In this document: positions 1-32,000 of the stretch, piece after piece
Position numbering within the stretch: the stretch's first letter is position 1
Layout of the letters: every line of letters starts with the position of its first letter
Assembly: GCA_943789275.1 (NCBI GenBank)
Contig: CALSTM010000002.1
Location: 90,001-122,000, forward strand
Direction of reading: 5' to 3'
Source: Candidatus Poseidoniaceae archaeon
GTDB lineage: Archaea; Thermoplasmatota; Poseidoniia; Poseidoniales; Poseidoniaceae
DNA length: 32,000 nucleotides
Translations under genes and position numbers: made by a program
The notes under the pieces: model-generated
What the model was told of the DNA's origin: nothing
Database searches by the model: none
The model's input: only the letters and a program-made list of their open reading frames with translations

Positions 1-43
1 TATTCCTCCATACTCCACATCGTTTCTCATGGGTAGAAAATCA

Positions 44-4796
<4,753 letters not shown>

Positions 4797-4800
<4 letters not shown>

Positions 4801-7800
4801 CTTCGGTCCTCCAGTTCAAGACGCATGGCCACACCTAAACTCTTCATTTCGTCGAGGAGCAGCTTGAATGCGTAAGATGTTTGTACTTTGTACACTTCTG
4901 CGCCATCGCCGTGAATCGGGCTGACGTAAGTGCGTCGCTTTGGATCGTACCAAGCAATGTGACCGGATTGAGCACAGACGTACATGTCTATTCCGTCCGA
5001 TTCATCGAGCAGTCGGTCCTTGATGACCATTGATGCACCGTGTGCAATCAAACAATCACGTTCCATTTCACCGAATCGCAGACCACCTTGGCGGGCACGA
5101 CCTTCAGTTGGCTGTCGAGTGAGGATTTGAACACGGCCACGGGAACGGGCGTGAATCTTCGAGGACACCAAGTGGTGCAAGCGTTGGTAGTAGATACAGC
5201 CGATGAAAATATCAGCAGGATAAACTTCTCCAGTTTCACCGTTAATCATGGTTTCACGGCCGGTGTGAGCAAGTCCATTTCGAACAAGTCCATCACGTAG
5301 GCTGCCTTCCTTTTCTCCACGGAAAGCGGTCGCATCAATTCGGCGACCTTCCATCGAACCAACTTTACCACCAATCATTTCCAGAACGTGTGCAACGGTC
5401 ATTCGAGATGGGATAGCGTGCGGGTTGATGACCAAATCAGGGACGATTCCATCAGCAGTGAACGGCATGTCCTCAGGTTCAACAAGGCGTCCAATGACAC
5501 CTTTTTGACCGTGTCGAGATGCGAATTTATCGCCAACTTCCGGGACCTTGTGGCTTCGAACCATAACTCGGACCAAGCGGCCTGAGTCAAGGGATTCTGT
5601 AACGTAGACGTTGTCGACGTATCCCTTCTCACCGTGTCGGACGAGCATCGAGGATTCACGTCGTTCTTGTGCAAGAAGGAAAGCGCCACCAGCGGATTCT
5701 TCGAGGAAACGAGGTGGGCTGGTCTTACCGACCAATACATCTCCACCTTCGAGGTACATCTCTGGCAATGGCAATCCGTCCGCTTCGAGGTGTCGGTAGG
5801 CCTCTTCAGGTTTGAGACCCTTGACTTCTTGCAATGAGCTGCCAGGCTTTTCGATTTCTTCGACTTGACCACCAGGGAATCTACGGCGTTCTGCATTGTA
5901 GGTTCGGTTGAAGGTCGAACGTCCAAGAGCGCGGTCAACTGAGCCCTTGTTCATGATGACAGCGTCTTGCATGTTGTAGCCGTGAAGCGACATGATCGCA
6001 ACGATGAAGTTTTGCCCACCAGGACGGTCATCGAAGTGCGTCGATTCCATTGCTGCTGTTCGAGTAATGGAACGCTGTGTGTAGTGGAGAATGTGAGCCC
6101 GGGTATCGGGTCGCATTCTGTAGTTTGAACTTGGTAGACCAAGAGATTGCTTGACCATTGCTGTTCCGCCGGTAACACGAGGGGTAGAGTTGTGTTCAGG
6201 GTATGGAATCAATGAAGCACAGACACCCAAAACGAGTTGTGGGTCGATTTCACAGTGTGTGTATTCATCATCGTACAGCAGAGGCAGAGAAATATCAGCG
6301 GATTCCCAAGCACCGTTTGGCATTCGGACCTTGGCAACGAGTTTGGCTTCCGTTGCACCAGGTTCACCGAGGTTCACCCAATCAACGTTCTCGTTGGTCA
6401 ATGGGCGACCAGCGAAAGGACCGGAAGGAACTGTTTCAGGGAGGACAAACGGACGAGCGGCGATGAGAAGATCTTCTTCTTCTTCAGCATCGACCCATTC
6501 AACGACTCCATCGTTGACGAGGTCTTTGAACGTCATTTCCGAATCTCGAAGGGCTTGGAGGTGTTCTCCAGTCAAACGAGGTGCGCCATCGTAAAGGATG
6601 ACCAAAGGTCGTAGAATACGTCCCTTGTCGGTGTTGATGAAGATGTCCTTGTTTTCCTTGTCATGTCGAATCGAAACTTCAGCAGGGATCGTTCCACGTC
6701 GGCGTGCAGATTTGAAGTGGCGAACCAAGTTCTTTCCGTTCTTGTGAATACCGTAGATGTCACCGTTCACGTGGATTCGGTCACCGGAACTCCAATCTTC
6801 AAGTTCGCTGTTCACATCAAGTTCATCCAGTTGCTCACGAACTTCGACTTCGCTGATGTGTTCAGAGATGTCAATCATTTGAGCGGCGTTCTTGACCAGA
6901 CCACAGTTTTGTCCTTCTGGGGTTTCGTTTGGACACAAGCGGCCCCATTGAGTCGGGTGCAGGTCACGAGCTTCGAAGTGAGGTTGGCTTCGAACAAGTG
7001 GCGAGGTAACACGGCGCATGTGGGACAACGAAGCGAGGTAAGTTGTTCGGTCGAGCAGTTGGCTAACACCAGATCGTCCACCGACCCAGTTCCCGGTAGC
7101 CAGAGCGTGCATAATCTTGGACGTCAAAACGTCAGGTCGCAAGCAGGAAGTGATTTTCAGTTCTCGCTTGCGGTTGTGGTGGCGTTCAAGTTGGTACTTG
7201 AGGTCACGAGCAAGTTGACCGCTGGAAACGCGGAACAAGTCTTCAATCAAATCGCCGGCAAGACGAACACGCTTGTTTGCGTAGTGGTCCTTGTCGTTTG
7301 GTTCACGGTTGGTAAGCGCCATTTCGAGAACTTGACGAACGATTCGGCCGAGGAAAATAGCCTTCTTCTTACGGTCACCGGGCTGGTCTCCCAAGTGCGG
7401 AAGGAGTTCACGGTCAAGCAATTGGTTCACCCGTTGTTCACGGTATTCCTTTTGCTGGCCTGCTGCGAATTTCTTCTGCAACCATTCGTGAGCTTCATCA
7501 CGTGATTGAACAGCATACTCTTCGTTATCGTTGACTTCATTGAGGTTGGCAACGATGTACTTGAAGGTCTCAGTTGGTCCAGCAACTGTTTGGAACACTT
7601 CTTGATCGTTCTCGATACCGAGTGCACGCATGAGGAGAACAACTGGGATAGCGGTTGTTCCTGCAGTGCTGATCTTAACCATGAGCATTCCATCTCGGCG
7701 CTTTTCAACGTTGAGTGGTTTGCGCATACCGTCTTTCTGTGAGAAAATCTTTGCGACTTCTGTGCGCTTTGCGTATCGCTTATTGATTTCAACTGTTACA

Positions 7801-8408
7801 CGGTTCGGTGCAAGGTCTTCCATCGAGATGAGGACACGTTCTGTACCGTTGATGATGAAATAGCCTCCAGGGTCAAGAGGGTCTTCGCCTTTCTTTCGGA
7901 GCATGTCATCCCAAAGTGCGGAATCTTCGGTCGAAGTGGTTGGATAAAGTTGGCGCTCTCCAGCAATGTGCTTGGCGTGGAGATTACAGCGAGAAGAACG
8001 AACCATAATGGGCATGCTTCCGACTTGAACTCCAGCCTCAACAGGTGAAGGAACACCGTTGCGGGAAATCTGGAAGTCGATGGTCACCGGTGACATGTAA
8101 GTAAGCTTGCGCAGACGGCATTCCATTGGAGTGGATGGGTGTTCTGCACCGTTGGCTTCACGGATGGTTGGTTCACCGAGTTTGATGTTCTTCAAACGGA
8201 TGGTGATGTCATGGTCGACTACGTCGAGTTTGATGTAACCTCCAAGGTCATCATGAATTTCTTCATCGGTCCCAACACGGATGTTGCGAATGATTTTCTC
8301 CATACGGGAAATCGAGTTGTCTCCGGATGGGATACAATCGTCGTATGAAGCGAGTTGGTGGTTGACGAGGCTACGTTCTTTGAAAAATGATTGAATAATT
8401 TCTTGCAT
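4797..8408 (-). CDS. rpoB: DNA-directed RNA polymerase subunit B (unsplit, 1203 aa)
   Basis: Motifs GDKFASRHGQKG, ETPEGQNCGLVKN, GEMERDCLIAHGA and a C-terminal zinc-ribbon-like region. GAAGGTG Shine-Dalgarno-like motif in the 15-nt gap after rpoH. Confidence 0.97.
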
Positions 8409-8423
8409 AATTTACACCTTCCC

Positions 8424-9080
8424 TCAGTTACCCTCTACAATTAGTCGGTAGGCAACTGTTCTACCCGCAGATGGGGACTTGCGGATAACTTTCAGTACGC
8501 GGTCGGCGATCCAACCTGCAGCGAGTGGTTTGTGTTCAGGGTCTGCTGCAAGACGAGCGTTGTCTTGTGCTTCAGCAGTTTCCTTGATGACTTGAACGAC
8601 CGGGTCCGTAATGAGGATTTTCGGAAGCCATTCCTTGGCAAGTCGTGGCTCGCCGGTTTCGTCATCGGATTGAACCATTTCCCAAGGAGCGAGTTCTTCG
8701 CTCTCAATGGCAAATTGTTCTTCGACAGAGATGTTGGCGTCTCCAACCAGTTCCTGGTGAGGGACAAGGTCGTGGTTGAGTGCGTTGAAACGCATGGTGA
8801 TTTCAGGGCGATCGAAGTCATCGATAGCCTTTGCACGGATTGTGATTTTCTTGCTCTTTGATTTTGAGCGGCGACGGGAACCTTGTTCTGCGATAACAGA
8901 CATGGTGTTGGTGAATTGTTCTGAATCCTTAGAAACGCCAAGTGTGGATGCGACTTCATCAGAGGACATTGCCTTGATGTCGGTCATGTTTCGGTCTGTT
9001 GCTAATTTGTGTGCGAACTCTTCGGAGACTCCAAGCTCCATGAGTCGCTTCTTTGTTGCGCTTTTTACTACCATCCTCAT
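8424..9080 (-). CDS. rpoH: RNA polymerase subunit H (Rpo5) homolog, unusually long (218 aa): N-terminal ~100-aa module plus an RpoH core with insertions
   Basis: C-terminal half carries RpoH hallmarks: HDLVPHQELV, LPKILITDPVV and VLKVIRKSPSAGRTVAYRLIV. Sits directly upstream of rpoB. The start could be the ATG at 9080 or at 9074 (MRMVVKS vs MVVKS). Confidence 0.85.
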   Translation of the reverse strand: MRMVVKSATKKRLMELGVSEEFAHKLATDRNMTDIKAMSSDEVASTLGVSKDSEQFTNTMSVIAEQGSRRRSKSKSKKITIRAKAIDDFDRPEITMRFNALNHDLVPHQELVGDANISVEEQFAIESEELAPWEMVQSDDETGEPRLAKEWLPKILITDPVVQVIKETAEAQDNARLAADPEHKPLAAGWIADRVLKVIRKSPSAGRTVAYRLIVEGN

Positions 9081-9124
9081 ACCCCGCTCATGCCCAACTA
9101 CTCAGGCCTGTAAACCCAGTCAGG

Positions 9125-9198
9125 CGGGCCTGACGGGGTTCGAACCCGCGACCATCGGATTAAAAGTCCGACGCTCTACCTGACTGAGCTACAGGCCC
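9125..9198 (-). tRNA. tRNA-Lys (anticodon UUU), 74 nt including discriminator G; CCA not encoded
   Basis: Hand-folded cloverleaf on the minus strand: acceptor GGGCCTG/CAGGCCC, D arm GCTC-AGTCAGGTA-GAGC, anticodon arm TCGGA-CTTTTAA-TCCGA, variable TGGTC, T arm GCGGG-TTCGAAC-CCCGC. Confidence 0.9.
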
Positions 9199-9386
9199 AA
9201 AATAGCAACTTGGGCTTTTTGCCCGACTTACCAACTGTTCTTATAGGTTACGCAAACCATGTTTCGTCGAATCTGGCCGCATCGGAGGGCCAACAGTGCA
9301 TGATGAAACGCCTCAAAAATGAAGTTTACTGCCTGTGTTGCACGATTTGACAACCTCGGATAGGCCTAAATGCTGCCCGAGTCTGG

Positions 9387-10874
9387 GTGAAATTGAGGCA
9401 AATGGGAAACGAGGAAATCTTCGGCCCAAGGGATGCCGAACACGAAATTGGACGTTTTGAAAGGAAGGCGAAACAGGTGTTTTGGAAGACGCCGCAGAAC
9501 CGAGAAATCGACCTTCTCATTCCATCAACAGTTTACCCTCCTCGAGAAGACACAGATCTCATGGCACAAACCATCGCAAAACTACCAAAACCAGGCGCGA
9601 AACGCCTGCTCGAAATTGGATGTGGCTCTGGAGCAATTTCGGTTTTTGCCGCGCAACTTGGATTCACCGTTACCGCATGCGATATCAACCCATACGCAGT
9701 TGCTGCTAGCCGGCATGCTGCCGTAACAAACGGCGTCACATTCGAGGTTCGTGAAGGAGGTCCAGGCCCAACTAGAGACGGCACTGTCGAACAGTGGGCT
9801 GGAAGCAAACCGCATGACATCATCGTGTGGAACCTCCCCTATCTGGCCCATGACAGCGAATCTCAACTGTTGGGGCCCATGGAAGAAGCCGCCCTTCTCG
9901 ATACGGACCCGAAAGGTCTTGTTTCACGCCTACTCAAGCATCTTCAATCAAGTAAAATCCTCAGTGAAGACGGATTGGTTTTTTTACTCATTTCAAACAA
10001 TCAAAAAGGAAATATTGCCCGCAAGGAATGTTTAGCCAATGGATTTGCAGTTCGAGTTGTGGCCTCGGAAACATTCGAGGACGGGGAATGTTTGGAAGTG
10101 CTTGGCATCTGGAGACCCTATCACTCAAAGAGCATCAATTTCGTTGAAAGTATTCCATCAACCAACACGGCCTTGTTGCAATCTGACGATGACATCGGGA
10201 CTTTGCTCCATGCTGGAGTTCAATCATCAGGCCACGGTAGACGTGGACGCCCTTGGTCGCATGAAGAGCAAGCGTTTGCAGGCTCCTGGGTCCTCGATGA
10301 GATTCGAGGCGTTCCAAATCCAAACCAATTGCAATTGAGAGCAGGATTAGCCCTGCATCAGGCGATTGTCGCAATGGACATTCCGACCGAACTGGTCGCT
10401 CTCAAATGGCCAAACGATGTTTTACTTCGAATTGGGGGGGAAACGCGCAAAGTTGGAGGCGTGTTGATCGAAAGTCGTAGCCAAGGTAAAACCACCCGTA
10501 TTGTCCTCGGCATCGGATGCAACATGACAAGTAAAAACCACCACAAGAAGGAGTATTCGTTGGCCTCGATGGCTGAGTTATCAGAACATGCATCGACTGA
10601 AGAATTCCTCCCGATAATCCATGCATCGGTGGCCTCTTGGCTTGAAGATAAGGAAGGTATTGAGGCGGTAAGAAACGACAACGTTATTTCTCTTTTTGAA
10701 ACCCAATTTTTGGCAAGTATCTCCTCGCTCGGAGAACCTATCTATAGAAACTCTAAGATGCAATTTCACTCTATGAACTCCGACGGAAACATCCAACTTA
10801 TCGACCAAAATCAGCGCCTCCATCTGATCAACGATGGCGAGGATGTGGCATGGGCAAAGTTCCGACCGATTTAG
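9387..10874 (+). CDS. birA: Fusion protein: Mtq2/HemK-type SAM-dependent (glutamine-N5) methyltransferase domain + biotin--[acetyl-CoA-carboxylase] ligase (BirA) catalytic and C-terminal domains
   Basis: N-terminal half: YPPREDTDL, LLEIGCGSGAIS, DINPYAV, WNLPYL (an NPPY-type motif). C-terminal half from ~residue 245: IPSTNTAL, GRGRRGRPW, KWPNDVLL, GVLIE, GIGCNM. The ORF track start 9387 is GTG. The in-frame ATG at 9402 is preceded by GAGG and may be the true start. Confidence 0.85.
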   Translation: MKLRQMGNEEIFGPRDAEHEIGRFERKAKQVFWKTPQNREIDLLIPSTVYPPREDTDLMAQTIAKLPKPGAKRLLEIGCGSGAISVFAAQLGFTVTACDINPYAVAASRHAAVTNGVTFEVREGGPGPTRDGTVEQWAGSKPHDIIVWNLPYLAHDSESQLLGPMEEAALLDTDPKGLVSRLLKHLQSSKILSEDGLVFLLISNNQKGNIARKECLANGFAVRVVASETFEDGECLEVLGIWRPYHSKSINFVESIPSTNTALLQSDDDIGTLLHAGVQSSGHGRRGRPWSHEEQAFAGSWVLDEIRGVPNPNQLQLRAGLALHQAIVAMDIPTELVALKWPNDVLLRIGGETRKVGGVLIESRSQGKTTRIVLGIGCNMTSKNHHKKEYSLASMAELSEHASTEEFLPIIHASVASWLEDKEGIEAVRNDNVISLFETQFLASISSLGEPIYRNSKMQFHSMNSDGNIQLIDQNQRLHLINDGEDVAWAKFRPI

Positions 10875-11395
10875 TCGATATCTTCGAGAACTGCATCAAC
10901 CGATTCGCCCATTTTCTCATCCTTTCTTTTGTACAATCCAAAGACGAGACAAAGTGCTCCTATAGGATAGATGATGAAATCAATCAAAAGTTGACGGTCA
11001 ACATCGACGAAAACTTCACCTTCTCCTTTCGTAAAATCAACAGTGTAGGAATAGTATCCACTTCCTGCGGCTTCAAAATCAGCCGAATTCGAGTCGCCCG
11101 GCCCGAGAACCATCGATTCAGTGAAAACGGTGCCTTGGTCTTCGAACATAATTTCGATGAGAACGGTCGACTCATTGTCCGCATCAATTGTAAATTCCAG
11201 TGAATCACCTTTCAATAACGAGGCCCCGTTCGAATACGGTTCGCTTTCTTCGGTAACCGTTTCAGAAGATGCAAGCCCGTGGATAAACAACCCGCCGATT
11301 AAGAAGGTAACACCAAGAAGAATGAACAAATCACTCATCTTCATTGCAGGTGCAGCACCTCCTCCAGCCATGAGTGGGCGTGAGAGCGTAAACAA
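10871..11395 (-). CDS. Hypothetical bitopic membrane protein (N-terminal and C-terminal TM helices flanking an acidic extracytoplasmic domain)
   Basis: 174-aa ORF with hydrophobic segments LFILLGVTFLIGGLFIHGL and FIIYPIGALCLVFGLY. No recognisable family. The start may be the internal MKMSDL. Confidence 0.55.
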   Translation of the reverse strand: MFTLSRPLMAGGGAAPAMKMSDLFILLGVTFLIGGLFIHGLASSETVTEESEPYSNGASLLKGDSLEFTIDADNESTVLIEIMFEDQGTVFTESMVLGPGDSNSADFEAAGSGYYSYTVDFTKGEGEVFVDVDRQLLIDFIIYPIGALCLVFGLYKRKDEKMGESVDAVLEDID

Positions 11396-11410
11396 ATGAA
11401 TGTGGTGGTG

Positions 11411-11797
11411 TCATCGTTTTCTCGATGGCTTGGGCATACCCATGCGTTCACGAACCAGTCGGATTTTCCCACTGCTCGTGCAACTGCGAAGCAAGTTCAA
11501 GGCCATTGAATCTTCATCCTCGATGCACGCACGCAGGCGGGTGAACGCAGGATGGGGAACTTGTAGAACAGCGTAGCCCAGAGATTGTGCATCGCCGAGT
11601 GTCTGAGCGATTTGTTCAACTTCGGGCGATGATGACGGATAGAAATCCATCAACCGAATGTTTGAGTCGATACCAATCGAAGACCAAAGCGACTGCATAT
11701 GAACTTGCAACGATGAACGGTCCTCAAACTGAGCTGTGCATGCGATTCCAACCCATCGGCGTTTACCGCGCAATGCTTTGGACAAGCGCTTAGCCAT
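11411..11797 (-). CDS. RNase P protein component 2 (Pop5-like)
   Basis: Read from the internal ATG at 11797: MAKRLSKALRGKRRWVGI matches the Pop5 N-terminal L-x-x-LR-x-K(K/R)R(Y/W)-hydrophobic pattern. Size ~128 aa, with a basic C-terminus. The longer 165-aa ORF (to 11908) would overlap the divergent gene at 11882. Confidence 0.5.
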   Translation of the reverse strand: MAKRLSKALRGKRRWVGIACTAQFEDRSSLQVHMQSLWSSIGIDSNIRLMDFYPSSSPEVEQIAQTLGDAQSLGYAVLQVPHPAFTRLRACIEDEDSMALNLLRSCTSSGKIRLVRERMGMPKPSRKR

Positions 11798-11881
11798 AAC
11801 TGAGTGGAGGCGCACCACCTTCAATACCTTTGATGTCGAAAACGTGCATAGTATGAAAATAGAGAAACGGGAGGAGACGCC

Positions 11882-13243
11882 ATGCAGGGGGAGCCAGGTA
11901 CTGAGCATAAGGCCGACTCCTCTGAAGATATTTTGAAGGAACTCGCATCGAACGAGACATCGCTCCTCGCCCTCATCAAAACGCTCCTCTCGCCGAAGAC
12001 ATTACCTCATTTACTGATGATTGTGGTTCTTTCCACTGCCCTTTACTTTGTCGCGAATTCCAACAACGGAGAAGATATTGCTGCACTCGGATTCATCTCT
12101 CTTTCTTTAGGATACGTCATAACGGCAATTTTCTCGACCAATGAAAAGGTTCGTTCTTGGATTACCATTGCCCACGAACCGGATGTATCTCAATTCAATC
12201 TTGTTCAAAAAATTAAATCAAGCATCAAAATCTGCGCCTTCCCTATTTCAGTATCTGCAGGTATTGGCATACTCATCTTGGTTCTGTTCAGCCAAGACTC
12301 AGCGACTGACCTTCCAGCCGTATTCCCAATCAGTCTCGCCTCCTTATTTGTGATCTGGGCTGTCGCTCAAGGAAGGTCGTTTAGTTCATGGGCATCTTCG
12401 CTTTCAGCGAAAAAACTACCTGAGAAACAGGCCACAACTGGAAACTTAGCCGTCATGAATGCGATTCAATTTGCCATCATCATGGCTTTGTCGCTGGCAG
12501 GAATCATCGGTTTTGAGTTCCTCTACGAGAAAGAATGGGACTTGAGCAATGCAGTTGTTTCCAATATCTTGTTTTTGGTAATCGCATCTACAGCCTACGG
12601 ATTAACTGCGTTTTGGACAAGAGACGCCCGGCGTACAGCCATGCACGATAAGGCATTGAAAAAATTCTCTCGACGATGGACTCTTTTAGCACACATCTTC
12701 GCAACGTGGCACCTCTTGACCGTATGGCGTCAACTGGTGATGTCGCAACAAACCATCGAGATTTTTGTCGAAGAAGTTCTGTTAATGATGTTCACTGTAT
12801 TCATGGCGATTTGGACACTTACCTCGCAATCCATCGGCCCAAAATTCAAACTCCTTTCGACTGAAAACGCCCTGCCTTGGGGTCTGGCCTTCGGATATGC
12901 TTACGCAGGAAGCGTTGCTATGCTTGCGACTGCTCTGGACGACATCACCTACGTTATGGTCACCGGGCACATCATCGCGTTCCTCACCATCACATGGATG
13001 CAAAGGAGTGTTCTGCTCAAGGTGCTGTCCAAGCACGATATCGACGTCACTGTACAGCGACGCATCGAAGCGCATGCATCGAAAGTCGAGGCCTCAAAAC
13101 AGACCAATGAAGAATCTCAAACCGTTGAAACCGAAAACGATGATGCTTGGCAAGAGGACAAAGACGTACAGTGGAGCGGTGAAGTTGGCAATACCATTGG
13201 CGAAGATGTCGAATGGAACGAAGTCATCGAAATGGACGACTAG
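11882..13243 (+). CDS. Hypothetical polytopic membrane protein (~10 TM) with an acidic C-terminal tail
   Basis: 453-aa ORF with many hydrophobic helices. GGGAGGAG Shine-Dalgarno motif 5 nt upstream of the ATG. C-terminal ~60 aa rich in E/D/W. Confidence 0.7.
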   Translation: MQGEPGTEHKADSSEDILKELASNETSLLALIKTLLSPKTLPHLLMIVVLSTALYFVANSNNGEDIAALGFISLSLGYVITAIFSTNEKVRSWITIAHEPDVSQFNLVQKIKSSIKICAFPISVSAGIGILILVLFSQDSATDLPAVFPISLASLFVIWAVAQGRSFSSWASSLSAKKLPEKQATTGNLAVMNAIQFAIIMALSLAGIIGFEFLYEKEWDLSNAVVSNILFLVIASTAYGLTAFWTRDARRTAMHDKALKKFSRRWTLLAHIFATWHLLTVWRQLVMSQQTIEIFVEEVLLMMFTVFMAIWTLTSQSIGPKFKLLSTENALPWGLAFGYAYAGSVAMLATALDDITYVMVTGHIIAFLTITWMQRSVLLKVLSKHDIDVTVQRRIEAHASKVEASKQTNEESQTVETENDDAWQEDKDVQWSGEVGNTIGEDVEWNEVIEMDD

Positions 13244-14157
13244 GACTCGCCACGGATACCTGAAAGAAGCGTAACCACTCGAATGGTGTCCTCTAAATCT
13301 TCGCTGACTCGAGCACCGAGGATAACTTGAGCGTTCGGATCCAACGCTTCTGTGAACATGTTGGCAACTTCATCAACTTGCCCTATCGTCATACCAATAC
13401 CTCCTTCGACTTGTATCAAACATCCTTGAGCACCACCAACATCCAATTCAGCAAGGGGTGCCATGAGAGCAGAGTGCAGAATGCCCTCTGGGTCGTCAGG
13501 TCGTCCTGTGCCGACCAAAAGCGTCGCTTCTCCTTCCTTTTCCACAATAGCTCTCAAATCCATGAGGTCAAGATTGATGAGCCCCATTCGCATCAAGGTT
13601 CGTACCAAACCTTCGACTAAATCTTCGACCCATTCAGCACCCATTTGCCATGCTTTGCCCCGCTCTCGCGCCTGACGAGCCAGCCGTTCTAAGGAGAGTC
13701 GGACCGTCACATGAGCAATGTTTTCCAGTCGATGAAGGCCTTCTTGGGCGATTTGTGCACGGGTCTCTTGAACATCAAAAGGAAGGGCTGCAACGGCGAC
13801 AACAATCGCTCCAGATTGCCGTGCTTGGCGAGCAAACTCATGTGCCGCTCCTGTACCGGTTCCGCCGCCAAGTCCAGTCAGTAAAAGGACCAATTCAACC
13901 GGCTCAAGTACGGTCCGAGCAAGAGATGAATATCCCCGCATCCTTTGCTCAGCAAGCGGTGGAAGTGCCGCACAACCAACCGAGTCAAGGGCGTGACCAA
14001 GGCGCAAGAGGTGTGCAGAACCGCTGTCGGTGAAACTTGCGTCATCAGCGTCGACTAAGCAAAGATCGGCGTTGCCTTCACAACGTAAATGAGCGCCTTT
14101 CGCCCACGAACAGCCCAAGCCGCCCACACCAGCGATGAGGATTTGGGAGGCTTCCAT
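13240..14157 (-). CDS. Divergent FtsZ/tubulin-superfamily GTPase, 305 aa, lacking a C-terminal linker and tail
   Basis: Tubulin signature GLGGGTGTGAA. ALPFDVQE corresponds to FtsZ PFxFEG. T7-loop-like GLINLDLMDLRAIV conserves the N, D, D positions. The C-terminal domain pattern (GAQGCLIQVEGG...VILGARV...IRVVTLLSGI) is colinear with FtsZ. The G1 box is atypical (GVGGLGCSWA). Confidence 0.75.
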   Translation of the reverse strand: MEASQILIAGVGGLGCSWAKGAHLRCEGNADLCLVDADDASFTDSGSAHLLRLGHALDSVGCAALPPLAEQRMRGYSSLARTVLEPVELVLLLTGLGGGTGTGAAHEFARQARQSGAIVVAVAALPFDVQETRAQIAQEGLHRLENIAHVTVRLSLERLARQARERGKAWQMGAEWVEDLVEGLVRTLMRMGLINLDLMDLRAIVEKEGEATLLVGTGRPDDPEGILHSALMAPLAELDVGGAQGCLIQVEGGIGMTIGQVDEVANMFTEALDPNAQVILGARVSEDLEDTIRVVTLLSGIRGES

Positions 14158-14207
14158 GAACGAGCATTCAGCCGAACCTCAATGAACTTTGGCCGAGTTG
14201 AACGTGC

Positions 14208-14501
14208 TCAAACATATCGAAGATAACGTCGTCGAGCGTCTCTTGCCCATGCGTTGTCTGGCTCAAGAGAAAGGACTCGGTCGTAGTATTCAATGGCGGT
14301 CTCAAACTCGGACAGATGACGCCCATAGAGGTGACCGAGATTGGACAGAACCGGTATGCACTCTCCGTCCGCTTCGAGCATAGAAAGCAAAAGCCGTTCT
14401 GCTGCACCAAGGTCATTGCGGAGCATCATTTCTTCAGCTTGGTCGAGCTGTTCAAGTTGCTCAGTACTGAGTTCGTATGTGTTGTCGAAATGTGCAGCCA
14501 T
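14208..14501 (-). CDS. Small TPR-repeat protein
   Basis: 97-aa ORF. LSNLGHLYGRHLSEFETAIEYYDRVLSLEPDNAWA is a typical TPR unit. Lies 50 nt upstream of the FtsZ-like gene on the same strand. Confidence 0.65.
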   Translation of the reverse strand: MAAHFDNTYELSTEQLEQLDQAEEMMLRNDLGAAERLLLSMLEADGECIPVLSNLGHLYGRHLSEFETAIEYYDRVLSLEPDNAWARDARRRYLRYV

Positions 14502-14622
14502 GTGAGTCCCAACTTACCCAACCACCGTCGATTGATGAACTCTCGTATGAAAAGTGCTCAAAACAAGGTAATTTCAAAGGAAATGATGGAGCCGAGAACG
14601 AACGGTTTAAGAACCCCCGATT

Positions 14623-14636
14623 TCGATTATAATCGA
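14623..14636. repeat. 14-bp perfect palindrome TCGATTATAATCGA in the divergent intergenic region
   Basis: Read directly; the sequence is its own reverse complement. Function unknown. Confidence 0.8.
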
Positions 14637-14676
14637 CTTACTGCGTTGATGTTGTCGATGCGTTTTACTGGGAATG

Positions 14677-14682
14677 TTTAAG
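14677..14682 (+). promoter_or_regulatory. TATA-box-like TTTAAG ~30 nt upstream of the ATG at 14709 (would give a leaderless or near-leaderless mRNA)
   Basis: AT-rich hexamer preceded by purine-rich GGGAAT. Spacing fits archaeal TATA-to-TSS distance. No experimental support. Confidence 0.25.
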
Positions 14683-14708
14683 GGGCACTTGCGGGTGGGT
14701 CCAATCAC

Positions 14709-15548
14709 ATGGGTGAGGCTATGCTAAGGAACTCATTTTCCACACGTTCGGGAGTAGTGCTTGCGCTAGCGGTTTTACTCCTCGTCCCTGGCTTTGCAAC
14801 TTCGCTCCACAGCGGCGTTGGAGGCTCCCAGGACAACGCTGGAGAAACCATCGATGACGTTGCCAAAGAAGGCTGTCTTTGCCACAATGAAGCGGCAGAT
14901 AACTCCGTCCAAATCATCCTTGACGACGTACCTTACGGCTGGATTGGTGGCGAAACATACACCATGACGCTCCAAATCATCGGCGGACCACCGGCAACGG
15001 GCGTCTACACAGCAGGATTTGCCATTCGTACGACCGACGGCGTCCTTGGCGGTGAAGGCGTCCAGAACTGGGACGAAGACGTAACAGCGCTCACGCACAC
15101 CGAGGCATCTGCTGACAATGCAGACCGAATGTGGGTCATCACTTGGCAAGCGCCAGAATCTGGCTCCGATACAGTCAACTTTTGGATCACTGGCAATGCT
15201 GTTAACGGCGACCAACTGAACAATGCCGGTGGACAGGAAGACAAGTGGAACCAACTCCTGTTCGCCCTCCAAGAAGGCAGCGATTCAACAACCGCACTTG
15301 GCACTCGAACTCTTTTCGCTGGCGATGGAAATGTCAGCCCTCCAGAACCAGCCCACCACGGTGTGGACCTCGAGCACATGGGTGCTGAACTTCGCGCTCA
15401 CTGGCTCGGTCTGCTCGGGTTCGGCGCAGTCATCTTGGTGATTATTTTCGCTGGATTGATGCTGCGATACAGCTTCTCTACATCCTACACCGGACGAACC
15501 AATCAACTCCGATTGCGATACAAACTCATGCGAAGAGGTGACCAATGA
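14709..15548 (+). CDS. Secreted, C-terminally membrane-anchored protein of unknown family; first gene of the Rieske/cyt b operon
   Basis: 279-aa ORF. Signal-peptide-like N-terminus (VVLALAVLLLVPGFATS), a Thr/Gly/Asn-rich middle region, a C-terminal TM (WLGLLGFGAVILVIIFAGLML) and a basic tail. ATGA overlap with the next gene. Confidence 0.7.
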   Translation: MGEAMLRNSFSTRSGVVLALAVLLLVPGFATSLHSGVGGSQDNAGETIDDVAKEGCLCHNEAADNSVQIILDDVPYGWIGGETYTMTLQIIGGPPATGVYTAGFAIRTTDGVLGGEGVQNWDEDVTALTHTEASADNADRMWVITWQAPESGSDTVNFWITGNAVNGDQLNNAGGQEDKWNQLLFALQEGSDSTTALGTRTLFAGDGNVSPPEPAHHGVDLEHMGAELRAHWLGLLGFGAVILVIIFAGLMLRYSFSTSYTGRTNQLRLRYKLMRRGDQ

Positions 15549-15991
15549 TGGACGATACAATCACGACCCTACTTCGAAAGGTTGCCAGTGGCAAAGTCAG
15601 TGTCGAAGATGCACGAACTGCATTGGAAGATGCTTCGTTGACCGAAGACCAAATGCAGTCAGCGATTGACCATGGAGTATTCAACCTCGCCGAGTCAGGA
15701 ACTATTGTCAGTGCATCCCTCGCTCCTTCCGGAGCATCCAATCTGATCATGATGTTCTTCGTATGGGGAATCTTTTGGTCGTGCTACTGGGTCTTTTCCA
15801 TGATTTACGGCCTGGCCAAGGGATGGGACCAACAACAGTTGTCGTACCATGTAGCCATGATGCTCATCACGCTTTGCTTGTTGGGCATGGCTTACCTCAA
15901 ATTCGTCTTGCCAGACACAATCATCGTCAAGCACGGAATGAACAAGTTCGTTCCTGAACACCAGAAAGACTGGAAGGAATACAAGTGGTGA
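15545..15991 (+). CDS. Small 2-TM membrane protein with a soluble helical N-terminal domain
   Basis: 148-aa ORF. GAGGTGA Shine-Dalgarno motif just upstream. Two hydrophobic helices. The N-terminal LLRKVASGKVSVEDARTAL loosely resembles SHOCT-type short helical motifs. Confidence 0.6.
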   Translation: MMDDTITTLLRKVASGKVSVEDARTALEDASLTEDQMQSAIDHGVFNLAESGTIVSASLAPSGASNLIMMFFVWGIFWSCYWVFSMIYGLAKGWDQQQLSYHVAMMLITLCLLGMAYLKFVLPDTIIVKHGMNKFVPEHQKDWKEYKW

Positions 15992-15997
15992 TCTCAA

Positions 15998-16843
15998 ATG
16001 GCACGTGAATACGATCTCAAACCAGCACCTTCCGCTGCCGAAACCGGTTCAGTAACGACCTCTTCGTCGATCAATCGACGGCAATTTCTTCGCTACGGAT
16101 TCAATACAGCAACTGGAGTCTTAGCCGCATCACTCGGCGTCCTCGGGTTCGCATCCATCCTCCTGCCTCCAGGCGGTACCAACGAAGGCGAACTTGGCGT
16201 GAAGTTTTGGGCTAAAGGCCGTGAAGATGAAGCGTGGTACGGTGCAAAACACGAACAGTTGATGTTTCGACAAGACTTCGTTGATGAAGCTGCGAAGTCC
16301 AGTACAGGAACATCCGGAGCTGCAGGAATATGGAACGGCGTGCCAGTTGTTGTCACCTACGTCACCCACAGCGAATACGCTACGACTCCACTCTCAAACG
16401 GTAAGGCACGCTTCCAATTTACTGAAGGTGTTGACGAGACGGGCAAAACCATCGGTCACTTCGAAGACTTGAGCGATGCAGACCCCCGACTCCTTCCTTC
16501 CGACAACTTGGTCATGATTTTCGGCCGATGCACTCACCTTTGCTGCATTCCCGGATGGCAACTTGTATCGAACTCGTTCACAGAAGATTCATGGACGCCG
16601 GGTGGAGGAGACGACGGTGGTACCAAACTGTTCTGTATTTGCCACTCCTCGAGATTCGACCCCACTGTATTGGAAATGAACACCAACCGAAACCGTTCAA
16701 ACGGCTCGACATTCAATTATGCAGGAATCCGTAAAGCAGGAGGGCCTGCTCCTGTCGGACTACCCATAATCCCCATTCAATTGAATGGCGATGCAATCGA
16801 GGGCATCGTAGACTATCTCGACTGGTACACATACTGTGACTGA
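15998..16843 (+). CDS. Rieske [2Fe-2S] iron-sulfur protein with a twin-arginine signal
   Basis: Tat motif SINRRQFLRYG followed by a TM helix. Cluster boxes CTHLCC and CICHSS. GGTGATC Shine-Dalgarno motif 4 nt upstream. Confidence 0.9.
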   Translation: MAREYDLKPAPSAAETGSVTTSSSINRRQFLRYGFNTATGVLAASLGVLGFASILLPPGGTNEGELGVKFWAKGREDEAWYGAKHEQLMFRQDFVDEAAKSSTGTSGAAGIWNGVPVVVTYVTHSEYATTPLSNGKARFQFTEGVDETGKTIGHFEDLSDADPRLLPSDNLVMIFGRCTHLCCIPGWQLVSNSFTEDSWTPGGGDDGGTKLFCICHSSRFDPTVLEMNTNRNRSNGSTFNYAGIRKAGGPAPVGLPIIPIQLNGDAIEGIVDYLDWYTYCD

Positions 16844-16854
16844 GGTGAACAAAA

Positions 16855-17721
16855 ATGACGACAATGTTTTGGGTTCTCTGGTTTTTCATCGCCTTTGTTG
16901 TGGTGCTTGTTGCGTTGACGCTTCGTCAAGAAAGCAGCGATACTCCACGCCGTGAGATTCTACGTGCAGTGGAATCAACAGGAAAGATGGGTTTTGCTGA
17001 ACGTCTGTTCCTTTGGGTCTTTTCTTGGCTCGATACTCGTTTCAGACTTCAAGATTACTGGAACATGTCAAAGGGTGCATACTACAACATGCACCGACAG
17101 ATGCCGCTTTCCCACGCTGAGAAATACAAGCTTCGAATAATTTGGTACTGGTACCCGCTTTACTGCTTGGGAGGAATATCGTTCCTCTCGTTCATTATCT
17201 TAGTCGTCACTGGAACCGTTCTCGGAATATACTACGTCCCCGGTGGAGAAGGCGACCCGTCTCCTGCCTATGCGAGCATGCAATTCATCATGACTGAACT
17301 TCCGTTCGGCTACATCATCCGTGCAGTTCACCACTGGTGTACCCACTTCATGGTCGCCAGCGTGTTCCTGCATATGTGCCGTGTCTACTTCACCGGTGCA
17401 TACCGAAACCCTCGTGAACTCAACTGGCTTATCGGCGTTGCACTCATGGCATTGACCATTGTTTTTGGATACTCAGGCTACCTCCTTCCTTGGGACACAC
17501 TTGCATACGGTGCGGCAGTTATTGGAATCAACTTGGCAAACTCGAGCCCATTGGTTGGGAAATACATCGCAACCTTGCTTTTCAGTGGCTCTTCCTTGAC
17601 CTCTCGAACCGTGACTCGGATGTACTTCATACACGTGTTCATTCTACCGGTCATCGTGACAACACTGATCATCATTCACTTATTCATTGTCTGGGTACAA
17701 GGCATTGCAGAACCACATTGA
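16855..17721 (+). CDS. Cytochrome b, N-terminal (b6-like) di-heme subunit with an extra N-terminal TM helix
   Basis: Helix B His pair (VHHW...FLHM, 13 intervening residues). Helix D His pair (FIH...IIIH, 14 intervening residues, the b6-type spacing). YRNPRELNWLIGV block. GAGGTGA Shine-Dalgarno motif upstream. Confidence 0.9.
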   Translation: MTTMFWVLWFFIAFVVVLVALTLRQESSDTPRREILRAVESTGKMGFAERLFLWVFSWLDTRFRLQDYWNMSKGAYYNMHRQMPLSHAEKYKLRIIWYWYPLYCLGGISFLSFIILVVTGTVLGIYYVPGGEGDPSPAYASMQFIMTELPFGYIIRAVHHWCTHFMVASVFLHMCRVYFTGAYRNPRELNWLIGVALMALTIVFGYSGYLLPWDTLAYGAAVIGINLANSSPLVGKYIATLLFSGSSLTSRTVTRMYFIHVFILPVIVTTLIIIHLFIVWVQGIAEPH

Positions 17722-17738
17722 TACTCGGAGGATAAACC

Positions 17739-20567
17739 ATGGGACTAATCGAAAATTTCGGACGTGTTGCTTCTTCATACATGGAGGAGAAAGAGCAATT
17801 GCAAGAGGTCGCTGGAAAGCGTACTCGTACTCGAACGGGCCACGGTTTTTGGCCGCATGAAGTGTTGCGTGACACCATTCTCTTGTCGTTTATGGCAGCG
17901 GTGTTGCTGTTTTACGCTTGGTTAATTCCCCCACCGCTCCACGGTGCTGCGGACCCTTATGCACAAGCCGGTTTCGTGTTCCCTGATTGGTATGTTCTGT
18001 TCTCCTACGGTTACCTAAGATGGGGTGAATACCTGCCACAATTCACCGTCCCAACTGGATTCATTGGTGAAATAGTTGGCCAACCTGTATTCCCATGGAA
18101 CGCTGCATGGTGGGGCGCTGCCCTAACCGGTATTCCAGTCAGCATTCTCGCACTACCGCCTTTCCTCGGCGGCCGCGAAAAGCGTCCAGTTGAAGACCCA
18201 TGGTTTGCAACTGCTGGTGCCGTCTACCTGGCTCACATTTGGTTTATCTCTGTTTTCTCAATCAACATCTTCTTGGAACTGTACGAAAAGAACCGTTCAG
18301 ATTACTGTAAACTGGACAGCCATGGCGACCTCTTGTGTGGTGTAAGAGAACCATGGGTAGCTGAGGCATTCAACACAATACCATGGGTTATGACTGGCGT
18401 GTTAGCATGGATTTGTTTCTACTTCCTTGCCCGTGGAATGATGGTGAAAGCGTGGGGTGCTGGATTCAAGCCGAGCCATGCAAAGCAAATTCTTATTGGG
18501 ACTCTACTGGTCTCAACAGCCGGGACTGTCGCCACATGGGACACCTATGACGACGGTTTTTGGGACCAAGGTGGTTTGTTAACCATCAAAGGTCTAACAC
18601 ACGACTACTACCCTGAACTCGAAGCAATGCGTACACAACCAACAGATGTTCACGTACACGCTACCAACGAGTTCACAGACGAACGGGGATGGAGTGAAAC
18701 TGAAACGGTACCAACGACCGCTTGGCTGGATTGGATGATTTACCAACCTGCCCGTTACATCATTATTGATTTCAACGATGCGAACGGCCATCAAGACGCT
18801 GCAAACGGCATCAACGCTGCTGCAGGCAGTACCACCTTCAACGGTGGAGAGGGATGGACCGATTCCGGTACATTCACAGTGACTGAAGACACCTCACTGT
18901 TCCCGGATGGCCACCATGAATCCATCGAGACACTGACGACTGACCTCAGTTGTGAGTACCGTTCATCAGAGCGAAAGATCAACGATGTTTCCACCGTGAC
19001 CATGATTGCAACGACATTGACCGTTACAAACAGTCAGAACAAGGTCGTTTCAAGCTTTGACAACTGTGCAGGGGCAACTGTCGAACTACCTGTTGGCACC
19101 TATTCATACGAATACACCGTCGCAGTAAGCGGTGCTCTGGCTTTGAACAACAGCATCCAAACGGAAACAGCCTTCAACATTGCAACCTTCCAACCGCTCC
19201 TTGTCTGGGGCGAGAATGCTCCTGGAGCACTTGCTGGAACGACAGTGAATCTTTCCAGTTCGACGGACATGGCAGCAGGTGGAACCAACTTTGCGGCCAT
19301 TGAAAACCCAACCTACCACACCAATCCTAAGGCACTCGATGCCAAACTTACCTATGCAATGTTCATTCCATGTTTGACCTTTGGTGCCATAGTCTTCGTC
19401 GTCTTGCGCTCGATGGGTCGTGGATACGAGTTTGAGATGAACAAGTGTTACGGCTGTGACCTTTGTGACGATGCGTGCCCAGTACGTTTGTTCAACGGTG
19501 GAGACAAACTCAACATCATCTACAACTCATGGAACAATGAAGACGACGGTGTTCCGCTCTATTCATGTTTGACATGTACCGCATGTACCAACGCCTGCCC
19601 ACAACTGGTGAATTACGATTCATACGTGGACATCCGCCGCTCACTCATTGTCGGCGGACCTCAAGCAGAAATTGCACACACCGTCCTCCAAGCAGTTCTC
19701 GCTGCTGAAGCAGAAGAAGCGGCAGACGAAGATTTCGTGGCAACAGAAGATTACCCATTGACCTCAAACATCGGTTACTATCCTGGCTGTGTGGACTACC
19801 TCGACCAAGAGATGGTGTTCTCGCATGTCAACGAGGGAGAAATGAACCTTGGAGACGCTACGACATCTGCATTCACGCTCTTTGATGAGATGGAAATGGA
19901 TGTATCCTACCTTGGTCGTGACTTCCTCAAGTGCTGTGGTCACGATCAAAAATGGCAAGGTCTTGATGAGGTCTTTGAAAAACTCAAGGCGTACAATCAA
20001 AAGAAGATTGAGCAATCGGGAATCGATACTTTGGTTTCATCATGTGCTGAATGTTTCCGTACCTTCGCTCGAGATTACGAACTTGAAGGCGTCAAGGTCA
20101 TGCACACGACCGAGTTCCTCATCGAAAATGGATTTGATATGAACCTCAAAGCCGAAGAAGAAACAACCGTCACCTACCACGACCCGTGCCGTCTTGGACG
20201 ACAAATGGGAATCTATGAAGAGCCTCGTGAACTCATCGCTGGCGTTGAAGGTGTGGAAATCGTCGAGATGGAACACCACGGTGAAGACGCAATGTGCTGT
20301 GGCGTATCAAGCATGATGTCGTGCAATGAAAATGCCCGTTCACTTCGTGTCACTCGTATGGAAGAAATCCGAGCTACTGGAGCAGATACCATGCTCACCT
20401 CTTGCCCAAAGTGTGTATCTCACTTTGAATGCCTCAAATTCGAAGGTGATGAGCGCTACGAAGACATCGAAATTCTCGATGTTGTATCGTTCCTTGCACG
20501 GCAAGTCGAAGCAAAGAAAGCAAAGGCTGCTACAGAAGTGACCTCAGTCACCGAAGTCGAAGCTTGA
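17739..20567 (+). CDS. Fusion protein: cytochrome b C-terminal/subunit-IV-like domain + ~270-aa extracytoplasmic domain + TM + 2x[4Fe-4S] ferredoxin + two CCG domains (HdrD/GlpC-like)
   Basis: 942-aa ORF. PDWYVLFSY (the PEWY Qo-site motif region) within 5 predicted TM helices. A sixth TM lies at residues ~537-557. Ferredoxin motifs CYGCDLCDDACP and CLTCTACTNACP. Then two Cys-rich units with CCG (PGC...CCGHD...SSCAEC and DPCRLG...CCGVS...CPKC). GGAGGAT Shine-Dalgarno motif upstream. Confidence 0.88.
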   Translation: MGLIENFGRVASSYMEEKEQLQEVAGKRTRTRTGHGFWPHEVLRDTILLSFMAAVLLFYAWLIPPPLHGAADPYAQAGFVFPDWYVLFSYGYLRWGEYLPQFTVPTGFIGEIVGQPVFPWNAAWWGAALTGIPVSILALPPFLGGREKRPVEDPWFATAGAVYLAHIWFISVFSINIFLELYEKNRSDYCKLDSHGDLLCGVREPWVAEAFNTIPWVMTGVLAWICFYFLARGMMVKAWGAGFKPSHAKQILIGTLLVSTAGTVATWDTYDDGFWDQGGLLTIKGLTHDYYPELEAMRTQPTDVHVHATNEFTDERGWSETETVPTTAWLDWMIYQPARYIIIDFNDANGHQDAANGINAAAGSTTFNGGEGWTDSGTFTVTEDTSLFPDGHHESIETLTTDLSCEYRSSERKINDVSTVTMIATTLTVTNSQNKVVSSFDNCAGATVELPVGTYSYEYTVAVSGALALNNSIQTETAFNIATFQPLLVWGENAPGALAGTTVNLSSSTDMAAGGTNFAAIENPTYHTNPKALDAKLTYAMFIPCLTFGAIVFVVLRSMGRGYEFEMNKCYGCDLCDDACPVRLFNGGDKLNIIYNSWNNEDDGVPLYSCLTCTACTNACPQLVNYDSYVDIRRSLIVGGPQAEIAHTVLQAVLAAEAEEAADEDFVATEDYPLTSNIGYYPGCVDYLDQEMVFSHVNEGEMNLGDATTSAFTLFDEMEMDVSYLGRDFLKCCGHDQKWQGLDEVFEKLKAYNQKKIEQSGIDTLVSSCAECFRTFARDYELEGVKVMHTTEFLIENGFDMNLKAEEETTVTYHDPCRLGRQMGIYEEPRELIAGVEGVEIVEMEHHGEDAMCCGVSSMMSCNENARSLRVTRMEEIRATGADTMLTSCPKCVSHFECLKFEGDERYEDIEILDVVSFLARQVEAKKAKAATEVTSVTEVEA

Positions 20568-20585
20568 GCCTCTAAACCGGAAGAA

Positions 20586-20593
20586 CATATATC
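20586..20593 (+). promoter_or_regulatory. TATA-box-like CATATATC ~28 nt upstream of the ATG at 20618 (suggests a leaderless mRNA)
   Basis: AT-rich element preceded by purine-rich GGAAGAA. No Shine-Dalgarno motif before the ATG. Spacing fits archaeal promoters. Confidence 0.3.
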
Positions 20594-20617
20594 TTACGCA
20601 GTAGTTCACACAAGCCC

Positions 20618-21385
20618 ATGGACTACACAGGAATGACCGTCGTTCAACTGAAAACGCTCTGTAGAGAACGTGGACTCCGGGTTTCCGGAAACAAAGATGA
20701 AGTCATCATCCGATTGATGGAGAACGACGAATCACTGGCCCCAGTTCAAACCTATGCTGCACCTGCACCGCAACCTATGCCAATGTATCAAACGCAACCG
20801 ATGGGCGGCTATGTTCAGCCTCAGCCCCGATACATCCAAGTGCAAAGCCAAAAAGAGGAGATGTCAAAGACCATTGGTGGGTTTGTCATCCTCTACGCCT
20901 TCTTCAGGTTGTTTTGGGCCATGGTATTCTCGATTGGTATCGGAGGCAGCGATGAATCTTGGCTCCTTTCAATTCCAGCATTCCTTATTGGAATTGGTTT
21001 CCTCGTTGGTGGAGCAATACTTTACTCAGGATACCGAAACGGAGTTTACTTGACCTTGGGTGTATTGGTTGTATCTGGAATGTTGAGTGTAATGTTCCAC
21101 GGCGACAATCCGAACCCGGTGTCTGTAGCGTGGGGCGATCAGATGATTTTGACATCCATTTTTTGTTCATTTATTTGCATGGCACTCGTTGCTCTTCCAA
21201 TATTCATGTCACAGCTTAAACCAGGATGGCCGGCCAATATTGAGCGCCTCTTGGGACAAGATTCCACCACGAGTTCCGGAAAAGACAAGGTTCAATGCGC
21301 ACATTGCAGTGCAGCACTCCAAGTCCCAGCGGGGTACTCTGGCAAGATTCAATGCCCGTCGTGCCAGAAAGAAATGCGTGTTTAA
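20618..21385 (+). CDS. Membrane protein with an N-terminal SAP domain and a C-terminal MJ0042-type zinc ribbon
   Basis: SAP consensus MTVVQLKTLCRERGLRVSGNKDEVIIRLME. A P/Q-rich linker, ~4 hydrophobic helices, and a C-terminal CAHC...VPAGYSGKIQCPSC. Confidence 0.75.
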   Translation: MDYTGMTVVQLKTLCRERGLRVSGNKDEVIIRLMENDESLAPVQTYAAPAPQPMPMYQTQPMGGYVQPQPRYIQVQSQKEEMSKTIGGFVILYAFFRLFWAMVFSIGIGGSDESWLLSIPAFLIGIGFLVGGAILYSGYRNGVYLTLGVLVVSGMLSVMFHGDNPNPVSVAWGDQMILTSIFCSFICMALVALPIFMSQLKPGWPANIERLLGQDSTTSSGKDKVQCAHCSAALQVPAGYSGKIQCPSCQKEMRV

Positions 21386-21676
21386 TCAATCGCCTGAAGG
21401 TGGTGACTGACCTTCGTCCATCCCCGTGATTTCATAGTTCGAAGGAAACAAGGCAATGAGAACACCAAGGATGAGAGAAGCAAGACCCCAACCGAACATC
21501 TGGCGTACAAAGAGCATTTCAAGCGCGATGACGACAAGAAGCATTCCACCGATGTTGGAAGTCCAAACTAATGTCTTGAAGGTCGACAGGGAGACTCCAG
21601 GCGTTCCTTCCTTTCGATAAGGACCGAACTCTCCACCAAAACGTTGCGCTGTATCTTGTTTATCATTTTTGGACAT
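21386..21676 (-). CDS. Small 2-TM membrane protein (hypothetical)
   Basis: 96-aa ORF. The GAGGTG Shine-Dalgarno motif overlaps the ferredoxin stop codon, 5 nt before the ATG. Two hydrophobic helices. Confidence 0.6.
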   Translation of the reverse strand: MSKNDKQDTAQRFGGEFGPYRKEGTPGVSLSTFKTLVWTSNIGGMLLVVIALEMLFVRQMFGWGLASLILGVLIALFPSNYEITGMDEGQSPPSGD

Positions 21677-21685
21677 TCAAACACC

Positions 21686-22018
21686 TCATCTGTCTATCAT
21701 TGTGATTGCATCGGTTGGGCAAGCCAAAACACATAATCGGCACCCAGTGCAATCATCACGCAAAATTTTCGCTTTTTGATTTGACTCGACTTTAATCAGT
21801 GGGCTTGCCATTGCCACTTTATACATCTCAATGGCATCATCGTCACAAACGATGGTACATTGATCGCATCCTATGCAAAGGCGCTCTTCGACAAATGCAA
21901 CAGTGGTTTCCCCACCCTTTATCGAAGCACGTTGCTCGCCTCGAAGACGATTAAGAGAAGTTCGAATACGAACCGCCTCTTGCTCACGGCGCTTGCGCAA
22001 CTCGTCGGAGGAGGTCAT
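21686..22018 (-). CDS. 2x[4Fe-4S] ferredoxin with a basic N-terminal extension
   Basis: CIGCDQCTIVCD and CTGCRLCVLACP motifs. ATGA overlap with the upstream gene, and GGAGGT 6 nt upstream of the ATG. Confidence 0.88.
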   Translation of the reverse strand: MTSSDELRKRREQEAVRIRTSLNRLRGEQRASIKGGETTVAFVEERLCIGCDQCTIVCDDDAIEMYKVAMASPLIKVESNQKAKILRDDCTGCRLCVLACPTDAITMIDR

Positions 22019-22689
22019 ACATGAACCTCCAATCGGTCCTTCCCTTCAAACTTGACGACGGCTAAATTCACCAAGAGGTCACCTAAACAATAGAAGGAAC
22101 CCACCAAAAGTGGTGGATTCCACGCAGTAAGACCGGTCCATGGGACCTCACTTGCCCAGGTCCAATTACCGAGCGAAGTTCCAACAATCTCCATGGCTAA
22201 AGCAGCCCAAACCATTGCCGCATACAACCGAGGCTGCGGGCCGAGTCGAATGAACACGAGAACAAGTACGAGAAGAAGGACTGCAGAAGTATCGCCACCG
22301 GTCCATGCCCCATAGAAGACAATCGGAACCAAAGGAAGAAGCAACGGAAGAGCCCAATTCTCTTTCATTTTATCAGCACATATTCTTCCAAGGTCGAACA
22401 AAAAGTAATGTCCTGCAGGAACGAAGAGCGGCATTAGATCCCTTTGGTATTCGTAAATAAGCCATACTTCGCTGAAGAAAAGTTCCATCGGCGTAGCAAA
22501 AGCAACCACCGTCAGCATTTCGATTCTCTGTTTACGGTTTCCTGAACGGTAGTACCAAGCAAACAATCCCCAGCACCAAATATTCACGGGCCATTCAGCG
22601 TACTGGTCAGGCAAAAGACCGTTGCAGGACGTCGCCGAAAACCAAAGCCCGAGGGCAATGGTTCCGATGTACATCCATGCCCTGTTCAT
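22015..22689 (-). CDS. Polytopic membrane protein, unknown function (~7 TM, Trp-rich)
   Basis: 224-aa hydrophobic ORF inside a coupled operon. PMELFF and AMEIVG segments faintly recall lycopene-cyclase/carotenoid-type membrane domains, but the match is too weak to call. Confidence 0.6.
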   Translation of the reverse strand: MNRAWMYIGTIALGLWFSATSCNGLLPDQYAEWPVNIWCWGLFAWYYRSGNRKQRIEMLTVVAFATPMELFFSEVWLIYEYQRDLMPLFVPAGHYFLFDLGRICADKMKENWALPLLLPLVPIVFYGAWTGGDTSAVLLLVLVLVFIRLGPQPRLYAAMVWAALAMEIVGTSLGNWTWASEVPWTGLTAWNPPLLVGSFYCLGDLLVNLAVVKFEGKDRLEVHV

Positions 22690-22725
22690 GATTGCCGATG
22701 AGGTTCTCCTCTTAGCAGGTACGGG

Positions 22726-23946
22726 TTACTCCGCGCCGCCGTACGAGAGCAATTCTTTGCCCATAGCCAACATGGAGAGTTCTGCAACAAGGGCATGCCA
22801 ACCATGGGCATGCTCGCCGTAGCGACGACCGGATTGAGTAAACGATTCAAAAGTCGCGCTTGGAGAATTCAAATTTTCGATGTCTGACCGCTTAGCATTA
22901 ATTCTATAGAACCAAGAACTTGCCTGGCCATCTACCAAATAAACCACGGGTTCGACGGGCGCACCATCATCGGTTTTCAATGAGGTAGGGATTCCTTCTT
23001 GAATCAAAAAATTATCAACGTTAACTCCACCTTTGGAATACATGAGCTTCTTCATCTTACGGTTGGAAAGTTCAAGCAACTCAGTTCCGCTGTGAACCGC
23101 CATGATACCAAGACCGTATGTCCCTCGGTCGTTCTTGATGAAGGCGACCGGTTCTCGTTTGATTCCAAGAGATTGGTACTTCGTTCGAATTGAATCAAGG
23201 AAGGCATCGACTTCAATGGCCAAATCTTTTCTGCACGCTTCTTTTTCGAGGCATTTGTCGTTTGAAACAAACCAATCCGTCATCAGGTACCACGGGTCGA
23301 TTCCTAGAAGTTCCGAAATTTCTTCAACATAGCCTTTGAGAACTTCATAGTGTTGAGATTTGCGCCGGCGATGCCACCCCATTGAAGGGGGTGGAGATAC
23401 GACTTGGTTACCAAACCCTTCAATCAAGCCCTCTGTCAGGTCGTTATTCAGTAGAACCAAATCTGGTTTCAAGCCATTAATCAGCAATACATCTTCTCCA
23501 TCAACTGTTTCTGATGCAACTGGGTCCAATTTGAGTGGTCCAGAAAGACCAACGAGGTGCCCCAAGTTTTCGAAATCCAATGAACCAACAGTGCATTTGA
23601 AACCGCCAAGCAGGAGCAGTTCCTTGAGTGCGGCAATGTTTTCGATGTACCCCTTATTTCTCGTGTGCGATTCTGGATACAGATGCACCCACTTACAGTG
23701 GTTGTACTCTCTGTTAATGTGGTTCTGTAAAAGTTGGGCCAATCTCGGTTTATCTTCTTCTGAGACGTTGTTGAACCCTGCTGGGAAATGGTTGGCATCG
23801 ACCACTCCAATCTTCCATCCAGCGTCTCGAATGTCGACGCTACCGTAAATCGGAATGGGGATATCCATACGCTTTACTTCCATCCAAGCCGTGACTTCTT
23901 CACGCTTACTTTCGAGAAGTTCGGTTAAATTATGTACAAATGTCAC
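22726..23946 (-). CDS. gshA: Glutamate--cysteine ligase, GshA (Pfam GshA / T. ferrooxidans-type) family
   Basis: Family-typical blocks: YGSVDIRDAGWKIGVVDANHFPAGFNN, PESHTRN, LLNNDL, PPPSMGWHRRRKSQHY, IDPW, DRGTYGLGIM, IQEGI, EPVVYLVD, WFYRI. The GTG start overlaps the asnB stop (GTGA) and follows a perfect GAGGTGATC Shine-Dalgarno motif. Confidence 0.72.
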   Translation of the reverse strand: MTFVHNLTELLESKREEVTAWMEVKRMDIPIPIYGSVDIRDAGWKIGVVDANHFPAGFNNVSEEDKPRLAQLLQNHINREYNHCKWVHLYPESHTRNKGYIENIAALKELLLLGGFKCTVGSLDFENLGHLVGLSGPLKLDPVASETVDGEDVLLINGLKPDLVLLNNDLTEGLIEGFGNQVVSPPPSMGWHRRRKSQHYEVLKGYVEEISELLGIDPWYLMTDWFVSNDKCLEKEACRKDLAIEVDAFLDSIRTKYQSLGIKREPVAFIKNDRGTYGLGIMAVHSGTELLELSNRKMKKLMYSKGGVNVDNFLIQEGIPTSLKTDDGAPVEPVVYLVDGQASSWFYRINAKRSDIENLNSPSATFESFTQSGRRYGEHAHGWHALVAELSMLAMGKELLSYGGAE

Positions 23947-25727
23947 CCGATCACCTCGTTGAGCAAATCATAGGTAGAGCCCATGGGTTTTCGACGCCCA
24001 TCACCAAGAATATGCATTGCTTCAAACAATCCTAAACCAAGTGCTATTTCATGTTGAGTGTTCAACGCCCCTGCTAAAAGAGGATACCGTGCAATGATGG
24101 CTTCGGATTGTGGCTTGAAATCATTCAGTAAAGAATCAATCAAACTTGGAGAAGTCGCTCTTCCTGCAGGTAATTTCGGACGATGAACAATGTTCCGAGG
24201 GAGGGAGGTCAAGCTTGCTGCTGAACGGAGTGCGGCTTTTTCATCACCGTTTACTGGAAGGCGCCAATCCATCGGTAATCGATGACTGGCTTTGCGATGT
24301 GAAGACGAAAGGAAAGGCACACGCACTTCAAGAGAATGAGCCATTGAATGCCGGTCCACTAAGCGAAGTTGGAAATTCGAGAGTTGGCCGTGGTCAAGTT
24401 CGAATTGAAGGAAATCATCAAGCGAACCGGTATGGCTTGAGCCGGTATGGTCTGAAGTGTACCAGTGCTCTCCGGTTGGAAGGACTTTGTTTTCGATTTG
24501 GCGAGCGAGAGGATGTGACATTGAAGCCAAACGTGCATCGATTAAATCGCTGTGTTGCTTCAAATCACGGTAGCGTGGATAACCTGCATGCAACTCATCT
24601 GCACCTTGTCCGCACAGACCAACTTTCACATGCTTCGACATGTTCTGAAACAGAGGTTGGAAGAACAAGACGGTCACATCGAGGTCTTCTCCATGCCAAG
24701 CCAAATCTGGTAACTTCGTTTCAAAAGAGTCGGGTTCCAAAATATGCTGGTGGTGTTCTAAATCAAAGGATGAAGCAACCTCTTCTGCCGCAATCCAATC
24801 AGGATTGTCTTCACTTTCAGCAACCGTCCAACACGCTGGAACCGGTTGTTGTGCACGTTCCGCTGCTTCATGTGCTACGGCGGCAACAAGAGATGAATCA
24901 AGACCGCCGGAGAGAACAATTCCAACCGGAACATCCGCCATCAAGCGTTCAGAAACACCCTCAACAAAACTTTCCAGGAGCGATGCGGCATTGGCATCAG
25001 GATTCCATGATGCTGAAGGTTCGACGAATTGTCGCTCAATCACTGCTGAATCGTGAAGATAAGGCCGACCTTCATGATCGAGGCACCAGACTTCGACTGT
25101 GCCGGGTCGAACTTGAACCACATCCTTGAACAACGTCGTTCCGTCCAGTGGATATTCCCAAGCAATCCGGGCAATTAAGGCAAGTTCATCGATGGCAGGA
25201 ACATAAGATTCATGCGCACGTAATGCCTTGGTTTCACTCGCAAATAGCAAGGAGCCATCCACATGGGTACGAACAAGAGGTTTGATTCCCATAGGGTCTC
25301 GGGCAAGGATGAGTTGCTTTGCTCCTTCATCCCAAAGAGCGATGGCATACATACCGTTCAATCGATTCAGCCATTTTGCATGTTGCCCAGCACTGAGTAC
25401 CCCGTTGGACTTGCTTTTAGCAGAATGAAGCAGCGAGAGAATGGACTCAGAATCGCCTTGAGTGGTCCAACGGTATTGAGAATGCTGTGTTCGTAAGGAT
25501 TGATGATTGTAGATTTCACCGTTCACGACAAGAACTTCACCTGCAGGACCAAACAGAGGTTGAGCACTTCCAATCAGGTCGACAATGGCAAGACGTGTGT
25601 GTCCCATAGCGATTGATTCATCGCTCCATACATCGCTGCCATCCGGCCCTCGATGAGAAAGAAGTGAATTCATTCGGTGAATCACCGAAGTATCCGGTTG
25701 ACCGAACATCCCTCCAATGCCACACAT
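23943..25727 (-). CDS. asnB: Asparagine synthetase B-family glutamine-hydrolysing amidotransferase
   Basis: N-terminal MCGIGG (Ntn nucleophile Cys directly after Met, so the start is set at 25727, not 25757). GEIYNH. PP-loop SGGLDSS. LCGQGADELHAGY. GAGGT Shine-Dalgarno motif 7 nt upstream of 25727. Confidence 0.85.
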   Translation of the reverse strand: MCGIGGMFGQPDTSVIHRMNSLLSHRGPDGSDVWSDESIAMGHTRLAIVDLIGSAQPLFGPAGEVLVVNGEIYNHQSLRTQHSQYRWTTQGDSESILSLLHSAKSKSNGVLSAGQHAKWLNRLNGMYAIALWDEGAKQLILARDPMGIKPLVRTHVDGSLLFASETKALRAHESYVPAIDELALIARIAWEYPLDGTTLFKDVVQVRPGTVEVWCLDHEGRPYLHDSAVIERQFVEPSASWNPDANAASLLESFVEGVSERLMADVPVGIVLSGGLDSSLVAAVAHEAAERAQQPVPACWTVAESEDNPDWIAAEEVASSFDLEHHQHILEPDSFETKLPDLAWHGEDLDVTVLFFQPLFQNMSKHVKVGLCGQGADELHAGYPRYRDLKQHSDLIDARLASMSHPLARQIENKVLPTGEHWYTSDHTGSSHTGSLDDFLQFELDHGQLSNFQLRLVDRHSMAHSLEVRVPFLSSSHRKASHRLPMDWRLPVNGDEKAALRSAASLTSLPRNIVHRPKLPAGRATSPSLIDSLLNDFKPQSEAIIARYPLLAGALNTQHEIALGLGLFEAMHILGDGRRKPMGSTYDLLNEVIG

Positions 25728-25768
25728 GAGATAAACCTCAGAGGCTACCTTCTTCAATCATTGCCAAA

Positions 25769-25885
25769 TTAGAGGCCCCAAAGTGGGTATCTAACCATGG
25801 AAATAGCCAGAAAAAGAATCGAGAGTGAAAACACGACAAAATAGGTAATTTGTGGAGGCTCGGACCCCTTCGTCTCTTCGCTCAT
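25769..25885 (-). CDS. Possible 38-codon single-TM micro-protein (MSEETKGSEPPQITYFVVFSLSILFLAISMVRYPLWGL)
   Basis: Hand-translated ORF in the otherwise empty gap upstream of asnB. One hydrophobic helix. GAGTGAT (a partial Shine-Dalgarno match) 5 nt upstream. Below the ORF-track size cutoff. Confidence 0.3.
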   Translation of the reverse strand: MSEETKGSEPPQITYFVVFSLSILFLAISMVRYPLWGL

Positions 25886-25955
25886 ACGTATCACTCAGCC
25901 TTCCCAGTTTGAACCAACATTTGAACATATGGAAACATCTTGCTCGCACAGAGCC

Positions 25956-26591
25956 TTACAACAACCCAAGGAAGGGTTCCAACAAGAGAACCATACCAAG
26001 TGGAATCAACACCATAGTTGCGTTATCATCAATGTACCTCAGACGAGGCCACTCTGATGCCACACACAGTGGTGCGAAGAGAAAGGCCAACCAGAGTGGA
26101 GTTTGGACGAAGTGCCAACAAGCAACCCAAACAAGGAAGAGAAACAAGGTTGAGGATACAATGACGTTACGTGTCGTCATACCTTTTCGTCGCATCTCAC
26201 CAAGGAAAGGGTCACCGAGTGACAGTGAGAGAATTAATGGCCAAATGTATTCTTCTGTTGGTGCCAGAAGGAAAACCAAACCGATCCCAAACGCACCCCA
26301 ACCCAACGCTGAAATTTGCCGGGCCTCGTATTCCCTTTGACCGTAAATGGTAAGTCCGAACTTGAGGCGAGTCCCTTCAGCAGCAAACAAAAGGAAAACG
26401 ACGCAAGAGACAAACTGTGGCAACGTCAAGTCCAGTGAATCCGCAACACTTTCACCCCACTCAAAATAGATGAGTGGGAGAAAAGACATCCCAAGGTGAA
26501 TTGCTCTTCGGAGTATATGGCCGCCCATCCCACCAACTGAAAGTTCGACTGGGTTTGTTAGTTCGACGTGTTCACTCATCGGCAAATCCAC
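25956..26591 (-). CDS. Polytopic membrane protein of the CTP-dependent polyprenol kinase / CDP-alcohol (dolichol/phytol kinase, CdsA-like) type
   Basis: Pattern LRRAIHLG ... AEGTRLKF ... GQREYEARQISALGWGAFG ... LSLGDPFLGEMRRKG ... IDDN resembles dolichol/phytol kinase family motifs. Overlaps the meaB 3' end by 8-20 nt, depending on which start is used. Confidence 0.45.
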   Translation of the reverse strand: MDLPMSEHVELTNPVELSVGGMGGHILRRAIHLGMSFLPLIYFEWGESVADSLDLTLPQFVSCVVFLLFAAEGTRLKFGLTIYGQREYEARQISALGWGAFGIGLVFLLAPTEEYIWPLILSLSLGDPFLGEMRRKGMTTRNVIVSSTLFLFLVWVACWHFVQTPLWLAFLFAPLCVASEWPRLRYIDDNATMVLIPLGMVLLLEPFLGLL

Positions 26592-27483
26592 CTATGAGTC
26601 TCATGGCTTCATCCAAATGAATTGAACCCTTCGCTAATTGATGGAGTAAATCGTCGAGTTTTGGAGACTCCAAAATTTTCCGTTCATGGAACGCCAGTAA
26701 CCTCTCTCTCCATCGTGCCCGCACTGAACGGCCGGATGAAGGAAGTTGGAGAAGAATGGTTGCTGCTTCATCGACTCCAGTTCCGTGAAGGGCTGAAGTG
26801 AGAGCTACAGGAGGCGTAGAGCCAATACCTAATTCAAACGATTCTCGGATTTCATCAGCGTGCAATTCGGCTCCCGGGAGATCGGATTTGTTGACAAGAA
26901 CTGCATCAGCAAGTTCGAGCAAGCCCGCTTTTTCTGCCTGTATGCCGTCACCGCGTGCTGGGCCTTCGACCACGACAATTCGGTCAGCCAAAGCGGCACA
27001 TCGAACCTCAGATTGACCTGCACCAACCGTTTCAATGACCACTTTCCCCCATCCGAGAGAAAGCAGAACTTTCGTCATGTCTTCGACGATTACCGGCACA
27101 CTGCCTGACGCTTTACGTGTCGCTACAGAGCGGAAGTATATTTGTTGGTTCAAGTCCTTGTCATCAACGACGGTCATCCGAACACGGTCACCCAAAAGCG
27201 CCCCGCCCGTACGAGGAGAAGACGGGTCAACAGCCAAAACAGCAACGCGAAGACCTTGCTTAGCCCAAGCGGTGAGTAATCCATCCAATAAGCAAGACTT
27301 TCCGACACCCGGTGCACCAGTGATGGCCAATGTTTGCCAGTCATCTTCAGGTAGAGAAGGCACAGGACCCAGAACATCAAGTGCATCCTCAAGTTGAAGC
27401 GATCTGTTTTCGATTGCACTGAGCGTTCGAGCTAACGATCGGCGATCTCCAGACTTTGCATCGATAAGAAATTCTGCAGTCAT
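26572..27483 (-). CDS. meaB: Methylmalonyl-CoA mutase-associated GTPase MeaB/ArgK
   Basis: P-loop GAPGVGKSCLLD, VLAVDPSSPRTGGALLGDRVRM, ETVGAGQSE, VNKSDL. Adjacent to the B12-binding mutase subunit. Confidence 0.9.
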   Translation of the reverse strand: MTAEFLIDAKSGDRRSLARTLSAIENRSLQLEDALDVLGPVPSLPEDDWQTLAITGAPGVGKSCLLDGLLTAWAKQGLRVAVLAVDPSSPRTGGALLGDRVRMTVVDDKDLNQQIYFRSVATRKASGSVPVIVEDMTKVLLSLGWGKVVIETVGAGQSEVRCAALADRIVVVEGPARGDGIQAEKAGLLELADAVLVNKSDLPGAELHADEIRESFELGIGSTPPVALTSALHGTGVDEAATILLQLPSSGRSVRARWRERLLAFHERKILESPKLDDLLHQLAKGSIHLDEAMRLIGGFADE

Positions 27484-27492
27484 GTGAGCACC

Positions 27493-27939
27493 TCATGCCG
27501 ATGAGGTCCAGTACCAGTCGCTTCCTTCTCCAACACCAGCGTCCTTCACTTCGACTGCTTCGTCAATAAATTGTAGAATCTCAGCTGTTGGTGTACCTGG
27601 GCCAAAAATTGCTCGGATTCCACAGGCAAATAGGGCGTCTCTGTCGTCAACGGGTATAATTCCGCCACCGAAGACAATAACGTCATTCAAACCTTCTTGC
27701 TTGAGCAAATCACACACCTTTGGGAAAAGATGCTGATGAGCGCCGGAGAGTGAGGATAAGCCGAGAAATCGCGCATCTTCGTCTCGAACAGTGTCCACAA
27801 TTTGTTGAGCACTGCGTCGTAGACCGGTGTAAATGACTTCGTTCCCAGCGTCTCTCAACGCTCTTGCCACAACTTTAGCCCCTCGGTCGTGACCGTCTAA
27901 ACCGGGCTTGGCTACTACGATTCGCCATGGTTCGCTCAT
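27493..27939 (-). CDS. Methylmalonyl-CoA mutase small subunit (cobalamin-binding domain)
   Basis: IVVAKPGLDGHDRGAKVVARALRDAG contains the DxHxxG B12-binding motif. SSLSGAH and GGGIIP blocks are present. Confidence 0.9.
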   Translation of the reverse strand: MSEPWRIVVAKPGLDGHDRGAKVVARALRDAGNEVIYTGLRRSAQQIVDTVRDEDARFLGLSSLSGAHQHLFPKVCDLLKQEGLNDVIVFGGGIIPVDDRDALFACGIRAIFGPGTPTAEILQFIDEAVEVKDAGVGEGSDWYWTSSA

Positions 27940-28099
27940 GGTTGTTGCAGGTACTGCCTCCCTATCAACACACCCCCGTAGATACGGATGAGAGGTGCAA
28001 ACGGCGAGCGTTGAGTTAGAGTGAAAATACCCTCGTTTCTCAATTCATCCATAGGCAACGCATAAGGGCGGGTTTTGCGTAGACCACTCGGGGAAGCCT

Positions 28100-29653
28100 A
28101 TGGCATCGACTGAAGAACGACTTCAAGACCTACGTAATCGCAAATCTCGAAGTGAGATTGGCGGAGGCCAAGAGCGAATTGATAGGCAGCACCAAAAGGG
28201 GAAAATGACGGCACGAGAGCGTATTGAAGTACTTCTTGATGAGGGCACATTCCAAGAAATTGACGCACTGGTTGAACATCGGTGCAGAGATTTCGGCATG
28301 GACAACGACATCATCCCTGGTGATGGAGTTGTCACGGGCCACGGTTCGATTAACGGCCGTCAAGTGTTCACATTCGCTCAAGACTTCACTGCATACGGCG
28401 GTTCACTGGGCGAAATGCATGGACTCAAAATATGCAAAGTTCTCGATATGGCACTCAAAACTGGCCGACCTGTAATTGGTTTGAACGATTCAGGTGGCGC
28501 CCGTATTCAAGAAGGGGTAGCATCACTGGGAAGTTATGCAGAGATATTCTTCAGAAATGTTCGAGCATCCGGCGTAGTCCCACAAATTTCGGTCATCATG
28601 GGCCCATGTGCAGGTGGTGCAGTATATTCCCCTGCCATCACTGATTTCATCATCATGGTCGAAGAATCCTCATACATGTTCATCACCGGGCCAGAAGTGA
28701 TCAAAACGGTTACCAACGAAGAAGTGAGTTTTGAAGACCTTGGTGGCGCATCAACGCACGGTACGAAATCTGGCGTATCCCACTTTACAGTCGCCGATGA
28801 TGAAGCAGCAATCCAGATGGCACGAGACCTGTGCGACCTCCTGCCGCAAAACAATCTTGAGCGTCCTCCGTCGAAGAAGACCAACGACCCAATCGACCGT
28901 TCATGCGATGCGCTCGACTCCATCATGCCCGACCAAGCCACAAAGGCATACGATGTGGTTGATGTCATCACGGAAATTCTTGATGACGGTGGATTCCTTG
29001 AAGTTCAAGCCGATTGGGCGCAAAACATCGTTGTTGGTTTTGGCCACCTTGGTGGACACACTGTTGGCGTAGTTGCGAACCAACCCAAAGTTTTGGCAGG
29101 CTGCCTCGATATCGATGCAAGCGACAAAGCGGCGCGCTTTGTGCGGTTCTGTGATGCGTTTAATATTCCAATTATCACCTTGGAAGATGTACCTGGATTC
29201 CTACCTGGCACCAACCAAGAATGGGGTGGGATTATTCGACACGGAGCGAAACTCCTCTATGCATTTGCAGAAGCTACCGTGCCCAAACTTACCGTGATTC
29301 TTCGGAAAGCGTACGGCGGAGCGTACGATGTCATGTCATCAAAGCATATTCGAGGAGATTACAACGTCGCATGGCCGACGGGGGAGCTCGCCGTCATGGG
29401 TGCCGATGGTGCTGTGGAAATTATTCACCGCAAGCGCATCTCAAGTTCACGAAATGCAGAACAGGAGCGCCAACGACTGACTGAAGATTTCAATGAGAAA
29501 TTTGCGAACCCATACACCGCTGCAGCACTTGGGTACCTTGACGATGTCATCGAACCAAATCAAACGAGAAACAAACTTTGCAGAGCGCTTGAGATGTTAA
29601 TCGATAAAGAAGAACTGCGACCTGCTCGCAAGCACGGCAACATCCCGTTATGA
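28100..29653 (+). CDS. pccB: Propionyl-CoA carboxylase beta chain / methylmalonyl-CoA carboxyltransferase (12S-type) subunit
   Basis: [37 protein letters not shown]. 517 aa, typical for the family. Confidence 0.92.
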
Positions 29654-29662
29654 GGCGTTTTC

Positions 29663-29857
29663 ATGACCAAAACGAACGATGAAACTTTGCGAATGGCAGC
29701 CATTGCAGCGGTCATGTCTGTACTTTCTCAGTCCGGAGAGGACCCTGGACAAATGGCCCGTAAACCTGGCCTTGCTTGGTCTCAAGACCATCGCCGAATG
29801 AACATGGGACAATCCTCCCTTATGCACCAAAGAGCAAGCCGCTCACCATGGAAGTGA
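29663..29857 (+). CDS. Small subunit resembling acyl-CoA carboxylase epsilon / OadG-like peptides
   Basis: 64-aa ORF packed between the carboxyltransferase (10-nt gap) and BCCP (4-nt gap). ETLRMAAIAAVMSVL followed by spaced Trp/Arg (AWSQDHRR...SPW) matches the epsilon-subunit pattern. GAGG upstream. Confidence 0.45.
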   Translation: MTKTNDETLRMAAIAAVMSVLSQSGEDPGQMARKPGLAWSQDHRRMNMGQSSLMHQRASRSPWK

Positions 29858-29861
29858 AACG

Positions 29862-30263
29862 ATGTCAGAAACGAGAAAAGTAATTGTTGACGGCGTCGAA
29901 TTTGAAGTCGCCATTGAGGGCGAAGGAAAGACTTGGTCGGCCACAGTTGAAGGAAAAACGTTCCAAATAGAAATCCCAGATGCAGCACCCGTTGCTAAAA
30001 AGAAGAGAACCGGTGGAGGGAAGAAGAAGAAATCCGGCACAGTTTCAGCAAATATCCCGGGCAAGGTTGTCACGGTTGAAGTCAATGAAGGTGACCAAGT
30101 CACTGAAGGACAAGTGATCCTTATTCTTGAAGCAATGAAAATGCAAAATGAAATTCAAGCACCCATCACCGGCACGGTCACCATCGTTCATTGTGAAGAA
30201 GGGCAGGCTATTGAAGCAAATATCCCGCTTGTCGTGATTGAACCTGCACCGGAACCAGAGTGA
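29862..30263 (+). CDS. Biotin carboxyl carrier protein (biotinyl domain)
   Basis: Biotinylation motif EAMKMQNEI in a C-terminal ~70-aa lipoyl/biotinyl fold. Lys-rich linker. GGAAGTGA Shine-Dalgarno-like motif upstream. Confidence 0.9.
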   Translation: MSETRKVIVDGVEFEVAIEGEGKTWSATVEGKTFQIEIPDAAPVAKKKRTGGGKKKKSGTVSANIPGKVVTVEVNEGDQVTEGQVILILEAMKMQNEIQAPITGTVTIVHCEEGQAIEANIPLVVIEPAPEPE

Positions 30264-30270
30264 AAAATAC

Positions 30271-30308
30271 GGTACGAACAAAGTTCTCAGGTACGACCAA
30301 ATACGACC
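30271..30308. repeat. Short direct repeats GGTACGA(A/C)CAAA x2 plus a third TACGACC
   Basis: Read directly. TACGAnC starts at 30273, 30292 and 30302 (spacings 19 and 10 nt) in the intergenic region after the BCCP gene. Confidence 0.7.
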
Positions 30309-30338
30309 CTTAAAGACCTGTCAGCGCTAGTCTCGTCT

Positions 30339-30578
30339 ATGGCCGGGACAGCAGTGTGTGATTTCCCCGGATGCGGAGTCGAAGGTACAATTGTCTCCCG
30401 ACTCTCTCCTGAAGGATACTTGGTCGCCACCGGCAAGAAAGCATACTCCTTTCGAGAAGCCTATCGGCGTTTCCATTACTGCGATGCACACCATGACGAA
30501 TTGATGAGTGGGGTCTGGTCTCGTGTTCGAAAACCTGAGGACAAGAATGAAGGGCATGTGGCACCAACAGCCATTTGA
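30339..30578 (+). CDS. Hypothetical small Cys/His protein (79 aa)
   Basis: ORF with C7, C12, C48, H51/H52 as possible Zn ligands. No Shine-Dalgarno motif and no recognised family. Coding status uncertain. Confidence 0.3.
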   Translation: MAGTAVCDFPGCGVEGTIVSRLSPEGYLVATGKKAYSFREAYRRFHYCDAHHDELMSGVWSRVRKPEDKNEGHVAPTAI

Positions 30579-30583
30579 GATTC

Positions 30584-30595
30584 AAGAAATTTCTT
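30584..30595. repeat. 12-bp perfect palindrome AAGAAATTTCTT
   Basis: Read directly. Starts 6 nt after the stop of the 79-aa ORF and lies ~80 nt upstream of the ATG at 30674. Confidence 0.7.
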
Positions 30596-30673
30596 CGCCA
30601 ACGGCATATTGCACCCTACTGCTCCACAGTAATCATTCCATACGCTGATAAACCAGTATGCTATGGTTTGGCT

Positions 30674-32000
30674 ATGTCCACTCACGAACGTAAAACGGTT
30701 TTACTTCAAATTCGGGCCAGCCTGATGACCACAATGCTTGTTCTAACAAGCTTGAGCCTTGGTGCATTAACTGCCTCTGCAATCGGTCCAAACCAATCTG
30801 ACCTTGGATACAATGGAGACTTGCCAGACAATTCAACTGCAGTTATGAGCAGCCAGGCGGTCATAAATGTCAGTGGGCTTGCACCGTTTTCATCCGGAGT
30901 TTTGTACGGTGAATTCGATGTTGGTGATGACGAGGATTGGTTTACAGTGCAACTCAATGCAAATGAAGGACTAACTGTTGAAATAAGTTATAACACCACG
31001 TACACATCAGCAAACGGCACATCCTACTTCAACGATTTTGAATTGTGGATGTATGATTCTTCGATGAATGTGATGGATTCTTCAATCGGCAACAACCCAG
31101 AAATTGTATCAACAAATTCATCGACATCAGGGCATGGAGGCACTGCATACATACGAATGGTGCGGTATGATGGATACGGTTCATACGGTCTTGAAATGTG
31201 GTCCTTCAGTACCTCGTCGACCGGTGGCAATGGCTCATCGGGAGGAAGCAATGGAAGCTCCATCCCAAACCCATGCACGGGAACTTCCACTTTCCCCGAC
31301 ATTTTAGAACCGAACGACACACCTGCAACAGCAACCTTAGCCTCAATTCTACCCATCGATTGTACTGGCCTAAGTGTTGAAATAAATTCGGCAGGTGTCG
31401 CCAATGATGATTATTACGAAATACAAATGATCAGTGGAGTGACCTATTACTTCAATTTGACATTCACGCACACCAATGGGGATATTGATGCTACTTTGGA
31501 GGATGCGTCTGGAATGTCTCTTTCTTTCAATAATTTTGTCTACATGACTTCTTCTTCAGACAATGAAGCCGCAGAATACACTGCGACGACAAATTCAACG
31601 AACTACTTCAAGGTGTATCATTATTCTTCATTCCCTTCTGGAGCAGTATCAAATGTCTATGACGTTGAAATAACGACGGACTTACCCGGAGGCGGACAAA
31701 CCATTGAATCACTGGGCGTAACTCAAACATCTCTGACGTCCTCGGAAGTGGATGTGTCCGGACTCACATCAGGCACCAACTATACTGTTTCGTATTCATC
31801 CTATCAAGATTTCATGAACGGAACAAGGTCAACCAGCACTTCGAATACCGTACCTTTCACAGCAAACGGAACTCAATACAACACGACATTGACGGTGCAA
31901 AACCCAGTCATGATTGAATCAGAATACTGCACGAGTGTCTCACTTTCTGACGCCTCAGGTGTGCTTTCGACAGATGTTGACTGCACCATTATTGAACTGC
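30674..32000 (+). CDS. Secreted/surface protein with at least two PPC (pre-peptidase C-terminal)-like domains; partial, continues beyond the window
   Basis: Hand-translated from ATG 30674, open to the window end (442 codons). Signal/anchor LMTTMLVLTSLSLGALTASA. First domain has DDEDWFTVQL...FELWMYD. Second has EPNDTPATA...NDDYYEIQM...GDIDATLED. Ser/Thr/Asn-rich. Absent from the ORF track because no stop codon falls inside the window. Confidence 0.8.
   Translation, partial: MSTHERKTVLLQIRASLMTTMLVLTSLSLGALTASAIGPNQSDLGYNGDLPDNSTAVMSSQAVINVSGLAPFSSGVLYGEFDVGDDEDWFTVQLNANEGLTVEISYNTTYTSANGTSYFNDFELWMYDSSMNVMDSSIGNNPEIVSTNSSTSGHGGTAYIRMVRYDGYGSYGLEMWSFSTSSTGGNGSSGGSNGSSIPNPCTGTSTFPDILEPNDTPATATLASILPIDCTGLSVEINSAGVANDDYYEIQMISGVTYYFNLTFTHTNGDIDATLEDASGMSLSFNNFVYMTSSSDNEAAEYTATTNSTNYFKVYHYSSFPSGAVSNVYDVEITTDLPGGGQTIESLGVTQTSLTSSEVDVSGLTSGTNYTVSYSSYQDFMNGTRSTSTSNTVPFTANGTQYNTTLTVQNPVMIESEYCTSVSLSDASGVLSTDVDCTIIEL

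What the first reader, a model, noticed from the sequence alone, without database searches (positions are those of the whole stretch)
8775..9080. RpoH is ~2.5x normal size: an N-terminal ~100-aa module plus two insertions in the Rpo5 core
Archaeal RpoH is normally ~75-85 aa. Here the recognisable core (HDLVPHQ...YRLIV) occupies only residues ~103-218 and itself has extra segments. These are ~39 aa between HQELV and LPKI, and ~23 aa before the VLKVIR block.

Residues 1-66 form a separate helical-looking unit ([26 protein letters not shown]...), followed by a strongly basic linker (SRRRSKSKSKKITIRAKA). The L-x-x-LG(V/I)-x-E-x-x-A-H-x-LA pattern resembles helix-hairpin-helix-type small nucleic-acid-binding modules.
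Basis: partly seen in the sequence, partly recalled or inferred. Interest (0 to 1): 0.65.

Follow-up and report, generated by a model that had tools for sequence, protein, structure and literature searches.

The report
Marine archaeal RNA polymerase carries tethered modules
In the abundant ocean archaea called Marine Group II, two neighbouring RNA polymerase subunits (H/Rpo5 and A''/Rpo1C) each carry the same small, previously undescribed helical domain on a flexible basic tether, although textbooks say archaeal subunit H has no N-terminal domain.

Summary
The gene (8424-9074, minus strand) encodes a 216-aa RpoH. The conserved start is the ORF's third codon.

The protein has three parts:
- a 65-aa five-helix N-terminal module
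- a roughly 35-aa basic, disordered tether
- an Rpb5_C core with two net insertions of about 21 and 23 aa

The long form is real. It is 216 aa in all 80 Poseidoniaceae loci examined, with a conserved SD-like motif upstream. There is no conserved internal Met. The module is under the same purifying selection as the core (pN 0.09 against pS 0.70). Thalassarchaeaceae have the same layout at 195 aa.

The module also heads at least 12 unrelated proteins. These include a defence-type ATPase, a TFIIB-repeat protein and ORFan proteins next to integrases.

The module matches no Pfam family, PDB sequence or Foldseek target, so helix-hairpin-helix identity remains unproven.

My best reading is that the two tethered modules sit at the polymerase lower jaw and contact downstream DNA. 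That is analogous to Sulfolobus Rpo13, the eukaryotic Rpb5 jaw domain and bacterial alpha-CTDs. A protein-docking role is the main rival. I found no prior description.

The parts
8424..9074 (-). rpoH (Rpo5) coding sequence from the conserved start, 216 aa plus stop
   Evidence: It is 216 aa in 80/80 Poseidoniaceae loci. Rpb5_C is above the Pfam threshold.
8880..9074 (-). N-terminal module, residues 1-65. Five predicted helices (6-13, 18-25, 30-34, 38-45, 52-71) and two LGVS turns.
   Evidence: AF2 with MSA gives pLDDT ~83. pN 0.092 against pS 0.70. It is a family of 113 representative clusters. No Pfam or PDB match.
8775..8879 (-). Tether, residues 66-100. It has a basic run (SRRRSKSKSKKITIRAKA, net +9) followed by the conserved acidic DDFDRPEIT stretch, and is predicted disordered.
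   Evidence: It is conserved (pN 0.104). The T-I and A-x-x-D positions are nearly invariant across both families.
8427..8774 (-). Rpo5/Rpb5_C assembly domain, residues 101-216, including the two insertions
   Evidence: pLDDT 86-90.
8628..8744 (-). Expanded segment 1, residues 111-149, between the HQELV strand and LPKI. The net gain is ~21 aa over M. jannaschii RpoH. The model shows a helix at 117-127 and a beta-hairpin at 134-145.
   Evidence: pN 0.188, so it is looser than the core but still constrained.
8502..8585 (-). Expanded segment 2, residues 164-191. It replaces the canonical GAKPGD loop between helix 2 and the VLKVIR strand, with a net gain of ~23 aa.
   Evidence: In Sulfolobus this loop holds Rpo5 P58/G60, which Rpo13 contacts (PMC3479171).
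9081..9085 (-). Shine-Dalgarno-like GGGGT, 6 nt upstream of the conserved ATG
   Evidence: A conserved GGGG[T/A] or GAGGGGT lies at the same place in the related loci.
9123..9198 (-). tRNA-Lys(UUU) directly upstream, same strand, 48 nt from the rpoH start
   Evidence: The same arrangement occurs in the Thalassarchaeaceae locus L090.
44..1603 (-). rpoA'' (Rpo1C), 519 aa, about 114 aa longer at the N-terminus than solved archaeal A'' subunits
   Evidence: residue 135 aligns to residue 21 of S. acidocaldarius Rpo1C.
1409..1603 (-). Paralogous copy of the module at the N-terminus of RpoA'' ([30 protein letters not shown]...). A basic tether follows in residues 65-100 (net +4).
   Evidence: BLASTP gives 55% identity over 42 aa, E 9e-13. 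The module HMM scores 105 bits. These are the only two copies in the window. Tether charge.
1603..8408 (-). rpoB (4797-8408, unsplit, 1203 aa) and rpoA' (1603-4800), which lie between the two module-bearing genes in one operon
   Evidence: The same order, with Pfam assignments, is seen in L090.

Best explanation
SHOWN. Poseidoniales RpoH is a three-part protein. It has a ~65-aa all-helical N-terminal module and a ~35-aa lysine/arginine/serine-rich disordered tether. These are followed by a canonical Rpo5 assembly domain enlarged by two lineage-specific insertions. RpoA'' (Rpo1C) carries a paralogous module and its own basic tether. RpoA'' is the subunit that RpoH binds in all solved archaeal polymerases. 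Each polymerase therefore has two copies of the module. The arrangement predates the split between Poseidoniaceae and Thalassarchaeaceae, and it is under strong purifying selection.

INFERRED. RpoH and A'' form the lower jaw, and RpoH cross-links to downstream DNA at +10 to +20. The two modules are therefore tethered at the DNA-entry face. There, their basic N-terminal arm (VKSATKKR), their two helix-LG(V/I)(S/D)-helix motifs and the basic tethers would make non-sequence-specific contacts with downstream duplex DNA. This would stabilise or guide the DNA during open-complex formation and early elongation.

This job is done by Rpo13 and its lysine-rich tail in Sulfolobales, and by the Rpb5 N-terminal 'guard rail' domain in eukaryotes. 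The layout of two small helical domains on flexible linkers resembles the two alpha-CTDs of bacterial polymerase. Insertion 2 replaces the Rpo5 loop that Rpo13 contacts, so it probably remodels the same crevice between Rpo5 and the clamp head.
For: Architecture and reality of the long form:
- Conserved start, SD-like motif and 216-aa length in 80/80 loci.
- pN 0.09-0.10 for module and tether, against pS ~0.70, equal to the core.
- MGIIb RpoH of 195 aa has the same layout.
- AF2 with MSA models the module at pLDDT ~83, the tether below 50 and the core at 86-90.
- The core matches RpoH/Rpb5 C-domains by Foldseek and profile search.

Second copy:
- Window RpoA'' residues 1-42 are 55% identical to RpoH residues 3-44, E 9e-13.
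- The A'' N-terminal extension is ~114 aa.
- It is also present in Thalassarchaeaceae locus L090.

Charge: the tether is +6 to +9 over 20 aa, while the module is about -2 and the core about -8.

Location logic, from the literature:
- H is strongly associated with A''. The lower jaw consists of A', A'' and H, and H cross-links to DNA at +10 to +20 (PMC2847245).
- Rpo13 sits in the Rpo5/clamp-head crevice, contacts Rpo5 P58/G60 and binds dsDNA through a Lys-rich tail. The Rpb5 N-domain is described as a guard rail for entering DNA. The authors predicted analogous factors in other archaea (PMC3479171).

Module partners elsewhere are largely nucleic-acid-related: a TFIIB repeat, C2H2 and zinc-ribbon proteins, and a defence ABC ATPase.
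Against: There is no experimental or statistical evidence that the module binds DNA.
- It has no significant similarity to any HhH or HTH family, by sequence or by structure.
- The folded module is net acidic.
- A ~35-residue tether could reach many sites on the enzyme, so the position at the jaw constrains the target only loosely.
- The extreme conservation of the first 11 residues across unrelated proteins is unusual for a generic DNA binder. It fits a specific partner at least as well.
- Where the A'' N-terminus lies relative to downstream DNA was not modelled here.
- Equating insertion 2 with the Rpo13-contact loop rests on sequence alignment and residue numbers from a paper, not on a structural superposition.
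Confidence: 0.5

Rival explanations
1. The module is a protein-protein docking or 'address' domain rather than a DNA binder. It binds a specific partner: a site on the polymerase, a chromatin or transcription factor, or another copy of itself. Unrelated proteins that carry it are thereby brought to the same partner or to the polymerase.
For: - The same module, in both RpoH-type and RpoA''-type flavours, heads at least 12 unrelated architectures. Most are ORFan proteins in ORFan-rich or integrase-flanked contexts.
- The first ~40 residues are nearly invariant across them, including non-basic positions A21, H22, L24, A25 and D27.
- The folded module is net acidic.
- It has no detectable relation to DNA-binding families.
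- One family keeps only the first ~40 aa.
Against: - No partner is identified.
- Domain shuffling of a generic DNA-binding module among nucleic-acid proteins explains the same distribution.
- The basic N-terminal arm and basic tether next to the module are typical DNA-contacting elements.
Confidence: 0.3
2. The module and insertions are lineage-specific decorations that serve folding, assembly or stability of the polymerase. For example, they could compensate for other changes in the lower jaw or help A''-H assembly. They would have no direct role on nucleic acid or in recruitment.
For: - Both decorated subunits are direct neighbours in the enzyme (PMC2847245).
- Compensatory extensions of small subunits (Rpo6) have been proposed for other archaeal lineages (PMC13257274).
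- The insertions are modelled as packed on the core at high confidence.
Against: - An assembly role does not explain why the same module heads unrelated non-polymerase proteins.
- It does not explain why the module is separated from the core by a long disordered basic tether.
Confidence: 0.12
3. The N-terminal domain is the archaeal counterpart, or ancestor, of the eukaryotic Rpb5 N-terminal jaw domain. On this reading the protein is a full-length Rpb5 (216 aa against ~210-215 aa).
For: The total length and two-domain layout resemble Rpb5 (chains of 205-215 aa).
Against: - No match to the Pfam Rpb5 N-terminal family at E <= 1.
- Foldseek alignments to Rpb5 chains cover only ~112-117 columns with TMt 0.27-0.30, which is the C-domain alone.
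- The module is modelled as all-helical, whereas the Rpb5 N-domain is a mixed alpha/beta fold (my own background knowledge, not checked here).
- The module is confined, as far as seen, to Poseidoniales-type sequences, and it is paralogous to the RpoA'' N-terminus.
Confidence: 0.02
4. The long ORF is an annotation artefact. Translation would really start near residue ~100, giving a normal-sized RpoH.
For: The window sequence has a Met at ORF residue 96.
Against: - That Met is L, S, R or D in relatives.
- The upstream 100 codons show pN/pS as low as the core, with synonymous sites saturated.
- The start and SD-like motif are conserved in the 80 loci.
- The same module is found as the N-terminus of 113 protein clusters.
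Confidence: 0.01

Closest known systems
Canonical archaeal RpoH / Rpo5 (e.g. M. jannaschii 1hmj, S. acidocaldarius 7ok0_H, T. kodakarensis 4qiw_H)
   Same: The C-terminal 116 aa are a bona fide Rpb5_C domain. The HxLVPxH, LPKI, DPV and (R/K)xSxxAGxxxxYRLV motifs are conserved, the fold matches, and the gene sits in the same place ahead of rpoB-rpoA'-rpoA''.
   Different: It is 216 aa against 75-84 aa. It adds an N-terminal folded module and a basic tether, and two insertions of ~21 and ~23 aa. It falls below the NCBIfam equivalog cutoff (43 bits against 83). The literature states that archaeal H has no N-terminal extension (PMC3906176 abstract; PMC2847245; PMC3479171).
Eukaryotic Rpb5 (RPABC1)
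   Same: It has a two-domain layout of similar total length and the same C-terminal assembly domain. Its N-terminal domain sits at the lower jaw beside entering DNA.
   Different: The N-terminal domains are unrelated. There is no Pfam Rpb5_N hit, Foldseek aligns only the C-domain, and the module is an all-helical 65-aa unit on a disordered tether rather than a rigidly packed ~140-aa domain.
Rpo13 of Sulfolobales
   Same: It is a small helical element with a lysine-rich disordered tail at the Rpo5/clamp-head crevice. It binds downstream dsDNA non-specifically (PMC3479171). That paper predicted analogous factors in other archaea. Insertion 2 of this RpoH replaces the Rpo5 loop that Rpo13 contacts.
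   Different: Rpo13 is a separate subunit, not a fusion. No sequence similarity was seen: PDB-wide searches with the protein and with the module profiles returned no Rpo13 chain. The analogy is functional and inferred.
Bacterial RNA polymerase alpha C-terminal domain
   Same: There are two copies per enzyme of a small (~65-80 aa) helical domain. Each hangs on a flexible linker from a core subunit and is free to reach DNA or regulators.
   Different: The alpha-CTDs are C-terminal, on two identical subunits, and at the upstream face. Here the modules are N-terminal, on two different subunits, and at the downstream face.
(HhH)2 and helix-turn-helix DNA-binding domains
   Same: The module is five short helices with two repeats of helix-LG(V/I)(S/D)-helix about 32 residues apart. 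Invariant G15, A21 and L24 fit the spacing of both HhH and classical HTH motifs.
   Different: No significant match to any such family by Pfam, PDB sequence profile, hhalign or Foldseek. The module is currently a sequence orphan.

Membership tests
RpoH/Rpo5 (Pfam PF01191 RNA_pol_Rpb5_C) | Domain match above the curated threshold | tested here: met
   35.5 bits against a cutoff of 23.5, residues 147-214. A profile of the family aligns residues ~97-193 of the profile to the whole of 1hmj.
RpoH/Rpo5 | Fold of the Rpb5 C-terminal / subunit H domain | tested here: met
   Foldseek places the model on 7oqy_H, 9bct_H and 8cro_H with E 5e-5 to 2e-4 and TMt 0.68-0.74.
RpoH/Rpo5 | Gene position at the head of the rpoH-rpoB-rpoA'-rpoA'' operon | tested here: met
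   The same order, with Pfam assignments, is seen in L090.
RpoH/Rpo5 | NCBIfam equivalog PRK09570 score above the cutoff | tested here: not met
   43.2 bits against a cutoff of 83. Only the C-terminal part aligns because of the insertions. This reflects divergence and insertions, not a different family.
Eukaryotic full-length Rpb5 | N-terminal Rpb5 jaw domain (Pfam RNA_pol_Rpb5_N) | tested here: not met
   No hit at E <= 1. Foldseek alignments to Rpb5 chains span ~112-117 columns at TMt ~0.28, which is the C-domain only.
(HhH)2 domain superfamily | Significant profile or structure match to an HhH family (e.g. HHH_5, RuvA domain II, Rad51-N, alpha-CTD) | tested here: not met
   HHH_5 matched 1 of 22 members at E 0.19. 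hhalign probabilities were 3.4%, 0.1% and 0.1%. The only structural hint was AGOG at E 7.5, obtained from a low-confidence model. Sensitivity was low: templates were single sequences, and the model could not be cut to the module alone.
(HhH)2 domain superfamily | Two helix-hairpin-helix motifs related by pseudo-twofold symmetry, joined by a connector helix | tested here: inconclusive
   AF2 secondary structure is H-turn-H, short H, H-turn-H, with LGVS at both turns. Coordinates could not be compared to templates, and the same pattern fits HTH motifs.
Rpo13 | Sequence similarity to Sulfolobales Rpo13 | tested here: not met
   PDB-wide phmmer/hmmsearch at E <= 10 with the full protein and with the module profiles returned no Rpo13 chain.
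Rpo13 | [quoted passage not shown] | not testable with these tools
   Needs EMSA or a structure of the MGII enzyme.
CusF-like metal-binding protein (a name given by one source) | CusF family score above the cutoff | tested here: not met
   Pfam CusF_Ec scores 14 bits against 27, and NCBIfam PRK09838 scores 24 bits against 143. Both fall on the low-complexity basic tether. The match is spurious.

The most novel reading that the evidence does not exclude
The module is a shared 'address tag' of the Marine Group II transcription machinery.
- The host polymerase displays two copies, on Rpo5 and Rpo1C.
- Mobile elements or viruses of these archaea have captured both flavours of the module to place their own proteins at the polymerase or at its partner.
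- At least one defence-type ABC ATPase (NsnB/AriA/GajA-like, P0150) carries the module as an integrated decoy or sensor for such hijacking.

This would be a new layer of host-parasite conflict centred on an archaeal RNA polymerase appendage.
Probability: 0.15. Interest if true: 0.85.

Novelty: new variant of a known kind. Interest (0 to 1): 0.62.

Why it matters
Marine Group II archaea are among the most abundant archaea in the surface ocean and remain uncultured, so their molecular biology is inferred entirely from sequence.

[quoted passage not shown] This order-wide exception shows that an archaeal lineage independently equipped the lower jaw of its polymerase with extra domains. It did so twice, on two adjacent subunits, using one duplicated module.

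That is a third, independent solution to the task met by Rpo13 in Sulfolobales and by the Rpb5 jaw domain in eukaryotes. It echoes the tethered alpha-CTDs of bacteria.

It defines a new ~65-aa domain family absent from Pfam. It gives concrete constructs for testing how downstream-DNA handling can be modulated. The module's presence on mobile-element-like and defence-like proteins also hints at polymerase-centred conflicts in an ecologically dominant group.

Tried and rejected
1. Internal start near residue 100. Rejected: the Met is not conserved, and the upstream codons are under strong purifying selection.
2. Start at the first ATG (9080). Rejected in favour of 9074.
3. CusF-like annotation of the linker. 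It falls below thresholds and lies on a low-complexity stretch.
4. Homology of the module to the Rpb5 N-domain. No support.
5. Assigning the module to HhH or HTH families. Everything was negative or insignificant. I tried Pfam on 22 members, two PDB profile searches, and hhalign against Rad51-N, alpha-CTD, sigma-70 region 4 and RuvA domain II.
6. Foldseek for the N-domain. The full-length model returns only Rpb5/RpoH hits. The low-confidence single-sequence model returned nothing significant. The first, run without an alignment, was wasted.
7. Viral origin of the non-polymerase carriers. No confirmed hits in IMG/VR contigs, no INPHARED hit for P0225 and no PHROG hits for neighbours. Only indirect hints exist: integrases next to P0205, ORFan-dense contigs, and one member from a 0.1-0.22 um Tara fraction.
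8. Whether Marine Group III or other Thermoplasmatota share the module. This could not be settled. The genome scan returned only Poseidoniaceae among its top 80, and a divergent RpoH (P0133) sits on an 891-bp unnamed contig.
9. The TFIIB-repeat carrier (P0219) has only one relative, so it is a rare architecture.
10. Literature. Seven full-text searches found no description of this feature. One paper on the Rpb5 fold could not be opened.
Full report
**What is in the window**

The finding lies in an ORF at 8424..9080 on the minus strand (218 aa). A tRNA-Lys(UUU) sits directly upstream at 9123-9198. Downstream are an unsplit rpoB (4797-8408, 1203 aa), rpoA' (1603-4800) and rpoA'' (44-1603). Close relatives are named as Poseidoniales/Poseidoniaceae, that is Marine Group IIa archaea.

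**Is it RpoH, and is it long?**

Pfam Rpb5_C matches residues 147-214 above threshold (35.5 bits against 23.5). The NCBIfam RpoH equivalog matches the same part but below its cutoff (43 against 83).

A profile built from the family aligns the whole C-terminal ~116 aa to M. jannaschii subunit H (1hmj, E 2e-7) and to the Sulfolobus, Thermococcus and Pyrococcus Rpo5 chains. An AlphaFold2 model built on a 33-sequence alignment gives pLDDT 86-90 for residues 103-216. Foldseek puts that part on RpoH/Rpb5 C-domains (7oqy_H E 5e-5; TMt 0.68-0.74 for archaeal chains).

Solved archaeal RpoH chains are 77-84 aa, so this protein is about 2.6 times the normal size.

**The true start**

In all 80 related genome loci the ORF beginning MVVKS is exactly 216 aa. 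A GGGG[T/A] or GAGGGGT motif lies 5-9 nt upstream of that ATG. The ATG two codons further upstream in the window (9080) is replaced by non-start codons in most relatives.

In an exhaustive search of 1.84 billion representative proteins with residues 1-102, most of the 113 hits align query residue 3 to protein residue 1. I therefore place the start at 9074 and number residues from there.

**Is the N-terminal part really coding?**

I compared 77 clean orthologues codon by codon. Synonymous sites are saturated everywhere (pS 0.68-0.76). Non-synonymous differences by region are:

| Region | pN |
|---|---|
| Module | 0.092 |
| Tether | 0.104 |
| Three core blocks | 0.059-0.092 |
| Two insertions | 0.175-0.188 |

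The only internal Met near residue 100 (ORF M96) is L, S, R or D in relatives.

**Anatomy**

- **Residues 1-65.** The model has five helices (6-13, 18-25, 30-34, 38-45, 52-71) at pLDDT ~83. The turns after helices 1 and 4 are both L-G-V-S, about 32 residues apart. G15, A21, L24 and, in the family at large, V3, K4, S5, T7, K8, K9, L11, H22, A25 and D27 are invariant or nearly so.
- **Residues 66-100.** This stretch is predicted disordered (pLDDT <50 for 69-80 and 94-102). It starts with a run of net charge +9 in 20 residues (+6 to +9 across homologues). The module is about -2 and the core about -8. The tether is nevertheless as conserved as the folded parts.
- **Residues 101-216.** This is the Rpo5 domain. 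Relative to 1hmj, the MGIIb-weighted family profile has an 11-residue insertion before LPKI and a 13-residue insertion after the DPV helix. Poseidoniaceae add a further 9-10 residues at each site. The net gains here are therefore ~21 and ~23 aa.

Canonical RpoH already has about 18 residues there.

In the model, insertion 1 lengthens the first helix and adds a beta-hairpin (134-145). Insertion 2 extends the second helix (158-177) and adds a loop.

**Age**

Thalassarchaeaceae (Marine Group IIb) RpoH is 195 aa, with the same module, tether and shorter insertions. The architecture therefore predates the split of the two Poseidoniales families. I could not determine whether Marine Group III or other Thermoplasmatota have it.

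The window's own RpoA'' begins [43 protein letters not shown].... BLASTP of the two window proteins gives 55% identity over 42 residues, E 9e-13.

An HMM of the module scores 105 and 101 bits on these two ORFs and on nothing else in the six-frame translation of the window. In RpoA'' the module is followed by a basic stretch (residues 65-100, net +4). Residue 135 aligns to residue 21 of S. acidocaldarius Rpo1C, so the extension is about 114 aa.

A Thalassarchaeaceae locus has the same operon (tRNA-Lys, rpoH of 195 aa, rpoB, rpoA', rpoA'' of 525 aa). Its RpoA'' starts with the same module. Every Poseidoniales polymerase therefore carries two tethered copies, of two diverged subtypes, and the duplication is old.

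**The module elsewhere**

Of the 113 representative clusters, 14 continue as RpoH and 12 as RpoA''. Many others are truncated or frameshifted fragments of these from low-coverage assemblies. At least a dozen are different proteins:

- P0146 (413 aa, zinc-ribbon-rich).
- P0150 (851 aa). It has a C2H2 finger, the module at residues 91-150, and an ABC-type ATPase. The ATPase matches AAA_15/AAA_21 and PADLOC models NsnB (2e-38), AriA, AbiLi, GajA and Old.
- P0161.
- P0205, flanked by two tyrosine-recombinase genes.
- P0184, with two tandem modules.
- P0225 (1292 aa), on a contig of small ORFan genes. One cluster member comes from a Tara 0.1-0.22 um fraction.
- P0196/P0229.
- P0231.
- P0214 (MORN repeats).
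- P0219/P0391, with a TFIIB cyclin repeat.
- A five-cluster family that keeps only the first ~40 residues.

Both module subtypes occur among these proteins. Their neighbourhoods are dominated by genes with no Pfam or PHROG match. I found no confirmed copy in IMG/VR contigs and no INPHARED match for P0225. A mobile-element setting is therefore suggested but not shown.

**What fold is the module?**

This question remains open.

- No Pfam family matches. The best results were HTH_PafC and Sigma70_r4_2 in 2 of 22 members at E 0.04-0.06, and HHH_5 in 1 of 22 at E 0.19.
- Two profile searches of all PDB sequences gave only chance-level hits.
- hhalign of the family profile against single sequences of Rad51-N, alpha-CTD, sigma-70 region 4 and RuvA domain II gave probabilities of 0.1-3.4%.
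- Foldseek with the full-length model is dominated by the core, and nothing attributable to the module appeared among the listed hits.
- The low-confidence single-sequence model gave only E 7.5 to an HhH-type glycosylase.

The spacing G-h-(S/D)-x-x-x-A-x-x-h-h fits the HhH consensus. The pattern (E/Q)-I-A-x-x-h-G-(I/V)-(S/D)-x-x-T/A fits the classical HTH equally well.

**How it most likely works**

Established knowledge from the literature:

- Subunit H is strongly associated with A''. The lower jaw consists of A', A'' and H. H cross-links to downstream DNA from +10 to +20 in pre-initiation complexes and is needed for open-complex formation (PMC2847245).
- In Sulfolobus, the crevice between Rpo5 and the clamp head is filled by Rpo13. 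Rpo13 contacts Rpo5 P58/G60 and binds dsDNA non-specifically through a lysine-rich disordered tail.
- In eukaryotes, the Rpb5 N-domain occupies that place as a 'guard rail' for entering DNA.
- The Rpo13 authors stated that no archaeon has such a domain on Rpo5, and they predicted analogous factors elsewhere (PMC3479171).

By alignment, the Sulfolobus G-A-K-P-G-D loop holding those residues is exactly where insertion 2 sits.

My inference is that Poseidoniales solved the same problem by fusion. Two modules with basic N-terminal arms hang on basic tethers from the two lower-jaw subunits and contact downstream duplex DNA. Insertion 2 remodels the Rpo13 crevice. Architecturally this resembles the two alpha-CTDs of bacterial polymerase.

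I give this reading about 0.5. The architecture is shown. The DNA contact is inferred.

The main rival, at about 0.3, is that the module is a protein-docking tag. Supporting it are the near-invariant first 40 residues across unrelated carriers, the net acidic charge of the fold, and the lack of similarity to DNA binders.

A purely structural or assembly role (about 0.12) does not explain the other carriers. Homology to the Rpb5 N-domain and a mis-called start are effectively excluded.

**Novelty**

Seven full-text searches found no description of an extended RpoH or RpoA'' in Marine Group II. A 2026 survey of archaeal small-subunit variation deals with Rpo6 and Rpo8, not Rpo5. Papers read here explicitly say archaeal H lacks N-terminal extensions.

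I class the finding as a new variant of a known kind: a known subunit with a new, unclassified domain family and a new two-subunit tethered arrangement.

Noticed in passing
window 44-1603 (-), especially 1409-1603: RpoA'' is 519 aa, about 114 aa longer than solved archaeal A'' subunits. It begins with a paralogue of the RpoH N-terminal module followed by a basic tether. The same is true in Thalassarchaeaceae (L090 17399-18976).
   Followed up: yes
L081 1012-3567 (P0150): This 851-aa protein has a C2H2 zinc finger, the RNA-polymerase-type module at residues 91-150, and an ABC ATPase. The ATPase matches defence-system models (PADLOC NsnB 2e-38, AriA, AbiLi, GajA, Old). It may be a defence protein carrying a copy of a polymerase appendage.
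   Followed up: partly
L085 1611-2717, L086 567-1673 (P0205); L082 1884-5762 (P0225); L084 10001-11242 (P0146); L087 186-1163 (P0231): Unrelated ORFan proteins are headed by the same module. P0205 lies between two Phage_integrase genes. The others sit among short genes with no Pfam or PHROG hits, which suggests mobile elements or viruses of Marine Group II. No hallmark viral gene was found.
   Followed up: partly
L083 314-895 (P0219); L091 291-908 (P0391): These small proteins combine the module (RpoA'' subtype), a charged linker and a single TFIIB cyclin repeat (Pfam E 1e-5). Only two clusters exist, so the architecture is rare.
   Followed up: partly
window 9123-9198 (-) and 9075-9122: tRNA-Lys(UUU) lies 48 nt upstream of the rpoH start on the same strand in both Poseidoniales families. 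No separate promoter is evident in the short spacer, so the polymerase operon may be co-transcribed with the tRNA, or its promoter may overlap the tRNA.
   Followed up: partly
window 20618-21385 (+): This 255-aa protein has an N-terminal SAP domain (Pfam E 6e-11, residues 2-37), a proline/glutamine-rich linker, hydrophobic segments that look like membrane spans (from reading the sequence), and a C-terminal zinc ribbon. It is unrelated to the polymerase module.
   Followed up: no
window 9387-10874 (+): This 495-aa protein fuses a PrmA-like methyltransferase domain to a biotin/lipoate ligase (BPL_LplA_LipB) domain. It is divergently placed next to tRNA-Lys and rpoH. The same fusion in the same position occurs in the Thalassarchaeaceae locus L090 (8327-9712).
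   Followed up: no
window 8775-8900 (RpoH residues ~58-104): Weak CusF-like matches fall on the basic tether (NCBIfam 24 bits against a cutoff of 143). They explain why one public source names relatives 'RpoH / Cu-Ag efflux protein CusF'. The match is spurious.
   Followed up: yes
P0184 (186 aa): This protein has two tandem copies of the module (two matched stretches) and nothing else recognisable.
   Followed up: no
window 13240-14157 (-): A short FtsZ/tubulin-family protein (305 aa) sits near the polymerase operon. The synteny with the cytochrome b and CCG/Fe-S genes is shared with the Thalassarchaeaceae locus L090.
   Followed up: no

What the first reader, a model, noticed from the sequence alone, without database searches (positions are those of the whole stretch)
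14709..20567. Five-gene translationally coupled operon encoding an atypical split (b6-type) Rieske/cytochrome b complex without any c-type cytochrome
Gene order: secreted anchored protein, 2-TM protein, Tat-Rieske, cyt b (N-terminal), then the subunit-IV/HdrD fusion.

Junctions are an ATGA overlap followed by 6-, 11- and 17-nt gaps, each with a strong Shine-Dalgarno motif (GGTGATC, GAGGTGA, GGAGGAT). That indicates one transcript and stoichiometric synthesis. No CxxCH-containing cytochrome c1/f equivalent is present.

The layout (extracellular anchored protein, small hydrophobic protein, Rieske, cyt b) recalls the Sulfolobus cbsAB-soxLN arrangement. There a secreted mono-heme b-type protein (CbsA) replaces cytochrome c1. 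Here, however, the cyt b is split b6f-style and carries extra modules.
Basis: partly seen in the sequence, partly recalled or inferred. Interest (0 to 1): 0.7.

Follow-up and report, generated by a model that had tools for sequence, protein, structure and literature searches.

The report
Unusual respiratory complex III of ocean archaea
This is the respiratory "complex III" operon of Marine Group II archaea, among the commonest archaea in the surface ocean; it has a plant-like split cytochrome b, an iron-sulfur arm on the cytoplasmic side, and an uncharacterised cell-surface domain in the place where cytochrome c1 normally sits, and that same domain is also fused to the cell's oxygen-reducing enzyme.

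Summary
Five same-strand genes (14709-20567) are joined by an ATGA overlap and gaps of 6, 11 and 17 nt. Each internal gene has a Shine-Dalgarno motif, and none has CxxCH. The gene order is conserved across Poseidoniales, down to 48% identity for gene 1.

The interpretation needs revision on four points.
- Relatives carry a seven-gene operon. An RnfB-like ferredoxin and a small 2-TM protein follow gene 5; in this window the pair is inverted at 21386-22018.
- Gene 1 is not CbsA/DOMON-like. It is a Reeler-like "choice-of-anchor V" domain with an invariant C-x-C-H. In Poseidoniales the same domain is fused to the N-terminus of oxidase subunit I in two oxidase operon types. It also sits next to a Sco copper chaperone, and elsewhere it is fused to a plastocyanin-like domain.
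- The cytochrome b is b6-like and carries YCLGG, the heme c_i attachment motif.
- Gene 5 is subunit IV, two more TM helices, an outside beta-sandwich, one TM helix, and a complete HdrD-like module.

Best reading: quinol is oxidised at Qo; electrons pass Rieske, then gene 1, then the oxidase; a cytoplasmic Fe-S wire couples ferredoxin or another partner to heme bH/c_i and the Qi site. The cofactor of gene 1 and the direction of the Fe-S arm are inferred. I rate this a new variant of a known kind.

The parts
14673..14681 (+). Archaeal BRE/TATA-like promoter element AATGTTTAA, about 28-36 nt upstream of the first ATG
   Evidence: The motif AAYGTTTAW occurs only once in the window. The same element, AACGTTTAT or AATGTTTAA, sits at the equivalent place upstream of gene 1 in L056, L057, L058, L059 and L061, with a close variant AACGTTAAT in L001. 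Its function as a promoter is inferred.
14709..15548 (+). Gene 1. Sec-type signal peptide; extracellular Reeler-like 'choice-of-anchor V' domain (aa ~34-190) with invariant C56-L-C58-H59 (nt 14874-14885); C-terminal TM helix (aa 233-251); highly conserved basic cytoplasmic tail. The likely true start is ATG 14721.
   Evidence: NCBIfam NF041895 1.1e-20, 74 bits against a cut-off of 42. No Pfam hit. AF2 model pLDDT 75, with the core above 85. Best PDB fold match is the F-spondin Reeler domain, E 1e-4.
15545..15991 (+). Gene 2. Small subunit with an acidic N-terminal ~60 aa and two TM helices; a distant DUF7318 member.
   Evidence: Hydropathy. DUF7318 is hit by the window protein (1e-3) and by 5 of 5 orthologues, one of them above the gathering score. 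The stop of gene 1 overlaps its start (ATGA).
15998..16843 (+). Gene 3. Tat-exported, TM-anchored Rieske [2Fe-2S] protein. RR at aa 27-28. Box I C178-T-H180-L-C-C183, box II C213-I-C215-H216, with an unusually long 29-aa spacer between the boxes.
   Evidence: Motifs. TIGR01416 1.5e-10. Aligns over both boxes with the Rieske subunits 7yr9_A and 8smr_C. Pfam does not reach threshold.
16855..17721 (+). Gene 4. Cytochrome b6-type protein (helices A-D) with an extra N-terminal TM helix, the four heme-ligand histidines aligned with those of cyt b6, and Y103-C104-L-G-G, the heme c_i attachment motif.
   Evidence: Pfam Cytochrome_B 5e-42. PDB cyt b6 1vf5_A 6.3e-44, with the printed alignment showing YCLGG and the His ligands. 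YCLGG is present in all six orthologues checked.
17739..18536 (+). Gene 5, N-terminal part (aa 1-266). Subunit-IV-like helices with the Qo motif P82-D-W-Y85, then helix H and a fifth TM helix that returns the chain to the outside.
   Evidence: Helices from AF2.
18537..19346 (+). Gene 5, middle part (aa 267-536). Poorly conserved extracellular alpha/beta region plus a beta-sandwich domain; probable disulfide C405-C443.
   Evidence: AF2 pLDDT 80-94. Only generic jelly-roll/GOLD-like fold matches. Few invariant columns. This part is expanded to ~660 aa in the 1334-aa orthologue of L059. The outside location is inferred from TM count and the positive-inside rule.
19347..20567 (+). Gene 5, C-terminal part. 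TM helix (aa 537-555), then a cytoplasmic HdrD-like module: two CxxCxxCxxxCP ferredoxin motifs (aa 570-581 and 610-621) and two complete CCG motifs (C684, C732-C733, C769-x-x-C772; C817, C853-C854, C889-x-x-C892).
   Evidence: Pfam CCG 1.2e-22, Fer4_8/9/10. NCBIfam TfrB 2.5e-32. PDB EtfD 9ojn_A 7.9e-23 by sequence and 4e-12 by fold; HdrB 5odc_B, LutA. All these cysteines are invariant or nearly so in 114 sequences.
21686..22018 (-). RnfB-like 2x[4Fe-4S] ferredoxin (110 aa). In relatives it is the sixth gene of the operon; here it is inverted and separated by an inserted SAP-domain gene.
   Evidence: Pfam Fer4_21 2.6e-14. NCBIfam rnfB 5e-12. Its orthologue starts 4 nt after gene 5 in L056, 27 nt after it in L059, and lies on the same strand in L001, L057 and L061.
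21386..21676 (-). Small 2-TM protein (96 aa) that always follows the ferredoxin; the seventh gene of the operon in relatives.
   Evidence: 65% identical orthologue follows the ferredoxin in L001. The same pairing is seen in L056, L057, L058 and L059; L061 ends just after the ferredoxin, so the pairing cannot be read there. No family hit.

Best explanation
The region is the Poseidoniales (Marine Group II archaea) form of respiratory complex III. It is transcribed from one promoter near 14673.

Shown by sequence:
- A Tat-exported Rieske protein.
- A b6-type cytochrome b with four heme histidines and the YCLGG heme c_i motif.
- A subunit-IV-like partner with a PDWY Qo motif. It is fused through two further TM helices, an outside beta-sandwich and one more TM helix to a complete cytoplasmic HdrD-like module (two [4Fe-4S] motifs and two full CCG motifs).
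- A small DUF7318-like 2-TM subunit.
- A membrane-anchored extracellular Reeler-like 'choice-of-anchor V' (chV) protein with an invariant C-x-C-H.
- In relatives, an RnfB-like ferredoxin and a 2-TM protein as genes six and seven.

Inferred mechanism:
1. A low-potential quinol is oxidised at Qo. Menaquinol is suggested by PDWY.
2. One electron goes to the Rieske cluster and then to the chV subunit, which holds the place of cytochrome c1/f or of the blue copper protein seen in related archaea. From there it passes, directly or via a halocyanin, to the chV domain fused to oxidase subunit I and to CuA. Probability about 0.55.
3. The chV redox cofactor is unknown. The candidates are a copper-thiolate centre or a covalently bound heme.
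4. The second electron goes through hemes bL and bH (and c_i) at the n-side. There the HdrD-like module and the ferredoxin form an Fe-S wire to the cytoplasm.
5. The wire most likely injects electrons from reduced ferredoxin, or another cytoplasmic donor, into the Qi site. This would resemble HdrDE and EtfD, and the ferredoxin-to-heme-c_i route proposed for b6f. Probability about 0.4 for this direction.
For: Core complex: for the subunit assignments.

Operon unity:
- Junctions and SD motifs.
- A conserved promoter element.
- The same order in nine loci, down to 48% identity for gene 1.

chV as an electron-transfer partner:
- 30 of 30 chV::COX1 fusion ORFs, in two different oxidase operon types, keep CxCH.
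- The fusions are named as Thalassarchaeaceae, Poseidoniaceae and Poseidonia.
- The oxidase has an intact CuA site.
- A further free chV gene follows COX1 in 7 of 9 type-1 operons, and also follows the one unfused COX1 (L030).
- chV is fused to a plastocyanin-type copper domain (P0306) and to a DUF4079 four-helix membrane domain (P0361).
- chV lies next to a genuine Sco copper chaperone in 7 loci.
- In other Thermoplasmatota the equivalent gene positions hold blue copper proteins (PMC9038741, PMC9287336).
- The TM helix and tail of gene 1 are as conserved as its domain.

Fe-S arm:
- All ferredoxin and CCG cysteines are invariant or nearly so.
- The closest solved relative is EtfD, an Fe-S wire running from a cytoplasmic donor through a heme b to menaquinone (PMC13083937).
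- The ferredoxin and 2-TM genes are operonic in relatives.
- hdrD-like and rnfB-like genes also flank complex III in Angelarchaeales (PMC9038741).
- The topology puts the Fe-S module in the cytoplasm.
Against: - No cofactor of chV is demonstrated. C-x-C-H is not a known heme c or copper redox motif.
- Only Cys, Cys and His are invariant in the family.
- The nearest solved fold, Reeler, is not known to bind a cofactor.
- The Sco neighbourhood and a beta-sandwich with C-x-C also fit a copper chaperone, as in Cox11.
- Poseidoniales do encode halocyanin/plastocyanin genes that could take electrons from Rieske directly (PMC9723583).
- The N-terminal subunit-IV assignment rests on weak statistics (hhalign probability 36%, E 3.7e-4). 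Pfam does not detect it.
- The AF2 model of gene 5 is poor in the subunit-IV and ferredoxin parts, so no distance from the Fe-S clusters to the hemes could be estimated.
- Gene 5 keeps the HdrB-type catalytic cysteines that EtfD has lost. It may therefore perform thiol/disulfide chemistry rather than pure electron relay.
- In this window the ferredoxin pair is no longer in the operon.
Confidence: 0.6

Rival explanations
1. Gene 1 and its chV relatives are extracytoplasmic copper chaperones or assembly factors, working like Cox11, PCuAC or Sco. They are not electron carriers. Rieske would then reduce a halocyanin/plastocyanin directly.
For: - One stand-alone chV gene sits directly after a genuine Sco (CYNTCP + His) in 7 loci.
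- The invariant set of two Cys and one His equals the copper ligands of Sco.
- Cox11 is a membrane-anchored beta-sandwich with a C-F-C-F copper motif (established knowledge).
- chV is encoded in oxidase operons.
- Thalassarchaeaceae transcribe halocyanin genes highly (PMC9723583).
Against: - A chaperone is not expected as a translationally coupled subunit of a copper-free Rieske/cyt b operon with a strongly conserved anchor.
- A chaperone is not expected to be permanently fused to its client in two oxidase types, with a second free copy alongside.
- Several paralogues per genome, and fusions to a cupredoxin and to a DUF4079 four-helix membrane domain, look like electron carriers.
Confidence: 0.22
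2. The HdrD-like arm is an exit, not an entry. Quinol oxidation at Qo, pulled by the high-potential branch, pushes the second electron through bL/bH into the Fe-S arm. There it reduces a cytoplasmic disulfide or ferredoxin (quinone-based electron bifurcation).
For: - Gene 5 keeps all ten CCG cysteines of catalytic HdrB/HdrD, unlike EtfD (PMC13083937).
- The best NCBIfam match is thiol:fumarate reductase TfrB.
- A gamma-glutamylcysteine ligase gene lies next to the cluster in the window and in L056-L059.
- Anammox Rieske/cyt b complexes with extra modules have been proposed to bifurcate (established literature, recalled).
Against: - No thiol substrate is known in these archaea.
- The gshA neighbourhood is absent in L001 and lies within a generally syntenic region.
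- Aerobic heterotrophs that make reduced ferredoxin need a sink more than a source.
- Solved HdrD-like membrane proteins with hemes (EtfD) feed quinone.
Confidence: 0.2
3. One reading: a CbsAB-SoxLN-like complex in which gene 1 is a CbsA-like secreted mono-heme b protein and gene 2 a CbsB-like hydrophobic partner.
For: The layout is similar: secreted anchored protein, small hydrophobic protein, Rieske, cyt b. There is no CxxCH.
Against: - Gene 1 has no Pfam hit of any kind, and a chV family profile finds no PDB relative.
- Its fold match is Reeler.
- The family's invariant residues are Cys-x-Cys-His, not a Met/His/Lys heme b ligand pair.
- Gene 2 belongs to DUF7318.
- The cytochrome b is split and b6-like, far from SoxC/SoxN.
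Confidence: 0.07
4. Genes 1 and 2 are merely co-transcribed neighbours with an unrelated surface function, for example adhesion as with other Reeler or choice-of-anchor proteins. The functional complex would be only Rieske, cyt b6 and gene 5.
For: Many chV family members carry cell-surface anchors (PGF-CTERM-like, T9SS, MXYO-CTERM) and Ig-like or CARDB repeats typical of surface proteins.
Against: - The position is invariant with overlapping or abutting stop/start in all lineages.
- The anchor and tail are conserved.
- The fusion to oxidase subunit I is specific.
Confidence: 0.05

Closest known systems
Cytochrome b6f and the Firmicutes/heliobacterial b6c-type menaquinol oxidoreductases
   Same: - Cytochrome b is split into a b6-like protein and a subunit-IV-like protein.
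- Four His ligands.
- YCLGG heme c_i motif.
- PDWY Qo motif, as in menaquinol-using lineages.
- Tat-Rieske.
- Best PDB matches are cyt b6 chains (PMC4122944).
   Different: - No cytochrome f or c subunit.
- Subunit IV is extended by two TM helices, an outside domain, a further TM helix and an HdrD-like Fe-S module.
- An extra N-terminal helix on cyt b6.
- A chV protein and a DUF7318 protein serve as further subunits.
- The host is an archaeon.
Sulfolobus SoxLN-CbsAB
   Same: An archaeal Rieske/cyt b complex without cytochrome c. A secreted, anchored protein and a small hydrophobic protein are encoded with it.
   Different: No detectable homology of gene 1 or gene 2 to anything in Pfam apart from DUF7318. 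The fold of gene 1 is Reeler-like. The cytochrome b is split and b6-like, not the long SoxN/SoxC type (SoxC model 1e-26 against b6 2.6e-58).
Membrane HdrD-like electron wires: HdrDE, mycobacterial EtfD (9ojn), DsrMK, GlpC, LutA
   Same: Two [4Fe-4S] ferredoxin motifs and two CCG domains on the cytoplasmic face, attached to a heme-b membrane protein that handles quinone (PMC13083937).
   Different: The membrane partner is a Rieske/cyt b6 complex with a Qo site, not a NarI/HdrE-type cytochrome. The attachment is by fusion to subunit IV. The CCG cysteines are of the HdrB type, not the EtfD type (EtfD has Thr539 and His583).
Complex III loci of other Thermoplasmatota and of Nitrososphaerales (Angelarchaeales; PMC9038741)
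   Same: Rieske and cyt b without cytochrome c. Angelarchaeales also have hdrD-like and rnfB-like genes beside complex III.
   Different: Those lineages have a plastocyanin-like blue copper gene upstream of Rieske. Here that place is taken by the chV protein, and the HdrD-like protein is fused to subunit IV.
Bacterial cytochrome b fusions to Fe-S or flavin modules (the 'PDWF-FeS' clade of PMC4122944; anammox Rieske/cyt b complexes)
   Same: A cytochrome b with a Qo motif joined to cytoplasmic Fe-S electron-transfer modules.
   Different: The modules differ (4Fe-4S with MvhD, or ferredoxin with flavin reductase). In the PDWF-FeS clade no Rieske protein is present. Here Rieske is present and the module is HdrD-like.
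Eukaryotic Reeler-DOMON-cytochrome b561 proteins (FRRS1/SDR2 type) and the F-spondin Reeler domain
   Same: Gene 1's model is most similar to the Reeler domain. Two family members give weak Pfam Reeler hits. One prokaryotic member, P0361, joins the domain to a four-helix DUF4079 membrane domain with a sub-threshold prokaryotic cytochrome b561 hit (E 0.008, below the gathering score); this resembles the eukaryotic architecture (recalled) only tentatively.
   Different: Sequence identity is 16-18%. No C-x-C-H is known to me in animal Reeler domains, and no cofactor has been shown for them.
Copper chaperones Cox11, PCuAC and Sco
   Same: Extracytoplasmic and membrane-tethered. Cox11 and PCuAC are beta-sandwiches. 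Cys/His ligands are present. The genes lie in or near oxidase operons and next to Sco.
   Different: No sequence or fold match was found. None of these chaperones is a subunit of a Rieske/cyt b operon or is fused to subunit I.

Membership tests
Rieske/cytochrome b complexes (bc1/b6f superfamily) | Rieske [2Fe-2S] boxes CxH...CxxH with the disulfide cysteines | tested here: met
   C178-T-H180-L-C-C183 and C213-I-C215-H216. Both boxes align with solved Rieske subunits. TIGR01416 1.5e-10, below its cut-off.
Rieske/cytochrome b complexes (bc1/b6f superfamily) | Cytochrome b four-helix bundle with four conserved histidines for hemes bL and bH | tested here: met
   Pfam Cytochrome_B 5e-42. The alignment to cyt b6 1vf5_A shows all four His positions conserved.
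Rieske/cytochrome b complexes (bc1/b6f superfamily) | Qo motif (PEWY/PDWY) on the ef loop of the C-terminal part | tested here: met
   P82-D-W-Y85 of gene 5 is invariant in 114 sequences. It aligns with PEWY of subunit IV.
b6f / b6c-type (split cytochrome b) | Separate genes for cyt b6 (helices A-D) and subunit IV (helices E-G) | tested here: met
   Gene 4 ends where cyt b6 ends (aligned to residue 214 of 215). Gene 5 begins with the subunit-IV-like region (E 3.7e-4, modest).
b6f / b6c-type (split cytochrome b) | Cys of the CxGG motif that binds heme c_i | tested here: met
   YCLGG is present in the window and in five further orthologues. Actual heme attachment cannot be tested here.
b6f / bc1 | A c-type cytochrome subunit (cytochrome f, c1 or di-heme c) with CxxCH | tested here: not met
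   No CxxCH in the operon or the window. No cytochrome c family hit.
SoxLN-CbsAB type complex | CbsA-type secreted mono-heme b protein and a long SoxN-type cytochrome b | tested here: not met
   Gene 1 has no Pfam hit and a Reeler-like fold. The cyt b is split and b6-like; SoxC model 1e-26 against a cut-off of 740 bits. No direct comparison with a CbsA sequence was possible.
HdrD / CCG-domain Fe-S proteins | Two CxxCxxCxxxCP motifs and two CCG motifs (C...CCG...CxxC) | tested here: met
   Pfam CCG 1.2e-22 with two stretches, and Fer4 families. The motifs were read in the sequence. All cysteines are invariant or nearly so.
HdrD / CCG-domain Fe-S proteins | Heterodisulfide (CoM-S-S-CoB) reductase activity | not testable with these tools
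   All NCBIfam equivalog scores are far below their cut-offs (TfrB 112 against 385; DsrK 38 against 400). No specific enzyme can be assigned.
EtfD (ETF:menaquinone oxidoreductase) | HdrE/NarI-like five-helix heme b membrane domain, and the altered first CCG motif (Thr in place of the second Cys; His583) that gives a linear [3Fe-4S] cluster | tested here: not met
   The membrane part is subunit-IV-like. The first CCG motif is K-C-C-G and C-A-E-C (PMC13083937). Similarity is limited to the Fe-S module.
choice-of-anchor V domain (NCBIfam NF041895) | Score above the curated cut-off of the domain model | tested here: met
   74.2 bits against a cut-off of 42, aa 23-172. 459 representative relatives at E<=1e-3. 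C-x-C-H is present in 117 of the 149 best representatives, most of the remainder being fragments.
Reeler domain (Pfam PF02014) | Match to the Pfam model or a clear fold match | tested here: inconclusive
   No Pfam hit for gene 1. Foldseek to 3coo/2zot gives E 1e-4, TM 0.53-0.58 on the target. Two family members give sub-threshold Reeler hits.
c-type cytochromes | CxxCH (or CX3CH, CX4CH) heme attachment site and a maturation system | tested here: inconclusive
   Gene 1 has CxCH. Rare relatives have CxxCH or Cx4CH at the same place, including two Chloroflexi. Maturation genes could not be searched for. Cytochrome c Pfams are reported absent from Thermoplasmatota (PMC9287336).
Cupredoxins (halocyanin/plastocyanin/sulfocyanin) | Cupredoxin fold with His...Cys-x(n)-His-x(n)-Met ligands | tested here: not met
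   No Copper-bind or cupredoxin hit for any of the five products. Fold search of gene 1 returned no cupredoxin among the 50 best matches listed.

The most novel reading that the evidence does not exclude
The Reeler-like chV domain is a new class of extracytoplasmic redox carrier, using either a Cys2His copper centre or a heme bound through an unprecedented C-x-C-H. In Marine Group II archaea it would replace both cytochrome c1 and the oxidase's electron-entry partner. The same complex III would carry a built-in ferredoxin-to-Qi (heme c_i) injection arm, so that one enzyme joins a ferredoxin:quinone reductase to a Q-cycle. This would be a hard-wired version of the route long debated for cyclic electron flow in b6f.
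Probability: 0.3. Interest if true: 0.92.

Novelty: new variant of a known kind. Interest (0 to 1): 0.8.

Why it matters
Marine Group II archaea are among the most abundant archaea in the surface ocean and are uncultured. Published genome surveys say only that they have 'a cytochrome b and a Rieske protein but no canonical bc1' and an orphan RnfB (PMC6336850).

This locus and its relatives give a concrete, testable wiring diagram for their respiration:
- which proteins sit between quinol and oxygen;
- where the orphan RnfB belongs;
- a candidate new electron-carrier domain that is also found in Chloroflexi, Ignavibacteria, probably myxobacteria (a sub-threshold match to the MXAN_6652 family model), and other archaea.

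Three wider points follow.
- A Rieske/cyt b6 complex with a heme c_i motif and a fused cytoplasmic Fe-S wire would be a natural experiment on n-side electron injection into the Qi site.
- If the chV cofactor is copper, it bears on the trace-metal economy of ocean archaea.
- If it is heme on C-x-C-H, it extends the rules of heme attachment.

Tried and rejected
- **chV against the PDB.** A profile of the chV domain found nothing, even at E 10.
- **Pfam gaps.** Pfam found nothing for gene 1, gene 3 or the N-terminus of gene 5.
- **Genome scan.** The 5-sequence version returned 47 Poseidoniales-type loci and only 3 bacterial ones. Contexts outside this order therefore remain thin.
  - The bacterial neighbours were uninformative: TonB receptor, PEPCK, glycosyltransferase.
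  - The 331-aa paralogue lies between pntAB and tatC.
  - The cupredoxin fusion P0306 has no respiratory neighbours.
- **Cytochrome f analogy, considered and dropped.** I considered it because gene 1 is a beta-sandwich with a motif ~23 aa after the mature N-terminus and a C-terminal anchor. No cytochrome f appeared in the fold search, so I dropped it as a homology claim.
- **Filing gene 5 as EtfD, considered and rejected.** Its CCG motifs are HdrB-like and its membrane part is different.
- **gshA neighbour as a clue, left open.** I considered the gshA gene as a clue to a thiol substrate. It is conserved beside the cluster in four lineages but absent in L001, and it lies in a broadly syntenic region.
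- **Promoter/terminator scan.** The bacterial scan was not run because the organism is an archaeon.
- **Literature.** Searches for 'choice-of-anchor V', for Reeler with electron transfer in prokaryotes, and for cyt b6 with an HdrD fusion found nothing relevant. The reference Tully et al. appear to cite for the Rieske/cyt b remark did not contain it.

Full report
**1. Observation**

The junctions are an ATGA overlap and gaps of 6, 11 and 17 nt. Each internal start codon has 5-7 nt of complementarity to the archaeal anti-Shine-Dalgarno sequence, 3-7 nt upstream. None of the five products has CxxCH or CxxxCH. Neither does any of the 26 likely genes of the window.

A BRE/TATA-like element, AATGTTTAA, lies at 14673-14681. 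The pattern AAYGTTTAW occurs only there in the window, and the same element precedes gene 1 in five other loci, with a close variant in a sixth. In those loci a conserved AGGTGAG precedes the start codon. In the window this motif overlaps the first ATG, so the true start is probably ATG 14721, giving the 275 aa seen in many homologues.

**2. Organism and conservation**

The window carries archaeal RNA polymerase subunits B, A', A'' and H. Homologues of genes 1 and 5 are named Candidatus Poseidoniales, Poseidoniaceae and Thalassarchaeaceae, that is, Marine Group II archaea.

The five genes occur in the same order with equally tight junctions in these loci:
- L001-L003 (Thalassarchaeaceae);
- L056, L057 and L058;
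- the more distant L059/L060 and L061, where gene 1 is only 48-50% identical.

In L056, L059/L060 and L061 the operon continues on the same strand. In L056 and L059/L060 an RnfB-like 2x[4Fe-4S] ferredoxin follows gene 5 after gaps of 4 and 27 nt, and a 92-100-aa two-helix protein follows that. In L061 an 82-aa ORF precedes the ferredoxin and the contig ends just after it. In L001 and L057 the pair is downstream on the same strand.

In the window and in L058 a SAP-domain gene has been inserted and the pair is inverted (21686-22018 and 21386-21676, minus strand). The ancestral unit therefore has seven genes. This ferredoxin is best matched by the rnfB model. It is most likely the orphan 'RnfB' noted in MGII genomes by Tully et al. 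(PMC6336850), who also noted a Rieske protein and a cytochrome b without a canonical bc1.

**3. The core subunits**

- *Gene 3* has a twin-arginine motif (RR at 27-28), one TM helix, and both Rieske boxes with the disulfide cysteines. The spacer between the boxes is unusually long.
- *Gene 4* is clearly a cytochrome b (Pfam 5e-42). It is closest to cytochrome b6:
  - PDB 1vf5_A 6e-44, against about 1e-28 for actinobacterial QcrB;
  - NCBIfam b6 2.6e-58 and ExtP 2e-63, against SoxC 1e-26.
  - The four heme histidines are conserved.
  - The sequence LYCLGG matches YCLGG, the single-cysteine attachment motif of heme c_i. Kao and Hunte found that motif only in Firmicutes, cyanobacteria, chloroplasts and one other clade (PMC4122944).
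  - The motif is present in all six orthologues checked.
- *Gene 2* and its orthologues all hit DUF7318, one of them above threshold.

**4. Gene 5**

The first ~100 residues align with subunit IV, with PDWY over PEWY. Pfam does not see this region. Gene order, the exact end of gene 4 at the b6 C-terminus, and near-invariance of aa 59-216 support the assignment.

Hydropathy and the AF2 model give this layout:
- helices E-H;
- a fifth helix (245-265);
- a confidently modelled but poorly conserved alpha/beta and beta-sandwich region (267-536), with only generic jelly-roll matches;
- a sixth helix (532-569).

After these comes a module with two CxxCxxCxxxCP motifs and two complete CCG motifs. All of its cysteines are invariant or nearly so. 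Basic residues after helices H and 6 fit the positive-inside rule. The middle domain is therefore outside and the Fe-S module inside (inference). In L059 the middle domain is about 400 aa longer, while both ends are conserved.

The closest solved relative of the Fe-S module is mycobacterial EtfD (9ojn):
- 7.9e-23 by sequence;
- 1.5e-26 with a profile;
- 4e-12 by fold.

LutA and HdrB follow. In EtfD the clusters form a wire from a cytoplasmic donor through [4Fe-4S] clusters to a heme b and menaquinone (PMC13083937). Gene 5 differs from EtfD in keeping the HdrB-type cysteines.

**5. Gene 1**

*Family and fold.* It has no Pfam hit, but it is a member of NCBIfam 'choice-of-anchor V' (chV; 74 bits against a cut-off of 42). 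Its AF2 model is a beta-sandwich (core pLDDT above 85). The best solved match is the Reeler domain of F-spondin (E 1e-4). A family profile finds nothing in the PDB by sequence.

*Conserved residues.* An exhaustive search found 459 representative relatives. Across them the invariant residues are a Gly near the mature N-terminus, C56, C58, H59 and a few structural Gly, Trp, Pro and Asp. The spacing between the cysteines breaks down as follows:

| Motif | Count among the best 149 |
|---|---|
| C-x-C-H | 117 |
| CxxCH | 2 |
| Cx4CH | 5 |
| None found (mostly fragments) | 25 |

Two Chloroflexi genomic homologues have CNLCH and CNNCH.

*Context.* This is the informative part.
1. In Poseidoniales the domain is fused, through one TM helix, to the N-terminus of heme-copper oxidase subunit I. 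Two different operon types carry the fusion: COX3-COX2-chV::COX1, followed by a free chV in 7 of 9 loci, and COX2-chV::COX1-COX3. All 30 fusion ORFs keep CxCH. The fusions carry the names Thalassarchaeaceae, Poseidoniaceae and Poseidonia.
2. Where COX1 is unfused (L030), a chV gene follows it.
3. COX2 of L004 has an intact CuA site.
4. Another free chV gene directly follows a genuine Sco copper chaperone in seven loci.
5. Elsewhere the domain is fused to a plastocyanin-type copper domain (P0306) and to a DUF4079 four-helix membrane domain with a weak cytochrome b561 hit (P0361). Two members give weak Reeler hits.
6. In other Thermoplasmatota the places next to complex IV, and upstream of Rieske, are held by blue copper proteins. 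Cytochrome c families are absent from the phylum (PMC9287336, PMC9038741).

*Integration in the complex.* The TM helix and basic tail of gene 1 are as conserved as its domain. This fits a fixed subunit.

**6. Mechanism**

*Shown:* a Rieske/b6-type quinol-oxidising core with a PDWY Qo motif.

*High-potential branch (inferred).* PDWY correlates with menaquinol and low-potential Rieske proteins (PMC4122944). The high-potential electron then passes from Rieske to the chV subunit, and on to the oxidase, whose subunit I carries its own chV domain. A halocyanin may act as a mobile link, since these genes exist and are highly transcribed in Thalassarchaeaceae (PMC9723583).

*The chV cofactor is unknown.*
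- Copper is favoured by the Sco neighbour, the Cys2His set and the absence of cytochrome c families in the phylum.
- Covalent heme is suggested by the fact that only Cys, Cys and His are invariant, and that CxxCH and Cx4CH variants occur at the same position.

*n-side (inferred).* The HdrD-like module and the ferredoxin form an Fe-S wire next to hemes bH and c_i. I favour electron entry, from reduced ferredoxin or another donor to the Qi quinone. The reasons are the analogy with EtfD and HdrDE, the orphan RnfB, and the need of an aerobic heterotroph to reoxidise ferredoxin. The opposite direction, a quinol-driven reduction of a disulfide or ferredoxin, is not excluded. The intact HdrB-type cysteines favour it.

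**7. Comparison and novelty**

The core is a member of the Rieske/cyt b superfamily of the split b6 type. It fails the test for a cytochrome f/c1 subunit and the test for a CbsA/SoxN-type complex. The Fe-S module is a member of the HdrD/CCG family, but it cannot be filed under any characterised enzyme.

Partial precedents exist:
- hdrD-like and rnfB-like genes beside complex III in Angelarchaeales;
- bacterial cytochrome b fusions to other Fe-S modules;
- anammox complexes.

I found no description of the subunit IV-HdrD fusion, of the seven-gene operon, or of the chV domain as part of complexes III and IV. The library searched is incomplete, so prior description elsewhere cannot be excluded. 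I rate it a new variant of a known kind, with a real chance that the chV domain is a new kind of redox carrier.

**8. Limits**

- No cofactor, transcript or protein-protein contact was measured.
- The gene 5 model is poor in the subunit-IV and ferredoxin parts.
- Heme or copper maturation genes could not be searched in whole genomes.
- The chV loci were selected by the presence of chV, so the frequency of the COX1 fusion among all Poseidoniales oxidases is not established. However, the 36 closest COX1 relatives in the protein database are all of fusion length.

Noticed in passing
window 20618-21385 (+): A SAP-domain protein with five hydrophobic helices and a C-terminal zinc ribbon is inserted between gene 5 and the inverted ferredoxin pair. 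The same insertion and inversion are present in L058 but not in L056, L059 or L061. It therefore marks a recent rearrangement in this lineage.
   Followed up: partly
window 22726-23946 (-) and 23943-25757 (-): Glutamate-cysteine ligase (GshA, Pfam 1.5e-99) and an asparagine-synthase-like gene lie just beyond the ferredoxin pair. The same neighbours occur in L056, L057, L058 and L059 but not in L001. This may link to a thiol substrate for the HdrD-like module, or it may just reflect conserved synteny.
   Followed up: partly
window 22015-22689 (-): A 224-aa membrane protein with no family hit overlaps the start of the ferredoxin gene by 4 nt. In this genome it forms a small minus-strand operon with the ferredoxin and the 96-aa protein. 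A 226-aa gene sits in the same place in L058.
   Followed up: no
window 13240-14157 (-) and 14208-14501 (-): A short FtsZ/tubulin-family protein (305 aa) and a 97-aa TPR protein are divergently oriented upstream of the operon. The pair is conserved at this position in every Poseidoniales locus fetched.
   Followed up: no
L006, L007, L009, L010, L011, L016, L024 (e.g. L006:5492-10540): A conserved three-gene cluster in Thalassarchaeaceae-type genomes: a ~1200-aa secreted protein with a TSP3 repeat, a genuine Sco1/SenC copper chaperone, and a free chV protein of 205-229 aa.
   Followed up: partly
L004:6468-11006 and L020:9104-13269: Poseidoniales carry two distinct heme-copper oxidase operon types, whose COX1 parts are only ~38% identical. 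Both have the chV domain fused to the N-terminus of subunit I. Some type-2 loci (L031, L033, L052) have a larger Sco-domain protein downstream.
   Followed up: partly
L059:12000-16004: The gene 5 orthologue is 1334 aa. The extracellular middle region is expanded by about 400 residues of repeat-like beta structure, while the subunit-IV and HdrD parts stay conserved. The outside domain is evolving freely.
   Followed up: no
L054:9926-10468 and L055:9710-10411: Chloroflexi homologues of the chV domain carry a canonical CxxCH (CNLCH, CNNCH) exactly where the archaeal proteins have CxCH. They score 1.9e-40 (138.6 bits, below the 200-bit equivalog cut-off) against the MXAN_6652 MXYO-CTERM family model. 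An Ignavibacteria homologue (L053) has CSCH and a T9SS-like tail.
   Followed up: partly
L062:7001-7996: A 331-aa chV paralogue of Poseidoniales lacks the second conserved His (TST instead of THT) and has extra C-terminal helices. It lies between the transhydrogenase genes pntAB and tatC.
   Followed up: no
window 26572-29653: MeaB, a B12-binding domain protein and a carboxyltransferase (propionyl-/methylmalonyl-CoA pathway) lie downstream. The same genes flank the cluster in L001, L056 and L058.
   Followed up: no

What the first reader, a model, noticed from the sequence alone, without database searches (positions are those of the whole stretch)
17739..20567. Cytochrome b subunit-IV-like domain fused to an HdrD/GlpC-like iron-sulfur/CCG module in one 942-aa polypeptide
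What the sequence shows:
- residues 1-267 have the cyt b C-terminal/subunit IV signature (PDWYVLFSY in the loop after the first TM) and 5 hydrophobic helices
- residues ~268-536 are hydrophilic and Thr/Asn/Ser-rich
- residues ~537-557 form a sixth TM
- then come two canonical CxxCxxCxxxCP ferredoxin motifs and two CCG-type cysteine-rich units

Counting helices puts the extra domain outside the cell and the Fe-S/CCG module in the cytoplasm.

Established knowledge: 2x[4Fe-4S] plus 2xCCG is the architecture of HdrD, which partners the b-type cytochrome HdrE in Methanosarcina. It is also that of DsrK, GlpC, and the CCG subunits of type-E succinate:quinone reductases and LutA/LldE.

Inference: a Rieske/cyt b complex is here wired directly to a cytoplasmic thiol/disulfide or organic-acid redox site. 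That would be a hybrid of the bc/b6f and HdrDE/DsrMK design principles. I do not recognise this fusion from any described Rieske/cyt b complex.
Basis: partly seen in the sequence, partly recalled or inferred. Interest (0 to 1): 0.85.

Follow-up and report, generated by a model that had tools for sequence, protein, structure and literature searches.

The report
Cytochrome b subunit IV fused to HdrD
In the abundant Marine Group II ocean archaea, one subunit of the only "complex III"-type respiratory enzyme is permanently fused to a heterodisulfide-reductase-like iron-sulfur module facing the cytoplasm, which suggests an extra redox port that textbook complexes lack and that no paper I could find describes.

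Summary
ORF 17739-20567 encodes a 942-aa protein made of these parts:
- a cytochrome b C-terminal/subunit IV (SUIV) domain with PDWY
- two extra TM helices
- a variable ~270-aa beta-sandwich predicted to face outside
- one more TM helix
- a cytoplasmic module with two CxxCxxCxxxCP motifs and two five-Cys CCG units

Pfam misses the SUIV part. However, 57 of 70 distant relatives are PF00032 members, and the only PDB profile hits are b6f subunit IV.

The gene ends a five-gene operon: secreted CxCH protein, DUF7318-like protein, Rieske, b6-type cytochrome b with the heme c_n motif, then the fusion. This operon is conserved across Poseidoniales.

The fusion is not unique to MGII. Shorter versions without the insert occur in Thermoplasmata, Geothermarchaeales and other archaeal MAGs. 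There they are followed by polyferredoxin-MvhD or HdrC/B/A genes.

The module is 42% identical to HdrD-like proteins of Methanoperedens hdrDCBA clusters. It keeps the Hdr-type cluster ligands that mycobacterial EtfD has lost.

Best reading: a b6f-like complex with an Fe-S wire from its n-side hemes to a cytoplasmic Hdr-type site. Substrate and direction remain unknown. I rate it a new variant of a known kind, of moderate to high interest.

The parts
14709..15548 (+). Operon gene 1. A secreted or anchored 279-aa protein with a signal peptide, a ~190-aa outside domain, a C-terminal TM helix and a conserved basic tail. It has an invariant G-C-x-C-H motif. It is the candidate p-side electron-accepting subunit, occupying the slot that holds a c-type cytochrome in related operons.
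   Evidence: NCBIfam choice-of-anchor V (E 1.1e-20). No Pfam hit. C56, C58 and H59 are invariant in 41 homologues, and 'GCTCH' appears in a distant homologue. The first operon gene is conserved in Poseidoniales. The same slot is a cytochrome c in L005 and L002.
15545..15991 (+). Operon gene 2. A small 148-aa membrane protein, DUF7318-like.
   Evidence: Weak Pfam DUF7318 hit (E 1.1e-3). Positional orthologues are labelled DUF7318 in L001, L005, L006, L087, L088 and L089. phmmer matches to those run from 1e-9 to 2e-3.
15998..16843 (+). Operon gene 3. A Rieske [2Fe-2S] protein of 281 aa with a TAT signal (RRQFLR), one TM helix, and cluster boxes CTHLCC and CICHSSRF.
   Evidence: TIGR01416 (E 1.5e-10). 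Motifs found. The only PDB hits are bc1 Rieske subunits, aligned over both boxes.
16855..17721 (+). Operon gene 4. A b6-type cytochrome b (N-terminal four-helix part) of 288 aa. Heme ligands are H159/H173 and H260/H275, and it carries the CLGG heme c_n motif.
   Evidence: PF00033 (E 5e-42). NCBIfam cytochrome b6 (E 2.6e-58). His spacing and CLGG found. CxGG is present in 55 of 56 partner cytochromes b.
17739..20567 (+). Operon gene 5, the finding itself: a 942-aa SUIV-insert-HdrD-like fusion protein.
17739..18284 (+). Residues 1-182. The cytochrome b C-terminal/subunit IV domain, with helices E, F and G and an invariant PDWY Qo motif at residues 82-85 (nt 17982-17993).
   Evidence: A PDB profile search hits only b6f subunit IV chains, in register. 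Of 70 distant relatives, 57 are PF00032 members. The short fusions carry a precomputed PF00032 label. Alignment A4.
18375..18536 (+). Residues 213-266. Two additional TM helices specific to the MGII version. The second is only weakly hydrophobic.
   Evidence: Hydropathy. These helices are absent from the short fusions in alignment A4.
18540..19346 (+). Residues 268-536. A variable, Ser/Thr/Asn-rich beta-sandwich insert predicted to face outside. It has a conserved Cys pair, C405/C443.
   Evidence: Low conservation compared with the rest of the protein. AF2 model has pLDDT 86 and pTM 0.81. Foldseek finds only generic beta-sandwich or jelly-roll matches with TMq < 0.3. Composition and sequons.
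19347..19409 (+). Residues 537-557. The last TM helix, which returns the chain to the cytoplasm. It is equivalent to the fourth helix of the short fusions.
   Evidence: KD mean 2.15. It aligns with the single post-SUIV helix of the non-MGII fusions.
19434..19604 (+). Residues 566-622. A ferredoxin-type domain with two CxxCxxCxxxCP motifs, predicted to bind two cubane [4Fe-4S] clusters.
   Evidence: Fer4_8/9/10 hits. All eight Cys are invariant.
19788..20054 (+). Residues 684-772. CCG unit 1, with C684, C732, C733, C769 and C772. The five-Cys pattern is Hdr-type.
   Evidence: Pfam CCG with two stretches. Cys invariant. The window has CCG where EtfD has CTG, and CAEC where EtfD has CPHC.
20169..20426 (+). 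Residues 811-896. CCG unit 2, with C817, C853, C854, C889 and C892.
   Evidence: Best Pfam CCG stretch is 811-896. Cys invariant.
21686..22018 (-). o110, a 110-aa 2x[4Fe-4S] ferredoxin. It is a probable additional cytoplasmic subunit or partner.
   Evidence: Fer4_21 (E 2.3e-14). Adjacent to the fusion in 51 of 58 Poseidoniales loci, and on the same strand directly downstream in MGIIb. It aligns near full length with the polyferredoxins that follow the fusion gene in L001 and L006 (E 1.7e-15 and 1.1e-14).
21386..21676 (-). o96, a 96-aa protein with two hydrophobic segments. It is a possible small membrane subunit.
   Evidence: Adjacent in 46 of 58 loci. It has weak matches (E 3e-3 and 5e-3) to the small ORFs that end the L089 and L005 operons. 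This evidence is weak.

Best explanation
The gene encodes subunit IV of the Marine Group II archaeal b6f-like Rieske/cytochrome b complex. The subunit is extended through extra TM helices by an HdrD-type module on the cytoplasmic (n) side.

Shown:
- The domain order.
- Invariant ligands for two cubane [4Fe-4S] clusters and two five-Cys CCG sites.
- The b6-type partner cytochrome, with four His ligands and the heme c_n motif.
- The Rieske partner.
- The conserved operon.
- The wider archaeal distribution of the fusion.

Inferred: the module forms an Fe-S wire between the n-side hemes (b_n/c_n, next to the Qi pocket) and a cytoplasmic Hdr-type site. This would give the complex a third redox port besides Qo and Qi.

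My reading of how it is used in these aerobic heterotrophs, given as shares of this explanation's 0.6:
- About 0.3: reducing equivalents from a cytoplasmic dithiol couple, and/or the neighbouring ferredoxin-like subunit, enter through the CCG and [4Fe-4S] chain and reduce quinone at Qi. The enzyme would then be a built-in dehydrogenase plus quinol oxidase.
- About 0.25: the reverse direction. The low-potential electron from Qo bifurcation is delivered to a cytoplasmic disulfide in place of Qi quinone.
- The remainder: direction and use undetermined.

The substrate is unknown. CoM-S-S-CoB is unlikely in this lineage.
For: - Architecture and cofactor ligands.
- SUIV homology: the PDB profile hits only b6f subunit IV, 57 of 70 distant relatives are PF00032 members, and short fusions carry PF00032 + CCG labels.
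- Topology: the short fusions have 4 TM helices, and the MGII insertion adds two TMs plus an outside domain. Positive-inside charges, sequons and outside Cys pairs agree.
- Partner subunits: Rieske with TAT signal, and cytochrome b6 with CLGG.
- The operon is conserved in every Poseidoniales locus with enough flank.
- The Fe-S/CCG module is the most conserved part of the protein, which argues for a core function.
- It is closest to HdrD-like proteins of hdrD-C-B-A clusters (42% identity).
- It keeps the second Cys of CCG1 and lacks the capping His that make EtfD non-catalytic.
- In relatives, the fusion gene is translationally coupled to polyferredoxin-MvhD, HdrC/B/A-MvhD or FrhB-HdrA-MvhD genes. 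This shows the n-side module talks to cytoplasmic low-potential carriers.
- The MGII neighbour o110 is homologous to those polyferredoxins.
- Published precedents for n-side modules on Rieske/cyt b complexes: PMC12954380 and PMC4122944.
Against: - No structure or multimer model was obtained. The AF2 model of the SUIV part was unusable (pLDDT 46), so the distance from the proximal cluster to heme b_n/c_n is unknown.
- Pfam does not detect the SUIV domain directly.
- The fifth TM helix is weakly hydrophobic, and no dedicated topology predictor was available.
- Complete CCG motifs also occur in non-disulfide enzymes such as GlpC, GlcF and LutA. The best NCBIfam hit (TfrB) is far below its cut-off, so thiol/disulfide chemistry is not established.
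- MGII operons lack the HdrA/MvhD partners seen elsewhere.
- Noncubane Hdr clusters are thought to be oxygen-sensitive (PMC13083937), which is awkward for an obligate aerobe.
- No expression or biochemical data were available.
Confidence: 0.6

Rival explanations
1. Pure electron relay, with no thiol chemistry. The CCG clusters are non-catalytic stepping stones, as in EtfD, GlpC or GlcF. They pass electrons between the b hemes and a protein partner such as ferredoxin o110, ETF or a flavoprotein dehydrogenase. The complex would then be, for example, a ferredoxin- or ETF-quinone oxidoreductase merged with complex III.
For: - The closest solved structure is EtfD, a cytochrome b + 2x[4Fe-4S] + 2xCCG protein that wires ETF to menaquinone (PMC13083937).
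- A conserved ferredoxin neighbour is homologous to the polyferredoxin subunits of related operons.
- MGII degrade fatty acids and proteins and carry an orphan RnfB (PMC6336850), so a route for ferredoxin or ETF electrons would be useful.
- In L002 a separate HdrB is present that could do any disulfide chemistry.
Against: - The EtfD-specific ligand changes (single Cys in CCG1, capping His) are absent. Both CCG units keep the five-Cys Hdr pattern invariantly.
- ETF-accepting homologues FadF and DgcB lack the Cys ligands of the first CCG cluster (PMC13083937), whereas here those ligands are complete.
- No etf genes occur in the window.
Confidence: 0.2
2. Anchor only. The HdrD-like module merely uses subunit IV as a membrane tether, or interacts with quinone directly, and does not exchange electrons with the b hemes. 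The Rieske/cyt b complex runs a normal Q cycle beside it. This would resemble the CCG-domain subunits described for type E succinate:quinone reductases.
For: - Fusions can reflect co-localisation rather than wiring.
- CCG-domain subunits are reported to mediate membrane and quinone contact in type E succinate:quinone reductases (my background knowledge, not tested here).
- The heme c_n motif implies an intact Qi site.
Against: - The fusion, or immediate adjacency in split form (L006), recurs across distant archaeal lineages always at the same position after SUIV.
- The linker from the last TM helix to the first cluster motif is short (residues 558-569) and conserved. That holds the dicluster domain against the membrane face where the n-side hemes lie.
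Confidence: 0.15
3. Artefact. The long ORF is an assembly chimera or a frameshift-joined pair of genes.
For: None found.
Against: - Full-length homologues of 908-967 aa exist in more than 120 clusters from independent sources.
- 596 confirmed stretches were found in GTDB species genomes, one of the kept Poseidoniales-type loci lying on a 1.5-Mb contig.
- The same fusion without the insert occurs in a 2.28-Mb Thermoplasmata chromosome record, CP070808.1.
Confidence: 0.01

Closest known systems
Cytochrome b6f and Firmicute-type b6c complexes (split cytochrome b6 + subunit IV + Rieske, heme c_n)
   Same: - Split cytochrome b.
- Four His ligands with 14 and 15 spacing.
- The CxGG heme c_n motif.
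- SUIV with a P(E/D)WY Qo motif.
- A TAT-exported Rieske protein.
- The same gene order.
   Different: - SUIV carries extra TM helices, an outside beta-sandwich and a cytoplasmic 2x[4Fe-4S] + 2xCCG module.
- There is no cytochrome f or c1. A secreted CxCH protein occupies that slot.
- The Qo motif is PDWY, which Kao & Hunte (PMC4122944) associate with low-potential quinone systems.
HdrDE heterodisulfide reductase of Methanosarcinales, and the related DsrMK, HmeCD and TmcBC modules
   Same: A membrane b-type cytochrome coupled to a cytoplasmic protein with two [4Fe-4S] motifs and two five-Cys CCG units. The window module is 42% identical to HdrD-like proteins of Methanoperedens.
   Different: - The membrane partner here is a Rieske/cyt b6/SUIV complex with a bifurcating Qo site, not a NarI-type di-heme HdrE or DsrM.
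- The link is covalent.
- The host is an aerobic heterotroph that presumably lacks CoM and CoB.
- The nearest standalone relatives sit in hdrD-C-B-A clusters rather than hdrDE pairs.
Mycobacterial EtfD (Rv0338c family, PDB 9OJN)
   Same: A single polypeptide that joins TM helices to two cubane clusters and two CCG domains on the cytoplasmic side. It is the best solved-structure match (E 8.5e-24).
   Different: - EtfD has a five-helix membrane region carrying a b heme rather than an SUIV domain.
- It has lost one Cys of CCG1, giving a linear [3Fe-4S] cluster.
- It caps the second cluster with a His, which makes it non-catalytic (PMC13083937).
- The window protein keeps the Hdr pattern in both units.
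Anammox Rieske/cyt b complexes with a cytoplasmic NAD(P) oxidoreductase subunit (Kuenenia Kustd1480-85 and Kuste4569-74)
   Same: A b6-like cytochrome b plus SUIV plus Rieske, with an added n-side soluble redox module. This module is proposed to take the low-potential electron from Qo bifurcation (PMC12954380).
   Different: - In anammox the module is a separate FAD/NAD(P)-type subunit. Here it is an Hdr-type CCG module fused to SUIV.
- The p-side partners in anammox are multiheme cytochromes.
- The lineage is bacterial and anaerobic.
'PDWF-FeS clade' of bacterial cytochromes b (Kao & Hunte 2014)
   Same: A cytochrome b with a Qo-type motif fused to cytoplasmic Fe-S domains (4Fe-4S + MvhD, or ferredoxin + flavin oxidoreductase). 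MvhD also recurs next to the archaeal fusions.
   Different: - Those are full-length bacterial cytochromes b without a Rieske gene in the cluster and without CCG domains.
- Here a Rieske protein is present, cytochrome b is split, and the fused module is HdrD-type.

Membership tests
Cytochrome b C-terminal domain / b6f subunit IV (Pfam PF00032) | Direct match to the Pfam Cytochrom_B_C model | tested here: not met
   There is no Pfam hit for residues 1-274, even at E <= 10, and none for the whole protein.
Cytochrome b C-terminal domain / b6f subunit IV (Pfam PF00032) | Profile-level homology to recognised family members | tested here: met
   A profile of the N-terminal domain finds 133 proteins. 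Of 70 distant ones scanned, 57 are PF00032 members (best E 2.7e-22). A PDB profile search returns only six b6f subunit IV sequences (E 0.04-0.3), aligned in register. Orthologous short fusions carry a precomputed PF00032 label.
Cytochrome b C-terminal domain / b6f subunit IV (Pfam PF00032) | P(E/D)WY Qo motif in the loop after the first helix, followed by two more TM helices | tested here: met
   PDWY at residues 82-85 is invariant. Helices lie at 46-64, 122-144 and 157-180.
Cytochrome b C-terminal domain / b6f subunit IV (Pfam PF00032) | Encoded next to a four-helix cytochrome b6 gene and a Rieske gene | tested here: met
   The order Rieske (15998-16843), cytochrome b6 (16855-17721), fusion (17739-20567) is seen. 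It is conserved in Poseidoniales.
HdrD (subunit of HdrDE heterodisulfide reductase) | Two CxxCxxCxxxCP motifs plus two CCG domains, each with five Cys | tested here: met
   All 18 Cys are invariant.
HdrD (subunit of HdrDE heterodisulfide reductase) | Partner is HdrE, a NarI-type di-heme cytochrome b | tested here: not met
   The partners are Rieske, cytochrome b6 and the fused SUIV domain. None of the ORFs scanned in the window gave a NarI-type (PF02665) hit.
HdrD (subunit of HdrDE heterodisulfide reductase) | Reduces CoM-S-S-CoB, and the host makes CoM and CoB | not testable with these tools
   No activity data exist. MGII are described as aerobic heterotrophs (PMC6336850). Only a 32-kb window is available.
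HdrD (subunit of HdrDE heterodisulfide reductase) | Close sequence relationship to methanogen or methanotroph HdrD-type proteins | tested here: inconclusive
   The module is 42% identical to a Methanoperedenaceae HdrD-like protein. Those relatives lie in hdrD-C-B-A clusters, not hdrDE pairs. The best NCBIfam hit is TfrB at 112 bits against a cut-off of 385.
EtfD (ETF:menaquinone oxidoreductase, Rv0338c family) | CCG1 with a single Cys in place of CC (linear [3Fe-4S]) and a His capping cluster D2 | tested here: not met
   The window has CCG where EtfD has CTG, and CAEC where EtfD has CPHC (alignment). Ligand roles come from PMC13083937.
EtfD (ETF:menaquinone oxidoreductase, Rv0338c family) | Membrane region of five TM helices carrying a b heme, N-terminal to the Fe-S and CCG domains | tested here: not met
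   The N-terminal membrane domain here is SUIV-type.
b6f-type Rieske/cytochrome b complex (whole operon) | Rieske with two cluster boxes and an export signal; cytochrome b with four His ligands and a CxGG heme c_n site | tested here: met
b6f-type Rieske/cytochrome b complex (whole operon) | A c-type cytochrome (f or c1) subunit on the p side | tested here: inconclusive
   There is no CxxCH protein in the operon. The first gene has an invariant CxCH motif of unknown cofactor. Related operons have c-type cytochromes in that slot.

The most novel reading that the evidence does not exclude
The only complex III of Marine Group II archaea, and of several other archaeal lineages, may be a three-port machine. 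In one version, Qo-site quinol bifurcation sends its low-potential electron through hemes b and an Hdr-type Fe-S wire to reduce a cytoplasmic disulfide or ferredoxin-type carrier. In the converse version, cytoplasmic thiol or ferredoxin electrons are injected at heme c_n. Either way, this would be quinone-based electron bifurcation coupled directly to soluble cytoplasmic redox chemistry. It would also be a living example of the 'cytochrome b anchoring a protruding Fe-S dehydrogenase' ancestor proposed for bc complexes (PMC5600118).
Probability: 0.3. Interest if true: 0.85.

Novelty: new variant of a known kind. Interest (0 to 1): 0.68.

Why it matters
Marine Group II archaea are among the most abundant planktonic archaea. 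Published metabolic reconstructions note only that they have "a cytochrome b and a Rieske protein but no canonical bc1" (PMC6336850).

If the fused Hdr-type module is wired to the b hemes, models of their respiration are incomplete. The affected quantities are proton/electron stoichiometry, how ferredoxin or thiol electrons reach oxygen, and redox homeostasis in sunlit oxic water.

More broadly, the family links two major design principles of membrane bioenergetics in one polypeptide: Rieske/cyt b Q-cycle enzymes and HdrDE/DsrMK/EtfD-type cytochrome b plus CCG modules. The family includes MGII, Thermoplasmata, Geothermarchaeales and relatives that add HdrABC-MvhD.

It offers a tractable system for testing quinone-based bifurcation to a cytoplasmic acceptor, an idea so far discussed mainly for anammox complexes. 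It also bears on the hypothesis that bc complexes evolved from cytochromes that anchored Fe-S dehydrogenases.

Tried and rejected
- **Direct Pfam scan of the N-terminal 274 aa and of the insert.** No hits at E <= 10. I replaced it with profile searches.
- **Word-indexed homologue search with the N-terminal domain.** It returned only fragments of the same family.
- **AlphaFold2 of the SUIV domain from a 14-sequence alignment.** pLDDT was 46, so the model was not used for fold search.
- **Fold search of the insert.** Only generic beta-sandwich or jelly-roll matches appeared: lambda gpJ, p24 GOLD and plant virus capsids, all with TMq < 0.3. No function could be assigned.
- **GshA (gamma-glutamylcysteine ligase) about 2 kb away as a clue to the thiol substrate.** It is present in 36 of 58 loci, but every flanking gene is equally syntenic, so I rejected it as specific evidence.
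- **The lipoate/biotin-ligase-like gene (9387-10874).** It is probably tied to the biotin-dependent carboxylase cluster (28100-30263), not to an sHdr-like lipoyl system.
- **EtfD-type function.** Considered and down-weighted on cluster-ligand differences.
- **Assembly chimera.** Rejected.
- **Literature searches for a prior description of the fusion.** Searches found none. The library lacks most subscription-journal papers, for example Dibrova 2013, ten Brink 2013, Iverson 2012 and Rinke 2019.

Full report
**1. What is in the sequence.**
The ORF at 17739-20567 (+) is real: ATG start, 942 codons, no internal stop. Pfam reports CCG twice (E 1.2e-22) and Fer4_8/9/10 at 566-622. Hydropathy gives strong helices at 46-64, 122-144, 157-180, 213-232 and 537-557, and a weak one at 248-266. 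Residues 268-536 are hydrophilic and S/T/N-rich, at 27.9%.

**2. Is the N-terminus really cytochrome b C-terminal/subunit IV?**
Pfam does not say so, with no hit even at E <= 10. Three independent lines do support it.
- A profile of 14 family members searched against all PDB sequences returns only six sequences, all cytochrome b6f subunit IV. The matches are weak (E 0.04-0.3) but aligned in register through WP...ADPFA...P(E/D)WY.
- An exhaustive profile search of 1.84 billion representatives finds 133 proteins. Of the 70 distant ones I scanned, 57 are PF00032 members, and nearly all have P(D/E)WY at the equivalent place.
- Orthologous shorter fusions carry a precomputed PF00032 label.

An AlphaFold model of this part was too poor to use (pLDDT 46).

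**3. Context.**
The gene is the last of five tightly spaced, co-directional genes:
- A secreted, C-terminally anchored protein with an invariant G-C-x-C-H motif (14709-15548).
- A small DUF7318-like membrane protein (15545-15991).
- A Rieske protein with a TAT signal and both cluster boxes (15998-16843).
- A b6-type cytochrome b with His pairs spaced 14 and 15 residues and the CLGG heme c_n motif (16855-17721).
- The fusion itself.

Every Poseidoniales locus fetched with enough flank has the same five genes, in both MGIIa and MGIIb. CxGG is present in 55 of 56 partner cytochromes b. The organism is a Poseidoniales (Marine Group II) archaeon, judging from the names on near-identical proteins and loci.

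**4. The fusion is real, conserved and wider than MGII.**
More than 120 full-length clusters at 59-92% identity come from independent sources.

Conservation is informative. The SUIV part and the Fe-S/CCG part are nearly invariant, while the middle domain varies in sequence and length. Some variants have inserts of about 660 aa (P0366 and P0385).

The profile search also uncovered shorter proteins (518-798 aa) with SUIV + 2xFer4 + 2xCCG and no insert. Named examples come from a 2.28-Mb Thermoplasmata chromosome record (CP070808.1) and from Geothermarchaeales. Split forms exist too: SUIV + 2xFer4 followed by a separate CCG gene (L006), and SUIV + 2xFer4 alone in a Halobacteria MAG (L005).

Aligning short and long forms shows the common plan. 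SUIV helices E, F and G are followed by one further TM helix and then immediately by the cluster motifs. The MGII protein has an insertion between helix G and that last helix, made of two TM helices plus the ~270-aa domain.

**5. Topology.**
In solved b6f structures, the N-terminus of subunit IV is on the n side and the PEWY loop on the p side (established knowledge). Four helices therefore put the Fe-S/CCG module of the short forms on the n (cytoplasmic) side. The MGII insertion adds an even number of helices and so preserves this arrangement, with the insert outside.

Supporting observations:
- K+R residues are enriched in the predicted inside loops.
- N-x-S/T sequons are about 4-7 times denser in the insert.
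- Two invariant Cys pairs (C190/C200 and C405/C443) fall in predicted outside segments.
- Fe-S domains without an export signal are expected to be cytoplasmic.

The weak point is the fifth helix, with a KD mean of 1.18. The insert model is confident (pLDDT 86), but its fold is a generic beta-sandwich with no cofactor-related match.

**6. What kind of CCG module?**
The best relatives outside the fusions are standalone HdrD-like proteins of about 340 aa in Methanoperedens and Methanosarcinales (42% identity, E 4e-101). These lie in hdrD-like / hdrC / hdrB / long-hdrA clusters rather than next to hdrE. One fusion operon (L002) has exactly that downstream set plus MvhD. Its cytochrome b is 57% identical to the MGII one. 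The fused module is therefore the HdrD-like member of such clusters, tethered to a Rieske/cyt b complex.

The closest solved structure is mycobacterial EtfD (9OJN; E 8.5e-24). The EtfD paper (PMC13083937) explains that EtfD's first CCG site binds a linear [3Fe-4S] cluster through four Cys, and that a His caps the second cluster. Both clusters are non-catalytic. HdrB, by contrast, has two solvent-accessible noncubane clusters, each with an additional bridging Cys. The window protein has CCG where EtfD has CTG, and CAEC where EtfD has CPHC. All ten CCG cysteines are invariant. It thus keeps the Hdr pattern. This is compatible with disulfide/thiol chemistry but does not prove it, because other CCG enzymes also keep complete motifs. 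NCBIfam places it below every equivalog cut-off, with TfrB the best hit.

**7. Partners.**
In non-MGII operons the fusion gene is followed, often with overlapping stop and start codons, by one of these sets:
- A polyferredoxin-MvhD/FlpD fusion plus a small ORF (Thermoplasmata).
- A polyferredoxin (L001).
- HdrC-HdrB-HdrA-MvhD (L002).
- FrhB-like, HdrA-like, MvhD, a second CCG protein and GcvH (Geothermarchaeales).

In MGII, a 110-aa 2x[4Fe-4S] ferredoxin (o110) and a small protein with two hydrophobic segments (o96) flank the operon in 51 and 46 of 58 loci. In MGIIb the order is fusion, o110, o96 on one strand. In the window that block is inverted. o110 aligns almost end to end with the N-terminal part of the L001 and L006 polyferredoxins (E about 1e-15). 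o96 matches the terminal small ORFs only weakly.

The recurring theme is that the n-side module communicates with cytoplasmic low-potential Fe-S or flavin carriers.

**8. Mechanism.**
Shown: the parts list and its conservation. Inferred: the two cubane clusters and two CCG clusters form a wire from the n-side hemes (b_n and the predicted c_n, which border the Qi pocket) to the cytoplasm. I see two possible uses.
- Input: a cytoplasmic dithiol and/or the ferredoxin-like subunit feeds electrons to Qi. This is analogous to reverse HdrDE, to EtfD, or to the proposed ferredoxin-to-heme-c_n route of cyclic flow in b6f (the last from background knowledge).
- Output: Qo bifurcation delivers its low-potential electron to a cytoplasmic disulfide, as proposed for NAD(P)+ in anammox complexes (PMC12954380).

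I slightly favour input for an aerobic heterotroph. It leaves the Q cycle intact and does not require a stoichiometric disulfide flux. The evidence does not decide between them. PDWY is the Qo variant associated with low-potential quinone and Rieske systems (PMC4122944).

**9. Comparison with the literature.**
- MGII papers note only a cytochrome b and a Rieske protein without a canonical bc1 (PMC6336850).
- Kao & Hunte 2014 recorded rare bacterial cytochromes b fused to 4Fe-4S + MvhD or to ferredoxin + flavin domains, without a Rieske gene.
- Dibrova 2017 proposed that bc complexes arose from cytochromes anchoring Fe-S dehydrogenases.
- Anammox complexes have a separate NAD(P) oxidoreductase subunit.
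- None of the papers I could search describes an SUIV-HdrD fusion. Many relevant subscription-journal papers are not in the library.

**10. Verdict.**
This is a new variant of a known kind, namely Rieske/cyt b complexes with an n-side redox module, and cytochrome b + HdrD-type enzymes. Its interest lies in the abundance of the host lineage, the breadth of the family across archaea, and the testable prospect of a three-port Q-cycle enzyme.

Noticed in passing
window 14709-15548 (+): The first operon gene encodes a secreted protein with a C-terminal TM anchor, a highly conserved basic cytoplasmic tail (...LRLR.K..RRGDQ) and an invariant G-C-x-C-H motif. CxCH is not a canonical heme c motif (CxxCH). 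In related operons this slot holds mono- or multiheme cytochromes c. It may be the cytochrome f/c1 analogue with an unusual cofactor site.
   Followed up: partly
window 21686-22018 (-) and 21386-21676 (-): A small 2x[4Fe-4S] ferredoxin (o110) and a 96-aa ORF with two hydrophobic segments (o96) are near-constant neighbours of the operon. In MGIIb they lie on the same strand downstream, and in the window they are inverted. o110 is homologous to the polyferredoxins that follow the fusion gene in other archaea. They are probably further subunits.
   Followed up: partly
P0366 (1334 aa), P0385 (1344 aa); insert region equivalent to window 18540-19346: Some Poseidoniales orthologues carry an outside insert of about 660 aa instead of about 260 aa. 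Insert length and sequence vary widely, while the flanking domains are nearly invariant.
   Followed up: no
L001 898-3174, L087 4343-6973, L089 4366-6984, L004 4337-5935: In Thermoplasmata-type relatives the partner cytochrome b itself has a large N-terminal extension (532-876 aa in total, with Big_5 Ig-like domains). Outside-facing beta-sandwich decorations seem to be a recurring feature of these archaeal complexes, placed on different subunits.
   Followed up: no
L088 3707-10011 (Geothermarchaeales): Downstream of the fusion lie an FrhB-like protein, a 1019-aa HdrA-like protein, MvhD/FlpD, a second CCG protein and a GcvH-like (lipoyl-carrier type) protein. This gene set is reminiscent of sulfur-oxidising Hdr-like systems, here attached to a Rieske/cyt b operon.
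   Followed up: no
L013 8011-9135 (Methanoperedens sp.): Next to a standalone HdrD-like gene is a 374-aa protein with an N-terminal HdrC-like dicluster domain fused to a multi-helix membrane domain, followed by a long HdrA. This is another way of tethering the same HdrD-like/HdrA system to the membrane.
   Followed up: no
window 22726-23946 (-): A GshA-type glutamate-cysteine ligase (PF08886, E 1.5e-99), which suggests gamma-glutamylcysteine as a low-molecular-weight thiol in this organism. It lies within a few kb of the operon in 36 of 58 loci, but the whole neighbourhood is syntenic, so the linkage is not specific.
   Followed up: partly
window 13240-14157 (-): A short (305-aa) divergent FtsZ/tubulin-family protein that scores well below the FtsZ equivalog cut-off (139.9 against 295 bits). 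It is conserved upstream of the operon in 43 of 58 loci. It may be a CetZ-like or other non-FtsZ paralogue.
   Followed up: no
window 9387-10874 (+): A 495-aa protein combining an N-terminal SAM-methyltransferase domain with a biotin/lipoate protein ligase (BPL_LplA_LipB) domain, which is an unusual combination.
   Followed up: no
window 44-9080 (-) and 26572-30263: An archaeal RNA polymerase operon (Rpo H, B, A', A''), and separately a MeaB GTPase, a carboxyltransferase and a biotin carboxyl carrier protein (propionyl/methylmalonyl-CoA-type cluster). These are ordinary housekeeping context.
   Followed up: yes
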